Source of the DNA: Pseudovirgaria hyperparasitica
Taxonomy: Eukaryota
Length of the DNA: 64,000 nt
Reading direction: 5' to 3' (one strand)
Assembly: GCA_010093815.1 (NCBI GenBank)
Contig: ML996566.1
The notes below the pieces were generated by a model, which did not search any database, was not told the origin of the DNA, and worked only from the letters and a program-made list of their open reading frames with translations. Of the stretch, positions 1 to 64,000 are shown one piece after another. The translations under genes and the position numbers were made by a program. Positions within the stretch are counted from its first letter, which is position 1. Every line of letters begins with the position of its first letter.

Positions 1-1782
1 GCACAACCTTGATGGCGGGCTCGGCCAGCCCTTTCATCTTCATCCACCACTGTGGCTTCATGAGGGGTTCAACGATATCCTTGCTCTTGCTACAAAGAGG
101 CACTTTCATCGGGTTATCCTTCTTCTCGACAAAAAGATTCTGCTTCGTCAACTCATCGACAACAGTATATCGAGCATCGAATCGCTTCTGGCCAGAGAAC
201 TTGCCAGTATTGTCGTTCATGGTGCCATCGTCATTAAGGATATTAATGAACTCGAGGTTGTGTCGCATTCCGATGGCAAAATCGTTAGGGTCGTGGGCAG
301 GCGTGATCTTAACAGCACCGGTACCGAACTCAGGGTCAACGTAGTCGTCACCAATGATCGGCAGCAGGCGGTCAACGAAGGGATGTTTAACTTTCTTTCC
401 AAGAAGGTGCTTGTGCCTCTCGTCGTTGGGATGTACAGCAATAGCAGTATCTCCAAGCATCGTCTCTGGACGCGTAGTCGCAACGACGATGAACTCATCC
501 GTCCCCTCAATCGGGTACTTAAAGAGAGTGAGCACCCCAAATTCCACTTTACGTTCGTAACCTGGCACTTCTAGGAGCGTCCGACCGCTGAGCTCTTTAT
601 TATCAACCTCGAGATTTGATAACGTAGTGTTTAGCTTAGTACACCAATTCACGAGGCGGTTTGCTCGGTAAATGAGGCCCTCTTCATGCATCCGGACGAA
701 TGTTTCGGTAACAGCTTCGGAAAGATTCTGGTCCATGGTAAAGGCGACGCGGGTCCAGTCAAAGCTGCCGCCCATCCGCTTCAGCACGCGGTGAATGCTG
801 GCTTGATATTCCTCCTTCCAGTCCATAGTCACCTCGAGAAACTTGGGGCGGCCAAGGTCCATCCGCGTCAACTTTTGTGTTCGCCACAACATGTTCTCCA
901 CCACGCTTTGTGTCGAGATACTCGCATGATCGGATCCGGGAAGATGTAGTGTGGTGAAGCCTCTCATCCTATACCAACGAGCAAGGAGGTCCTGAAGGGC
1001 AGTGGCGAGCGCGTGTCCACTGATGCAGAATTAGAATGGACAAGAACGCATGCAGGGTGTATTCACCAGTGAAGCTTCCCGGTGATATTGGGAGGTGGTA
1101 TGGGCAGTACAAAGCTGCCTGCCGGCTTGACCTTGCCATCGACAAGCTCAGGCTTGAAGAAGCCCTCCTTCTCCCACCACTCGGACCAAGCACTCTCAAC
1201 GACCTTGGGAATATACGCCTTGTGAAACGGGTCATCCAAGCTCTTGAGAATCTTCTTCTCTCCTAGCTCTGTCTCCTCCACATACTCTGGCAGGACCTCC
1301 GCTTCCTTTTTCTTCTTCTCCTTGGGCGCAGCTTTTGCGGCATCTTTGCTGCTGCCGGAGGCTTGCGCTGCCTTCTTCGCCTTGAACTTTGCGTCCTTCT
1401 CGGCCTTCTTGCGCTCCTTTTCTAGCTCCTTTTCGGTCTTAACTTCCTTGCCCACGTCTTTCTCGCCGCCGTCGCGGCGCAGCGCCGACTGGCCTGTTGC
1501 ATCCGTGTTGGCGTTCCCTAGCAGAGCATCCTTCGTCTCGTCGCTTAGGCTTGGAAGAGGGCCAGTGGCGGGCCCAGTCTTTTCACCCGCAACGTTATGT
1601 GGGGCGCCGTTTAGCGCCATAGTGGTCGTGTAAGACCTGCACAGGGAAGCCGGGGTGCGGTACTGAAGTCGGTGGGAGGTTAGACCGGGCCGCGATGAGC
1701 GGGCGAAGGCTCGTTGTAGATGGTACCGGGCAAGTGAGTTAGAAGTAAGACAGCGCAGAGGACACACTCGAATAGACAGCAT
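1..1782 (-). CDS. VAS1: Valyl-tRNA synthetase, 5' part (runs off window start); exon 1782-1067, intron 1066-1020, exon 1019-<1
   Basis: [15 protein letters not shown] class I HIGH motif restored by removing a 47-bp GTGAAT..CTAAT..CAG intron. It is followed by [16 protein letters not shown] and [16 protein letters not shown]. There is a Lys/Glu-rich N-terminal extension and an Arg/Ser/Leu-rich leader before a second ATG at 1620. Confidence 0.95.
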
Positions 1783-1929
1783 ACATACGTTCTAAACATT
1801 GAGAGGTGTGTACTTGGAAGCTGCAACTCTGAGTCACGTCTTTCCACGATCAATTTGCCCTCTCCGGAGAATACCCGAGCAGTGGCATTATCCATAAAAT
1901 CTTTTCACGAAATCTCCGGCACTCTGCAT

Positions 1930-2660
1930 CCATATCTGCCCGGGTATGTTATACCACACGTCCTTCACCTGTCACTTTATATTATCTCTCTGCAATCGAT
2001 TTGTATGACTCTGAGCTGCCACCTGTTCGAATAAGTCCTTCATCTTATCCCATATCCTTTCAATTCTGTTCAAATCCGGACTATTCGAAGGCCAGTCCAC
2101 AGTGTTTATCATCCCATTGTGACGTGTACGAGCTCGGGCAGCGAAACGACATGCCTTGACGTGGGGAGGGGTATTGACTTGTCTTCGACAATATAGACAG
2201 TCCTTCCTACTGAGTCATTAGCCATAAGTCTCACTAGAGAAGGAGAGCAACTTCACCTGTCAACCTCGAAATCTCTTCTGCCCACGGGTATAGCAAACGC
2301 TTGAGGATAAGCTCTCCTTAACGGAGGCAATCAATGCCGCCGGTCGTTTTTTCGCCTCTTTCTGCCCTCTCTGTTTTGAATTCTCACTCAGGTCGTCGTA
2401 ACCGACGAGGATAGCCTGATGGCAGGGGATCATCACGATCTAAACGCCTCACGTTTGCGTTTATCTCTTGAAAAGCGCGATGCTCTTGGGTGCCTGGCTG
2501 ACGAGCTCGGTGACGTAGTTTGTTCTCTATCCTCTCATTCTTCCTGTTCTCTGCTGCTAACAACAACGTGTTTCCTGCCTTCTCTACTGGTTTTGCCTTC
2601 TCCCAGATATGGCAGGGCCTTGGGCCAAATCCTTCACAGCTTGCCCCCAAAACATGACAC
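1930..2660 (-). mobile_element. Degenerate Tc1/mariner (IS630-Tc1) DDE transposase relic
   Basis: Minus-strand translation across frameshifts: VMFWG/ASCEGFGPRPCHIWEK ... VYIVED/NTPPH ... DWPSNSPDLNRIERIWDKMK, matching the Tc1 'DNAPxH' and 'WPxxSPDLNPIE' motifs. No TIRs identified; boundaries approximate. Confidence 0.8.
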
Positions 2661-2661
2661 T

Positions 2662-3225
2662 TTAGGCTTGCGTCTACATATTATATAACTTCTTAGTATT
2701 ATAGTAGATAAGGGCCTTATCTTTAAACGCGGTAAAAGCTTTCTTACTATAGTATGAAATAAAGCAGACTAGATTCCGTTAGAGTAGGGAAATGTACTAG
2801 CTACGGCAGGCTGCGGAGGGCATGGCACATGTGCATAGCAAGGGCATAGTCCATGCTGATGTCAGATGTCATAACATGATTATAAAAAGAGAGACGTCAT
2901 GATCATCGACCTTTAGGGCTGCAGTGTTGACGACGGAGAAGAACCAGGAGCTTGTTATGAGTGGTTAAGTTACAAAGTATTCGACGACAGCCAATCAGCC
3001 GCCAAACTGATATCTTCGCATTTAGCTGCGCGATATAGGGAATTATAACTAGTAAATACCCACACCACGAGCTTTCAGCGTCTGGAGATGAATCGCGGCT
3101 TTCCAGATAACTCTATGCCGAGAATCGGTTTCCGAGAGTCGAAAATGTGCCGCTAGGGAGTTTGATAGAGGTTTGTTGGCGTGGAACTCTCGGTTCTCTA
3201 AGCCAAGTCGTGCAAGAGCTAGGAG
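2662..3225 (+). pseudogene. Protein kinase-like pseudogene
   Basis: LRQAAEGMAHVHSKGIVHADVRCHN (catalytic loop), VMIIDL*GCSVD, TDIFAFSCAI*GIITSKYPHHEL and LYAENRFPRVENVPLGSLIEVCWRG, with several stops and frameshifts. The 5' part is TA-enriched. Confidence 0.8.
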
Positions 3226-4455
3226 CTAGTATAGTTGGCCAGTTCAAGGAAGTTCTAACTCCAGACTGTGGTAACGATGTACTGCTCTGAGGTTCTGAGA
3301 TCCTGGAGTGTTGCAGAGTGCCTTTCAGGCTGTTTAACTTCTTCGCAGAAATCATTCTATTTTGTTAGTGAATGATTATCTTAGAGAAAATAGGTAGTAT
3401 AGGTTACATCCTCATAGTGCTCCAGCTCAACTGATATTCCTGGATCTCGATAGAGCTTCCATGAGGCGTGTCGGGTAGAAAGGTTGGTGTGTTCCAAGAG
3501 ATGAATCGAAACGCGGAGACATCTAGCGCAGCGCGGTCCTAGCTTAGGAGAGACTGCACACCGCTTGCGAAGACATTGTACTATCCTATGTCTGACATTG
3601 AGGATGTGAACCCTCTTGCTGTAGTATGGGTGTACATTGTCGAAGATATTTTGAGAATAGGATGTGCTTCAATGAGAGAACAGAGTATACTTTGAGAACA
3701 TTTGAGTGAATACTACCGCAAGACATATGTGTCTCTGTACCGTTCACACATTCCATGCTTTGTCGCACCCGTGTGGCTCGCCACGTCGGCATTTCACCCG
3801 GAAGAATGTTGTTGCCTGTCGTTTAAAACATTGTGTATACATGGAGCGTCAAGGGGCGTTACAGGCACCCTATATGCCAGCGCGTACCTTCCGCGCTCTA
3901 GCATTGTCTTAGTCTAGAGATCTAGCGTTAGTCCAAATCCAGCTGATCGAATTCTTACACTTGTTGAGCTTGGGAAACTTGTGAAACGTATTAGTATACT
4001 AAAGGTGTATATAAAATAAGTGTAATCTATAAGAGATAGTATATAGTAGTCTAAAACTATAGAGTTATAAATGACTTAAAGTAGCTCCTTAAAGAAGGAG
4101 CTATTATAGACTTTGGCTTTACCTAATACTATTTACTATATAATACACACTTATACTAGAACTAGAAAGATATAGAGACAGTAAGAAGATACTAGTCTAG
4201 CCTTGTCTATTAGATTCTATAATAATAATAATAATATTAGTAAACTAGGTAGAGTACCACTCTATAGGCGCATGCCTCCTCTAGTCTAAGCTACTATATA
4301 AGAAGAAACCTATAAATAGGAAAAACTCCCTTATATCTATGACTACGCTCTATCTATCCTCTCGTTCTTTATATATATATAGCCCTAGGGGCTACCTATA
4401 GGCCTATAGCCTATATTATAATAGTTTACCCTTAGATAGCACGTATAGATGCGGA

Positions 4456-4490
4456 GATTATTAGTTAAGGGCTACCCTTAACTAATAATC
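4456..4490. repeat. Perfect hairpin (16-bp stem, CTA loop) in the LINE 3' UTR
   Basis: GATTATTAGTTAAGGG-CTA-CCCTTAACTAATAATC. Confidence 0.9.
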
Positions 4491-4699
4491 GCGGTTCTCC
4501 CGGGGTTCTTCCGACGTATACCGGGGTTCTTCTAGTATATATCGGGCTTCTTCCGGTATATATACGCGGGTCTACTAGAACTAGGGGAGAGGAAGGTATA
4601 TAAGCATCTATCGGGCAACGTCCTTAGGGTACTTATTAAGCTATCGCGTAATATTAGAGGTCCTCGTTATACGGACGAGGGCTTATCTTAGGGTATAGA

Positions 4700-6032
4700 G
4701 GCTAGAGTACGTCGCGAGGTAGTGGCGTATTATACCTCTCTAGCTATAGTCCTCGTACTAGGGAGATATATCTAGAACGCCTCTCTAGTAGAGATAATAT
4801 AGAAGACCTATAGCGCCTATTTAGGCTTAGAGGAGTATAGATGCTTAGGCCTTCGTTAGCCCTTTATATATCTATTTACTTAGTTCCTTCTAAGGCCCTC
4901 GGATCTATTCTAGATATCTATTCTATTAGGAGGCCCACTAGGCTTTAAGTATCTCCCTCTATTTATCCTAGATCTATAACCGTATAACGCGGCTAAGCTT
5001 CTTAGGGCTCTATTAGCTTAGGACGGCATCTAGATTATTTTAAACCTTCTACGCGGTCTAGCTCGAGTCCGCCTCTATATAGTATTTATATTATACTTAA
5101 GTTCGTTCTATAGTAGGGAGGGCCTAGTAATATACGTAGATATATATACGTAGTACGGCGAAGGTATATACCCTATCTTCTCTACGTTCTTATACTTATT
5201 ATTTAGTAAAGTATATAAGTCTCTATATCTAGTAGAAGTTCTATATACTTATTACGTTTATCTCGCGTTAGAGGAGCGTTATATTAGTAGCTTTATATAT
5301 ACTAGAGATAAGGCGGAGTATATAGTTTTATATAGACTTAAGCTTTACTCGCTAAGCTTATATAAGGGCTATATACTAGTACTTATATCCGTATATAAAG
5401 GCCGGGCGTACTAGGGAGACGTATAGCTATCTCGCCTTATCCCGGGCTATTCCCTACGTAGATACCGTAATCCGGCGTATAGCAGTTTCTACCTAGAGGG
5501 CTCTAGAGACGGCGTGTGCTACCTATAGTCCCTATTTTAGCTTATTATCGATTATAACGCCGAGTGCGCGTATACTCTATACTAGTAGTTCTATAAAGGC
5601 GTCGATTTAGGGGTAACGTGCCCCCTCTCTAGTAGTCTATCCTCTATAGCGGTTAATAAAGTATATAAGCTAGTATTTTTTAGGTGTGAATTTTACTCCG
5701 TGGCGCTTTACCTACTAGACGTATTTCTCGTGGTCTCGTTCGAGTCGTATATATATTCTACTAGTACTACTATTGACCGCGAGAAGGTATATATCGTCCG
5801 CGTATCTAACTACCTCTATATATTCTATTCTCTAAAGGAGGTCTACTATAAAGAAGAGGAAGAGGATCGGGGAGATAGTACTCCCTTACGGGATGCTATA
5901 TACTATCTCCTTATATTCGCTTCGGTATCCGGGGATATATATTTAAGTAGTTCTTTACGCGAGGAAGGACTATATAAATTATATAATCTACTTAGGTATT
6001 CGCCTTATCCGGAGGTTATGGATAAGTCTTAT
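4700..6032 (-). pseudogene. LINE ORF2 3' half: reverse transcriptase core and C-terminus
   Basis: RLIHNLRxRRIP, (G)IP(Q)GSTISPILFLFF, and YADD at ~5793-5804. The frame is continuous with the 14081 side once the Gypsy and one TSD copy are removed. The 3' boundary is approximate. Confidence 0.85.
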
Positions 6033-6270
6033 TATTAGGACGGGAACTACAACGGACCTATATAGACTATTCTAATCCATGCAGCCACGTAGTGGCCAGA
6101 GCTAGGTTAAGTTAGCTAAGTTAAGCGAGGTCACTATATAAGTGGACCGTATAAACCGATTCCTACTCGTTAGGAATTAACCTCGTATAAGAGTAAGATT
6201 ACTCTATAAATATATTCCTATATCTCTCTATAAACTATTAGACTACTATCCCACGTCTTTACTCTTTATA
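6033..6270 (+). repeat. 5' LTR
   Basis: Direct repeat of 13838-14075. Termini TAT...ATA are consistent with RIP-mutated TGT...ACA. Confidence 0.95.
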
Positions 6271-6311
6271 TTTTAATTCCTCTCTATATAGCACGATGGT
6301 AGCTTATAGAG

Positions 6312-7694
6312 ATAGCTCCTACTACGCGCTATAATACCCGTGGCACTACCTTATATAAGAGACTCTCTCTAAATCTAAACGAAGAGAATAGTCTCTCTAC
6401 GACCACCTCTACTAATAAGCACACTCTATAGGCTATCGTACTAATAACTAGTATAGTATTCCGTATAACTGTGGAAGATTACCTAGATAATAAGGAAGGA
6501 GTCCATTATACTCCATCGCGGTCTAGTTTATACTATACTAGACCTATCCTTACTATAAGACTAGACCCTATTAACGTTAATGAATTAATTCGTTAGAACC
6601 GACTAACGTTAACCACGCCTTATAATAACGTGTATACTAAGCTACACGTAGAGAGGTAGCGTTAGGCTTAGCTCGAGTAGTAACTTCGCGAACTTAATAA
6701 AGCGTAAGGATGAACCGCTAGACTCGAAGCCATACTACGCGCTTTAGTGCTAGTAGTAACTAATCTATACTAATATAGATTAACTTAAGCCGAAATAGTC
6801 TAACTAAGTCTATTACTATCCTAGTTACCTCGGCCTAAGAAACTACCTTACTTCGATGGTAAAACTAGGAGGAGCTTTTACGAATAGGCTTACTAGTATA
6901 GCCGATTCTTCCACCTATTCACGAATAATAGTAATAAGATTAGGTTCGTATAGAACTATCTAGATCTAACGCTATCTGAACGTTAGATAGTATATCGAAT
7001 TAAACACCCTAAGGATATATATAACTAGGACACGTTCACCGAATTCCTTCTTTAATACTTCGGCGATAGAGCCGAGCGACGCGAATAGGCTTAGAGCTAT
7101 ATCTTTAAGACTTAATAGTAAGAGAGATAATCCCCGTTATAACTCCTTAAATACCTCCGACCTCTTTAGAGAGAAGCCGAGGAAGATTATATAGTTCGAT
7201 AATATAACGACTTTAAAAGGTCTCTTAACCCGAGCGTAAAGAAACGTATTAACCTTATAACGTCTATCTCTACTAACCTTTAGGCACTCGCGAATCTTAT
7301 AGAACGACATTAGCGTATAATAAATAACTAACGTTGTATAGACGCACGACTATCCCTATTAATCTAATCCGATATAAAATCGTCTAAAGAGGACCGGTTT
7401 AGTAATAGATCACGCGGAACACCTCGTGGGCGCTACTACTCTACGAACTCGAGAAGACGAGGCCCGTACCGCGGATCTTTCTACTAGTCGATATATCGAG
7501 ACGCGAGAAACGACTTATATAAATAACCTAAAGTTACCTACTACACCTATAGTAGAATAGGCTATATAGTACCCGAGTACCGCTTAGGGAAACCACTAAA
7601 TACTAATATAGATACTAAGTTAGTCATATACTATAAGTACTAGTAGCTAGGATATATCGCGCCTAACTACCTAGTACACGATATAAAAAACTAA
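6312..7694 (+). pseudogene. Gypsy gag (RIP-destroyed) with two CCHC zinc knuckles
   Basis: ATA (ex-ATG) at 6312 is in frame with TAA at 7692-7694. Reverted knuckles TCYTCGRIGHIAPEC (~7537) and ICYKCQQPGHIAPNC (~7626). Confidence 0.8.
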
Positions 7695-10600
7695 CTATCT
7701 ATAAGGAACCCTTGCGACTTATAGACGTAACCGAAATAGAGGAATAACTAGCTAACTAGTATATCGAACTATAGGCTAGGCCTATTAAGGTCCCTTATAG
7801 ATAATATTAGACTATAATACTCGATAGCGGTTTAGCTACTAACGTTATATCGACTTAATAAGCACGAGAACTTAACGTCGATATTTAAGTACTAATAGAT
7901 GCTACCTTCTATGGTATCGACGGTCCTATTAAATCGTAGGGTACCTATACTATTAAATACGGTATCTAGGATAGCGGGGGGAAGTAGAAACCCTACTACT
8001 TAACCTTTATCGTGGTAGATAGTCCCTTTAATATGATCCTCGGTATACCGTAGCTCGAAAAATATAACCCGAAACTAGACTTTATCTAGAAAATAGCTAG
8101 CTGGCGCATATACTTACTATAATAGAACCTAGTATAGCTAGTCGACGACGAATAATTCTAGAAGAACTACGAAAAGGTAATCTCCGCTATCTACGTCCTC
8201 TTACTTACTTAAAATAGAGAGCTTAGTATTAAAGTAGACGAAAACCTACTATATTAGTATAAAATATACTAATATATCGCGTTAGTAATCGACTCGTCCA
8301 AATTACCTTAATACTAATCTACCGACCTTACTATTAACCTCGAAGATAGTTAATAACCCCTATACGGACCCATCTACCCTCTATTAGAACCCGAGCTATA
8401 GGTCCTCCGAGAATATATCGAAAAGAACCTTACATAAGGATAGATTAGGCCTAGTATATCTCTAGCCGGAGCTCTAATCCTCTTTATAAAGAAGAAGGAT
8501 AGGAGTCTCCGTCTATATATCGACTACTATAGCCTAAATAATATTACGCGAAAGAATCGTTACCTACTACCTCTTATCTCCGAGTCTATTAATAGACTAG
8601 GGCGTATAAAGATCTTTACTAAGCTCGATCTACGCGACGTCTACTACCGCCTACGTATTAAGAAGGGCGATAAGTAGAAAACGGCGTTTAGGACCCGTTA
8701 TAGATACTTTAAGTATATAGTAGTCCCTTTTAGACTAACTAATATACTAGAAACCTTCTAAGCGTATATTAATAACGCGCTAGTAGGTCTACTCGATATG
8801 ACGTGTATCGTATACCTTAATAATATCCTTATCTTCTCTAATAATAAAGAAGAACATATCTAGCACGTACGCGTAGTCCTAGATAGGCTAGAAAAATATA
8901 AGCTATATATTAAGCTATCTAAATGCGAGTTCCACTAGGACTATATTAACTTCCTTAGCTTCGTTATTACTAATTAAGGTATAACCATAGAAAGGGATAG
9001 GGTCGCTACTATTATAGACTAGCCTAAACTAAAATCGGTTCGAGACATACGTATCTTTATTAGATTTACTAATTACTACTAAAAATTCGTTAAGTATTTC
9101 TCCTGGCTAGTAGTACCGCTTAACGCGCGTACTACTACCATAGATTCGTCTATTACGGTCCGCGGTAGATAGAAATAGTATAATATTAAATCGTAGCCTA
9201 TAGAATTATCAGAAGGCGAAAGGGCCTCCTTCGAGAAAATTAAAGAGGCATTTATAACTACCCTATTACTAGTGTACTTTAACCCGACTAAACCTATCCA
9301 CGTTAAAACCGACGCGTTAGGATTTATAATCTTAGGTATTCTCTCCTAGCCTAGACTAACTAAGTCTAAAAAGGTCTAATAGTATCTAGTTACGTTCTTC
9401 TTACGTAAAATAGTCGATATTAAGACTAGATATACTATCTATAACTAAGAGCTACTAGTAATAGTAGAGTCGTTTAAATAGTAGCGATATTATCTTAAAG
9501 ATGCCATGTATAACGTTGAGTTACTAACTAATTACTATAACTTAAAGGGGTTTATAAGCACGACGGTTTTAAACCGTTAATAGGTCTAATAGGCTAAGTA
9601 GCTTGCGAACTTTCACTTTATAATCTACCATCGACCTAGAAGTATAAACCTAGCTAATAGAATATTAAGAAGACCTAACTATAAAGAAGGCGCCTAGGAT
9701 TATAGTAGCTATAGGGTCCTAGAGTAGCTATAGGCCTAACTCTTAAGGACGAGGTTAGATTTTAAGTTATTAGGCGATTAGCGAGATGCTAACGTTAATA
9801 CCGGTAATCGAATCTCTAAGACCGAAGCTAGTAACTAAAGACGCGGTACTAAAGTCCCTAGTAGACCGTTTATTAGCGCTATCGGGAAGGGCGATAATAC
9901 CCGGCGTGAATATCTAATTAACCTCGCCTAGTTAATTATAGATCTATAGAAGATAGACCCGATAGTTTTAAAGTTACGTAAAATATAATAAGATAGATTA
10001 TTACGGACTAAAGTAGACTATAAGTAGACCTTCGTGGACGGCTTACTTTACTATAATAGAAAGTACTATATACTAATAGGTAACGCGCGATTTAACGTAG
10101 TTAGCTAATACCATAACGCTAACCTAGTAGGATACTTTAGGTATATACGTACCCTAAGCTTAATTCATTAGTACTATTTTTAGAAAGATATACCTAAGTA
10201 CGTTAAAGAATAGATAGCTACTTATCCGATTTATTAAAGAACGAAGGCCCCTAGGCACAAGCCATATAGGAATTTATAGCCTCTTTCAGCCCCCCTCTTT
10301 ATGTAGGAAGACGTTACTATAGACTTTATAGTTAACTTACCTCTAAGCGAGATACTTAGAATAAGTTATAATTCTATTCTTATTATCGTGGATAGACTTA
10401 TAAAGATATCTAGGTATATCCTAGTGTGGAAGACGATTACATCTAAAGAACTAGCGTAGGTGTTCTAGAACGAGATTATTAAGGTCCATAGTATACTAAA
10501 AAGGATCGTTACGGACCGAGGAAGTACCTTCACGTCTAAATTCTAGATGTTATTCTATAAAATAGTAAGCATGAATAGAAATATATCTATAGTATTTTAT

Positions 10601-11461
10601 CCTTAGACGGATAGCTAGATAGAGTAATAGAACTAGACGCTCGAGGCCTACCTACGCGCATTCTATAATTTTAAGTAGGACGACTAGGCCTCCCTACTAA
10701 GTATAGTAGAGTTTATATATAATAATAGTTATTATAGTATAATAGGTATTATACCTTTCTAGGCGAACCTCGGACGTAGTCTAAGGATAGATTTTAAGTC
10801 TTAGACGGTCTAATTTAATTAAATAATAGACGTAAACGTCCACGCTTAGGAATTAGCGATTAAAATCTTCGAAACCGTACGTAACTATCACGCTATAATC
10901 TAATAAGTAAACGACTCGTATACGAAGTACTATAATAGGTTAGCTAAGGATTAGACGTACGAGGAGGGCGATAAGGTCCTTCTTAATATCCGTAATATAC
11001 GAACGTCGTAAGTAAATAAGAAGCTCGATTATAAAATGGCTAGTCCCTTCCGAATCAAACGTCGTATCGGTATAAGAGTCTACGAGCTCGACTTAGGAAG
11101 TAACATAAGAATCTATAATATATTCCACGTCTTACTACTTAAAAGATTTCGACCTAACGTATATAGCCGCACGAACGTATAGTTATACTCTATTATACCC
11201 TAAGATAGACTAGACGTGTTTGAAGTAGACTATATTATCGAACATAGGATCGATAAAGACGGTGTTTAGAAATATAGAATCCGTTAGAAGGACTATACTA
11301 AGGATAAGAATACCTAGGAACCAGCGGTATATATCTTAAGTTCTATAATAGCTACGTATAAGTAAAAGATATAGAATAGCGTATTATTAATATAAGTATA
11401 GCGACGTCGCGGTCGTCGTAAAAAGAAGAAGAATACCATAGAGAACGAAGTACTAAACTAG
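7685..11461 (+). pseudogene. Gypsy pol: protease, RT, RNase H, integrase, chromodomain (RIP-destroyed)
   Basis: ILDSG (~7818); PxYGPIYPLxEPEL; KKKDxSLR; YLNN = ex-YLDD (~8812); VxTDAxGF (~9302); IVTDRGSTFTS (~10505); FxP*TDx*xE; xPF (~11042); chromodomain FEVDxIIEHR..YRIR*KDYTKDxNT*EP (~11219-11323). The end is approximate. Confidence 0.9.
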
Positions 11462-12045
11462 GAAATCCAGACGCGCACTAGGAAAACTCTATATAGTAGC
11501 CCCATAATTTAAGCATCGTATGGTTACTAGACGCGAAGAAAGCGTAAATAACCATTTTAGGAACGCGACGCGATATACTATAATAGAATAATATAGAAGA
11601 GTCTAGAATAGACTAATATAGACTATTATATACGAGAAAAACATAGGACTAAGAATCTAAAAAAAGGTACCCTACCATAGAATTAAACTCTTAATACGAA
11701 ATATAAAAGGTTAGAGTACCCGAACTAATAACTACTAGGCCACTAGTTTAGGTACTCTAATGGAATTCATAGAGATAAACTAATTTATATGCGGTGCCTA
11801 CACTTAGGTGACTTAAGGAAAATTAGAATATAGAAACCGATAGTTATAAGCTAAGCGAGCGTACACATAATATCGTTAAGTTAAGAATTAAATTACTAGA
11901 AACTAGCCGATAGGTATCTAAACGGTCTAAAAAGGACTAAAATGGATAAAAGCCAGGTAAATAGAGCCGGCGCGCACCACCTATAGTAGATCCAGAATAT
12001 ATAGAGCTAGGCATAGAACTAATATATAGAGCTAGAACCATAGAG

Positions 12046-13358
12046 CTACTTCTCTATCTTATTATCCGTCCTAATCTCTAGTATAGTCCTCTCTAACCGC
12101 ACGATATGGCGGTAGAGGACGACGACCTTAGCCTCTAGAGTAATAACCCGATCCGTTAGAGCCTAGAGGGAAGAGCCTTAAGCGCCGGAGCGTAGCGACT
12201 AGGTCTAAAGTTAGCTAACACGATCTAGAATAATCTAGAAGGGAATATATACCCTCTTACGAGGCGACTTAGAGAGAGAAATAGTAGACCTCTTATAAGA
12301 TCCGTTAGTAGCGCGAGACGGACGGGGGGGAATAGAGCGAATCCTCTCTACGGCCTCTATAGCTAGAATAGACTCCCTAGAATAGGTAGCCTAGGCGCTA
12401 GGGATCTCGCGGCGGCTAGAAAAATTAATGGGTGTTAAAAATAATTAACGTGCTCGTAACTTATACTTTAATAACCTCTAGGAAGAGCTTATAGCGCTCC
12501 CTAAACTCCCTCTATATAGTAGGTAGGCGGCTATAAGGACCCCTAAGGGTCTCGCGGATACGAAGGTCGTTATATATATCTTATATATATATAGGAACCT
12601 AAGAATATATTAGCGCGGACTACTTTAGATCATACTAGATTAAGATAGCCTATTATACTTACCTATAGATAAGTCTTACTAGTCACGGTATAGCGGCGGT
12701 AGCGGGTAGGTAGAGTAAAGATAGGGTATATAGGCCCGTCGCGGTTAGTAGAGTAGTAGCTAATACTAGAGTTAGAGCGAAAGAGATATTTAGAGCCGGC
12801 CGTATAGCCCTTAATGCACTTATAGTATATCGAACCGTAGTTCGCCGTTTTTCTATGGCGTAAACCGCGACCACGTTTAGTATCCTCGGCGACCTAGGCC
12901 TTATTATTAGTAGGCTAGAGTTTAGAGCGAATATTAAGGTCCTAAAAGGACCTAGAGCGACTAAATCGGTCTATATTGGACCGGAAGGAAGAGCGGCGAG
13001 ACGGCGGCGTGGGTAAGCGCGAGGGCTCGCGATCATCGTCTATGACGAGATCTTCTTTATCCTCTAGAGGAGGTAGAGTAGATAGCGTACGCTTTAGAGT
13101 GAGAGGAGAACCTATAACTACTTTATCTATAAGTTTAGTACTAGGATTACCTAGATTAGAGCGACTAGTAGCCATATTAGTGGCAGAGGTAGCAGTAGTA
13201 GTAGCCCTAGCTACTCTCTTCTCCGACTTAGAGCGCGCCTTTATACCACCGCGATAGGTAGGCTTCTTAGCCGGCGTGGCCGGGGAGGAGGCGATGCCTT
13301 TAGAGCGAGTCTTACGAGAGGAGGAGGTAGGCTTAGAGATAGGACTAGTATTAGATAT
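12046..13358 (-). pseudogene. Spliced antisense accessory gene inside the Gypsy element (4 coding exons, 384 codons; Cys-cluster plus coiled-coil protein), RIP-damaged
   Basis: Exons 13358-12663, 12598-12465, 12415-12253 and 12204-12046 join in one frame (696+134+163+159 nt). Introns of 64, 49 and 48 bp carry GTAAGT/ATAAGT/GTATAT donors, branch-like sites (GCTAAT, TTAAT, GCTAAC) and TAG acceptors. The internal stops read are TAG/TAA, as expected from RIP of CAG/CAA/TGG. Confidence 0.7.
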
Positions 13359-13820
13359 CTATATATACACGTTAGCTAGAGATCTAAGGAAGGAATATTT
13401 ATCTACCCTTAACGGCGATTAACGAAGCTAAATTAGTAACCGTAATAACGCGAATAGGTTATATAGGACCGGTTCTAATAAGAATAGACTACTATAGACC
13501 CTTCTAAACCTAAACTAGGGAAGATAGTATATGAATTAACGACTTACCTTAAGAGCGAGGTAGATATACTAGAGAATAAAATTAAAGGCGAGCGAAGCTA
13601 AATATATGCTCGACTAAAGTAGTAATTATATATCCTAGGTAGTAGCCACGAAGTAAGGGATAAGCGCGTGCATGAACTAATAAAAGTAAACTAGAATCTC
13701 GAGTTCACCTATATTAAGGATGGTTATAACGTTATAGGAACTTAGTCACGGATATATAGGTATACGATAGATTATAGAGACTTAGAATTATATATACTTA
13801 AGTACTTTAGGGCGAAGCAT

Positions 13821-13834
13821 AAAAAGAAGAAGGA
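13821..13834 (+). other. Polypurine tract (plus-strand primer)
   Basis: AAAAAGAAGAAGGA ends 3 nt before the 3' LTR. Confidence 0.8.
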
Positions 13835-13837
13835 TAT

Positions 13838-14075
13838 TATTAGGACGGGAACCATAACGGACCTATATAGACTATTCTAATCCATGTAGCCACGTAGTGG
13901 CTAGAGCTGGGTTAAGTTAGCTAAGTTAAGTAAGGTCACTATATAAGTGGACCGCATAAACCGATTCCTACTCGTTAGGAATCAACCTCGTATAAGAGTA
14001 AGATTACTCTATAAATACATTCCTATGTCTCTCTATGAACTGTTAGACTACTATCCCACGTCTTCACTCTTTATA
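13838..14075 (+). repeat. 3' LTR
   Basis: Direct repeat of 6033-6270 with no indels; about 14 differences by eye, all transitions. Confidence 0.95.
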
Positions 14076-14080
14076 CTTAT

Positions 14081-15830
14081 ATAGTTTACCTTATTAAACG
14101 CCCCTACTATATCTAGGGAGAGTAGCGTAACGACTCGTCCTTATTTCTATATAGTCTAGATAACCTTAAGGATATATTAAATAGCTATAATTAGGGAGCT
14201 TTCTACCTTCGCCTTCTGGTTTACTAGGAGAAGGCCGTATACCTATACTACTATACTTATCTTCTTAGTAATCGTAGCTTCTAGTACCTTACTAAGGTAG
14301 AAGAGGAGGGCGATCGGCCTCTATCCCTTCGGCGTGTTTAGGCTCTTCTCTAGTTTTAGGAGTATAACCGTATATATAGTTTAGAAGCTCTATGGGTAGT
14401 ATCCTATACGGGCGTATACTTAGAATATATAGCCTATAATTAGTAAGGTCGCCTATATGGTTCTCTTAAGGCATCAATTCGGAATTCTATCTAGCCCGGG
14501 CGCTTTATCGTTCGGGAGTATCTTAATGGCGCTAAGTATATCGTCGTCCGTGATTTCCCTAGGGATACTTATAGTTTCCGGGTATTCCGTGCCGTTAATA
14601 TCTAATAGGTCTATAGGTTCTAGGAGAGGGAATATAACCTCTTATAGGATCTCTATTTTCTCGAGGCTTATAGAGTATGTCTTTTCTTAATATATAAGGG
14701 GAGGTATAAGTGGTGTAGGTGTCGGGGAGGCGGTACTTTTAGCCTATTTTACTATATACCATAGTCTAGTAGTATTACGTGTGTGTCTATCCGTAACTAT
14801 ACGCTACTATTTACGTCGCTTATTACGGAGGACCTTATCTCGTTATCTTCTCGTCTCTCTCTATTTATCCTATACTTTAGGTATGCGGTTATAGTATACG
14901 TATATATATAATCTCCGGACTTCTCGCCTATACTCTCGTACTTAAGGTATACTTTTTAGGTCTAGGGGTCTATATATTTAGTACGGCACGTGTTTATCTC
15001 TTACTCCCTAGTATACCTATAGAAGTATATTTACGGCCTAGTCGATGGCCGGGCCATTAGATATGTCGACTATAGACGGGTCTAGGATCGTTAATTCTAG
15101 GTTCTTTAGGTACTTTTCCTAGTTAGTATCCTTCTATAGCTATCGCCCTCGTTAGTCTTAAGGGGTAGATACGTCTATTACGGTCTCTATATATTTATAG
15201 TCGGAGTCTATCTATATAAGGCTTAGGCGGTAGTATTAAGTCCTATTATAAATGTGTTTAGTAGCTAGGGTAAGGTCGAGTATAGATCCGCCCTTATCTT
15301 ATTTATATTTTCGCTAGGTAATCTATTCTACTAGTATAAGAAGGTAAAGGAAGTAGTGGTATTAGGTGTATAGTTCTCTAGCTCGAAGCTCTTCGCGGGT
15401 GACGGTTAGTCTATCCTACTAGCTATAATAGAGGTTAAAGTCTTCTAGAAGGATATGTTATCCTAGCTTAGTAGTACCCTTAAGCATATTATCTACCTAA
15501 AGCGATCGGTTCTAATTATATATATTATATATATAGAGGGGTCCGATATTCGTCTAGAGGTGTAGTATTATCTAGAGGTTATCCTATTTAGTATATAACT
15601 ATAATAAGAGTAGGATAGACTTATAGATATGGAAGAGGACTCTCCTCTCCGGTCCTAGGGGGTATATTATATAATATTCTAGGTGTGTTATTGGTTTGTT
15701 CGTCTGGTAGTATTTATATAGCTTCTATATAGTAAGTATTATAGCTCCGGTCTCCTTAAGGAGTATCGCCTGGTTCTTACGTTTATACTATACGTTTACC
15801 TATATAATTAGGAGTATATCTTAGTCTCTT
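14081..15830 (-). pseudogene. LINE ORF2 5' half: APE endonuclease and start of reverse transcriptase
   Basis: RIP-reverted motifs IIQANVQH, ILAIQEPY, HILLGDFNLHH, VLDLTLAT, IDSDH, then RPIALL and LLSLDIxGAFDKV immediately before the Gypsy insertion. Confidence 0.85.
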
Positions 15831-15834
15831 ATTA

Positions 15835-17292
15835 GGTGCTAGGGAATATATAGACCTATATATTTATTCCTCTAAGATGCGACTATCCTCATACGGCGGC
15901 GGCCTTAGTAATTCCTTAGGGCTATTCTATTATTAGCTTTCTTAGGATGGTTTACTATTCCTAACCGCTTCCTCGTAAGGAGGTAGTCTATAGTAGTAGT
16001 ATTATAGTAAAGAGAGGAACGGTAGTAGATCGCATCGTTTATAGCTACCTTACTCCCTTTATCCGGATTAAGTAGATATATTTAGTAACCTATTTACGTT
16101 TCGCGTACGTAGTCGACTATAACGGGTACTTACTATCGTAGTTAGAGTACTTCGCCGTATCCCTATCTCTCTAGCCCTCTCCTTATATCCCGTAGAGGCA
16201 CTCCTAGGTACTATATTCTTATCGATACTACCTATACCTAGTCTTTTAGGAGTACCGCTATGCCGTATACCTATATCTCTAATAGTTAAAGCACTATATT
16301 ATCGCCTATACTCTATCCCATGGTTCCGCTATAAGAAGCTCCCCTTCTACTAGGAATCCCTCTTACGTAATTTAATACGCGAGGGCGGGGTCCTTAAGCT
16401 CTACTATTATAGTAGAGTATACCTTTAATCTAGTTTTAATCCCTTATATATTCTTCTACCATACTCTTACGATCTTAATCCCTAGGTATTTTCGCTTATT
16501 TAACTATTCTATCCGCGTAATATCCTCTTCTCCGATAACCTATCCGCTTACGGGTATAGAGTATACCTATATTAGGTATATGGCCGCCCTAATAGAGGCG
16601 CCTAGGAAGATACTACTAATCGCGTTCGGATCGCGCGAGATAGTCTACTACACGATATTCGTTATTATGGTAAGTACTACTCCTTCTAGTATAAGTTTAG
16701 TAGTAATAATATTTAACTATATTCCCTTTTATTCGTTAATCTTACTTACTATATCCTTTAGGGATGCTTACTAGACCTATACTAGGGTGTCCTTATTCTA
16801 GATTATAACGCGTATACTATACGCCGCGTCGCCGGTCCGGGGGGCCCGTAGTATAGCCTCCGGTGTTACTACTATTTATACCTATATACTAGGGCGCTTA
16901 CCTTAAGTAAGTTCCTCCTAGATTCTATATAGGCTAGCCTCTATTCGGTTAAGCCTACCCTCCGGTTCTCCTAGTTATATCTTCTTCTCCTCCTCTATAA
17001 TTCTCTTTAGGTTCCGGATAAGGTCCTAGAATATATATAGGAGGGTCTTCTAGCCCTCTCCGGCTTCCTTCTCTATATATACTACCTAGTAGTTAATATA
17101 ATCTAGAAGGGTTTCCCCTCTTAGGGTCCCCTTTATTCCGTCTATCTATAGCGGCGTGCGCCTTTAGGTATATTCTACGTTTTAGATAGGTATATAGCTA
17201 CCCTTAGTAATATCGCTATATAGCCTTTTCTATTATACCGGTGGGGGTATATCCGGTATATACTAGGGTATATCGGTGCCTAAGGCCACTAT
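15835..17292 (-). pseudogene. LINE ORF1 (gag-like nucleic-acid-binding protein), RIP-destroyed
   Basis: Around 16105-16290, reverting TA to CA/TG gives QCFNCQRYGHTAQRC, RCGQCRQEHSTQEC and KCSNCDGKHPSWSTTC. Probable start ATA (ex-ATG) at 17292. The 3' boundary is approximate. Confidence 0.8.
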
Positions 17293-17293
17293 A

Positions 17294-17326
17294 TTTATTA
17301 GTTAAGGGCTACCCTTAACTAATAAA
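17294..17326. repeat. Perfect hairpin (15-bp stem, CTA loop) in the LINE 5' UTR, same core as 4456-4490
   Basis: TTTATTAGTTAAGGG-CTA-CCCTTAACTAATAAA. Confidence 0.9.
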
Positions 17327-18287
17327 AGGGGGTCGGCGTATTGGCGTTCTAGTAGTGTAGTCCGTGCCTCTATCTCCGTAAGGATTTTAAGAGGGTATAT
17401 ATATATCTTTATACGGCGATAACGTCTTAGTTTCGACGCTATATGTACGTACGTGTGGTAGTAGTTAGTGTACTTAGTATACTCTATTGATTAAGGTATG
17501 TATCTCGCTGTATTACCCCGAATGGACTAAGTTGGCCTCTTGGGGATGTAAAAGAAGTTTTTTATCTATAATATATCCATTAGATTCTATATGAATACTT
17601 TATATAAGAATATGTTGTAGAATAGCTCTATTACTATCATTCTCAAGATAATTTATAAGAGAATGAATCTCTGATAGATATATTGGAAGGCTTGTAGACA
17701 TATTTCGAGCAGCGAGTGAGAAACAGCCGACAGAAGCCACGCAACAGGAGGTCTCAATACTCACTAACTGTTTTGACTTCATTTTTGTGACGCGGCCTTT
17801 GCGCAGGAACACATCAGCGATCGGTGAGTATTGAGACACCCGGTTGTGCTGAAGCGGTCACGCATCAGCATGTAAGATGTCTAATTCGTAACGCCCGCTT
17901 GCACCACCTGGTCAACGATAACTAGACATTGAACAGGTAACAGCATCGAGGCTTTGTGGTATGTCTCGCAAAGGGGCGCGTCCTACACGCTCCAACCTGG
18001 CATTGACAGAGAACTTTCGTTGGGATGTGGCTGTGACTGTTTTACTCAGACCCTGCTACTATCTTACAAGTGGAGAGGCAGGTTAGACAGCTTGCAGCCC
18101 TCCTCATCAGGGGATTTATGATAAATGAGCGTGAATTCCGACTATTTACTCTACTTGATAGAACAAACTTCACCTTCTGCCTTTGGTCTTCGCGTGTATT
18201 CTAGGAGAACGCAATATACGAAAAGCCCCTGACTCAACCAAAGTCTGGTACATTACAGAAGGAACTCGTCTCACGGAAACTAGCACG

Positions 18288-18896
18288 ATGCCATCTGATA
18301 AGAAACGGTTATACATAGCTCTCTATGCTCGAGGGGGTACTCCTCAGATGCCACGCGGTGAAGACAAGTAAGTACTCGGAACGTGAATCCCGACTACACT
18401 CTAATATCTATACTTAAGGTATCACTGGGCATTCATAATCGGTCCAAAAGTTGAAACGGACACTACGAAAGGGAGACGCTGTCATGTGAAGGAGTCTGTG
18501 CAATTTATTGAAGGCACTCCATATACTACGTGGGCGTTTGAGGACCGCGAGATCTCTACCATGCCCACGGCGATGATACTTGTTCGAGTATTGATAGGAA
18601 AAGTTGAAAATCTTGACCGGCTGAGACGCGTTTTTGCCGCCACACCTATTCGTGCCGGACAAGACGGCTTCCAAGCTTGGAACTGTGTTTGGTGGATTCA
18701 AGAAGCCTTTAATGCTGCGATGGCAGACAGAGCGGCACTAGGAACTCGCCTCGCCGACTGGGAGAGAGCAAGGAGCATTAGTATGTGGTATGTGACCAAA
18801 AAGACTATGGAGCATCGCTTCGACGGACAAGGAGACTTTAACAATGATAAGATAGCAACCTGGGACGCGATTGAAAACAAGGAGATAGTTGCTTAA
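18288..18896 (+). CDS. Conserved fungal hypothetical protein (DUF6914-like); intron 18368-18418
   Basis: MPSDKKRLYIALYARGG...EDK|YHWAFIIGPK...WNCVWWIQEA; GTAAGT..CTAAT..AAG intron restores the frame. Confidence 0.75.
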
Positions 18897-18912
18897 GGAT
18901 AGTTTCGGACAA

Positions 18913-19773
18913 CTATAGTTCCCCAAAATATTGACGCCTCAGGCTGTCCATTGCATATTCCGATTCGTATGGTTGCAAAAATTTATGCACTTCGCGATGC
19001 CACCAAGTATTCCGCATCACATCCTGTCGTATCGTGGTATACTCCCAATAGTAGGGCATCCACGCAGCAGTCTCCCAGTCTATGATTGCAACTATCTTGC
19101 CGTCGCGAACAAGTATATTGCGGGGATTGAGATCTCCATGTGTGAAGACCGGTCGATGAACGACTGAGTCGTGAAACGCGATTATTCGTTTTACATCTGC
19201 GATACAGACGGGGTCAAGCGAGCACGCTTCATGATCTAGTGCAGCAGAAGTCACATCATTCCGGAGTGTAAGATGGAAGTCGGAGACGGTATCGAATGGG
19301 CCCCAGGATGGCTTGAACGGCAGCCGGCAGTCGTGCAGCGGCCCACCGTCTACATTCGCGATGCCCTCGGATGGGGGAACGAGGCCCCGCAGCTCCTCAA
19401 GCATGCATTTCAACTGCAGTAAGATTGCTGATCGCGATGCCTCTGACAACGACGTCCATTTCGAACCTAGGGTGTCGCCATGGATTCTCTCCATGAGAAT
19501 GTATGTCTTGCCGCCATGTGCGAACGCGTGATGGACTGCCGGGACGGGAATGGACGTGTGCTTGGCAATGAATCGCTGGGTGTTTGCTTCCGTGTTCGAG
19601 CGCAGTTCTCCAGATTTGATGCAGATGTTGTGACAGAATAGTACGCTGTTGGGGCTGTTGATGACCTTTCTGTAGAGTTGATGACTTCCTAGTTTCACGA
19701 TTGCTCGGGTGAAGTATTCTAGAGCGATTCGTCGTCGTCGAGAAAGTTAGTTGGGGTGTTTAGTCTCGGCCAT
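18913..19773 (-). pseudogene. APH/choline-kinase-like phosphotransferase, with an in-frame TAA at codon 9
   Basis: EANTQRFIAKHTSIPVP, YILMERIHG, FTHGDLNPRNILV, IIDWETAAWMPYYWEY. The ATG at 19773 is in frame but followed by TAA at 19749-19747. Confidence 0.7.
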
Positions 19774-20134
19774 GCCCGACTATCAAGACGTTGTGACGCG
19801 TTCCATTATCGAACGTGACTATCGATCATTCTTCGATGTTGGTTGCACGCGCATCCATGGATCGGAAAAACCTTGTTTCCTCCGTCTAAAGCTTTTGTCA
19901 GCGCGACTGGCCCGCCTATACATAGTCCCTCTATTTCTATAGCGATTGAGTGTTTTGGTTATCATTGAACATAGTCGCTCTGATACAAAGAGATATATCT
20001 ATAGTATGCTATAGTGGTAAGAGAGCTTGATTTAGTAGACTACTACTTTAGATATCTAATCACGATAGAAAAACGACGTGTCGCGCACGGACGTACATCT
20101 ATGGATGCTAAGCCGGATGGGATGAGTCGATTCT

Positions 20135-20900
20135 ATACATCTCTTCAATTTTGGAAAAGTGGCCTCATAATCCCAAGTTGCGCTCTGCGAGTCCTGCATG
20201 ACGGTCTGTATTCTGCGCTCGCCTAACCTTATACCTCTGAGTTGGCGGCCATAACAGAGACTGCGAAAGCAAGTGTGTTTGCAGTAGTATCAAGTCCCAT
20301 AAAGTCTATTGCGAATATCTTGCCAATCACTTCGCTCAGCATCAAGCCTTTCGAGGATAGTTCCGGCAGGATCCTTCGAACCATTGGTTTGCGTGGTCTC
20401 TGCTTCGATGCGCCCCGGTACGGAAGAGCTCATGAGATCACCCGTGCCAGGCTTGCCAGCGTAGTTCGGATTGTGTGTGACACATGTCCATCATGTAATC
20501 CCTGAAATTTTGAGTCGCTTGGGCCTAGGAGATGTAGCTTCTTGGAGAGAAAGAGAAGAACAACACTTCCGTGGGAAAGAACATCAAGGTCAGGGCCTTA
20601 ATCATAACCGCCTTCAGATCCTCTCTATAATCCTTTGCCTCAGGAGTACCGTCTCTCATGTTGTGAGATGGTCGAAACTTGTAAGATCTTATGAAGCCGG
20701 TTTCAGCCAGGACATTCAGGGGTAGTGTTTGTATATCTCGCGCTATTCCAGAAGCACCAGATTCAATATACGACAGCCACGCTGTGAGCATGTCGGTGCA
20801 TTGTGTCAGCATCGCGGCCTAAACAAGCTTCATTGTGCCTTCAGTGAAAGGCGCCACGAGAAGCTTTCGTTGTAAGCACAAGCCAAAACTGATTTATCGC
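20135..20900 (-). pseudogene. Cytochrome P450 relic
   Basis: QRKLLVAPFTEGTMKLV*; TLPLNVLAETGFIRSYKF; I-helix GLDTTANTLAFAVSVMAANSEV*; TWDYEATFPKLKRC. Multiple stops and frameshifts; no heme-binding Cys region seen. Confidence 0.75.
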
Positions 20901-21378
20901 GTCTACTTAGATGCGTACAGCCGATACTCCGAGGACTTTGGCGCGCTCGACATTCCTTTCTAGAGCGGCCATGCTCGACACCAAGTACCAAGATGTCAGC
21001 GCAAGGAGAACAGCCAGTAAAACTCTCTTGTGACCATCTCGACATTGAAGATGGAGGTTTCGTGAGCGGGTTTTAGCACGGACGTGGCTTGGTAGCGATC
21101 AGTGAATACCTGCGTACCGAAAAGCGAGAGTTGTGCTGTGTGGCGTAGTTCTTGATTCACTAGGATCAGGCTCACTTTAGGGCTAGTGAGCTGGCGGCTT
21201 GGGCGTTTCTAGGATCAAGCGTGTGCCACGACAGAGTCACGACTACATTGTTTTGCATTAAATCTCTGGGTCCGTTGTGAGGCTCGCTGCAGCGACGTGC
21301 AGTAGAAAGCTCAACCAACGACCTCTTTCCTCGTTCACAGCAACACTCTCTACTACCCATTCGCGATCAAAATCGCTG

Positions 21379-23814
21379 ATGGCAGCTGAGCCTAAGATGG
21401 AAACACAATATATCGCGGGCGCGGTCGTCGGGGTGAGCAGAAGAAAGAAATACAATGGCTGCCAGCTGATATCAGTTATTAGCACTTGACGGCAGATTCC
21501 ATCAACGGCACCGATTCAGGGCTTCACTCCATTGCATCTGTTTCACAGATTGGGGCCATTGTTCCCGTCACCCTGTTCTCCTCAGAAGACACGGTCTTAA
21601 ACCCCTCAGGCATTATCAACACCATACAGAAGTTTCGCACCACAGATGACGTATTCTCTGATTACTTTTTGACTGGTCACGTATTGGTTCAGAGTGCTGA
21701 GCTTGTGACTCGAGAGCAGGTCTTTAGAGAGTTCATTGGGACTATCTCAGGCGGGTCTGATCAGTGGCTCGTCCAGCGGGTCGATCTTGTGGCATATGAC
21801 AGTGTCAAGAGTAGCTTGCCAAGTGGACCTTATTTCCTGGAAGGTCCTTTGGTCAGAAAGGCGTACAGACTATATGGTGATTCACTTGAATCATTCCAGG
21901 CTGCGGTCCTGCCTGCAGAGGACGGGGGAGATTACAGGTTGGTAGGCATGAGTTTCGGAGAAGCAATAACTTGCTAATCTAGGATAGCTTTGTTGAGCTT
22001 CATAAACCTATAAGAAAAAACAATGGCGCCTGGATTCAGTCAATTGCCGTACCCAGCCGCTGCTACAGCAAGCCAACCAAAGACAAGCCACTCTCTGGAG
22101 TTCGAGTCTCAGTCAAAGACAACTACGCACTAGCAGGATTGAAGACAGGGAATCAGAACAAGGCCTTTTTCGCGACTTATGAGCCCGAGCAGGAGTCGGC
22201 TGAATATGTCAAGCGCCTAATCGACCTTGGCGCCGTGATTGTCGGAAAGACCAAATTGTCGTCTTTCGCATCTAGTGAGAAGCCTTGCGACTGGTGGGAG
22301 TTTCAGTGCCCGTTCAACGCTCGAGGCGACGGCCAGTTAAACCCAGGTCAAAGCACGACCGGAGGAGCGACTGCAGCGGGTGGATATGACTGGCTCGACA
22401 TTTCCATCGGCAGTGATAGTAAGTATGCATATCTACTGCGTGGTGATATGACTGATCTGAGAATGAAAGCATTTGGCAGTGTCCGAGAGCCAGCCGCCCA
22501 GAATGCTGTCTATGGTATCCGATTCAGTACGGATGTGGCTGTGCCGATGGGGGGCGTGTACCCAAGTTCACCGTTCGTCATCTTGTCTGTATACAATCTG
22601 CCCAACTAAATTGAGAAGTGTCTTTGACGTCATTGGAATCCTCGGTCGCGATCTTGCTGCATTCAGTACTTTCGCTAAAAGTACGGTGAATTCAGTTATA
22701 AGGACTTACGACAAGGTACATCGAAGTTGAAACATTAAGTCTAAGGCATACTCACTCGTGACACAGTGGCCTCAACGGATATTGTACCCTACAGACTTCT
22801 TCCCGAGTGGTGAGAAAGCCCAGCAACAGTTCTGGGATGGGTTCGTGACAGTACTCGAGGATTTCCTTGGCGTCAAGAAGGAGTCAATAAGTATTGAGCA
22901 GACTTGGAATGATGAGCCTCCTGCAGCGGCTGCAGGCAGGGACTACAAAACTTTCACGAAATATGTGAGCTAGAAGAGTCTCAGGTATCGAACGACCAAC
23001 ACTGAAATCCCAATAGCTTGCTGCCAACCCGTTCTACTACGATGGTTACCACGAGTACGAATACTTCCGCGCGGATCATCTAGCAAAATTTGGGACGAAG
23101 GCATATGTTTCGCCGCATATGCAATGGAAATGGTAAAGCCAGTCGATGACTCGCTGGAGGCTCCTAGTTAACTCGAAGGCAGGGATATAGGCGCAAACTT
23201 ATCAAAATCAGATTACGAACAGTCAAAGAAGGACATCGTCCTGTTTAGAAAATGGTTCGACACAAAGATAATGGGCAAATCGTCCGGATCAGGAACAGAC
23301 GCTATCCTGGTTCTACCAGTCGGACCAGGCGCTCCAGTGTACCGTGATCAGTTCGTAGTACCGACGCCACGTCTCGGGCTAGATGCTCTGAACCTTGCGG
23401 CGGCTCTTGCATTGCCACATGCGGTATTTCCTAGTAAGCTTTAATAGAGTTATTGTGCTTCGACGTCTCTAACTGAAAGCAGTTGGCCAGGTCCCGTACG
23501 ACTCGCCTAAGAGCGGCCGCAAAGAGTATCTTCCGATTGCAGGATCTATAGCTGGAGCAAGCGGTATGTGTATAAGGTTCTTCACAGATACCATACCTAA
23601 TGTGCTGAATGCAGGAAGCGACCTGGTCCTTATCGACCTAGTCCATCGAGCTTTGATGAAGGCAGTATGGCCTACCACCATCAAGGCTGGACGGACTGCT
23701 TTCGATGACGATCGAACCCTCGACATGTCGGTCACAGCGCAAGTAGCAATGCTTGGGGTGGTAGGAAGCGAGGATCTAACCGACACAAAGCTTGTACAAC
23801 AGCAGAAGAACTGA
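21379..23814 (+). CDS. Amidase signature (Ser-cisSer-Lys) family protein, multi-exon
   Basis: SVKDN (Lys), GAVIVGKTKLSSFA, PFNARGDG, PGQSTTGG, and IGSD|TFGSVR after splicing. About 9 canonical short introns keep the frame. The start (21379 or 21398) is uncertain. Confidence 0.85.
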
Positions 23815-24603
23815 TACGTAAAGTTGTGAACAAAAGAGCTGAGGGCTAGAGCTGAAATCTGTGTGATACAAACTACAGTAATCGCCATATAATGCAAACG
23901 AGCTCATTAAAAGACGTATCACGCCGACCACCTTGCGATCCATACGTTGCCTGCAAATCGTGCAACGTAACGAAAGTCTCCTTTTCTGGAATAGTCGCCT
24001 CCACCTGGCATCCAGGACTCTTACACGAACTTTGCGATTGCTTCCATTTCACGCGCACATAGTCTTCCGGCATAGTCCTGCGGCAAAACCCGGTCCTAGG
24101 GCGCAATTCTTCTCCATGAAATCATCATGTTTATAACTATCTAGATTACATCGAGTAATGCGGGGCTCGAACGATTAGTGGACGACTCTTTACTACAAGT
24201 TTCGCTTTCCGCGTAGACGATATCGTAGACATCAATTGCGCTGTCTAGCAATTTTCCAAGTTTAGGTCGAATGTTTCGCGATCGAGTAAGAAATGACACC
24301 CGGAAATATCCAAAAATACGGCCGGACCTCTCACGAGCTCCACACAAGGGTCCGTTTATATATAGTAAAGGAAGCACTAACGCGTCGCTAGGTCCTAACC
24401 CCTTCCTGACAGACTTGCAGAAGGTGGGTCTTTCCCCACCGATCCTAACAGGGTGGGTACGCGCAGGATCCACCCGAATTAGACATAAGATGTAGAGTTG
24501 GATGCTCAGCTGGCCAGGGTTGATAAGTGACAAGCCGGCGCGGTCAAAAGACGGGCAGCTTGTTTCATATGCGCTCTAAAGGTTCATCGGTCGTCGTAAA
24601 CGG

Positions 24604-25151
24604 GATCAAATACAAGTCCTCGCGCTCGAGACCTGCCTCCTGGATCTGGCTCCTGTGAAGGCGCTGGGGAGTTGATTTTGTTCTGCTCCGGAGCGTGCTC
24701 GGGTTCTGGCTTCGGGGTTGACATCGATTCTAATGTAAGCCCAGGAGAGTCACTGACTCGATCTACTGCTAGGTAAGGAAGATTCCATTAGGAGTCTCTG
24801 CAGTCACTTACCCACGGCCTTTCTTTCCTTAAAAATACGCTTCATACGCCATGCTAATCCAGGCATTTCGACCGGGGGAATACCATGTTTGGCCAGATCA
24901 ACATTAACTTTACGTAGCTCTTCCTCCTGAACAAGTAGATTAATCTCCCTCCACCTTACACCTCTCTGAGGATATTTCGTTCTTATGCGCACACTAGCAT
25001 CTAGGGTAACAATCTAGGAGGTTAGCATCTGAAGTCGTTTAGTGTAGGGAAAGGAATGACGAACAAGGAATTTGTGCCATTGAGCTAGGTTGAAGCCTAT
25101 AAGCTCACGGACTTGTTCTGCTGTAGCGTTTGCTGGTACATTATCGCTCAT
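24604..25151 (-). CDS. Possible small orphan protein, 3 exons
   Basis: MSDNVPANATAEQ|IVTLDASVRIRTKYPQRGVRWREINLL...KERKAVG|..., with GTCCGT..GCTAAC..TAG and GTAAGT donors. No recognisable family; the last exon is uncertain. Confidence 0.35.
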
Positions 25152-25602
25152 TTTGTGCGCTGCTTGTTGTGCGGCGTGCCGGGCGGCAAGCCCGGCGGGC
25201 AACGATGCAGCGGCCGGGGAACTTTTCGAACTGCTGACTAATTTAGTATAGACCCATTGCCCTAAATGGCTACTGTAATACCTAGCATACCCTTGTTGGA
25301 CTCTTCCCAATCGAAGTTACGCTATCTCGACTTGAAGATTCGTGCAAGCTCCGATCGTAACGATATACCTCCTCTCTAAACATTTTTATGCCAAGCCGAT
25401 ACAAGGTATCTTACGGCACTGAGAGATTTGACCATCTGAAGGTATGTCGGCTCCTCCACTCACTATCAATCGATCGACCTCTTGGGTAGACTTAGTGAGA
25501 GTTGATTTCGCTTGGCCGTGTCGTTAGCCACGGTTGCACACCACAAGACAGACCATTTCCTATACAATTCTGCGGTTAGAACGAGTCTCTATAAGGGCAT
25601 AT

Positions 25603-27493
25603 CTAAACAAGATGTACGGCAACGTGGTCCGTCAGGAACTGCTCGATCCCCCACAGCGCAAAACAACTCAGCACTGCTAAAACCCCAAACGGAATCGAGA
25701 CGTAGTAGATCAACGGGAAAGCTTTGCCATACAAGACTCTCCCAGCCTGCACCAGGACCTCCATCTTCGCATCATCTACAATCTCGGGAAACGCACTCCT
25801 GTAATGACTGAGAGGCCCCGCTGCCATGACCGTAACAACCTCCTCGATGCGTGGAATGCTCTGGAAGCCTGCATTGATAGCCGGTATACCGATGATAGGA
25901 GGCGCCAGCGTGCGGACATGCTCGCGAAAGATGTTATAGAACATAGACTTGCCGACGATCTGGCCGACCATGCGGATGACGAGGGAAAACGCGACGGAAG
26001 TGCCGATGAGATGGTCGGGTGATATCACCGAGAAGACGACTTGGGATGGAAGAAGCACGGCGCCGATTCCGAACAGGCCGACGACCATAGGGCCCCAAAC
26101 GGTGCGGATGTCGGTAGGATCCACGATGGCCATGCAGGCCATGCCGACTGTCTGCATGATACAGAAGCCGAGCAGGACCCAGTGCACGCGGCGCTTGAAT
26201 ACAGTAATCATGATGGCGGAGATTCCGGCGCCACCAGCGATGCAGAAACCAAGAGGAAGGAGCCATACACCGGCTTGACGGAAGGAGGCTCCATATACTG
26301 CATAACACTGTATGGTCCAGAAAACTGTGATCGGGACGTAATTGACACCTGAGGAGGATTAGCCTTGATACTGGTCATCGGATATATCGACAGAGCACTG
26401 GTCAAGCCACCCTTCGAGCAGTTTTAGCGTGCTGAAGCGTGTGTAGATGATGCCCTAGATCTGTAATATGGAATCGAATACTTACCGGACGTTAAACATA
26501 GCACCGATACTGCGATGAAATATCGTGGATGTTTGACAAGCTCCATCGGGAACAAGGGATACTTGGCACCGTACTTCTCCCACAAAACAAACAAGACAAC
26601 GGAAACCACGCTTGAAGCCAGACATCCAATAACCTGTGTCGATTTCCAGGGATGAGTCTGACCTCCCCAATTCAGTCCAACGCAGAAAAGCACCAGACCA
26701 AGCACCAAGAGTGCATTACCAACATAATCCATCCGAGCGAGGATCTGGAGCGTCGACAAGTTCTGCGTTCTCTTGACCGGTGGTGGCTTGTACCATATGG
26801 CGAGGACAACAAAGGAGAGCACGGTCCAGATACCAACCAGGAGGAATATCCAGCGCCAGCTCGTCTCCGCAATGTACTGTCCATATAACGACGCAGGAGC
26901 AAAAGGAACGAAGCCAAGCACGATGTATCCGATGACCGCACCTCGCTTTGCGACAGGTACGATCTCACTTGCGGCAGCCAGGATCGTGAGGATCTGCACG
27001 CCGATCCCAGCTCCAGCTAGCACTTCCCCGACGAAAAACACTGCTAGATTATGTGTCGAGCCAAGGATGGCCATGGACACGACAGTCACGCCCAAGCTAG
27101 CGAGGATCAGACTCTTGCGGCCAAGTGCATCCGAGAGACTGCCAACAAACGGTGATACGGCACCGACGGCAATGAGCGGCGCGACAACGAGCCAGACTGC
27201 GGAATTGATAGCGTTAAGATCGTATGCGATGACAGTAAAGACTGTGACAAGCAGGAGAGGAATGACCTCTGCCACGACGAACGCCATGGAAAAGCCAATC
27301 ATGGTCATGATGAAGCCAAAGTTGACCTTTGCAGAGATTAGTACCATCCTCGCCCGACAGTCTCGAAAGACAGACATACCTTGTTTTCGACATCGCTATT
27401 CACAGTGTCAGAGCGATCCAGCTCCGAATCCCCTTGATACTCCTGCATCTCCACCGCTGCCTCCTTACTCAATTCTTCCTTCGAGTTTGCCAT
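25603..27493 (-). CDS. MFS drug:H+ antiporter, trichothecene-efflux (TRI12)-like, multi-exon
   Basis: Many hydrophobic helices; MFS motif A GSLSDALGRK; SEIVPVAKRG; SWRWIF; LNWGGQTHPWKS; C-terminal LTDHVAV. Introns near 27330-27379, 26400-26484 and 26290-26348. Confidence 0.9.
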
Positions 27494-28775
27494 TTTCGCA
27501 AACTGTTTACGTTCCGCGGGAAGGCCTTGTTTCGAGAACATCTTCCCAAAAGTCTCGACTAGTAGGACATTCACCCTTTCTTGTATCCTCGGGGTCTCTA
27601 GCAATGCACGCCAATGCCTCGGTTTGGAGACGGCGATACGCGTGCTGTAGATGTTCTGGTCTCTCCCCACACGTTTTCCAAGCCCACCTGGCGCGCCTTG
27701 GGACGCCCTTTTAACCAAAGTCCAGAAGCTCCAGGGGCGATATCAATATAGATGGCGAGATGTTGTTGGGCGGCTGTGATTGGCCAGACCATAAATGCTA
27801 AACTGGTTGTGGCTTATCAATCGTTCGAAATAGTATGAGCTAGTTCCAGCCCCCGCATGATGATTCTTGGCGAGAGCGTGGAGATGCAGAACGATGAGGA
27901 GATGTCGAGACGGTCAGGTGAGCAAGCTCAGAATGTATACCAGCAAATAGTGAGCAAACCGAATGTCTCAATGGCCTATATCACAAACGTCCATACGTGC
28001 GCTTCTCTAAACAGTCACAGAAGTTGGTCGCGCACTTGCTAAACGCTTTTTTTAAACTTTTGGCTCTCTCGGGTGGGTCGCCGCCACACTCATCTCGTTT
28101 GGTTCCTTGATGTGTCAAGGAACCATTGAAACCGCGCACGCGCCCAGGCACGGCCCCTGGACACTAAAGCCGCACTATGGCATTTTAAAGATTGGTGATG
28201 AGATTGTTGATTATAGTGAGTGACACAGGTCTCATTGGATAAGAGCTCCTATCCTCACTCAATCTATATACTGTATTCCATTCTGTAGATGATGTGGTAT
28301 ATCCGAGAAGGTTGAACTTGGTTCAACGTGTACATACCAATTCGCATGTTTTCGTGAGCACTCTGATAGACAGAGAAATAGTATCATCATAACCGCCCCA
28401 TACTTGGATCTATGAATAATCACTACTTTTTTTTATAGTCAAGTATGCATGCCAAATGTTTGAATATTGGCTCGACTGGTAGTAAACTATTTTAAGGTTC
28501 TACCCGGGCCGACTATGTCAGTCAGTCAGGAGACCTGCTGTTGTTGCATCCCTAGTAACTTCAATCGGATCATACTTGTTTGCGATATTCGAGGCTCGGA
28601 TTCGGCATGAACGACAATAGCAGATGGATGGATTCCAACAATGGACGCCGAGGTACAAGAATCAGTTACTGCATCACGAGATTTATATGCCAATTCAGTC
28701 GCGCGTGGAAGTAGCTGACAGAGCCAACTCCTGGCTTGGGTATACGACTTCCAACTTTCGAATTCAAATCAGGCC

Positions 28776-31700
28776 TTATCGGCGTATTCCTCCCCTTCCG
28801 CGAGATCGCTTTTCTACTCTTCCGCCCTTTCCACCCTTTGGTGATGCGCCTCCACCCCCGCTCTGTTTTTGTGCACCAAGACCTTTTCTTTGAGCCTTGA
28901 AGCCAGCCATGCCTCCTGCTCTTCCTCCACTGAAGCCCCCTCTTTTATTGCCCGGACTCATGTTACCCTTAGACTTAAGCTTTTTGCCTACCTCCATTTC
29001 TTCATCCACATCCATGTCCTCCTCATCATCGTTGTCCTTGCTCCGCTTGTTTGAGAACTTCAACTTTCCCTTTTGACCACGCTGGGGTGCGTCCCGTCCT
29101 TTGAGGGCTGCAACATATGCGTTGATACCACCTTCAAGAGTACCATCACCCGGTTCGCCCTGTTCATCGAAATCCATCATTTCTGGGCCTTCGTCCGACG
29201 AGTCGCCTAGAAGTAATTTACCATCTAGATCGGTCTTGGCTTTCGTCTTGTGGGCCGGTACAGCGCGCTGTTTGACGGGTTTGGTTGATGATATATTGCC
29301 GTAAGCTCGTTTTGACAATAGATCGAGAGGTTCGTCCTCATCCTCCACGATGTAGGTATTCCCATTTTGGGCCTTGCCTCGTCGTTTACGAACAAACTCA
29401 TCATCGCTGCCGGCTGATGCGACAGAAGCGACTGAATCTGATTCGCTTCCATATACTGCTTCGTCAAATTCGCTTTCAAACTTTGATCTCCGACGGTGAT
29501 CCGCTGGTCCCTCTGCACCATCGACCTCCATTTCATCACCAGCAGTGGTACTGGCATCTCTCTTCCTCTTCGCCCGATCACGAGTTTTGCGTATGTTGGC
29601 AATGAGCTTCTTGTCTTCTTCCGGACAACACACTTCAACATCCTCAATACCGAAGCGCCGAATCATACGCTCGATGATATGTTTGACCTTCGCTTTGAAT
29701 CGGGATTTATGTTCATGGCTCCAAATCATCAGATTTGGTATCAGGGTCTTCAACCGGGGCTGCATTAGAGATGCTGGTAACGAGATGACAGCGACTTTGA
29801 CGAAGCCGAGTACCGACCTCACAATCTCGCGATTCTTGTTTTGAATAAACATATCCATAAGATCCAAAATCTCGCTCACAGTCGCGTCCGAGATCCTGGA
29901 ACGAAACTCGTAAAATACCCGGGTTACGGCTGTCACAGAAGCACTCTGCATATGGGGTGTGGACCCAGCAAGACCGGCAGACACCATAGTAAAATACAAG
30001 TCGAGACTCGCACTAGCCGAAGGTGCATCCTCAGGCATGTTCGGGATCTTCGAATTGATTATCGTGCCTCCACGATCCATTTTCTCACCCATGGCCACGA
30101 GAAGGTCATATGCTGCGGTCCGTGCCTTTTCGTTGATCTCCTTCGAAGATATTACTACCTCTGGCAGAATGGCGGGAATGAAATGCAAGTCCTCTGTAGG
30201 CATATATTCCACAACCCAGGAAATAGCTGCAATGCGCTCGTGGCGTGCAGAAGCTACTGTCTTTTCGGCACTGTCGAGCAGAAGGCGCTGCAGCTCCCTA
30301 TTGCGCTCCTGCAATGCCTCTCGACCAGCATCAGATTCGGCTAGGCGAGGGATGAGCTTGTAAGCCTTCTTTTGAATCTTGTTGTCCTTTCCGGAATTGA
30401 TGATGAGCGAGGCAATGGCAAAGAGCGAAGTGAATGTTTCCCGTGGAAGGTATGCCGTAATTGTAATTATCAAGTCCATAAGAGTGTAACTTGTTGGTGG
30501 TAGCTTGTCTTCGACCTTGCCTTTGGCTTTCGCAGTCTTTGGCTGCTGTTGCTGCTGCTCTTCTTCTTGTAGCGCCGTCTCCAAAGCCGACGTGACTCTG
30601 TTAAAGGTGTCCAGGAGATCCTTCTCAACATTAGTTCCGCTAAATTGTTTGTTCAGCTTCGGCTTACATTTGTCGGGGTGATACTGAGATAAGCGTTGAT
30701 GCATTGCAGAACAACGCCACGGTACTGTTGTAGGGTCTGGCTATATACGTTGAACAACACAGCTAAGATGTTGTTCGAAAAGGTAGCAAGGTAATCTAAA
30801 TTACGCTTGGCATCTGTTTTCGACACGCGCGATAATGCGATCAAGTCAGTGTCCGATTCAGCTATGATAGCCTGATTAGTTTCCACAAGATTTTTCAAAG
30901 CCCGGCAGAGATCTGCTCGTAAGTCTGTTTGCTGATACAGAAGATTTGATATCATTTCGGCGAACGATTGATCGAATCCCTAGAAGAGAATTAGGCAAGC
31001 CATAAAGAAGACACTCAAGTAGCATACCTCCACCACGTCGAGCGGGAGATCGCAATAACCTGGTAAGCACGTCCATATCTGATGGACGACTGTTTCAAAT
31101 ACTTTGATTTCCATGGTCTTCTCTGCCTGCCCGTGTTCAAGAACTTTTTGGAACATTGCTTCGCTCAGTGGTACTAGCTCCTGGCGAAAATGCGATAACC
31201 GGGTGTTGCTAACAGAATCTCGTATGATCGGGAGAAGCCATGCGCGACCTGGCTGTCCAGGTACAGGCCTGCTTAAGTTCAATGGCAGTATTTCAAGGAC
31301 CTTTTCAGGCCCTATCGCACGAACTGCTTTGGAGAGAACAGTATCAGCTTCAGTCTTACCGGCAAACGAGTCACTTCCTCTCAGTTCGCCGATCTGTTTC
31401 ACTGTGGTATCTAGATATGGTGAAGCCATCCAGCGTAACTTCTCAAACATAGCTCCAAGGACGTTGAAGACCTCCATCCATGCAGCTTGGTATTTGACGC
31501 TCAGTAGGCCTGCAGCTGTCCTCGACAACTTCTCTAGAGCCTTCTCGTCAAAGATTGAAGGGTTCTGTAGAACACTCACAGGAACACAATTCGCCATGAA
31601 TGATATCAAGCATTCTGAAGCAGATATGCGGATGTTGTGAGATGGGGACTCCAGAAATTCAGATATTTTGGCAAACAAATCTGGCAACTTTTGAAATGTC

Positions 31701-32727
31701 TCCTCGGGTTCAACCTGGGCCGATACATCATATCCCCTGGACAAGACCGCGATCCAAGGAGGAAGCAATTGAGAGTCGCCACGCGCAGGTTGCAGTTCCA
31801 ATATCTTTTCTAAGAGCAGTGGCAGTTTCGGTGATGTTTCATCATTAGCCATACCTGCAAATATGACTTCGAACAGATCAAACGCTGCCATAGTGAGGTG
31901 TTCGTTCGTGGAGCGCGAAATGTTCAAAAGTAACTCGACTAAAGCATCGATCTTCTTACTGGGCCAACCATCTGAACCACTCGCTATGGCTTTGATCAAT
32001 TGTAAGACATGCATCATCTCTGGCTCTAGCGATCCGTCCCGATTTCGGCTCTTCTTGCTTTTGCTTGCCTCCACAGCCAGTGCACGTAAACTACTCAATG
32101 CGCTTTCTGCACACATATCTGCCGCCGGGTGATCGATGGACGGGCTAGGAGGCGGATGTTTTAGGACGTTCGTAATGGCATCTTGAGCACGTTTTCGAGG
32201 CTTCGGTTTCTGACCTACTGCAATGGCGAGAAGTCCTGCTAACGCCCAGCGCGGGCTGACCTGCGATTGTGGTAACGCCCATGCTTGTGAGTCTTGTACT
32301 AGCAATAGTGACTCAAGACAACCTATCGAAGGTCTAATCAAGGGTCCTTCTGAATCTTTTTGGGTCAGAGCAGGAGCTAGGCTAGTCACGACCTGGGAGA
32401 ATTTCGATCGTAGGAGCGGGGCGGCGACGTGGGGTGTTATAAGGTCGAGGAGGTACACAACAGCAGACGCAACTTCTTTATTGACGATTGGCTGATCAGG
32501 AGGTATATACTTCTTGAGCAAGGCAAGCAGCGCGGCGAAGTAGGCGGCAGGTGTGAGTTCAGAGTTTTGCGACTTGATTGTATCCTCAACTGCTGAGAGC
32601 ACCGCAGCACTCTGGAGTTTGTTAGCTCGATTTATGCGACTTGCGTGAGATTGCACACCTGCTGCTGGTTTTGCTGCTTGGGCGAGGAACGGATCTTGTC
32701 CAGCCTCTCCTTTAGTTCGAGAGACAT
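28776..32727 (-). CDS. RRP12: Ribosomal RNA-processing protein 12 (HEAT/NUC173 domain)
   Basis: MSLELKERLDKIRSSPK|..AVEDTIK..AYFAALL; GRAWLLPIIRD; QIWTCLPGYCDLPLD; SAGLAGSTPHMQSA; EPLDLL; basic RGG-rich tail. Three short introns. Confidence 0.93.
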
Positions 32728-33102
32728 CTTGGCCTCGTTTGCGTAAGTCAAGTCCTTGAAGATTTCGCAGTGATTCACTGAGTGTCGCACACGGCACTTA
32801 TTTTAAAAAAGTTCTAGTGCACGGTCCACATCAGTACTAACTCCGTATCGCCGGGACACTCACCGACATATATTCGTTCGCTATGTTACATAAAGGTAAG
32901 CTGCAGGGACTTGGACGGTTATGATAAGCTCTGCATAAAGCAGCATCTATACTCAATGCCCGGCTTTTCAAAGGTACGTTACATGCCAAATCGCGAACGA
33001 GAACAAGCGAGACAAGTATATATAATGGAGCGTCGTCAATATACAGACTACACTAAGCGAATAAATTTGCTGTATCATATGATACACTCTACTAGAGTCT
33101 GT

Positions 33103-34266
33103 TTATGTGGTGGAAACCTTAGCTTGAATGTCGTCGCCTCGCTCGGGTTCATAATTTGTTTCTCCCAGCATCGAAACGCTCCCAGTTGGAGCGGCGGGTG
33201 CTTGGGGCTTACTTGTCGACGCCGCATGTAGCCTTTGATCAAGAGCCTTCAATGCAAGGGCTCGTCTCCGTTCAGCTTCTTCACGTCTTCCCCCGCTTCG
33301 TCCGCCTCTACCCGACCCGTTCATAATGCTTGGAAGACCCCCTTCGGCTCGCGCAGATGCTTGCTCGTTTCCTATGTCGATGTCTTCAGCGGAAAATGGA
33401 ATGCATATCTTAACTGCTACTAAAGCTTCGTACACTCTATCACAAGTGGCTGCTATGGGAGTGTGAAGAGGTTCAGGAAAGAAGAATGCGAAACCAAAAG
33501 TGTCGGAGGCATCACCGCGAACGTCTGCCGACTCGCCTGTACTTGTTGAGGATAAGGAAGGACTGAGACGATAGAACCGAAGATAGATCCAAGACGTGAA
33601 AAACCCGGCCCAAGTCAAAAACATGGCTGTTTCTGTTCCAAATATCAACCCAGATATCGTGTTCGCGGCGAGATGTATGGCCGGGAAGTGTTTGACCCTC
33701 ATACGGATCAGGCCTCTGGCGATGGCGACAGTATGTTCAGGTACTAGTTGTTTGAAGGCAACAAGGTAACCCGCCTGAATAGCTATACCACCTGAAATAG
33801 TCGTGTTTCTTTCCCATGTTAGACGGCTATGGCCTTGATCTTTGTATCGTATTGTGGGGACTTACAGAGCAGCCTCATTCTTCGAAATTGCGAACGCGAG
33901 AACATAAAAAAGGAAAGTTACTATGTTCGGGAGCATAGAAACGAAAAGCATAAACTTGGCAAACTCTTGAGAGCTCCAGGCGCGCTCTAGGTATCTTCCT
34001 CCGTAGAATAGGGTAACACCTGTGATCAACAGACCAAAAATATTCTGCTCCACAAGTGTCGCAATAAGGAACACATATGGATAAACGATTGAAGCTCCTG
34101 GAACGATCGCTAGATACGGCGCGCCATCTCCTGTAGCGATAATCGGCTTCTCTACTCCAGAAACCCAGTCAGGATACGGCCTGACCGCCGCGTTCAGGAG
34201 TGTCAGGATTATGAGGGCGGCGAGGAGACTGCGCGTCAACGGAGGTAGGTTGATTCTTGGAGCCAT
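33103..34266 (-). CDS. DUF1751/TMEM115-type rhomboid-like Golgi membrane protein; one intron (~33809-33863)
   Basis: MAPRINLPPLTR; YGGRYLERAWSSQEF; LVAFKQLVPEHTV; RGDASDTFGFAFFFPEP; EAERRRALALKALDQRL. Confidence 0.88.
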
Positions 34267-34757
34267 AACAAGGATGTGAGAGATGGGATGTGCGAGGTCG
34301 ACAACCTCTCCCAAGGCGCTCTACAAGCTTGAACAGGACCGAAGGTCGAATGATCAGCGCGCTGAAAGGTATAGGGGGGATTTTGGTGTCGAATGCGCAG
34401 ACACAAGGTTCCCGCGCCGGTCAGGCTCTATAGGAAGTAGTGTTTTGTACAGGAGCTTCAAAGGTGATTGCAAAGAGAAACCCCAGGGTCTATTGTGAGG
34501 CGTTGGCTGTTGAGGCTGAAATCTTGGATCCTTGTGATTGGCTAGCGATTCGCGACCCTATAGCAGACCACGAAGAGCGCGCGAAGCTTGAATCTCATCC
34601 GCACGTCCCGATTCCACGACCTCGACAATCCTGCTCATCTTTAGTTCTACTCATATCGATATTTATCAAGTGCTCCTTGTCCCCAAATTCACACCTTGCC
34701 GATGCAGTGGTGACCTTGGACGAATCTCAAAACCTAGGCGCATTTCAATCATGCGCA

Positions 34758-36648
34758 ATGACTGTCGAGACGCTATCTTCGAATGTCGTTAACTACCTGG
34801 TGTGGAGGTATCTGCAGGAGGCCGGTAAGTCGCATATTACACGGCTGTCGGTGCAATCACTGACAATCTTCGAGGCTTTGGATCTGCCGCGGTGCACTTG
34901 CAGAAAGAATGGGTCCGCGACCCTCAAGAGCTTCCGTTCGCGAGTAACGTCAAGAAGAATGCTATGGTCGAGCTCTTGCAGGATGGGCTATACCTCAATC
35001 ATCTTGAAGCTGGGGTCAAAGGAGTCAGTCATGGCCTTCCTGTGGCGATCGAGGACGCTAACTCCTTCAGTCTCACTCATCCCCACGGTTTGGAGATGAT
35101 CACGGCAGCCAATACTCGATTCATCGTAGCGGAGGTCCTGTACTGAGGGCCGAGGATGACTACAATGACATACCCCATGAGACCAATGGTACATTACACG
35201 ATAATGGGTCAAAGAAAGGGCCAAGGCGGAAGAAGAAGAGTAGTGGGCCGGAACGTTTGAATGGCGACGCGATGGAGATCGAGCCCAATGGTGTGCATTC
35301 ACCTTCGCGTGGAGAATCAGAGGCTCTGGTCTCTGATGTCGAATCCCCAAATGTTGAAGAGGTACAAACCACAACCTTAGTCCAAGGAAGGAGTCTGGAT
35401 GTTCAGACGGAAAAGATTGCAGAACTCGCTCCAAGCACCATAATCACCAGTGTTGACAAGCCAGGGTCTATCATCAATCACGTCATGTGGGGCCACGACA
35501 ATGACACTGATAGAGACGTTCTGTTGGTTGCAGGCGACTCTTTACTTCGATTCTACGATGTTCCCACCTCCCAGACTCTACAGTCCACAGCGGGCGAACT
35601 CCGCAACGTAGACTATCCACTACCCTTCAACAGTTTCGATGTGTCAGCGTTTGCTTGGAAAGGACCTAGTGAACCTGGTTGCGCTGCATTCGCAACACAG
35701 GAGCGTATTACCAACGAAATGAGCGAGTCTATGTCTGATTATAAGTTGAGCCTGATTGAAGGGAACGAGTACCGCATGATCTCTTCTCTCGGTGGGATGA
35801 TATTCCAAATCACTTGGAATCAAGCAAGTCAGCTTCTGCTGACTATTTCTGGTAATGATGTCGCTGGTTTGATTCGCATTTGGAAGCAGGACTTCTCATA
35901 CGTGTCATATGCAACTGATCAGCCTCTTTTGGATTGTCAATGGTTGTTTGACACACGGTTCGTTGTGTGTGGTGAAAAATTCCTGAGCATTCTCGAACTG
36001 GATGCTCTTTCAAGCGAGATCAGGGTCTTGAAAAACTTTGATACCGGCAGGGACTGGGATAGAGTCTGTTTTGATCCGATTTGCAGATTTATCGCTTGCA
36101 AATCTCTTGACGGCGACGCTGTCGCTCTCGCACACCTTGAAGACGCAACACTGCGAATTCAAACTTTCGACGTCGCACCTGTCACCGATATTGCATTCCA
36201 GCCTATCCCGAATCCAGCTTCACATACTGCAGAATCTGCGCGTCTACTTGCGGCATCATTTCACCATGGGTACATCCAAGTATGGAACGTAAAGGAAGGC
36301 TTCGATCACGTGTACCGAGTCGAGCTTGAGGATCGACCAGTAGGCGCCATAGCATTTTCTCCGGACGGTTTTCTCCTTGCTGCTGCTGGTATGGACACTG
36401 TGTCTATATGGCAAGCTGAACACGGAGGAACGCCAAAAGCTCAATGGCATGGTTCTGAAGAAGAACACTGGGCTATGCCTGGTAGCGACAAAGATGCGCA
36501 AGACCCTCTGCACCGGCTTGCGTGGGACGCGGACAGCAAGCGTTTGGCGTTCGCCCTGGGGAATCAGGTATGTGTTGCGTGCATTAATACCACCTGATAT
36601 GCCCAGTTAACTTGTCTATAGTTCGCTCTCATTAACTTCCAGAGGTGA
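34758..36648 (+). CDS. LisH + WD40 repeat protein (Sif2/TBL1-like, Set3 complex subunit)
   Basis: N-terminal LisH LSSNVVNYLVWRYLQEAG; LVELLQDGL-type motif; WD repeats (AIAFSPDGFLLAAAG, LAWDADSKRLAF). Three introns. Confidence 0.82.
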
Positions 36649-37440
36649 GAAGGTCGCAAATATAGCGTTCAATCGCCGTTTTGTGCACTCGATGCAACAA
36701 CTGAGATAAACGAGCTCCACTTTGGCCAGTAGTGCTGCGAACAGGACGCCCTAACCACGGTGGATCCAACATTTGCTGCCTGTAGATGTATCGCACACAG
36801 CAGATGAATCGGGGTCGTCGGTACTATTCTGACGAATCGTCTCCAAATGCGCCAGTAACAGACTCCGCCAGGTCGCTTCGACATCCATGGATATACAGGG
36901 TCAATAAGTCACAATTCGACGCCATTGACGCCGCCAGTTGTCCAACAGGCTCTTGAACTGCCGTAAAGAGAAGATAGACTAATCCGAGGCCTTCGTTTAA
37001 AGTGGGTGCGTGGTGGGGCGAGTGGATACGATATGCCGCAGCGGAGCCTGGGGGGCGCTTACCAAGCCAAATGAAGCAGTCAAACCTTGCTTGCAAGTAC
37101 AAATTAGCTTGACATCGACATCATGAACCGACTACCTCCGACCTACAGCTCCAGAAGAGATAGGAATAGGAATCTCAGGTCCGCTAGGTCGTGAGCGCCT
37201 AGCTTCCGTATGTGTCTCGCTCTGCAAGACATTGCCATCCAAAGTGGATCATGTCTCAGTAGGTGATCCACATTAGCATGCCGGCTCCACAGGCGATCGA
37301 ATACGACAGTCTGGGTATGGTTTAGCATAGAAGGACTGCTAGAAGTGGCGCTAGATAAATGTCCTTTCACTGTATCAAACCAAAGTTGTATCGTACTTCT
37401 TTATTTCGTCAATTCTTCTAGATCTACCTATTCTATTCAA

Positions 37441-39481
37441 ATGTCTGTTGCTCCTCGTCCCGCGTTCGCAGAGGTGGTGAGAGTAAGCGAGAGATTAAAG
37501 ACTCCGCACCTCGACTCAAATGGTAATACTGTTCAGCCTGATACTCCAAATGGCGGACTATCCTACCACTTGTGTGATGCCCCCGTTGAGAACTTCAGAC
37601 CAGTCAAGGTCCTTGTGATAGGAGCTGGCTACTCAGGAATTTTGTGTGGAATAAGGATTCCCGAGAGGATCCGCAATGTCGATGTGGCAATCTATGATAA
37701 GAATAGCGGTATCGGTGGTGCGTGGTACGAGAACAGGTGCGACGTATCCCAAGAATGACGTCGTAGCATAGCTCATTTTACGCCAGATATCCCGGATGTG
37801 CGTGCGATGTACCTTGTATGATCACACTCTCCTTTACGAGCAGCGCATACTGATGAGGTAACAGCACACTCGTACCAATACTCATTCGAGCCAAACCCAG
37901 AGTGGACCTCGTTATACGCGCCGGCCAACGAGATACGGCAGTACCTTACGCGCACTGCTAAGAAATACGGTGTAGATCGATTTATCAAGTTGAATCACAA
38001 AGTCACGAGATGCCGATACAATGGCGACACTGGAAAGTGGCACCTCACCATTGTCAATTTACTTTCGGGTCAGATCTCTGAAGATGTAGGAGACATCTTA
38101 ATAAGTGGAAGAGGCAACCTGAATAGTATATCTTGGCCCAAGATCAAGGGCCTAGAGACTTTCAAAGGCGAATTAATGCATTCCGCTAGTTGGAACGTAA
38201 AGTACGTGGTCAAAAAAAATCAAGCTTTTTTTGTGCTTATTGACAAGTACTATAGCTACGATTTTACAGCGAAGCGGATAGGAGTCATCGGATCTGGCAG
38301 TTCCGCAATTCAAATCATTCCTCAGTTGCAAAAAGTGCCCGGCGCTCGTCTATCATGCTTCATTCGAAGTCCCACGTGGATTAGTCCTCCATTCGGACAG
38401 CAGCTTTGGGACACACTGGGCATGAAAGGAACTGAAAGTGAGCATAATGCCATGAACGCAAACTAGATCAAACCCTGATATCAAAGCAGTACCTGAAGAA
38501 CTCCGAGAAACTCTCAAGATGGATCCTGCCGAATATCTCAAGTTTCGCCTACGTATTGAAGAGTACGGCAACTCAATCCACGGATCTACGTTTAGAGGTT
38601 CTCCACAGCAGACGGCATCGCAAGCAGATTTCGAGGCCTATATGAAGTCTAAGCTTGCTGATAGACCAGATATATTAAACACTCTACGTCCGTCCTTTTC
38701 ACCGGGCTGTCGCCGCCTAACCCCCGGTCCAGGGTTTTTGGAAGCACTAACCGAACCCAATGTTCAGGTCATCAAGGACGAGATTCGTGAGATTGAATTC
38801 AACGGTATCCGTACCGCAGACGGCACTTTGCATCGCATGGACGCCTTAGTGTGTGCCACGGGCTTCGACACCGGAGCTGCGCCACCGTTCCCGGTTGAAG
38901 GTGAAGGAGGCACACTTCTGCAAGCAAAATGGAAAGATCGGCCGACAAACTACCTCTCTGTCGCTGTGGATGAGTTCCCAAACCATTTCATGATGCTTGG
39001 TCCGAACGCTGCTATTGGCTCTGGATCTTTGACTATGATGATTGAAGGAGCGAATGATTACATTGTCAAATGCATCCGTAAGATCCAGAAAGAAAATATA
39101 AAGTCTATGGTGGTAAAGGCGGCACGAGTCCGCGACTTTACTGCGTACGTTGATGCGTATTTCGAGAAGACGGTCTACACAGAGGAATGCCGCAGTTGGT
39201 ACAAGAAGAATGGCAAAGTGGTGGGCCTATGGCCTGGAAGTACGTTGCACTGCCTTGAGTCATTACGATCTCCACGCTGGGAGGATTTCGAGTACGAGTA
39301 CATTGGAGAGTCTCGCGGCGTAGAGGTCAATAGGATGGCGTGGCTGGGAAATGGATGGAGTGAAAGGCAGCTGGAGAAGAAAGATCTCGCGTGGTATCTA
39401 TATCCCGAGTTTCAGGAAGTGCCAGCTCCTGGAAAGCCAGAGGAGTCAGAGAGGTATAGGATACGCCCGTTCTCGCATTGA
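37441..39481 (+). CDS. Flavin-binding monooxygenase (Baeyer-Villiger type), multi-exon
   Basis: GAGYSG Rossmann; GGAWYENR|YPGCACD; BVMO fingerprint FKGELMHSASW; GSGSSAIQ; GCRRLTPG; VCATGFD. Confidence 0.92.
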
Positions 39482-39717
39482 TAATCAAGAGAGCCAATTA
39501 TACAGGCTCTCGAGAGTTTGATAGAATGGATCAGGAACTCGTTGTCATACTCTGTCCTAATTAGTGGCTGGTAGACCGGCCACCGACTTCGGCAAGGTCG
39601 GCTTTTGAACTGACGCCATTGAATGGTGGGGCCGGCAGCTTCACCTGCATTGAAGATGAAGCTTGAATAATCACACACAATCTTCTGGTCCCCCGCAATG
39701 GTTCTGGCCTGAAGATC

Positions 39718-41292
39718 ATGATTGTTACCTCCAATTGTTGTTTACGACGTACTTTCTTCGCCCTTACTACCAACTGTCCTCCTCGATCGCTGGCGAAACA
39801 GCAGACGCTCTCCATCCGACGGCGAGCGCTTTCGTGTAGTATGACTCGATCGGATCCATTCAAGCCCGCAGCGCGCGTTGCTGGTCAGCGACAAGATGTT
39901 TGGTGAGACAATTATTATCTCCCGCTAGCCTAGAGACTCATGTTTTCCTCCTCGCAGGACTATTGTAAACGAGGCGGCGGCGGCGGCACCTGAACACCTT
40001 CAGCCTGTCGTGAACATGGGGCAGGGCTTCTTTGGCTACAACCCACCAGACTTCGTCCTTGATGCGGCGAAATCTGCTCTAGATAGAGTCGAATGTAATC
40101 AATACTCGCCCACAAAAGGCCGACCCAGGTTAAAGAAAGCGCTTGCCGATGCATACTCGCCTTTTTATGGAAGGAAGCTTGATCCCGAGAAAGAAATCAC
40201 AATCACAACAGGAGCCAATGAAGGTACACTAGATAATTATATACCGAGTACACCGGAGTGAACTAACACATGACCGAAGGAATGCTAAGTGCCTTCATGG
40301 CATTCATAGAAAAGGACGACGAGGTCATTGTTTTCGAGCCTTTCTTTGACCAATATGTCAGTAATATCGAAATGCCAGGAGGCAAGGTTGTCTATGTGCC
40401 TATGCACCCACCTCTACAGGGCGCAATGAAGACGACATCGGCTGCAGAGTGGTCGATAGATATGAAAGAGTTGGAGAGTGCGATTACCCCAAAGACGAGG
40501 ATGATAGTTTTGAACACGCCTCACAATCCTATCGGGAAAGTGTTTTCAAAGGCTGAACTGCAAGCTATCGGTGATCTCTGCGTGAAGCATCAGATCATCA
40601 TATTATCAGACGAAGTCTACGACACTTTATACTACGTCCCCTTCACCCGAATCGCGACACTGTCTCCAGAAATTGCGAAACTTACTATGACTGTTGGCTC
40701 AGGCGGAAAGAACTTCTACGCAACTGGCTGGCGCGTGGGCTGGCTTATCGGGCCAGAACATTTGATAAAATACGTTAGTGCTGCGCACACTCGGATTTGC
40801 TATAGCAGCGTCAGTCCGCTACAAGAAGCTACCGCAATTGGTTTCGAAGAGGCTGAGAAGCATGACTTTTGGAACAAGTCAAAGAAGGAGATGCAAGGCA
40901 AGATGAAGAAATTCAACACCATTTGGGATGAATTAGGACTTCCAGTAAGTGTCAGGTCCTGTCAGAACGCAATGGTATACGATCACTCACACCTGTCACA
41001 GTACTCTGATCCAGAGGGTGGATATTTCGTCCTGGTTAATATGGCCAAGGTTCAATTGCCCGAGGATTATGTGTTCCCGGATATCGTAGCTGACCGCCCG
41101 CGCGACTTCAAGTTATGCTGGTACCTCATCAAGGAGCTGGGCGTGGCTGCGATACCACCGACTGAGTTTTTCACCCCTGAGAATGCTCACATTGTCGAAG
41201 ACTGGTTGAGATTCGCTGTCTGCAAGAATGACGATATCCTAGAGTCAGCCCAAGATAGATTGAGGAAAGGTCTTAAACAGTATATCAAATAG
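39718..41292 (+). CDS. BNA3: Kynurenine-oxoglutarate aminotransferase (PLP class I/II)
   Basis: NMGQGFFGYNPP; TTGANEG; LNTPHNPIGKVF; SDEVYD; GSGGKNFYATGWRVGW (PLP Lys); LRFAVCK. Three introns. Confidence 0.9.
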
Positions 41293-41562
41293 AAGTTTGG
41301 AACTAATGCATAGCCTGGCACAACAGGCAGCAGTTAAATCCGCTGTCCCGACTATTGTGTTGCTATCATTATGTGTAGTGTCTGTTTGCATCATAGGTCA
41401 CGTTGTATTTACAGCACTAGGATGCGGATGAACCGTGTACATCAAACGACAAGAAGACCGCCCGGTACCCTATGCGATGCCAACCTCATGCAAAATGCAA
41501 TGCACCAATGCACCAGGTCCCCAAACCGAGCCAACGCCACGCATGCAGACATATTACAACCC

Positions 41563-42478
41563 TCACAATCCTAAGAATACAAGCATACCACCACCGCCGA
41601 AACTCGCTATAGCAATTCCGATTCCTAGCGTGGCCCACGTCCAGAGACTATTCTTTGCGTCCATGCCGATTTTGACTGCCGCACTGTCAGTCTGCTCCGG
41701 CAACGGCTCGACGCCTAACCCACCACTTCCGCCGCCGCCACCTGTCCCGCTCGCACCCGGCACCGCAGTCAGTTCCGCTTCGAAGTGCTCGGCTTCGAAC
41801 ACAATTTCCTCGCTGGCGAAGTAGGTCTCGGTGCCGAACTGCACGAGGCCGATGTAGGTTTCGTACGGAATCAGGCCGTATCGGGGGAGGGCGTGGATGA
41901 GCGGCGTAACGTCGCCGGTGAAGGACGTGACGATTGTGGGCGAGACCCAGGAGTATACGGTCTGGCCGTTCGAGTTTGAGCCGTTGTACAGCGTGCTGTG
42001 TATTGCCATGTCAGTTCAACACGGGAGTAACAAAGAGTGTAAGTCAGGAACAACGCACAAATCGACGCCTTCGAGGGTCATATCGAGGATGCCGTTCGCG
42101 TCGGCGGCGAAGCCGATGGGCTGGCTGGCATCGCCCAGACGCGCAAACCAGATCATGATCTCGTACATCTGCTGGCTGGGCTGGGCGCTGCGGTCGCGGT
42201 CGGCGTCGCAGAAGAGGTCCATGACGACGTTGGCCTGGGTGCCGATGCCGGCGAGGGCGTCGGCGTTGGGTTGGGTGTTTGGGTCTTTGCTGGCGCTGCT
42301 GTCGAGGCTGCGCGGGGCCATGCTCCATGCGAGGGAGACGCTGAGGGATTGTAGCTCGGAGATCTGGATGGGGAGGGTGTCGGATTCGTATTGGAGGCGT
42401 GGGTACGCGTGGACGCGTGGAGGCGCGGAGAGCCAGTGCCAGATGGCGGAGAAGGCTGGTGGTGAGGAATCGGGGACC
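41563..42478 (-). CDS. Glycoside hydrolase family 12-like protein with C-terminal hydrophobic (GPI/TM-like) tail; N-terminal exon not resolved; intron ~41994-42058
   Basis: VHAYP, ANVVMDLF, YEIMIWFARLGDASQPIG (nucleophile Glu), F|TLYNG, FTGDVTPL and VQFGTE (acid/base Glu), then a Gly linker and a hydrophobic terminus. Confidence 0.8.
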
Positions 42479-42752
42479 TTGTACAAGTCAGCTTTGCATA
42501 CGCATCCATAGTGACCGACTTTTCCGCCATTTTTCACACTACATGTTTATGATGAACAGTATTCATAGTACAATTGTTCGTGAGGCCGTATTGATATGCA
42601 TTAATTATTTCTCTCTATCTATAAGATACTATTTAATCTAAATTATTCCGCCGGCTGCTGTGAAAAGGGGAGGGGGGTATCCAGCTCAAAAGGCTTCCAA
42701 GTTATAAAAAAAAAGCAACAAAAGAAAACCAAAAAAAAAAAACCACCAAAGT

Positions 42753-45438
42753 TCAAATCTTGCCCGCCCACAGCAAGAACCGGTGAGCGAGGAAGAGATT
42801 GAAAGCAGTCAAGACGAGTAGCGGAATGGTATCATACCAGTGCAGCCTATGCCCCAGCGTCTGATACACGATACCAGCAACCGTCAATCCCACAATCGTC
42901 GTGTTCCACACCCACGCCACAATCCGCATCTCACGGAACTCATTGCTCTTGTGCACCTTGCTGTCGCCCGACGCCACCCACGTCAAGCCACGGCCGAGGA
43001 TACGCTTCTTGATCGCGGCGGCGTACGCGTACATCTGGATCTGCTGGATGAACTGCACGTTGAAGCCGTACTCGGCCTTGGCCCAGGCGCGGATGATGAT
43101 CAGGCCGTAGAGCACCGAGGGCACGGCAAAGGCCAAGTTGTAGTAGCGCACGTATTCGGGCCGGATCCAGATGAGGAGCATACCGGGGAGGGGCGCCATG
43201 AAGATGGAGAGGACGACGGCGGAGTAGTAGAGGAGACCGCAGAGGAAGCAGATCTTTTGCATGCGGTTGAGCGGCGATTTCCAGAATTCGGGGTTGGTTA
43301 CGAGGGTGGTTGAGCCCTGTGCGGATGGATGTTAGTGGACTGTTACATATTTGGATCGGAAAGAAGTGTGCTGGGAGAACGTACCATGGCCCATCTCATC
43401 TGCTGGCTGAAGTACGCGCGCGGTGTATCAGGACAGACACCACAAGCCAGACAAAGCGGCAGATAGCGCAGCTTCCACCCACGACACATCGCATAGAAAC
43501 CCGTGTGCACATCCTCCGAGAACCCAATCTCAGCCGTTCCACCGACCTCGACAAGCGACTCACGGCGATAGATAGCATTGCTGCCTACACACACCGACGC
43601 ACCCCATTTATTCCGATTCGTCTGCACAACACGGTAGAACACCTCCTGAATCGCACCCGCACCCTGCTCAACCCACGACTGATCCGTCGTGGTGCGGAAA
43701 AACTGCGGCGTCTGCACAATACACGTATCCGGGTTGGCGAGATGCTCCGGCATAATCTCGAGCAGGAAGTCCGGACGAGGGCAGAAATCGGCGTCAAAGA
43801 TGGAGAAGAAGGGCGCTTCGGTGCGGGCAAAGGCGTAGCGGAGGTTACCTGCTTTCTTCAGGTGCGGGCGGTTGTCGCGGACGATGTAGTTGTAGCCGAA
43901 TTTTGTGGCGAGGGCCTTGACGTTGTCGTCGGCGCCGTCGTCGAGGACCCAGACTTTGATCTTGCCTTCGGGGTACTGCAGGGCGCTGACGTGGTTCCAG
44001 GTGTTTTCGAGGATGACCATGGGCTCCTTGCAGACGGGGAGGTAGATGTCGATGTCGGGGGCGGTGACGGGGTCGATGGGGTTCTCGGCCAGGATCTTGT
44101 TGTGCTCTTCCATGTTGAACTCGCCTCCACAGACTGAGGTCAGGTAGGAGACGATCATGTAGAGCTGGAGGAAAGCGACGAATGCACCAAACCAGTAGAA
44201 AGCAACCGATGAGAGGACGAACAGCCACATACCAGCAGAAAGACTGCAGAACGCCAACACACCGATTCCATGCAGACCGAGACGGTTTGTCTTGAGATAT
44301 AGGACTTTCTCGGCGTCGGTTGGTGCTGTGGGCAAGACGAGCGGCGGCGACTCCGTAGGGCAGTATACACGTCTATACCACGCCTTGAAGCGAGGCCAGT
44401 AGTTGCCCTTAGTCTGTGCCGGTGTAGCAACTTCATCTACCGTGACTGCTGCGCCGGCGGACGCACTCTCGGGGTCTTCAATATCGATGGGTCCCTCTTG
44501 TTGATGCGGAGTCGAGCCAGGCACAACTGGAGCAGGGCCTGCTGACGGAGCCACCAAGGCCTTCGGACGGGCGGTGTCTGCGAACCAGTCATGATGGTCG
44601 GACTCTGTGCTTGTTGCGGCGGCAGCAGCGGCAGCAGTTGCGTTCAGCTGGGAGGAAGAAATAGAGCGTCTTAATGAAGCGCGAGCCGCCTTGTCAGAGT
44701 TCTCATTGTTGGTATCGCTTGCGGTGATACTCCAGCGTCGACTGACTGGGCGGCCGACAAGAGCTTCATCCTGTCCTGGCACCTGGCTTTCGTCGACTGA
44801 GTCGGGGCGAGAGACGGCACGGCTGGATGTATTGACTGAGTTGTCGTCTGCGCTGGATTCGGTGGGCGTTGCGTTCTGGCCCGAAGCTCGCTTTATTTGG
44901 TCCAATCGTATGCGTACCAGGCGGGGGTCAGCGGGGAAGTAGCTGTTATTTTGAGTGACTGAGCCATCTAGCGGGGTGTTGATGTCCTATTCCTCAGATT
45001 AGCTTCATATCGCGGAAGGCATTCATGTTGTGAAGGTGAAGTTTGAGTATAGGTGAAGTGCTAAGAGGTGCGGTAGGCCACTACCATATGCGCAATGAAC
45101 TTCAGTACAGGAATCCAACTTACAGATTGGCTTTCATAGGCTGAAGAGCGAGATCCAGCTTGATCATGGGTAAGGTCCGGCGTTGCGTCGAAAGAGCGAA
45201 CACTGTTTGTGCCACTATCACCACTATTGCTGCGAGCCTCCTGAGGAACCTTGGGGACCTTGTTCTCACGTCCCCCCTTCAGAAGTGTTTGGACTCTAGC
45301 AGCCAGAGGGGCAGCAGTCTGTCCAATAGTCCCACTGTTATCCTCGATATTCTGCTTGCCGGGTTGAACAACATTGTCGCCAAGAGAAACTTGTTGGATC
45401 TCGTCAGCAACAGCTGAACTGTCGATTGGCGCGGGCAT
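42753..45438 (-). CDS. Processive GT2 glycosyltransferase, cellulose-synthase (BcsA/CelA)-like; introns ~44987-45123 and ~43316-43384
   Basis: DIYLPVCKEP, VLDDG, KKAGNL, FDADF, QTPQFF, SEDVHTG and QQMRW (D,D,D,QxxRW). TM helices on both sides and a long low-complexity N-terminus. Confidence 0.92.
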
Positions 45439-47185
45439 TGCCTTATTCTCCGTGACACGGGGGGGGCTACGAAAGACCCGAAGCGAGGAGATATTTCTGA
45501 AGTGAAGGCTTTGTTGTTCAATCGAAGAAACAACTAGAGCAATGCTGGGAAGAAAGAAAGTCCAACCAGCTAGACGACGGGGCGTGAGGGCGAGTCTAAT
45601 ATCCCGTGGGGCTGTTGTGGCTATCACGAATGGACAGAACTTTCCATGCACGCGCTTTTTGAACAGCCTGTCCCACGCCAGGCCAGGGCGGAAACGCCGC
45701 ACAATCTTCGAGGCCCCAAGTGAAGTCTAGCACCCAGGAGACCGCGATTCTCTCTCTCTAACACATACCTCCCCCAAAGGCTGGATCTGTCAGTATGCAT
45801 AAAACGCCACCATCCAGCAGGGATTGAGGCTACGGAATGAGAAAGCGTGCATGGTATGGGCAGCAAGCACATGTGCCGCATTGGGGACACCGGCGCGATG
45901 CGATCCACAACAACAATCCGACTTTGGGGAGGGAGACACATGCTGGCCTGGCTCAATTAGCTACCGAGACCGGGTGGTGGAAACAACAACACATGTCGAA
46001 ACAGGGGGCTGAAGCTTTTCTCACGGGGCTGCAGTACCGCTCAGTAGAAAAAAAAAATAAGTCATTGCCGATCTGGGTCGCGGGCGGTCCGCCGTGTTCG
46101 ATACCTTTTCGGTCCGATAATTAGTCTGGCGCCAACCACAGGCACCGAAGCGAGTTGCCGCCCTAGGGGGGTCCTCTGGCCCACCGCGGAACCAAATCTA
46201 GACCTGGGACTGCTGACTAGCAGCCTTTGCACGCACGACAAGCCTTCTGCCTCAGCTGGAGGTTTTGTGCGGATCGTGTTCATCACGGCTAACGCTGCGC
46301 ATATCTCTTGGCAATCACAACGCGGTTGGGAGACAAGCTCGCCCCAAGGTTCTTCGTCTGGCAAATCAATTTTCGTGGAGATGAAAGGGGAATGCCGCTG
46401 CCCAGAGATAAAACGTCAACAAGCAAAAGTCTGGCTCTGACAATCGTCTTGGCTTTGTCGATAGACCCTGCAGCATCGCCCTCTCGTACACCGCTCCAGC
46501 CCAGGGCCTCGACAACGAATTTTTTTGGAGCAAGAAAGTAGTCAGGCGGGATGCGTGTTTGTTTGACGTGTCACAACACCTCGACAACAACGTAGCCGGA
46601 GGAAGTGACTCAGCTACCGTGGTATTGGTCGGAGATTACTCTGAACCGTACGGGAGGAGAGTGGGAGAGTGGGCATGCTGTCGAACTTGTGGCGCTTAGG
46701 GGGTTATACTTGAGGAAGATAACCCCATCTTTCGGGCCGCGCTATGCCCGATAAAGCCAGCAGTCAATGGTTAAGAGACGGGTGTGTCCTGTATGATACC
46801 CCACCTAGCTCACGTAGAAACAGTCATGACCGGGCGTACCCACAGGGCCACGAACCTTAAACGGACCATGGACAGTTCACTCACCACAAAGGGGGCGTGT
46901 CTATCACGATTAATCGAGTGAACTATCTGAGAATCTGCAAACGCAATAAAAGTCATAGGAATTGATTCGCTCTCTATACAACAGTCCATAAAGAACGGCA
47001 CGCCAAAGGGTACCATTAGTCCTCCTAGTTAGTCTAATACGTGCGCTATGGTATAATCAATCAATCAACCCCTAATATCGCTCAATACTCTTCTTCACCC
47101 AGGTGTCCACCCAATACTCTGCCCACCGCGCGCTCTAGCAATTAAGGCAGAAAAACAAAACAAAACAAACCCCCCAAAAAATGAT

Positions 47186-49124
47186 CTACCGCCGCCGTTC
47201 TCGTGTCCCCATACACCCAACACTCTCCACCCTAAACCCCAGCCCTTCAAGAGGCCCCGTCTCCACCACCCCCCTAGCGTCGAACACCCAGCGCGGTAGT
47301 TCCATAGCAGGCGCGATCTTCTCCCACTGAACCTGCGCCGTGGAAGCATGCTTTGCCGCGCCAGTCTGCTGTCCTCGCGCACACTCGCCGCACCCAGCAT
47401 CACACTCGGGCTCCACCGCAAACGCCTGCGGCATCTGCTTCGCGGCCCAGCGCTTCGCGGGCGTGAGCTGGCTCTGGATATGTGCGAAGCGTGACAGCGC
47501 GTCCTGCAGCTTTGCGGATCCGGCCTCGACGTTGAGACTGGCTTCGGGCAGGGGAGGATAGCGGAATTGATCCCACTCGGTGAGGATGAGGACGGCGGAC
47601 GTGCCCTCGCAGGCCTCGTAGGGGTCTGCGTATGCGCGGATGGCGGTGCAGGAGGGTAGGTAGGCGCGCATTTCGGACTCGATGTCTGCGGGGGCGCAGC
47701 CGGGGTCGTAGATAGAGATTTCGGTGGGGCCTTCGGCGGCGAGTTGCTGGATGACGGGGATGGCGAGGGATTCGCGGGTGTCGCCGGTGTTCTTCTTGAA
47801 AGCGTAGCCGAAGACGGTGACGCGTTTGCCGAAGAGGGAGCCGTTGAGGGAGTGCATGACGCGGTGGACGAAGCGGTTGCCTTGCCATTCGTTCATGGCC
47901 ACGACGCTCTTCCAGTAGGCGGCGACTTCGGGCAGGTCGAGCGATTCGGCGAGGTAGGAGAGGCTGAGGATGTCCTTCTTGAAGCAGGATCCGCCGAATC
48001 CGAGGCCGGATCCGAGGAATTTGGAGCCTATTCGCGGGTCTTGGCCGACTGCTTTGGAGATGTCTTTGATGTTTGCCCCTGTCTTCTCGCAGATGGCGCT
48101 GATGGAGTTGATGCTACTAATCCGCTGCGCAAGCATAGCGTTGGCAACCAGTTTCGCGAGTTCGGAAGACCAGGTATGGACATGTAGAATGGCTGATTCT
48201 GGCACCCAGCTGTAGACAGACGCCAGTCGCTTTGCTGCTGCAAGACCAGCGCTTGAAGTGCTCGAGCCGATAAGCACACGTGATGGATGTAGTAAATCTG
48301 AAATTGCCGTTCCTTCTGCCAAAAATTCAGGATTTGACAAGATCTCAAACGGTACGCCCGGTCGGTAAATGGATAACTGGCATATGTCAGCTCAACTGTG
48401 TTTCTGTTGTCAATGAACGGACGTACAATTTCTTGCAAAACTTCTGCCGTCCGACACGGCACTGTGCTTTTCTCCACAATGATCGATCCGGGCTTGGCTA
48501 CACGAGCAATAGAACGCATCACCGACTCGAAAATCGCAGTGTTGGTTGCGGATCCTGCGCCTATGCCGCGCATCTTCGTTGGTGTATTCACGCTCAGGAA
48601 CACAATATCTGCTTCCGCGATACTTTGGTCGCAGTCTGTAGAGAAGAACAGGTTTGGCGCGCGGCCTTGGATGGCATTTTGGCCGTGAGTATTGATACTT
48701 GACGTGCCGTCCCGGGCAACTCGCACAACATCGTACAGTCCAGGCTCGTGAATCGGAAGGTGCTTTGAATTCCACCTCCGGATCCTCGTGGCGTCTTTGT
48801 CGACTACTGTTACTTTGATGTTGGGATTTGCGAGAGCTACTACGGCTGCTGTAGGTCCGCCTGGAAACGTAATTTAGTATCAATCAGTAAGTATACAGAG
48901 AACGAGACTGCCTTACCAACATAGCCGGCTCCCACGAAGCATACTTTAGATACTTGATTCACTTCATTTTGACCAGCGGCCAAGGAGTCTTGATTTCTTG
49001 TGACTGTAGTCGAGGGTCCGTCACCATCAGACAGCGAGGAAACACTCGACGTCCGAGATAGAATGGGAGAAAAGAACGGCGAGGTATTCTGAGAATGCTC
49101 CGAAGGAGTAGAAACAGCCGACAT
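47186..49124 (-). CDS. UDP-glucose 6-dehydrogenase; two introns (~48862-48914, ~48378-48425)
   Basis: VGAGYVG|GPTA; LPIHEPGL; SVNTPTK; EKSTVPC; SNPEFLAEG; SSELAKLVANAMLAQRISSINS; GFGGSCFKKD (catalytic Cys); AFKKNTGDTRES. Confidence 0.95.
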
Positions 49125-50113
49125 GGTTGGTTGGTGCGAATCCAAAGAGCCTCGTCGCAACGACAGAGCGGATAACACTACGCTTTGAAGCGACGACACT
49201 GTTCTTCTGGTATCTGGACAAAAAAATCACTTTAAAGATGTATCGAACTGTGCATACAAAAAACGCTTGATCGAACCTCCGTCATTCTCTGTGCATAGTT
49301 TGGGACCCATCGCCCTTCATAAACTCCGCCCGCCGTTGGACGCGGCGGAAGGGCACTCTAGAAAGACGCCAGATTGAAAAGCCATCAAAACAGCCTACCG
49401 ACACATGCCGCCAAACACACAAAAACCCATAGGGACACACACACCAGCCAAGGCCAGGCGGAAGTTGCCAAAAACGCAGCTGCGTGTATGGCGTCACAAG
49501 CTGAAGTCTGGCGTTTTGAACAAAAAAGTCTGGGCCTTAGCGAAATGAATGAATGCCGAGCACTAGCCACCAATGCAAGATTGCTAAGTATCAAGTCTCC
49601 CCCCCCCCCTGATCCCAATCTGGACGATTCCGTTTTGGGCCGACGACTCGCTTAGAGATGCAGGCATGGATAAACTATGCAGATCCACGTGGGATGGCGC
49701 CTCGGAGTAAGTCCACTACCGAATGCGGACACGCCCACCACTGCGCGGCGCTGTATGGGCAGGGCTGCGATCAATTATCGCTCAACCATGAGAACCTGAC
49801 TGTACCTGACATGTGTCCGTCTTCATGCAGCTGCGTGGCGTGGCACATAACACTCCAACAACCCGCACGCACGCACTGCATGCACTGCATCTTAGTCATT
49901 CGCCGCATCGGGAGTACCGAAAAGTGCCAGGATCTGCTCTGCTCTGCTCTGATCTGACAACAAATGTGACAAGGCTGTTCGAACACGGAGGGTGGGTGGC
50001 TAGAACCCGCTCCTTTGGGTTCCCCCCAACAAGACCCGAAAGCGGGAGATCTGCGGCGATCTGACCTTGTCGCGCTCGTGTTGTGATATTGGCTTCGATG
50101 GGACACGGCAGGA

Positions 50114-50169
50114 CAAGCACGCAAGCACGCAAGCACGCAAGCACGCAAGCAAGCAATCAATCAATCAAT
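50114..50169. repeat. Compound microsatellite (CAAGCACG)4 followed by (CAAG)2 and (CAAT)4
   Basis: Read directly from the sequence. Confidence 0.9.
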
Positions 50170-50435
50170 TTCAAGATAATACATGTCTTTTTTATCTTCA
50201 GCTGAAAGAAGGGCCTCTCCTCCTCTGCGCTTTGCCGCACTATGTAGTGATGATCTATGTCACGGTCCAGGCGTCAACTCTGAACGTAGTAAGATCGCGA
50301 TAGGCGTGCACAAGCTCTTCGTTTGTGTTTCGGTCTGGAACGTGCATCACTGAACTCGTGACAAGGCAACGAGTCTTGGAATGTTTGGGGCATGGGGAAC
50401 TTTTCTCGTTGAAGTTGATAGAAGAGATGTTCTCG

Positions 50436-50491
50436 TGTCTGTCTGTCTGTCTGTCTATCTATCTGTCTATCTATCTATCTGTCCGTCTGTC
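50436..50491. repeat. Compound microsatellite (TGTC)n/(TATC)n
   Basis: Read directly from the sequence. Confidence 0.9.
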
Positions 50492-51049
50492 CACATGAGT
50501 CAGTAGCCAATGCCATGCATTGAATACATAATTGTCATGTCAAAAACCAAACTTACATCCATCTGGCCATGATTTTCCCGTCCAAGCTGCGATCAGCTGT
50601 GTGTAATTAATCGGCTTCTCAAGATCTCCGATTGCTGCATCACTGATTCCTGTTCCGTCGGTGACTTCAAAGTGTCGGGCGACATACCGGCCCGCTGGTA
50701 TGCCTCTACGGCTCTGATCCTACGGGTGGATACCAGACAGTGGGTCTAGATAGCACAGGACAGGTGTAATCACATCGACTAAGAATGTCACACTTCTCAG
50801 TGGTGCATAACTGGTCATAGATCTTATTGATTGGTACATGCTTCACGAAACCCGGCTGAGTGAAATCGTAGTACTGGAAAGCCTACTAACCCCAAGGTCC
50901 ACATCCCATTTAATTGATACTTATCATGCAAGGTTCGTCATAGCCTCTGCCGAACGATGTAGATCTGGACTCTAATCGGCGCTAGTAATCAGACAGAGAA
51001 GCGAGTGTCTATTTGATAAGCGTGAAAGATGCGTACAGTATAGATAGGC

Positions 51050-52195
51050 TCAAGCTGCGAGCCCTAACAGCCAAGGCCATTGGGGCATAGGCGACGCAAT
51101 GACAGTAAGCATCTCTGTCAGGTATGGCTGTGTCAGTTTAACCCAGTGCTGTACCAGCCTAGTGAGACCCGGCTTGCCAAGGAAACCATCCCTACAGTAG
51201 TAACTTAGGTCTTTGCGAAATGTCAACTGAGTTGTGCTTATCGGTCGCGTCTTGCCGTGCATGAAGTTCCTTCTTTCGCGCCCGAAATCTTGCATCTCGT
51301 AGTCGCACAAGGGTGAAGTTAACATGTGGAATGCTATCATACTTGCGAGCATTTCCATATGCTTATGTGTTTCGCCGACAGGTATACTATCTGGAAAGAT
51401 GAGGCCATGGAATACGAGCTTATCGACAGTTTCGAGCCAGTGCAGTCTCTGTACAATGTCCAAACCGTACGGAGTAGAGTAATATTCGCCGATCAGTCTA
51501 TATTCGCTGCAAGCCGGTACTCTGAGGTGAAATATGTTTTTCTTGAACGAGCTGTGTATGAGTGGCTTGATCTCATCTTGTAGCTCGTGATTCATCAAGT
51601 AAATCAGACCAGTCTTGTCTGATGCGACCTTGACAGCGGCACGCTTGACGTCGATTGGTAGGTCCCTAGCTTCGCAGTCGACAGGAGCGAACACTTCCGC
51701 GTAAATGTAATTACGTAGTTCTCCCGGAAGATCCATGAGTCGGAATTTACAAGGAACCTCGACGATGACACGTTGCAGTCCCGGTGTACGCATAAGAGGC
51801 GAGAGAGGGTTTTCGTCACCCACCAAGGAGAGAGTTTTGTTACTGTCATACTCTGCGGTATGGAACGCTACTTGTCCTGAGGTGTTTTGACGCGTTACGA
51901 CCGGGGGACTGGATTCTTTTATTCTCTGTGGATACGGTTCCTCGTCATCAGAACTCTCGTCATCTAACCTATCGTCAGTCTCGTATCCCGCTGAGAAGCT
52001 AAATATCCAAAGTCTATCCTTTGTCCTGTCAAACTTGTGACGCCGGCCTGCTTCATCCAGGTTTTTTTGATTTCCGACCGAGCGAGCAGTATCACGGCTG
52101 GTGTCATTTGTGTGGAGTTCCGACTGTATATCCGCATTGTCCTGTGACGTGTCTGGTGATCGATCGGACGCCGAGGTTCCGTAGGAGGCTTCCAT
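51050..52195 (-). CDS. Hypothetical protein with an F-box-like motif
   Basis: 381-aa uninterrupted ORF containing FRLMDLPGELRNYIY. Confidence 0.65.
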   Translation of the reverse strand: MEASYGTSASDRSPDTSQDNADIQSELHTNDTSRDTARSVGNQKNLDEAGRRHKFDRTKDRLWIFSFSAGYETDDRLDDESSDDEEPYPQRIKESSPPVVTRQNTSGQVAFHTAEYDSNKTLSLVGDENPLSPLMRTPGLQRVIVEVPCKFRLMDLPGELRNYIYAEVFAPVDCEARDLPIDVKRAAVKVASDKTGLIYLMNHELQDEIKPLIHSSFKKNIFHLRVPACSEYRLIGEYYSTPYGLDIVQRLHWLETVDKLVFHGLIFPDSIPVGETHKHMEMLASMIAFHMLTSPLCDYEMQDFGRERRNFMHGKTRPISTTQLTFRKDLSYYCRDGFLGKPGLTRLVQHWVKLTQPYLTEMLTVIASPMPQWPWLLGLAA

Positions 52196-52498
52196 AGGGA
52201 CAACTTCTGCAGACGAAATGTCAGTGTTGACTCAACCTCGCCTGAGAGGAAGGTTGAAGTATCTGTATCAGTAATGGTGCAATCTGACAAGCGTCTAGGC
52301 ACTTTGTCCTGCGCTATTTTACTTCGAGGAATATAGAGGACAACGTTCGAAATGAGGCTGGCCGGGCAATATACAGGGCAACTGGGCAGGAATGTTGGCA
52401 TGGTGAGTCAGTGAAGCAGGTTTCGCTTCCTATCGATCGCGCCTGTCCAAGGGTGGCGAACAGTGTGTGCATTGTGATGGGCGTGATTCACCACACAT

Positions 52499-53099
52499 TC
52501 AATTCATTTTCGTGCGACCTCTTCCCCTTCTTGCACCAGCTACGCTCGCACCTCGGCCAGAGGTTCCCTTGCCTCTGCTCTTAGCACCAGTGCTTGCTTG
52601 TCCTGGTCGGCCTTCTTTCACCCTCAGGTCTTCAACGAATCTATGCAGAAGAGACTCAAGCCCTTCGTTACGGCGGGCGAGCAAGAGGACGTCCGTTGTG
52701 TTGACCGTACTACGCCCAGCGTGTCTAGAACACACAAAAGTCAGTCCTTGCGTGCTGCACAGTGAAAGACTTGGGCTTACTTTGCGAAGGTCTCGAGATC
52801 TTTCGACGCGTTTGCTGAGGCATGTTGTTAGTATCACAGCAGTCTTTTGAGGCTGTCGTGGAAAACTGCTGCCTAAGCGAATATAGCGTACCTATCTGCG
52901 CCCAGACGAGCTCTGTCAAGGCGCCGATGAACTGTGGTGTGGCATTGAAGTTCTGTCGGAGGCATTCTTCGTCCACGAATTGACCAATGTGATACCAGAG
53001 GGCTGCTTTCAAGCGCTACGTATGCGTATGTAAGCTTAATGAAAAAATTCAGGTAGATATGCGTCTTACCTCTTCGGTAGCAGGATCAAGATCCGCCAT
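52499..53099 (-). CDS. MHF1: CENP-S / MHF1 histone-fold protein, 4 exons
   Basis: MADLDPATEE|RLKAALWYHIGQFVDEE..NATPQFIGALTELVWAQI|..DLETFA|HAGRSTVNTTDVLLLARRNEGL, followed by a basic tail. Confidence 0.9.
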
Positions 53100-54069
53100 T
53101 TCTGCGACTAGGGGGAGTGTCAATCAGAGTCCAGAGGTGATGTCGCAATGCCGCATGTGAGCGATGCCTGCGTGAATGCGGGGAGCACGCAGGAGGAAGA
53201 CGCGCTATTTTGCAGGTACGCGTTGATAGCATCACGAGATCACGTGCATATGTCCAACGTCACCTCCTCTCCTTCTCCAGCTCTGCACATCCCATATACA
53301 TTAGGTACTAATATTGTTAGTAACAAACATTCTCTAGTGCAAATATTCAGATTCTACTGTATCGTTCAGTAATAATTTCTTCATGAGGGTTGAAATTCGA
53401 GCGGACAGGCCTCAGCCAATAGGCGCACAGCTAATTCCGTCCACGTAAGTATCACGGTGCTCAAACTTGTTCCCGGAATCCTGATAAAATGAGCGTCGAT
53501 ACGCACGCACATGGCGTTTCAGAACGATTTCACCTGATACGATGAGTCAGAACAAAGGTTCCGCTCTCAGAGTCTTTGATCAGTAGTATCGGATGCATTT
53601 CAAGTCTATGAAGTGAATGATAAACACTGAAAAATGAACGACGAGAAGAATCATTCCTTTCAGTCCATTCTCTCGTTATCTTCCCCAGCATTAGTCCGCC
53701 TATCGAAAGGGCCTTCCGGCACCATTGACAAAACAGCCCAAGCTCGTCGAGCCGAGCCAATCATGCATTCAGGATTAACCATTCCACCCCCAGACTTCTC
53801 CAAAGTTGCCTCTGATCTCCGTGGTGAGCACCGCGATGATCACAGCACCATGTTGTCTGGCATTGAGATGGCCTATGAGAGTGCTGGTATTGACAAGCTA
53901 GAGGTCTGAAGTTGGTCTATCCCTGGCAAGTGTGTCGGTCAATATGTTGTCGACACCTTGATGGATGGTGTGGTCTGTATCAGTCAGCGCACAAAATACT
54001 CTATTTGCAAAATTTGTTCCATCGCTGGAGTGAGCATCCCGTTTGTGAGTAGGTACAACAAGATCCAAA

Positions 54070-55916
54070 ATGGTAAAAGCGAAGACGAGAGCGAGCACAA
54101 AGAAGGCAGCGGCGGCACAGGTTGTCAAAGTGCCCCCTAAAGCCCTCCCGGTCACTCTCCTATCAGGCTTCCTGGTGATTATACACTGTCCAGAAGCAGG
54201 ATATCGTCGTACTGATCAGGACTTTTAGGGAAGTGGAAAAACCACCCTTCTTCAGCATATCCTGCGTAGCGAGCATGGTCTCCGCATCGCCGTCATCGTG
54301 AACGATATTGGAGCCATCAACGTCGACGCATCTCTTATCAAACAGACTCACCATCTCACCCGTACAGAAGAGAAGGTCGTAGCGCTCCAGAATGGCTGCA
54401 TCTGCTGCACGCTTCGTGGCGATCTCCTCGAGGAACTCGTCCGTCTCGCCGAGCTGCAGTCTTTCGACTACATCATCATCGAGAGCAGCGGCATCAGCGA
54501 ACCTGAGCAAGTCGCCGAGACATTCGACGCTCGCCTCGCTGAAACGATGAACGAGATGGGCGAAGGACCAGAAGGTCTCGACGAGGCCATGATGAAAGTC
54601 CTTGAGCAACTGTAAGTCCTCCTGACCAAGAATATCAGACAAAAACATCAAAGCTCACTCGTCCCAGCAAACAAGCCGGCGGCCTCGAGAAATTCGCCCG
54701 CCTCGACACCACCGTCACCGTCATCGACGCCTTCACAATCTACCACGATTTTGAGACCACAGACCTCCTCTCCAGCCGCCGCGACGACGTGGTGCCCGAA
54801 GACGAGCGCACCGTCTCCGACCTGCTCGTCGACCAGATCGAATTCGCCGACGTCATCATCCTCAACAAGACCGATCTCGTGTCCCCGTCCACGCTGGAAT
54901 CCATGCTCACGCTGATCAGAAAGCTCAACCACCGCGCCAAGATCATCACCTCCAAGTACAGCAAAATCGACGTCAAGGAGATTGTCAACACCGGCATGTT
55001 CAACCTCGAGCGCGCCCAGACCGGCTATGGCTGGCTGCAGGACCTGCACGAGATGACGCTGCGCGAAGTCAACGGCCGCAAGGCCATAGCACCCAAGCCC
55101 GAGACGGAAGAGTACAACGTGCGCAACTTTGTCTACACACGCCGCCGGCCCTTCCACCCTCTGCGGCTGTTCCAACTGCTGCACGACAAGTTCATCCTGC
55201 AGCTCGAGCACGGTGACGACGAAGAGGACGACGACGAGGCCATGGACGAAGACGAAGAGGAAGAAGAAGACGAAGACGACGAAATGGCCGACGCCGACGC
55301 TCACTCCTCGGACGCGTCGCCCGACGGCTCAGCTACATCTGGCGACCCGGTCGAGTACCCCGAGGTGCCCGAAAACGACGTCGTGCTTGCGAACAAGAAG
55401 GCCCATCCGTTGTTTGCGCGCCTGTTCCGCTCCAAGGGCGAGTTTCACCTTGCCACGCGGCACCACCGCGCCGGTGAGTGGTCGCAGGCAGGTGCCATGC
55501 TCACCCTGTCTGGAGGCCGGCCATGGTTCTGCACGATCCCGTCCAGCGAGTACGTTACTGGCAACGCGGAGATTGACGCGTTGGTCGAGCACGATATTGC
55601 TGCCGGTGGAGAATGGGGCGACCGAAGACAGGAGATCGTGTTCATCGGAGAGGCGCTGAATATCAAGGGTATTGAGGCAGTGCTAGACGAATGTCTGTTG
55701 ACGGACAAGGAGATGTCGGTCTGGGAATCGATCATGAGGGACAAGGGACTGACTGTAGAAGGGAAGATGGATGCGTTGGCAGATGCTTTCGATGACGGAT
55801 TTCCAGAGTGGCCGGAGGAGGAAGAGGAGGGCCATGAAGGACATGGACATGGGCCTGGAGAGCATGGCCTGAAGAGGCCGACTCATCGTATTACAAAGGA
55901 TGGCGTTGTGAGGTGA
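54070..55916 (+). CDS. CobW/COG0523 (ZNG1-type) metal-chaperone GTPase; two introns
   Basis: [35 protein letters not shown] (CxCC); [42 protein letters not shown]; acidic insert and His-rich tail. Confidence 0.95.
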
Positions 55917-58900
55917 GATGAATGGCACGTAGAATATTCGTTAGCGCCGCCGCATGGCGAAAAAGTTCAATGAGTAATATCGTTTCATGTCACATATCAG
56001 GCTCATGTGAACCCAGAGTCTACTATGCACAAGTCTAGCAGGCCGAGCAGGTGTTGATCTTGTGCGGAAGATGTGTGTATACTGGAGCTCTATGAAGACT
56101 AGATGCGCTTGGCATTCAGTCAGTCCCGATGCAACGGCCACTAGAGCTTGACGTCGATGGTAGCGATAGCAAGTACGTGCGAAGTTCTCAATGAAGTAAG
56201 ACGATATTGCGTTCCTCGGGTACATTTCTTATGACAGGCTAGCTGGACTATGGACTCTGCCAAGCAGCCCACGATGAATCCTGGCGAGGAGTGTGTCCTG
56301 GCGTTGGCTTGGGACTGTACAGGAGCGCAGGAGAATATTCCGACCATCACTCGGTACGAGTAGTAAGCGATTGGAGCCAACAACCTACGGACGGGTCCTC
56401 ACCAAGCACCTTGGCAGCATGGGTTGAGTGCCATCAGTCATTATGATGGTGACGACGAGTACATGGCGGAGACGCTAGACAAGACGTTGAAACTCAACGC
56501 TAGAATTTGGAAAGGATGACAAGGCCGATCGTAGCCCCGACCAAGTCTACTACCGGGCTGCAGCTGGACCGAACATGGTCGCGATACAGTGGTTGGTTCT
56601 TGGTACTTGGTCAAGTGATTGTTATCAGTCCGAGGATATAACGGTGGTGGATTATTAGTATGAGCCAGTATTGACCAAGACTCCAAGATCACAGTCAGGC
56701 CGTTTCAATCGATATGGGAGTTAGTGCAGGCTGGGCAGCCGTTACTGTAACTGCGGTGTGATGAGAGGCCTGGTAAGCGGTAAAGGTGGACTTGGAACGG
56801 ACCACGAGTACGATGTTGCACAGTTCCAAGTTGCTATTGAGTACGTACTGGCACCCGCCTGCATCACTGAAGCTTTCCAGTCAACGTGTCTGCTGTGTTG
56901 TAGGAATTTAGAGTGCGCTGGTGGCACTTCTGACCGGAAACAGATGTTGGTGCGTAGGATGCAACATTGCTGAAATGCAAAGCGATTGGCGTGACGTTGA
57001 CTTCCTGATGATGAAGATGATGAAGATGAGAATGTATCAGCATCTTAGATTGTGATGCAAGCAAGACGATTGGTGTTGATGGTGGAGAAGACATGAGGTT
57101 GAGCGGAAAGCAACGGAAGGCTTGGCAGACTGGCTGGAGCTGGCGGCGAATCGCAAGGTCCTCGAATATTCTTACTCACGTGGAACAGAGGACAGCACAC
57201 ACATAGTCATGGCAATACGGCGTTGCTGGGCAATTACAAGGTCCAAGACCACGGAGGAGTTAGGCGGGATAGCAACGATACGTCGGATACGATAAGCGCC
57301 CGAGTGTGCAGAATGTGCCAAGACAGGCATGGAGTTGCCTGACAACGCCCGGACGACGTTGTTGTGTGGTGGACATGGATGGCGATTCGATTGGCGAGGA
57401 GCGGAGGGGCCCAGCGGAAGATGTCTGTCCACATGTACCTAGCCTGCGATGTGGTAGATGCATAACCGTCGTGTCCAGCAAGCGCATAGATGGCATGGAA
57501 CAATGGAAGCAAGGCAGACAAATGAATAAGACAATCAACTTGGAAACAACAATCACTTCCAAGCCTTGGAACTGCCATGGATATATAGGTGGAATCCAGC
57601 AAGGCAAGGTCAAATGGAAATGCCGTGAATTAATTGCCAAGGACGAGTGTGCTGCTGCGCCCGAAAAGCCCACTGTTGAGGTCCAGGATTCGGGGGCGCA
57701 GGATTGGTGGATGACTGGGCGGAAGACGGTTACTGTTACTGGAGCGTACATAAGTACCGTGTAGTAGTTATTGCCCCAGGCACAAAGCAATCAAATCGAC
57801 ATCGATCTGACTCTCAACGTCTTCACGCGCGCCCAAAGACACAACCACGCAGGCGGCTCGATGGGGATTCGGGGGGGGGTTTTGCAGGCGCAGATGTAGG
57901 CGCAGGCGCAAGTGCAGGTGCAGCAGGGTGCCGGTGCAGTCCCAGGAGAGAGGGGAGGCAGCGGAATCTGGGCTGGGCTGGGCTGGGCGGAAGGGCACAT
58001 TTAGGGCTGCTTGTACCCAATCCTCCCCCCCAAGAACATTCCCCAAAGGCCACCAAAGCCCCCCAAAGCCCCCCAAAGCCAGCGCTCTTGTTTGCCTGCC
58101 TACCCCCCCGAAAAAGAAGAGAGACACCAGGACCAGGCGCGCCCTGTGCCCCCCCAAGTTGCACCACAAATCGGCGTTACAGCCAAGCCCGCAGCGTGGT
58201 CCATGGTCTTCTTGGCGCTGCCACCTCTTCCATCCTGCCCGCCCGTCTCCATCTCCCCCCTCAAATTCCCGGCCGCCGTCTCTCCAATACTCAACCGGCT
58301 CTATTGACTGGGACAGACTATTATTATTACCCTCTCATCAATACGCAGGGTCGAATGGCATTCTCTCCCCGGCCCACTGTAAAATAGTCATTATCGCATT
58401 CTGGAACCGTCTCGTAGGGCGCGATGCGCGATTGTCGACACCAGCACCCACGGCTGCCCATATAGCTAGCTATACAGTATACTGTACCTAATTACACCAC
58501 GCCATCCTCAGCCTCCTTAAAAATGGCCAAGAGCTTGGGACGCCTCAGAGTAATTACACAGACTACTTCACCGCCTTATCCGTCTTCGTCAGCGCATGGC
58601 CGTGGGCAATGGGCAGTCGTTTGCGTTCTGTTCCAAGGCGGAGGCGTCCTGAGCTCCTGGTTGCAGGCGCAGAGATGCCGTGCCTCGCCCAGTACAAGGG
58701 CGGTCTAATTGGCCCGCCAAGTCACTTGGCATCTTCTTCCTTCAAACTTGTCCCCGTCGCCAAGCTCCTCCCAAGCAACAGCTGCTTTGATCATGTCCTC
58801 CCCAGCTTCTTGTCCTTTCTTGACCTCGTCTGCCGCGTGAGAAATGCTTCTTTCCGCTCCTCCTATATACATACCATGGCCATTCGTCCGCCAGCCTGCC

Positions 58901-59012
58901 TCGTGAGAAGCCAGAGCCTTCCTCCCAAACAGACTTGATATCATTTCCCCCCCTTTGGAAAGGAAACCACCTCACACAACACCACGAGAGAGTCTCGATA
59001 ACCACTTTCACC

Positions 59013-60053
59013 ATGCCCGCCTATCCGAACTCCCCTCCAACCGCATACTTTCCACCCTACAGCACCTCGCCAAAGAAGCCGTCACAGCCCATGTCCCAGA
59101 TCTACCATCAACAAGCATACAGTCCTCTCCAACCCTCCTCGAACCGCTCCTCGTACCACCACCCGTCCCCCCAGAGTCCGCATACACTCCCAAGCCTCAC
59201 CTCGTCCTCATTCAGTCATCATGACAGCGTCGTATCCTATCCAAAGTCACTCATGGACTCGTACGCCCCAAGTACCCGCTCAATCGTCTCCTACTCGCTG
59301 AAGCACGATACTCGCAAGGGCTCTCTGGCAACCGCAAACGCCTCCGAGCTCGAGAAAGCCTCCAGCGTCGACGAGCCTACCTATCCACCATCTGCTCTAT
59401 CTCGCGATCCGGAGAAGAAGCGTGTACACTCACCCTCATCTCCTCGCCACTCCACTGTCCGCGCCTCATATCAACATCATGCCAGCGATCGGGGACTCGC
59501 AGGCACAGAAGACGATGCTGATCTGCCCGTGGATCTTCAGGCTAAGGCCTTTTCCATCCTCGTACGTTCACACATGCCTCCTTGTACAGACATACAAACA
59601 AACAACTAACGAAACTAGCTCTACCTCTCCACCCTCAACCCGCTCCTCTCCATCCTCATCACCATCTGGACCATCCTCGCCCTCCTCCTCAGCCCCGTCC
59701 TCATCCCGCTACGCATCGCCTCCTTCGAAACCCTCACCTACCCGCCTCTCCGCCTGCAGCTCCAACTCATCTACTCCTCGCATACCACCACCACCAACAA
59801 CAAAAACGACATCCACACCCGCCCTGCAATGCTCATCCTCATTAACCTCCTCTCCCCCCTCCTCGCATTCGCCCTCGCAGCCGCATCCTGGACAACAACC
59901 CTCTTCTGGTTCTTCAGCGCCGTCCTGGGTGATCCAGCCGGTAAGGACGGGCATAACGACGGCAAGGCCGCTGTGCTCTGGCTGCGTGCCAAGTGGGAGC
60001 GGTGGCTGAGGCGGGGCTTGGTCGAGCGGCGGAGTCCGTATCAGCATGTTTGA
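59013..60053 (+). CDS. Conserved fungal membrane protein of unknown function; intron ~59562-59618
   Basis: S/P-rich N-terminus, GTACGT..CTAAC..TAG intron, hydrophobic segments, FWFFSAVLGDPAGKDGHNDGKAAVL. Confidence 0.7.
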
Positions 60054-60577
60054 CATGGATTTTTGGTCTTCGGGTGGGGAGTCAAGAAGTATGCGTGAGC
60101 GAGCGAGCGATGCATTTGAATACTGGGTTTTTTTACATGGGCAATTTTGGATGTAGCATGGCGTCTGGTTGATATCACGGCTACGGCTGTGTGTGCATTT
60201 TTCTCGGTGTTTTTTTTTGGTATGGGGAATCTTTGCTGTAACGAAGTCTGTTATGGATGCATGTGTATATGTGTGTGTGAATAGACAAAGGGGGCAGGCA
60301 TCTGGAGTGGAAACATCATGGTCATTTCGTCACGCATGAATGGGATGGACATGTGACGCATGTTCTGTAATACTAAAGAAATAATGGGGGACCGGCAATG
60401 AGGTATATCATGCAAGGCTTGAAACGAATATGGAAATACGTATTATGACATCTACTACTACTCTGACGGTGTTCACGTGACTTTTATAGTGAAGGTCAGT
60501 AGTAGTTTCAACAACGACTCCATCTATTCATCCGCAATCTACTTTCACTTCATCTTACTTTACTTTCCTTACTTGAC

Positions 60578-61800
60578 TTACTTCTTCCGCGCAGCGCACA
60601 CTTCCGCTGCCCCGCTCGCCTTCCACGCGCCTACTATCAGCTCCACGATCCCGTCCACGCCCTTGCCGTTCTTGACCTGTGCGAAGATCGTAGGCCCGCC
60701 TTCCCTGTTTCCCCAGACATATCGTCGTCAGCACTTTTCTTCTTTTCTTTCTTTCTTCGTCACCTAACTAGCGAGAGAGCTCTCCCTCCACTTTTGAACG
60801 CATGTCATATGGATGACCAAGACAGGGCAAGGCAAGAAGATATAGGGGTAAAGGAGGGAGGGGACATAAAGTAGGACAAAAGGCAGGAAAACCACGCACC
60901 GCATCTTCCGCGCATCCCTCTCCATAACCCCCAAATCACTCCCCACGGCATCCGCAATATCCGTCTTATTCACAACCAACAAATCACTCTGCGTGATCCC
61001 TGGCCCCCCTTTGCGCGGAATCTTATCCCCACCACTAACATCAATAACATAGATGATGTAGTCCGCCAGCTCGCGACTGTAGTTTGCCGCCAGATTGTCG
61101 CCGCCGCTCTCGATGAGGAGGATGTCGGTGGCGTGTTGGCGGTGGAGGTCCTCGAGCGCGGCGAGGTTGGTGGAGATGTCCTCGCGCACGGCGGCGTGCG
61201 GGCAGCCGCCGGTTTCGATGGCGCGGATGCGCGCGGCGGGCAGGGCGGCGTGCGCGATGAGGAAGTCGCCGTCTTCGCGTGTGAAGATGTCGTTTGTCAC
61301 GGCGGCGATGGAGTGGGTGTCGCGCAGGGCGAGGCAGAGTTTGAGCTGTGTTGGGCGAGGGGGGGTTAGAGTGTCAATTTGCGCGTTGCTATGTTTGCGG
61401 GAGGTAGTCTTGGGTAGTTTATGCGTACCATGAGTGCTGTGGAATATATACAGTTAGCCTTGACTATATCTCCATCAAGAGTAGAAAAGGTAATTAGGAG
61501 ACCCAAAAAAGAAACTACACACCAGTCTTGCCCGAACCTACAGGTCTACAAGTTCTTTCAGTCAACAGCCGTGATTCTCTTCTGTACCCGGGCAATTTCC
61601 CAGGTCGCAGTCCTGCTTCAAACCACCTACCCGCCTATCCCAACCGTAAACGCTCTTTCCCGAAAGTTCCGTCCGTCAACAATGGGCATCTCGCGGCCTA
61701 GGTACGAGCCTGGTCCGTCCAGGATCTCGTGGCTGTGGCCGTGGTCGCCGCCACCCGCGTGGGAGTGGCCGGCGCCGTCGTGGGAGTGTGACTGGGCCAT
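60578..61800 (-). CDS. ureG: Urease accessory GTPase UreG, 5 exons including 23-nt and 8-nt micro-exons
   Basis: His-rich N-terminus; [69 protein letters not shown]. Confidence 0.95.
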
Positions 61801-62571
61801 GATGTTCTTCTGGATGATTGAGGGGGTTTCAGGTGGTATGAATCGTGCTGGATTCAATCAACGGTACTGTGTACAAGTGCTGGAACGAGGGCAGTTGGGT
61901 AATTAGGGAGAAGAAGAAGAGGTTGTTGTGGAGGGGTCGAGCGAGCTACCTCCATACATTCAACCTGCCCCTCCTCTCCACCACCAAGGGTCGGACCGAA
62001 TGATCGTCGTTACAGCGCAATGCCTTTAACCTGATTATGGGCTGGACTGATGATAATGCGATCTGTTAGCTGCGAGGTTACCTTGTAAACTATGGCCAAG
62101 CCCTTGAACGGTAGAACCTAGCTGCATCACGACCTAATTCATCTTCATCTGATGCAGGGTTAATCATCGTGTTAAAAGCATTACAACCTCTCCGGGAACG
62201 CGCCGAGTTGTTACGATTCATACGCTTCAGTAGTTCAAGATCGAGGATGCAGGCTGACTCTGAAGAGTATACGGTATTATTATCATTATCTAAGTAGGTA
62301 CACCCCGACTCCTCATCGTGAAGTCGTTCAACGTAGCGAATGTGCCTGAGGCCTCATAGCTCACAGAACGCGTGAACATCATCTCACGCGTCAATTTGGT
62401 ATCATATGCATAACGCTCATAAACAGCCCCCCAACCAAAGACATGGATGCGCCATTCCATCACAGTAACGAAGTCTGCGCCTTATCGACACATATACATC
62501 GATCCTTGCTCACACAATTTTTTCGGGCCCCGAGATTTCTTTTCATGTTTGAGGTGATGCGAGTTATCCGC

Positions 62572-63393
62572 TTAGTAGTTTGTCGCTGGGCCGGTGTGGT
62601 ATCCACCTGCACCGTTGACAGGCTTGCCAGCGCTATCATACGCAGCAGTGTTTCCGACGGTCGAGCCGGTGTATCCGGTCTCATGGCTTGGGCGCATGTC
62701 AGGCTGTCCGGCGGCGAGACCACCGGTAGCGAGCTCAGCGTCGCGAGCCTCGTGAGTGGTCTTTGGGCGCGAGCTGCGCTGCCAAAACTTGCGGTTGCCA
62801 GAGCCCGCAGTGTAGTTGTTAGCGGGCGAAGGGCCGAAACGCTTCTCGCGCTGGTGGTGACGACCGAGGAATAGCTGTACGACCGCAGAGATGGCAAAGA
62901 GGAAAGCGCCAATGATTGCAACAGCAAAGCAAACCTGATTGTAGCGACAAGCTCTGCCAAGCGAGACGGCGTAGGTCTGAGTATCGTTCGAGCCGATTCC
63001 GAAGTCACCGTCGAAGCCGGACGATGGCGAGTTGGACGGGCCGTTGCCGAATGGGGTTTCAACATTCCCGGTGCAGCTGGTCGCGTCGCGGGTCATGATG
63101 GCGATGGCGATGAAAGCTCCGCAGAAGAGGACATCGAGTACGATTGCGAGGAAGGCGAAGAAGGTCACGCCACCAAGACAGCAAGTGAACAGTACGGCGA
63201 GTATGGTATATAGCACAGCGGCGCCAGACATGCCCTCGATGGCCTTCTCTTGATTGGTGATAACCCAGTCGCGATCAGCCTTGACGGCGAGGAAGTAGGA
63301 GTAGAAACCGAGAATGATGGCCGCACAGCAGAAAGCCAGGGCGTAGAAGAGGGTTTGAATGATGCGCAGAGCTGCGCCTGCGAGTTTAGCCAT
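62572..63393 (-). CDS. MARVEL-domain four-helix membrane protein
   Basis: 273-aa ORF with four hydrophobic helices, LDVLFCGAFIAIAIMTR and FGPSPANNYT. Confidence 0.8.
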   Translation of the reverse strand: MAKLAGAALRIIQTLFYALAFCCAAIILGFYSYFLAVKADRDWVITNQEKAIEGMSGAAVLYTILAVLFTCCLGGVTFFAFLAIVLDVLFCGAFIAIAIMTRDATSCTGNVETPFGNGPSNSPSSGFDGDFGIGSNDTQTYAVSLGRACRYNQVCFAVAIIGAFLFAISAVVQLFLGRHHQREKRFGPSPANNYTAGSGNRKFWQRSSRPKTTHEARDAELATGGLAAGQPDMRPSHETGYTGSTVGNTAAYDSAGKPVNGAGGYHTGPATNY

Positions 63394-64000
63394 TGCGAAA
63401 GGATGTGTTCGACGCGTTTGACTGTGTTTGTGTGTGTATGTGTGGAACGATAGTGTGGTGATGGAAGTGGACGACGCGACGAGTACGACGACGGAGCGAC
63501 GCGGGTTTATTATAGAAAAATAGAGTGGCTTGGTGATGAAGAGATAGGGTGGAGCGACAGACTTTATGCAGACACAAGTGCAGAACAGGTGACTTCCAAG
63601 GTTGCGGACTATGACATCAAAATGGCTAATAGCTGTGCTTGTGCTTGCACAACAACCAGGAACAGGAACGTTCGATAGTGGTCCGTGCCCTGGACTGCTC
63701 CACCAAGGACATGGACGGCAACGTCATTAGTCTGTGGCTTTTCGACTTTTGAGCCTGAGAGTGCAGCGATCTGGGCACTGACTATTACTGACACCGATTA
63801 TGGTACTGTAGGTAGTCTTCCACCATCATCAACTATTCTGCACGCGATCGCCTCCATCCTCGTTCTTGTCGTCGTCGTCGTCGCCGTTGTCGCCGCAAGT
63901 CATGCATCTGCTGCTGTTTCTGCCCACATCCTTGCATTTTCCCTCTCGCCATGTCGTATAGCTTCGGCTGCTCGCGGTGCACTGAAACTTTTGATTCGAC

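Follow-up and report, generated by a model that had tools for sequence, protein, structure and literature searches.

Extra antisense genes are widespread in LTR retrotransposons and, to our knowledge, none of them has a known function. A fungal one, the brtn gene of Boty-like elements, was reportedly treated by Zhao et al. in Virology in 2011. Additional open reading frames (ORFs) situated between pol and the 3′ LTR and read antisense are a described class, and in the source passages that deal with it the class takes in Grande, RIRE2 and Retand of plants as well as brtn of the fungal Boty element. The definition followed here, that of aORF-3R, is from Vicient and Casacuberta (2020). In the portions of the literature concerned with brtn, it is presented as an antisense additional gene of the Boty-like (BcGypsy1) retrotransposons of Botrytis cinerea and Sclerotinia (PMC7264820, PMC8365987, PMC4227169, PMC5987419). 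The plant cases named in the corresponding passages are gene23 of maize Grande, RIRE2 of rice, Silene and other Retand elements (TRP28 domain), and PvRetro13 of Phaseolus. According to these passages, a nuclear or DNA-binding role has been proposed for the plant products, and a promoter of its own has been shown for the antisense gene of Grande. HBZ of HTLV-1 is described, in the sections that treat it, as a retroviral antisense gene driven from the 3′ LTR (PMC7264820, PMC11963269).

A minus-strand, intron-interrupted coding signature is present within the Ty3/Gypsy element described here, between pol and the polypurine tract (PPT). Its location between pol and the 3′ LTR and its orientation antisense to gag-pol are those of the aORF-3R genes, and it is probable that it represents an antisense extra gene of this class, dead in this copy. 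The novelty is less than first claimed, because an antisense ORF in this position is already known from other elements and brtn provides a fungal precedent. We lean towards the interpretation that the 2.36-kb stretch from pol to the PPT holds a real antisense protein-coding gene with short spliceosomal introns, now RIP-inactivated.

The present gene shares with the plant aORFs, as far as the passages on these go, its position, its orientation, a long pol-LTR region and, in most cases, no similarity to known proteins. It differs in that the plant aORFs belong mostly to non-chromovirus lineages and the review passages mention no introns in them, whereas the present gene has predicted introns. 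The TRP28 domain of Retand was not found in the present gene, nor was any other Pfam domain. Compared by description only, the Boty case differs from the present one, in which a dead copy sits in a RIP-competent host. HBZ and the present gene are both antisense at the 3′ end of a retroelement, and the HBZ product is a nuclear regulatory protein. HBZ is spliced, with introns that a sense genomic RNA can pass on. It is, however, the gene of an animal retrovirus, encodes a bZIP protein and has no sequence relation to the present gene.

A fungal example with introns would be a useful test case for antisense extra genes: its introns prove reading from the opposite strand, which excludes an origin as a side product of the sense transcript. 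Since the copy in the window is dead, its value is that it points to a family in which active relatives, should they exist, could be studied.

The host element and its RIP damage

In the window, i.e. the whole 64,000-nucleotide stretch of DNA that was analysed, positions 6030–14078 form one chromodomain Ty3/Gypsy element on the plus strand, heavily mutated by RIP, a fungal defence that mutates repeats (Table 1). The direct LTR pair with a PPT, and the order RT, RNase H, integrase and C-terminal chromodomain, are those of a Ty3/Gypsy chromovirus. A self-comparison of the window for further copies gave the two LTRs only. A contig in sequencing run X1 joins 6027 to 14076 and resembles an empty site, which supports the element ends.

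With X put in place of stop codons, pol shows Pfam matches that are all in one frame: RVT_1 (residues 263–422, E = 9.5e-19), RNase H (RT_RNaseH_2, residues 505–637), Integrase_H2C2 (residues 797–850), SH3_Tf2-1 (residues 1090–1150) and Chromo (residues 1174–1221, E = 4e-5). The Chromo match, at about nt 11219–11363, has a score of 23.9 bits in a RIP-damaged sequence, slightly below the Pfam cut-off of 25.1. The closest database relatives are chromoviral pol proteins with 35–46% identity, and the RIPed pol still scores E = 1e-201 in a protein database search. There are 95 TAA/TAG stops and no TGA across 1253 codons of pol, and its RIP-saturated translation contains no Gln and three Trp.

In the genome's own reads, differences between copies are almost all RIP transitions among the 40 places listed of 593 variant places, and no indels between copies appear at the listing threshold. 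Two pairs of read joints seen in the sequencing-run alignment (11108>13840 with 14073>11105, and 11910>6035 with 6270>11913) are most readily explained as insertions of this element into copies of itself. Runs X3 and X4, which carry the same species label and are of unknown kind, gave three pieces and one piece, respectively, aligned to the element; nothing is concluded from these.

Table 1. Features of the element and of the proposed antisense gene (positions in the window)
Feature	Positions	Strand	Description
5′ LTR	6030–6273	+	244-nt direct repeat, 94% identical to 13835–14078
pol, RIP-inactivated	7700–11460	+	RT, RNase H, integrase, SH3_Tf2-1, chromodomain; Pfam matches
Second PPT copy and first LTR bases, at pol end	11419–11442	+	transition-tolerant alignment
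Stretch between pol stop and antisense stop	11461–12045	-	non-coding; would hold antisense 3′ UTR
Exon 4 (proposed)	12046–12204	-	53 codons including terminal TAG; helical-looking C-terminus; in frame after intron 3
Intron 3 (proposed)	12205–12252	-	48 nt; agg/GTATAT ... GCTAAC TTTAG
Exon 3 (proposed)	12253–12415	-	51-codon open stretch; SPRKR motif
Intron 2 (proposed)	12416–12464	-	49 nt; agt/ATAAGT ... TTTTAAC ... TCTAG
Exon 2 (proposed)	12465–12598	-	44 2/3 codons
Intron 1 (proposed)	12599–12662	-	64 nt; tag/GTAAGT ... GCTAAT ... TTCTTAG
Exon 1 (proposed)	12663–13358	-	232 codons; basic Ser/Thr/Pro-rich N-terminus, then Tyr-rich stretch
Candidate 5′-UTR intron	13359–13547	-	189 nt; GTAAGT ... 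GCTAAC ... TAG; sequence signals alone
Upstream region, putative promoter and 5′ exon	13548–13819	-	inferred from position only; no periodicity
PPT	13820–13834	+	purine run AAAAAGAAGAAGGA abutting 3′ LTR start
3′ LTR	13835–14078	+	partner of 244-nt direct repeat at 6030–6273

Coding signature between pol and the PPT

The antisense coding region (12046–13358) sits between the pol end at about 11460 and the PPT at 13820–13834. The original prediction called attention to an unusually long pol-PPT region of about 2.3 kb, and the measured 2.36 kb bears this out. A search of 11401–13838 in all six frames, and of each exon separately, yielded no Pfam family. The four minus-strand exons that had been proposed to join into a 384-codon frame are correct in coordinates and in arithmetic (sum 1152 nt), and the intron phases are consistent as claimed, i.e. 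0, 2 and 0 for introns 1–3.

The spliced frame contains 10 internal stops (8 TAG, 2 TAA, no TGA) in addition to the terminal TAG, and the internal stops are all of the type made by RIP. The frame begins with ATA, where ATG requires the reversal of a RIP change, and the sole ATG is at codon 62; the model likewise has to attribute all 10 internal stops to RIP. The spliced protein has no Gln and no Trp. The gene was described too favorably as a "maintained" third gene: with its RIP-type stops, ATA start and an AT donor, the present copy is dead. The frequency of stops per 100 codons is 2.6 in the spliced frame, 7.6 in pol and 9–19 in off-frames. Exon 1 has four stops where the two remaining frames of the minus strand have 11 and 35, and it includes a 138-codon open stretch. 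Exon 2 has two stops versus one in the neighbouring frame, exon 3 has one in 54 codons and exon 4 has three internal stops.

A stop-only path score exceeds 198–200 of 200 dinucleotide shuffles. It is not relied on here, because it fails on the true pol, which reaches just 56–83, and does not separate the region from other RIPed repeats, where segments score up to 185.

Purine/pyrimidine periodicity is unaffected by RIP transitions, which cannot erase it, and can therefore reveal coding regions even in RIP-saturated DNA. In exon 1 the purine fractions by codon position are 0.55/0.47/0.31 (p = 4.5e-7), and no other part of the 13.5-kb RIPed block shows a codon-type periodicity as strong. Exons 2–4 joined in the spliced frame show 0.57/0.47/0.40 (p = 0.015), and pol shows 0.59/0.52/0.47 in the same direction. 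The flanks of the antisense gene are flat (p = 0.46–0.72). TA dinucleotides display a corresponding preference for the codon 3-1 junction, with counts of 30/35/96 in the proposed frames (p = 1e-11) and 187/196/283 in pol. For exon 1 the TA phase is 16/19/62 (p = 1.3e-9). Exon 2 (TA phase 6/6/13, purines 0.55/0.55/0.39) weakly favors the proposed frame. In exon 3 the TA phase is 3/3/13 (p = 0.005) in a genomic frame that differs from that of exon 1; the preferred genomic phase thus shifts from exon 1 to exon 3 as the intron lengths predict. Exon 4 alone shows no periodicity (TA 5/7/8, p = 0.7) and is for this reason the weakest exon. Periodicity is likewise not found in 11461–12045 (TA phase 36/28/33, purine p = 0.46), and 13359–13547 and 13548–13819 show no coding periodicity. 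Exon 1 together with intron 1 exceeds chance, and exons 2–4 show a coding pattern in the spliced frame weakly.

These data bear on a quite unlikely explanation, that there is no gene here, the frame being a composition by-product of a GC-richer, pyrimidine-skewed spacer and the introns having been picked to fit. Around 12660–13380, four of the six frames are fairly open, frames and splice sites were freely chosen in the first reading, and stops do not set exons 2 and 4, taken singly, apart from other frames; the stop-only scores of other RIPed segments and the want of a homologue or Pfam domain agree with it as well. However, the coding-type purine and TA periodicity peaks in exon 1 and is missing from the flanks, no tandem repeat was found behind it, and the asymmetry of TA at the 2-3 versus the 3-1 junction (35 versus 96) is independent of the choice of a stop-poor frame. 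The perfect intron 1 described below also speaks against a by-product of composition.

Introns and strand

Introns persist through retrotransposition of a sense RNA only if they are antisense, and the original prediction was sound in following this established logic. The introns of the proposed gene would be invisible in the sense genomic RNA of the element and, being unseen there, would be copied faithfully at each retrotransposition.

Intron 1, of the type CAG/GTAAGT or TAG/GTAAGT ... CTAAT ... YAG, is situated exactly where the frame of exon 1 closes. It is the single match to a strict fungal intron model in 2 x 13,501 nt, i.e. 27 kb of strand, of RIPed DNA; the same model gives two matches in 2 x 46,000 nt of host DNA. 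Of the fungal-type introns that had been predicted, introns 1 and 3 read GT, and intron 2 has an AT donor as sequenced, where GT requires reversal of a TpG>TpA RIP change. Intron 2 is recovered by the loosest model only. Intron 3 is recovered by a model with a RIP-tolerant donor and CTAA[CT]; splicing it keeps the frame, and an unspliced reading meets three stops in its 16 codons. A single RIP transition separates introns 2 and 3 from GTAAGT and GTATGT, respectively, and they have the branch motifs TTAAC and GCTAAC. The candidate 5′-UTR intron starts aag/GTAAGT and ends GCTAACGTGTATATATAG right before the first codon.

The periodicity is strand-neutral, as the plus-strand mirror frame of exon 1 has the same signal, and the strand call therefore rests on stops (four versus nine in the mirror frame) and on splice signals. 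The latter are found on the minus strand only; the gap sequences are without GT..AG on the plus strand.

It is very unlikely, though some of the data lend themselves to it, that the gene model is wrong in part, the true structure being a single exon 13358–12663 with a different 3′ end, two exons joined via position 12666, or a sense ORF3 at about 12946–13419. Strong periodicity is seen in exon 1 only. The path via 12666 uses a weak donor and then one long exon in the frame of exon 3, straight through intron 2, with three stops in 115 codons, and on stops it is as good as the proposed model; its donor, however, reads ATAGGT, as opposed to the perfect GTAAGT at 12662. The sense ORF3 would occupy the open run of 103 codons in the mirror frame, which is set against the mirror frame's greater number of stops and the missing plus-strand splice signals. 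The joint purine pattern of exons 2–4 and the TA phase of exon 3 count against a single exon.

Predicted product, relatives and origin

Transcription of the gene would start from a promoter of its own within the approximately 470 nt adjoining the PPT and the 3′ LTR and converge on pol, and the transcript would be spliced and translated; the frame would be open in active copies of the element. The product would have about 380 residues. Its N-terminus would be basic, rich in Ser/Thr/Pro and furnished with SP/TP-K/R motifs; the middle part was probably enriched in Cys, His and/or Tyr, and the C-terminus would be helical. A nuclear, nucleic-acid-binding accessory protein, like those of the antisense ORFs of Grande, Retand and Boty, would fit this description. 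The original prediction had put forward an antisense promoter and a role as nuclear regulator or anti-silencing factor, both putative.

A cluster of Cys residues reminiscent of Zn-binding had been suggested for the middle part. The stretch concerned, residues 156–276, contains 15 Tyr codons, one Cys codon and one His codon, so that the cluster was read wholly from Tyr codons, each of which could be derived from Cys, derived from His, or original. With all Tyr read as Cys/His, positions 178/179, 181, 185, 191, 201/202, 211, 220, 223 and 230 give C-x2-C-x3-(C/H)-x5-C and C-x2-C-x6-C, 28 residues apart. The CCHC knuckle (PF00098) has the spacing C-x2-C-x4-H-x4-C, and the fungal Zn2Cys6 cluster C-x2-C-x6-C-x5-12-C-x2-C-x6-8-C. 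Even with Tyr taken as Cys/His, neither spacing occurs in full and there is no Pfam match, and a zinc finger of either kind is not supported.

RIP damage reduces the sensitivity of protein searches. Exon 1 gave 365 candidates against a clustered collection (5.8 billion clustered proteins), none with E ≤ 0.01, and no match at E ≤ 0.001 among 1.84 billion representatives. The region 12414–12049, consisting of exon 3 from its second base onwards, intron 3 translated in frame and exon 4 up to the terminal TAG, gave 135 candidates among longer proteins, none with E ≤ 0.01. A search of the ESM Atlas with the 76-residue Tyr-rich stretch yielded no usable match.

At the pol end there is a second PPT/LTR edge. 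Positions 11417–11439 match 13818–13840 with differences that are transitions only. A transition-tolerant alignment of 11417–11455 with 13818–13854 has a score of 61, whereas shuffles give 38 +/- 6 and four of 1000 reach it. A read joint 11401>13819 looks at first sight like a copy from which the entire region is missing, but it probably arises from misalignment at the duplicated PPT, since the intervening letters are a RIP variant of 11402–11417 and the sides have just 18–22 letters. The duplicated edge could show how antisense genes are acquired.

It is unlikely that the region is a passenger, i.e. an intron-containing cellular gene or fragment transduced in reverse and amplified with the element with no part in its life cycle. 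This would account for the coding signature as well as the favored explanation does, the introns themselves suggest a cellular origin, and a second PPT/LTR edge is the trace expected if an old, truncated 3′ end had been followed by captured DNA and then by a new PPT-LTR; however, an internal PPT would explain the duplicated PPT equally well. Neither exon 1 nor the C-terminal part yielded a homologue from the protein collections, though the RIPed pol is found easily. Reviews put transduced genes at one or a few copies, whereas here run X1 gives 7–35 RIP-variant contigs per position of the antisense region (19–35 at six of the seven positions listed), with 19–40 in gag and pol. All bins of the antisense region are covered in runs X1 and X2, by contigs of only 116–174 nt. 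Its summed read depth is about that of pol but also about that of an unrelated flanking repeat, and since this flank is similar, depth and contig counts are uninformative on carriage across the family.

Returning to a gene with a role of its own, a fuller account may be offered tentatively, although we rate it as doubtful. In a chromovirus with very many copies in a RIP-competent fungus, a self-promoted, intron-bearing third gene would have been transduced, with 11417–11455 as the scar, and kept as helpful, its product being a basic, Cys/His-rich nuclear protein. Were this true, the gene would be a fungal spliced counterpart of the retroviral antisense accessory genes, without sequence kinship to known proteins. 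The help given to the element in such an account could be, e.g., with entry into the nucleus, with control of transcription or with evading silencing.

A metagenome scan with exon 1 produced 338 pattern matches with no relative among them, and tblastn of the spliced translation found no match in the 39 loci obtained with the integrase-chromodomain part. These loci are all just 24–53% identical to the element and are too remote to be regarded as members of the family. In one of them the long pol-LTR gap was examined (L028, about 8200–10670), and it contains no ORF of at least 70 aa. Among the 25 of the 39 loci that have enough downstream sequence, 17 show a flanking LTR pair, with a pol-LTR gap of 124–481 nt in seven and of 1766–5838 nt in ten.

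The RIPed host element

By its dinucleotide indices, window 4001–17000 bears the hallmark of repeat-induced point mutation (RIP). TpA/ApT is 1.56–1.93 and (CpA+TpG)/(ApC+GpT) is 0.11–0.30 in this block, vs. about 0.4–1.0 and about 1.0–1.6 in the rest of the window, and 17001–18000 is transitional (1.37 and 0.68). The block contains one plus strand LTR retrotransposon of 8,049 nt, in which a single pol frame, with stops read as X, encodes RVT_1, RNase H, Integrase_H2C2, SH3_Tf2-1 and a chromodomain (Pfam). The LTRs, the polypurine tract (PPT) and the pol domain set therefore indicate a chromovirus-type Ty3/Gypsy element. The 1253 codons of pol include 95 TAA/TAG stops, three Trp and no Gln, thus RIP is near saturation. 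The element is nested within further RIPed repeats (window 4000–6029 and 14079–17500). A contig from X1, one of two DNA sequencing runs (X1 and X2) of a single sample of the source organism, connects 6027 to 14076, consistent with an empty site in the repeat around the element.

Features of the element, its proposed antisense exons and its surroundings
Feature	Position (nt)	Strand	Remark
LTRs	6030–6273 and 13835–14078	+	94% identity between them
PPT		+	directly 5′ of the 3′ LTR
Chromodomain	about 11219–11363	+	in pol frame
Exon 1	13358–12663	−	
Exon 2	12598–12465	−	
Exon 3	12415–12253	−	
Exon 4	12204–12046	−	
LINE-like RT motif	near 14474–14641	−	in flanking RIPed repeat
Long stop-poor frame	5589–6038	+	in flanking RIPed repeat
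Long stop-poor frame	16376–16774	+	in flanking RIPed repeat
Probable host intron, strict model	23564–23614	+	open frames on either side
Probable host intron, strict model	24811–24766	−	open frames on either side

The proposed spliced antisense frame

The end of pol (~11460) is separated from the PPT (13820) by 2.36 kb. A six-frame search showed no Pfam domains in this region, nor are there sizeable repeats, whether tandem, direct or inverted, to indicate a nested element. The original prediction placed here a four-exon gene on the minus strand. Together the exons make up 384 codons (1152 nt), and their phases agree. The spliced frame has 10 internal stops (8 TAG and 2 TAA) besides a terminal TAG, its first codon is ATA, and the intron 2 donor reads AT. 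All of these are expected from TpG>TpA or CpA>TpA changes, an assumption made for each; the proposed gene is dead in the present copy.

RIP consists of transitions only, hence the purine/pyrimidine sequence is unaltered by it. Exon 1 shows a marked period of three, with purine fractions of 0.55/0.47/0.31 at codon positions 1–3 (p = 4.5e-7). Pol runs in the same direction (0.59/0.52/0.47, p = 1.3e-8) at five times the length, and there is no such pattern in the LTR or on either side of the proposed gene (p = 0.46–0.72). For exons 2–4, concatenated as spliced, the fractions are 0.57/0.47/0.40 (p = 0.015); taken singly none of the three is significant, and exon 4 is without any signal. As a second measure, TA dinucleotides, which RIP leaves behind, are concentrated at the codon–codon junction (30/35/96 over all four exons, 16/19/62 in exon 1). 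Pol displays the same pattern (187/196/283), and counts in the flanks of the proposed gene are even. The TA contrast between positions 2–3 and 3–1 is unrelated to the selection of a stop-poor frame. The favoured genomic TA phase differs between exons 1 and 3, and since RIP produces no indels and none among the copies reaches the listing threshold, an unspliced continuous frame is unable to account for both exons. A minus-strand best-path score based on stops only (205) exceeds all 200 dinucleotide shuffles (91 ± 25), but is given little weight because other RIPed repeats reach 185 and true pol just 56–83.

Periodicity cannot tell the strand, as the plus strand frame opposite exon 1 has the same periodicity. 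Assignment to the minus strand follows from the stops in exon 1, 4 there vs. 9 in the mirror frame, and from the splice signals, which the plus strand lacks. The introns were tested against a strict model of fungal introns (donor GTA[AT]GT, CTAA[CT] branch 4–25 nt before a YAG acceptor, length 44–75 nt). Across both strands of the RIPed block (13.5 kb) it has exactly one match, intron 1, positioned where the exon 1 frame closes. Both strands of 46 kb of ordinary host DNA yield only two matches, which are probably real host introns. The reported antisense frame with its candidate introns inside the Gypsy element is confirmed as an observation. Intron 3 (GTATAT ... GCTAAC TTTAG) is recovered once the model admits RIP-derived donors, a setting that yields 9 distinct donors on one strand of the block and 19 on the other, and intron 2 (ATAAGT ... 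TTAAC ... TAG) by the loosest model alone. An alternative path, which uses a poor donor at 12666 and then stays in the frame of exon 3 for a single long exon, equals exon 2 plus exon 3 on stops (3 in 115 codons). Only exon 2's weak periodicity (TA 6/6/13; purines 0.55/0.55/0.39) and a perfect GTAAGT at 12662 favour the four-exon version. A further proposed intron, of 189 nt in the 5′-UTR, is a candidate by its sequence signals.

Predicted product, relatives and origin

The N-terminal 138 residues contain 25 Ser, 16 Thr and 13 Pro, and 28 Lys+Arg vs. 11 Asp+Glu, a composition pointing to a tail that is basic and disordered and carries SP/TP-K/R motifs. The C-terminus looks helical. The predicted Zn-binding type Cys cluster is not borne out: residues 156–276 include 15 Tyr, one Cys and one His, with spacings that match neither the CCHC nor the Zn2Cys6 pattern. 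Since saturating RIP turns Cys (TGY) and His (CAY) codons alike into Tyr, this stretch may once have been a Cys/His-rich module. As a best guess, we infer a nuclear nucleic-acid-binding accessory protein.

No homologue of exon 1 or the C-terminal part was found in Pfam, a 5.8-billion-cluster collection, 1.84 billion representatives, JGI metagenome contigs or the ESM Atlas. Pol, equally RIPed, matches chromoviral pol proteins (E = 1e-201, 35–46% identity at best), thus RIP alone does not explain this absence. This leaves three readings: a lineage-specific gene, a fast-evolving one, or no gene at all. Of 39 metagenome loci returned by a search with the integrase–chromodomain part, L028–L031 are un-RIPed Gypsy elements, about 9.1 kb long and related only distantly, that also have a pol to 3′ LTR gap, of about 2.9 kb (about 8200–11000). 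In L028 most of this gap has no ORF of at least 70 aa on either strand.

ORFs that run antisense between pol and the 3′ LTR form a known class, with the plant examples Grande gene23, RIRE2, Retand and PvRetro13 in two reviews (PMC7264820, PMC11963269). A fungal example is brtn, in Boty-like elements of Botrytis and Sclerotinia (PMC8365987, PMC4227169, PMC5987419). Neither review uses the word "intron", and the literature searched gave no account of a fungal LTR element whose antisense gene has introns. The antisense gene is probably real and probably a further example of this class. It is reasonably likely to be borne by the element as a gene of its own; that it is a captured passenger appears unlikely.

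At the very end of pol, the PPT and first LTR bases occur a second time (11417–11455 vs. 13818–13854), in which the 23 nt of 11417–11439 equal 13818–13840 save for transitions; 4 of 1000 shuffles attain the extended alignment score. This may be the scar of an ancestral pol–PPT–LTR junction with 2.4 kb captured behind it, a reading in favour of transduction of a cellular gene. It may equally be an internal PPT that assists in making the plus strand of a long element. An apparent read joint, 11401>13819, is probably a product of this duplication.

Other copies in sequencing reads

The window has no second copy of the element. More than 30,000 short pieces from X1 contigs and more than 11,000 from X2 are placed on it. 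Transitions make up 524 of the 535 differing places in X1, and no indels between copies lie above the listing threshold in either set; the transition-dominated variation fits a burst of near-identical copies, then RIP. Every bin of the pol–PPT region is covered by contigs, and variant contigs per listed position number 7–35 there and 19–40 in gag and pol. As an unrelated flank looks alike in both respects and the contigs are only 116–174 nt long, coverage does not prove the presence of the region in all copies.

Paired joints at 11105–11108 and 11910–11913 to the LTR start and LTR end indicate that other genomic copies carry the same element nested at these sites, with short duplications of the target. 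Just 3′ of the 5′ LTR, 48 nt with GT..AG ends (6451–6498, plus strand) are skipped in one contig each of X1 and X2. These 48 nt could be an intron on the sense strand that some copies have lost via spliced RNA, or the skip may be an artefact, the joint sides being only 25 letters. Two other runs of the same species label, X3 and X4, have only 3 and 1 pieces on this very high-copy element, which could reflect a strain without the expansion, a different kind of library or a labelling matter. One of these pieces, a contig of 442 nt, shares about 89% identity with the RT region.

What the first reader, a model, noticed from the sequence alone, without database searches (positions are those of the whole stretch)
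41563..49124. Co-oriented UDP-glucose dehydrogenase + cellulose-synthase-like GT2 + membrane-anchored GH12: candidate polysaccharide-synthesis cluster
Seen: three adjacent minus-strand genes encode a precursor enzyme (UDP-Glc to UDP-GlcA), a processive D,D,D,QxxRW synthase, and an endo-beta-glucanase-family hydrolase with both catalytic Glu and an anchor-like tail. Established: bacterial synthase loci pair a GT2 with a precursor enzyme (hasA/hasB) or with an endoglucanase (bcsA/bcsZ). Ascomycete CelA/Tft1-like GT2s have been linked to mixed-linkage glucan. Inference: this trio may make and process a uronic-acid-containing or beta-1,4/mixed-linkage wall or matrix polymer, such as a glucuronan. 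I know of no defined fungal pathway for that.
Basis: partly seen in the sequence, partly recalled or inferred. Interest (0 to 1): 0.75.

Follow-up and report, generated by a model that had tools for sequence, protein, structure and literature searches.

The report
Conserved fungal acidic-polysaccharide gene trio
Three neighbouring fungal genes (a sugar-acid precursor enzyme, a membrane polymer synthase and a glucanase) stay together in many moulds and probably make an unidentified, possibly acidic, surface polysaccharide; in this copy the glucanase has lost its front end, while a complete second copy lies elsewhere in the genome.

Summary
The UDP-glucose dehydrogenase (UGDH) and the BcsA-like GT2 synthase are intact and spliced. 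The GH12 keeps both catalytic Glu and its tail but lacks signal peptide and first three exons, so it is probably a remnant. A complete second trio lies on contig C27. The linkage is real: consecutive accessions in 8 of 8 species looked up, 8 of 120 GT2 hits fused to GH12, 6 distinct full trios in metagenomes, in several gene orders. In Neurospora the orthologue NCU08226 and UGDH NCU08228 share a regulator peak and co-expression module. The GT2 is not TFT1/CelA (26% to the genome's TFT1-like gene). Its bacterial relatives sit with an acetyltransferase, a different glucanase and, in 12 of 61 loci, an unrelated-type UGDH. Best guess: a secreted beta-glucan containing glucuronic acid; chemistry is inferred, not shown. 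Ten literature searches found no description. This scan noted the same trio earlier in Podospora (e1-7136713).

The parts
47186..49124 (-). UDP-glucose 6-dehydrogenase gene, 3 exons (49124-48917, 48860-48427, 48376-47186), 610 aa, eukaryote-type, intact catalytic motifs
   Evidence: intron 1 spliced
42753..45438 (-). Processive BcsA-like GT2 synthase gene, 3 exons (45438-45124, 44986-43385, 43316-42753), 826 aa; about 300-aa Ser/Ala-rich N-terminal extension, D,D,D(SED),QQMRW, membrane helices on both sides of the catalytic domain, no PilZ match; orthologue of Neurospora NCU08226
41563..42477 (-). 5'-truncated GH12 gene: exons about 42477-42059 and 41995-41563; catalytic Glu codons at 42162-42160 and 41829-41827; Gly/Ser linker and hydrophobic tail; no signal peptide or N-terminal strands
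41996..42058 (-). 63-nt GH12 intron, spliced in both public runs
42478..42752 (-). 275-bp spacer between GT2 stop and the first surviving GH12 exon; ends in a branch-point and acceptor-like remnant; holds only out-of-frame ATGs; covered by two unspliced contigs that overlap by 33 nt (42519-42551)
45439..47185 (-). UGDH-GT2 intergenic region; no missing GH12 exon found here (one weak 18-nt candidate at 45786, not credible alone)
39929..41292 (+). Convergent class I/II aminotransferase gene; flank, not part of the trio; joined with the GH12 remnant in one contig

Best explanation
This is one of two copies in this genome of a conserved Pezizomycotina polysaccharide module. UGDH oxidises UDP-glucose to UDP-glucuronic acid in the cytosol (family function; motifs shown). 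The GT2 polymerises UDP-sugars and pushes the chain through its own membrane channel (inferred from the BcsA fold and motifs). A surface-anchored GH12 trims or releases the chain outside, as BcsZ does (inferred). The most likely product is a beta-linked glucan that contains glucuronic acid, made by the GT2 from UDP-Glc and UDP-GlcA, for wall surface or mucilage (inferred, not shown). In the window copy the GH12 has lost its promoter-side exons and is probably inactive; the complete C27 GH12 can serve in trans. My odds by step: real conserved module 0.92; window GH12 truncated 0.85; UDP-GlcA feeds this polymer 0.6; GT2 itself uses it 0.45.
For: Linkage: second trio at G000:C27:157763-166588 in another order. 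Consecutive protein accessions in 8 of 8 species looked up (chosen for matching contig lengths): Cadophora DSE1049 and Glonium (all three functions), Mollisia and Zymoseptoria (GT2+UGDH), Rhexocercosporidium, Bombardia, Cercophora newfieldiana, Parathielavia (GT2+GH12). 8 of 120 listed GT2 hits are GH12-GT2 fused gene models. 10 of 80 metagenome loci hold all three genes, 6 distinct after collapsing near-copies, in two further layouts. Co-regulation: NCU08226 is in the 90% cluster of hit P0032, 57% identical to the window GT2; NCU08226/27/28 share one NUC-3 peak; NCU08226 and NCU08228 TPMs correlate r=0.99 and 0.87 over 6 samples each and share 1 of 28 WGCNA modules. Donor argument: the genome's third UGDH also sits beside a glycosyltransferase, a GT4; bacterial relatives of the GT2 have a UGDH within 8 kb in 12 of 61 close loci, often co-oriented, and that UGDH is only 29-36% identical and apart in the tree, so the pairing probably arose twice. 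No UDP-xylose synthase was recognised in the genome. Glucan argument: 37 of 61 close bacterial loci carry GH26, GH6 or GH16; best structural matches are BcsA.
Against: No biochemical data for any member. 49 of 61 close bacterial loci have no UGDH nearby, and 12 of 61 versus 0 of 19 distant GT2 loci is not significant (Fisher p=0.06; loci not independent). Agaricales-like locus L107 and the divergent ascomycete-like loci L119/L120 have neither partner in 10 kb on each side. Every active-site motif checked is the same in fungal and bacterial members with or without UGDH, so no residue marks an acidic donor. The closest solved enzymes make neutral cellulose. NCU08227 is in no WGCNA module and correlates less well (r=0.48, 0.69), while the unrelated neighbour NCU08225 is in the module, so regional co-expression may contribute. 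Deleting NCU08226 gave only more biomass (PMC3364853). That NCU08227 is a GH12 is recalled and inferred from spacing, not shown by a call.
Confidence: 0.52

Rival explanations
1. The GT2 makes a neutral beta-glucan (cellulose-like or mixed-linkage). UGDH supplies glucuronic acid for side chains added by an unlinked transferase, or for another glycan made at the same time.
For: Best sequence and fold matches are BcsA (E 5e-32; TM 0.54-0.56). Partner hydrolases are neutral-glucan families. 49 of 61 close bacterial loci, L107 and L119/L120 lack a linked UGDH. Patel and Free list ncu08226 among possible lichenin synthases (PMC6796803).
Against: UGDH stays linked through several rearrangements and a duplication and is the best co-expressed partner. 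No side-chain transferase lies in either trio of this genome. The genome has separate TFT1-like genes for mixed-linkage glucan.
Confidence: 0.27
2. The GT2 is the unknown fungal beta-1,4-glucuronan synthase and uses UDP-GlcA alone.
For: Tight UGDH linkage. The genome has one PF14099 polysaccharide lyase and Neurospora has an annotated glucuronan lyase. Bacterial loci carry an O-acyltransferase in 45 of 61 cases, as acetylated bacterial glucuronan would need (recalled).
Against: GH12, GH6, GH16 and GH26 are not known to cut polyglucuronic acid (established knowledge); a lyase would be expected, and only one locus examined had one nearby (PL8 in L065). No channel residue specific to UGDH-linked members.
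Confidence: 0.1
3. UDP-GlcA is only an intermediate: it is turned into UDP-xylose or UDP-galacturonic acid, and the product is a xylose- or GalA-containing glycan.
For: GH12 includes xyloglucanases; one bacterial locus has GH10 with GT2 and UGDH (L029); the genome has an unlinked 4-epimerase-like gene (L178).
Against: No UDP-xylose synthase recognised among the best PF16363 matches inspected (21 matches, 8 read, 2 compared with PDB). No epimerase or decarboxylase inside either trio.
Confidence: 0.06
4. The window copy as a whole is a decaying duplicate with no function, or the three genes are neighbours by inheritance only.
For: GH12 is truncated. Window UGDH and GT2 have longer end branches than the C27 copies (0.77 vs 0.44; 0.41 vs 0.20).
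Against: UGDH and GT2 frames and motifs are intact and spliced. Window versus C27 GT2: pN 0.16, pS 0.86 over 137 codons; GH12 core pN 0.34, pS 0.76 over 211 codons. At least four gene orders keep the same three partners while flanks differ.
Confidence: 0.05

Closest known systems
Bacterial cellulose synthase BcsA with endoglucanase BcsZ
   Same: Fold and D,D,D,QxxRW motifs; best PDB matches by sequence (E 5e-32) and by fold of an orthologue model (21-23% identity, TM 0.54-0.56); linked endoglucanase.
   Different: Far below the BcsA cut-offs (165 of 699 and 136 of 992 bits); SED for TED, QTPQ for QTPH, CVGS for FCGS; no PilZ match, no BcsB; GH12 rather than GH8; linked UGDH.
Aspergillus fumigatus TFT1 / A. 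nidulans CelA, fungal mixed-linkage glucan synthase (bioRxiv 10.64898/2026.09.17.752320)
   Same: Fungal single-subunit processive GT2 of the cellulose synthase superfamily.
   Different: TFT1-like proteins share 70-96% identity with TFT1 and a switch motif. A similar motif is in G000:C9:583k, which matches the window GT2 at 26%; it is not in the window GT2 or in any protein stored at that time. TFT1 itself could not be fetched for a direct alignment.
Streptococcal hasAB (hyaluronan) and pneumococcal type 3 cps3DS loci (recalled)
   Same: A UDP-glucose dehydrogenase next to a processive GT2 that uses UDP-GlcA: the logic proposed here.
   Different: Hyaluronan synthases match only by fold (12-15% identity, ranks 12 and lower); those loci have no glucanase; type 3 synthase was not compared by any search.
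Neurospora crassa NCU08226 (gt2-4), NCU08227, NCU08228 (gld-2)
   Same: Orthologous GT2 (57%) and linked UGDH; co-regulated.
   Different: Mentioned only in passing in print; product unknown. Peak distances (2671, 518, 1308 bp) fit the layout UGDH divergent from GH12 then GT2, unlike the window.
Actinomycetota GT2 + AT3-SGNH acyltransferase + GH26/GH6/GH16 (+/- UGDH) loci
   Same: Nearest non-fungal GT2s (45-56% over the catalytic 230 aa); same synthase-hydrolase-precursor logic.
   Different: Acyltransferase instead of none; different hydrolase families, no GH12 in 80 loci; bacterial-type UGDH. I found no description of these loci either.

Membership tests
Processive GT2 polysaccharide synthase (cellulose synthase superfamily) | D, DxD, (T/S)ED and QxxRW motifs | tested here: met
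Processive GT2 polysaccharide synthase (cellulose synthase superfamily) | Membrane helices flanking a GT-A domain, BcsA-like fold | tested here: met
   hydropathy of window protein; AlphaFold model of the Mollisia orthologue P0008, pLDDT 83, top matches BcsA
Bacterial cellulose synthase BcsA | Score above the CelA/PRK11498 cut-offs; PilZ domain; BcsB partner | tested here: not met
Bacterial cellulose synthase BcsA | Makes beta-1,4-glucan from UDP-Glc | not testable with these tools
   needs an assay
TFT1/CelA mixed-linkage glucan synthases | 70% or more identity to TFT1 and its switch motif | tested here: not met
   indirect: motif-like stretch in G000:C9 gene, which is 26% identical to the window GT2; TFT1 sequence itself not fetched
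Hyaluronan / type 3 capsule synthase loci | UGDH gene linked to the synthase | tested here: met
Hyaluronan / type 3 capsule synthase loci | Synthase sequence of the HAS or Cps3S type | tested here: not met
   no HAS among 11 PDB sequence hits; 12-15% identity by fold; Cps3S not compared
Hyaluronan / type 3 capsule synthase loci | Synthase uses UDP-GlcA | not testable with these tools
   no diagnostic residue found
UDP-glucose 6-dehydrogenase | NAD-binding, central and C-terminal domains; catalytic Cys, Lys, Asp motifs | tested here: met
   best PDB hit E 2e-130
GH12 endoglucanase (window copy) | Two catalytic Glu | tested here: met
GH12 endoglucanase (window copy) | Complete beta-jelly-roll with N-terminal Cys pair and N-x-W strand; signal peptide | tested here: not met
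GH12 endoglucanase (C27 copy) | Signal-like N-terminus, complete domain, two Glu, hydrophobic tail | tested here: met
   335-aa model without stops, identical in sequence to library protein P0362

The most novel reading that the evidence does not exclude
Many filamentous ascomycetes make an undescribed glucuronic-acid-containing beta-glucan with a single bacterial-type GT2, and fungi and Actinomycetota independently placed a UDP-glucose dehydrogenase and a glucanase beside that synthase. This would be the first defined pathway for an acidic beta-glucan in these fungi.
Probability: 0.42. Interest if true: 0.85.

Novelty: new variant of a known kind. Interest (0 to 1): 0.62.

Why it matters
Fungal wall and mucilage polymers beyond chitin and the main glucans have few known synthases; TFT1 was shown to be one only in a 2026 preprint. 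This trio gives a second, distinct lineage with its precursor enzyme and processing enzyme attached. It occurs in Neurospora, Podospora and plant-associated genera such as Zymoseptoria, Verticillium, Fusarium and Colletotrichum (GT2 hits; linkage shown for a subset). A Neurospora knockout already exists (FGSC17911) and a yeast expression assay is published, so the product is directly testable. An acidic beta-glucan would bear on adhesion, metal and water binding, fruiting-body matrix and host recognition, and would be a new polymer synthase for biotechnology.

Tried and rejected
1) Real GT2-GH12 fusion protein: the 8 fused database entries have GH12 first, with signal peptide and often a mangled junction; separate genes with consecutive accessions exist in relatives; in the window the order is reversed, stops lie between, and no splice joint links the two. 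Read as gene-prediction merges. 2) Hidden GH12 5' exons in the window: six-frame motif scan, tblastn, an N-terminal HMM (weak: the true C27 exon scored only 4.4 bits) and a micro-exon scan. The first micro-exon scan failed its positive control; the corrected one found both C27 micro-exons and three window candidates, none near or convincing. An own-genome search with a full-length relative found no extra N-terminal piece, but it also missed the C27 micro-exons, so it is insensitive. 3) In-frame 23-codon extension upstream of 42477 as coding: GC3 0.43 against 0.78 for the core; none of the 150 listed hits aligns to its first 15 residues; a chance Cys motif remains. 4) Conserved Arg pair on the first interface helix as a mark of an acidic product: present in 28 of 29 fungal and 10 of 10 bacterial rows regardless of UGDH; not diagnostic. 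5) Expression level: no RNA holder listed; the two runs are contigs of one sample, depth cannot rank genes, and parts of UGDH have no cover. 6) UGDH tree did not give one clade for cluster-linked genes: fungal base unresolved, quick method only. 7) Literature: searches returned no paper on this trio; one search returned three papers naming NCU08226 or NCU08228; one search gave the TFT1 papers. In one search one gene id was recalled and unverified, it had no hits among the rows listed, and 'gld-2' swamped the list with worm papers. Subscription journals are not searched, and the TFT1 preprint's supplementary tree could not be seen. 8) search of earlier findings by sequence gave nothing.
Full report
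Source and gene models. The window is G000:C2:2121074-2185073 of a 35.4-Mb fungal assembly; the UGDH is identical to a protein deposited for Pseudovirgaria hyperparasitica. Three minus-strand genes lie at 41563-49124. UGDH has three exons and 610 aa; GT2 has three exons and 826 aa; both are free of stops. Pfam gives the three UGDH domains, GT2 and GH12. Contigs from two public runs of one sample skip both GT2 introns, UGDH intron 1 and the GH12 intron at canonical ends. The runs are not on record as RNA; that they are cDNA is my inference from these joints.

The GH12 is incomplete. Aligned with its C27 paralogue and eight full-length relatives, the window GH12 lacks about 60 N-terminal residues: signal peptide, first conserved Cys and the N-x-W-N strand, which align with the first strands of solved GH12s. 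In C27 these are a 130-nt exon and two micro-exons of 23 and 27 nt; the resulting 335-aa protein is in the public library. Only 275 bp separate the GT2 stop from the first surviving exon. A scan that recovers both C27 micro-exons finds no convincing equivalent in the window. One contig runs unspliced from 42059 to 42551 and another from 42519 to 43317; they overlap by only 33 nt, so a break or a distant exon joining at 42520-42550 is not strictly excluded. The first in-frame ATG (42321) follows eight out-of-frame ones. The surviving 283 codons have no stop and show pN 0.34 against pS 0.76 versus C27 over 211 aligned codons, so the loss is probably recent. Inference: a transcribed remnant, perhaps cut when GT2 moved between UGDH and GH12.

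A second copy and a third UGDH. The genome holds GH12 (C27:159069-157763, minus), UGDH (C27: about 160.2-162.5 kb, minus) and GT2 (C27: about 164-166.6 kb, plus) together, with different flanking genes. The third UGDH (C20:371 kb, 49%) is divergent from a GT4 gene. So each UGDH in this genome sits beside a glycosyltransferase.

Conservation in fungi. The GT2 has 772 longer relatives at E<=0.001; the 120 listed span Dothideomycetes, Leotiomycetes, Sordariomycetes, lichen fungi and some Basidiomycota. Eight of the 120 are gene models in which a GH12 is fused in front of the GT2. For three more proteins (Dothidotthia, Lepidopterella, Septoria) the partner accession was not looked up. Locus tags agree in Pseudocercospora eumusae (8278/8280), Elsinoe (071910/071920) and Cercophora LCS_1 (880/881). 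Among 80 metagenome loci, many short and about half bacterial, 10 hold all three genes (6 distinct), one more has GT2+UGDH of fungal type and two have GH12+GT2 at contig ends. Layouts are GH12>GT2>UGDH and UGDH divergent from GH12>GT2, besides the two in this genome. Misses: L107 (Agaricales-like) and L119/L120 (divergent ascomycete-like) have no partner in 10 kb each side; L114, L110, L124 and L172 have none on the one long side held.

Co-regulation in Neurospora. NCU08226 is a member of the cluster of hit P0032, 57% identical to the window GT2. In PMC12506109 (one passage of the preprint version; supplement rows) NCU08226 and the UGDH NCU08228 are directly repressed by NUC-3, and NCU08226/27/28 share one peak. 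Their TPMs correlate at 0.99 and 0.87 in two sets of six samples; NCU08227 at 0.48 and 0.69. In PMC7084071 (passages; supplement rows) both are in the same one of 28 modules, NCU08227 in none, and the neighbour NCU08225 in the same module, which warns of regional effects. PMC6796803 (passages and section 7) lists ncu08226 among seven GT2s and says it rises in perithecia. PMC3364853 (passages and supplement rows) reports more biomass and unchanged cellulase activity on deletion. NCU08227 is 'hypothetical' in these tables; its identity as GH12 is recalled and fits the spacing only.

What kind of synthase. Sequence and fold are closest to BcsA (the model is of the Mollisia orthologue), but scores are far under BcsA cut-offs. 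It is not the TFT1 lineage: the preprint 10.64898/2026.09.17.752320 (parts 1-4 of 5 read; supplements closed) defines that lineage at 70-96% identity, and the genome's gene with a TFT1-like switch stretch matches the window GT2 at 26%. PMC10374906 (passages) does not mention this family. In a FastTree tree the 32 fungal GT2s form one group (100) inside bacterial sequences, consistent with a bacterial origin; direction was not tested with a rooted clade test.

Bacterial relatives. Of 80 genome loci, 61 match at 45-56% and are mostly Actinomycetota, many Gordonia, so not independent. Of the 61, 45 carry an AT3-SGNH acyltransferase, 37 a GH26, GH6 or GH16, and 12 a UGDH (neighbours of part of the loci, 103 proteins, were scanned with Pfam and the rest counted by tblastn). 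None of the 80 has a GH12. The 19 distant loci have no UGDH (p=0.06). The bacterial UGDHs are 29-36% identical to the fungal one, which is of the eukaryotic type. So both partners, hydrolase and dehydrogenase, were probably recruited separately in fungi and bacteria.

Mechanism. Shown: intact UGDH and GT2, conserved linkage, co-regulation of orthologues, a secretable anchored GH12 in the family. From family knowledge: UGDH gives UDP-GlcA; BcsA-type GT2s polymerise and translocate; GH12, GH6, GH16 and GH26 cut neutral beta-glycans. Inferred: UDP-GlcA has no recognised onward route to UDP-xylose here (lower-bound search), and no second transferase is in the trio, so the simplest consumer is the GT2; the hydrolases imply glucose in the chain. 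Hence a Glc/GlcA beta-glycan (0.52 with side steps), then neutral glucan with separate GlcA use (0.27), pure glucuronan (0.10), xylose or GalA route (0.06), decaying or incidental linkage (0.05).

Novelty. Synthase + precursor + hydrolase loci are a known bacterial design. Ten searches of the held library found no description of this fungal trio or its product; subscription journals were not covered. What this window adds: a duplicated cluster, a truncated GH12, the exclusion of TFT1, Neurospora co-regulation and the bacterial parallel. Verdict: real, conserved, uncharacterised and easy to test; new variant of a known kind; interest 0.62.

Noticed in passing
G000:C20:368511-372727 (L016): A GT4 glycosyltransferase gene is divergent from the third UGDH: a second UGDH-transferase pair, possibly for a glucuronosyl lipid (guess from recalled GT4 lipid synthases).
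   Followed up: partly
G000:C27:157763-166588 (L013, L014): Complete paralogous trio; the better target for experiments than the window copy.
   Followed up: yes
L017-L074, L081, L082: Actinomycetota loci of GT2 + AT3-SGNH acyltransferase + GH26/GH6/GH16, with or without UGDH: a likely acetylated exopolysaccharide system for which I found no paper.
   Followed up: partly
window 54163-55916 (+) and 60764-61453 (-): Two CobW/COG0523-type GTPase genes face each other within 7 kb.
   Followed up: no
window 39929-42551: The aminotransferase gene (+) and the GH12 remnant (-) are joined in one contig in both runs, suggesting overlapping 3' ends.
   Followed up: partly
L144:4120-7155: Bacterial-type locus with GT2, NAD-dependent epimerase and a short UGDH-like gene in one row.
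   Followed up: no
G000:C13:483634-484488 (L178): 787-codon open frame with an N-terminal hydrophobic stretch and a nucleotide-sugar 4-epimerase-like domain closest to bacterial enzymes.
   Followed up: partly
G000:C9:583017-583694 and C6:1460880-1461149 (L007, L008): Two further processive GT2 genes; the C9 gene has a stretch like the TFT1 switch motif and is the likely mixed-linkage glucan synthase.
   Followed up: partly
window 4000-18000: AT-rich block (GC 0.35-0.42) with few long ORFs, against 0.48-0.57 in the rest.
   Followed up: no
window 47330-47420 and paralogues: All three UGDHs carry a C-terminal insertion with a C-x3-C-x2-C pattern absent from the aligned solved enzyme.
   Followed up: no
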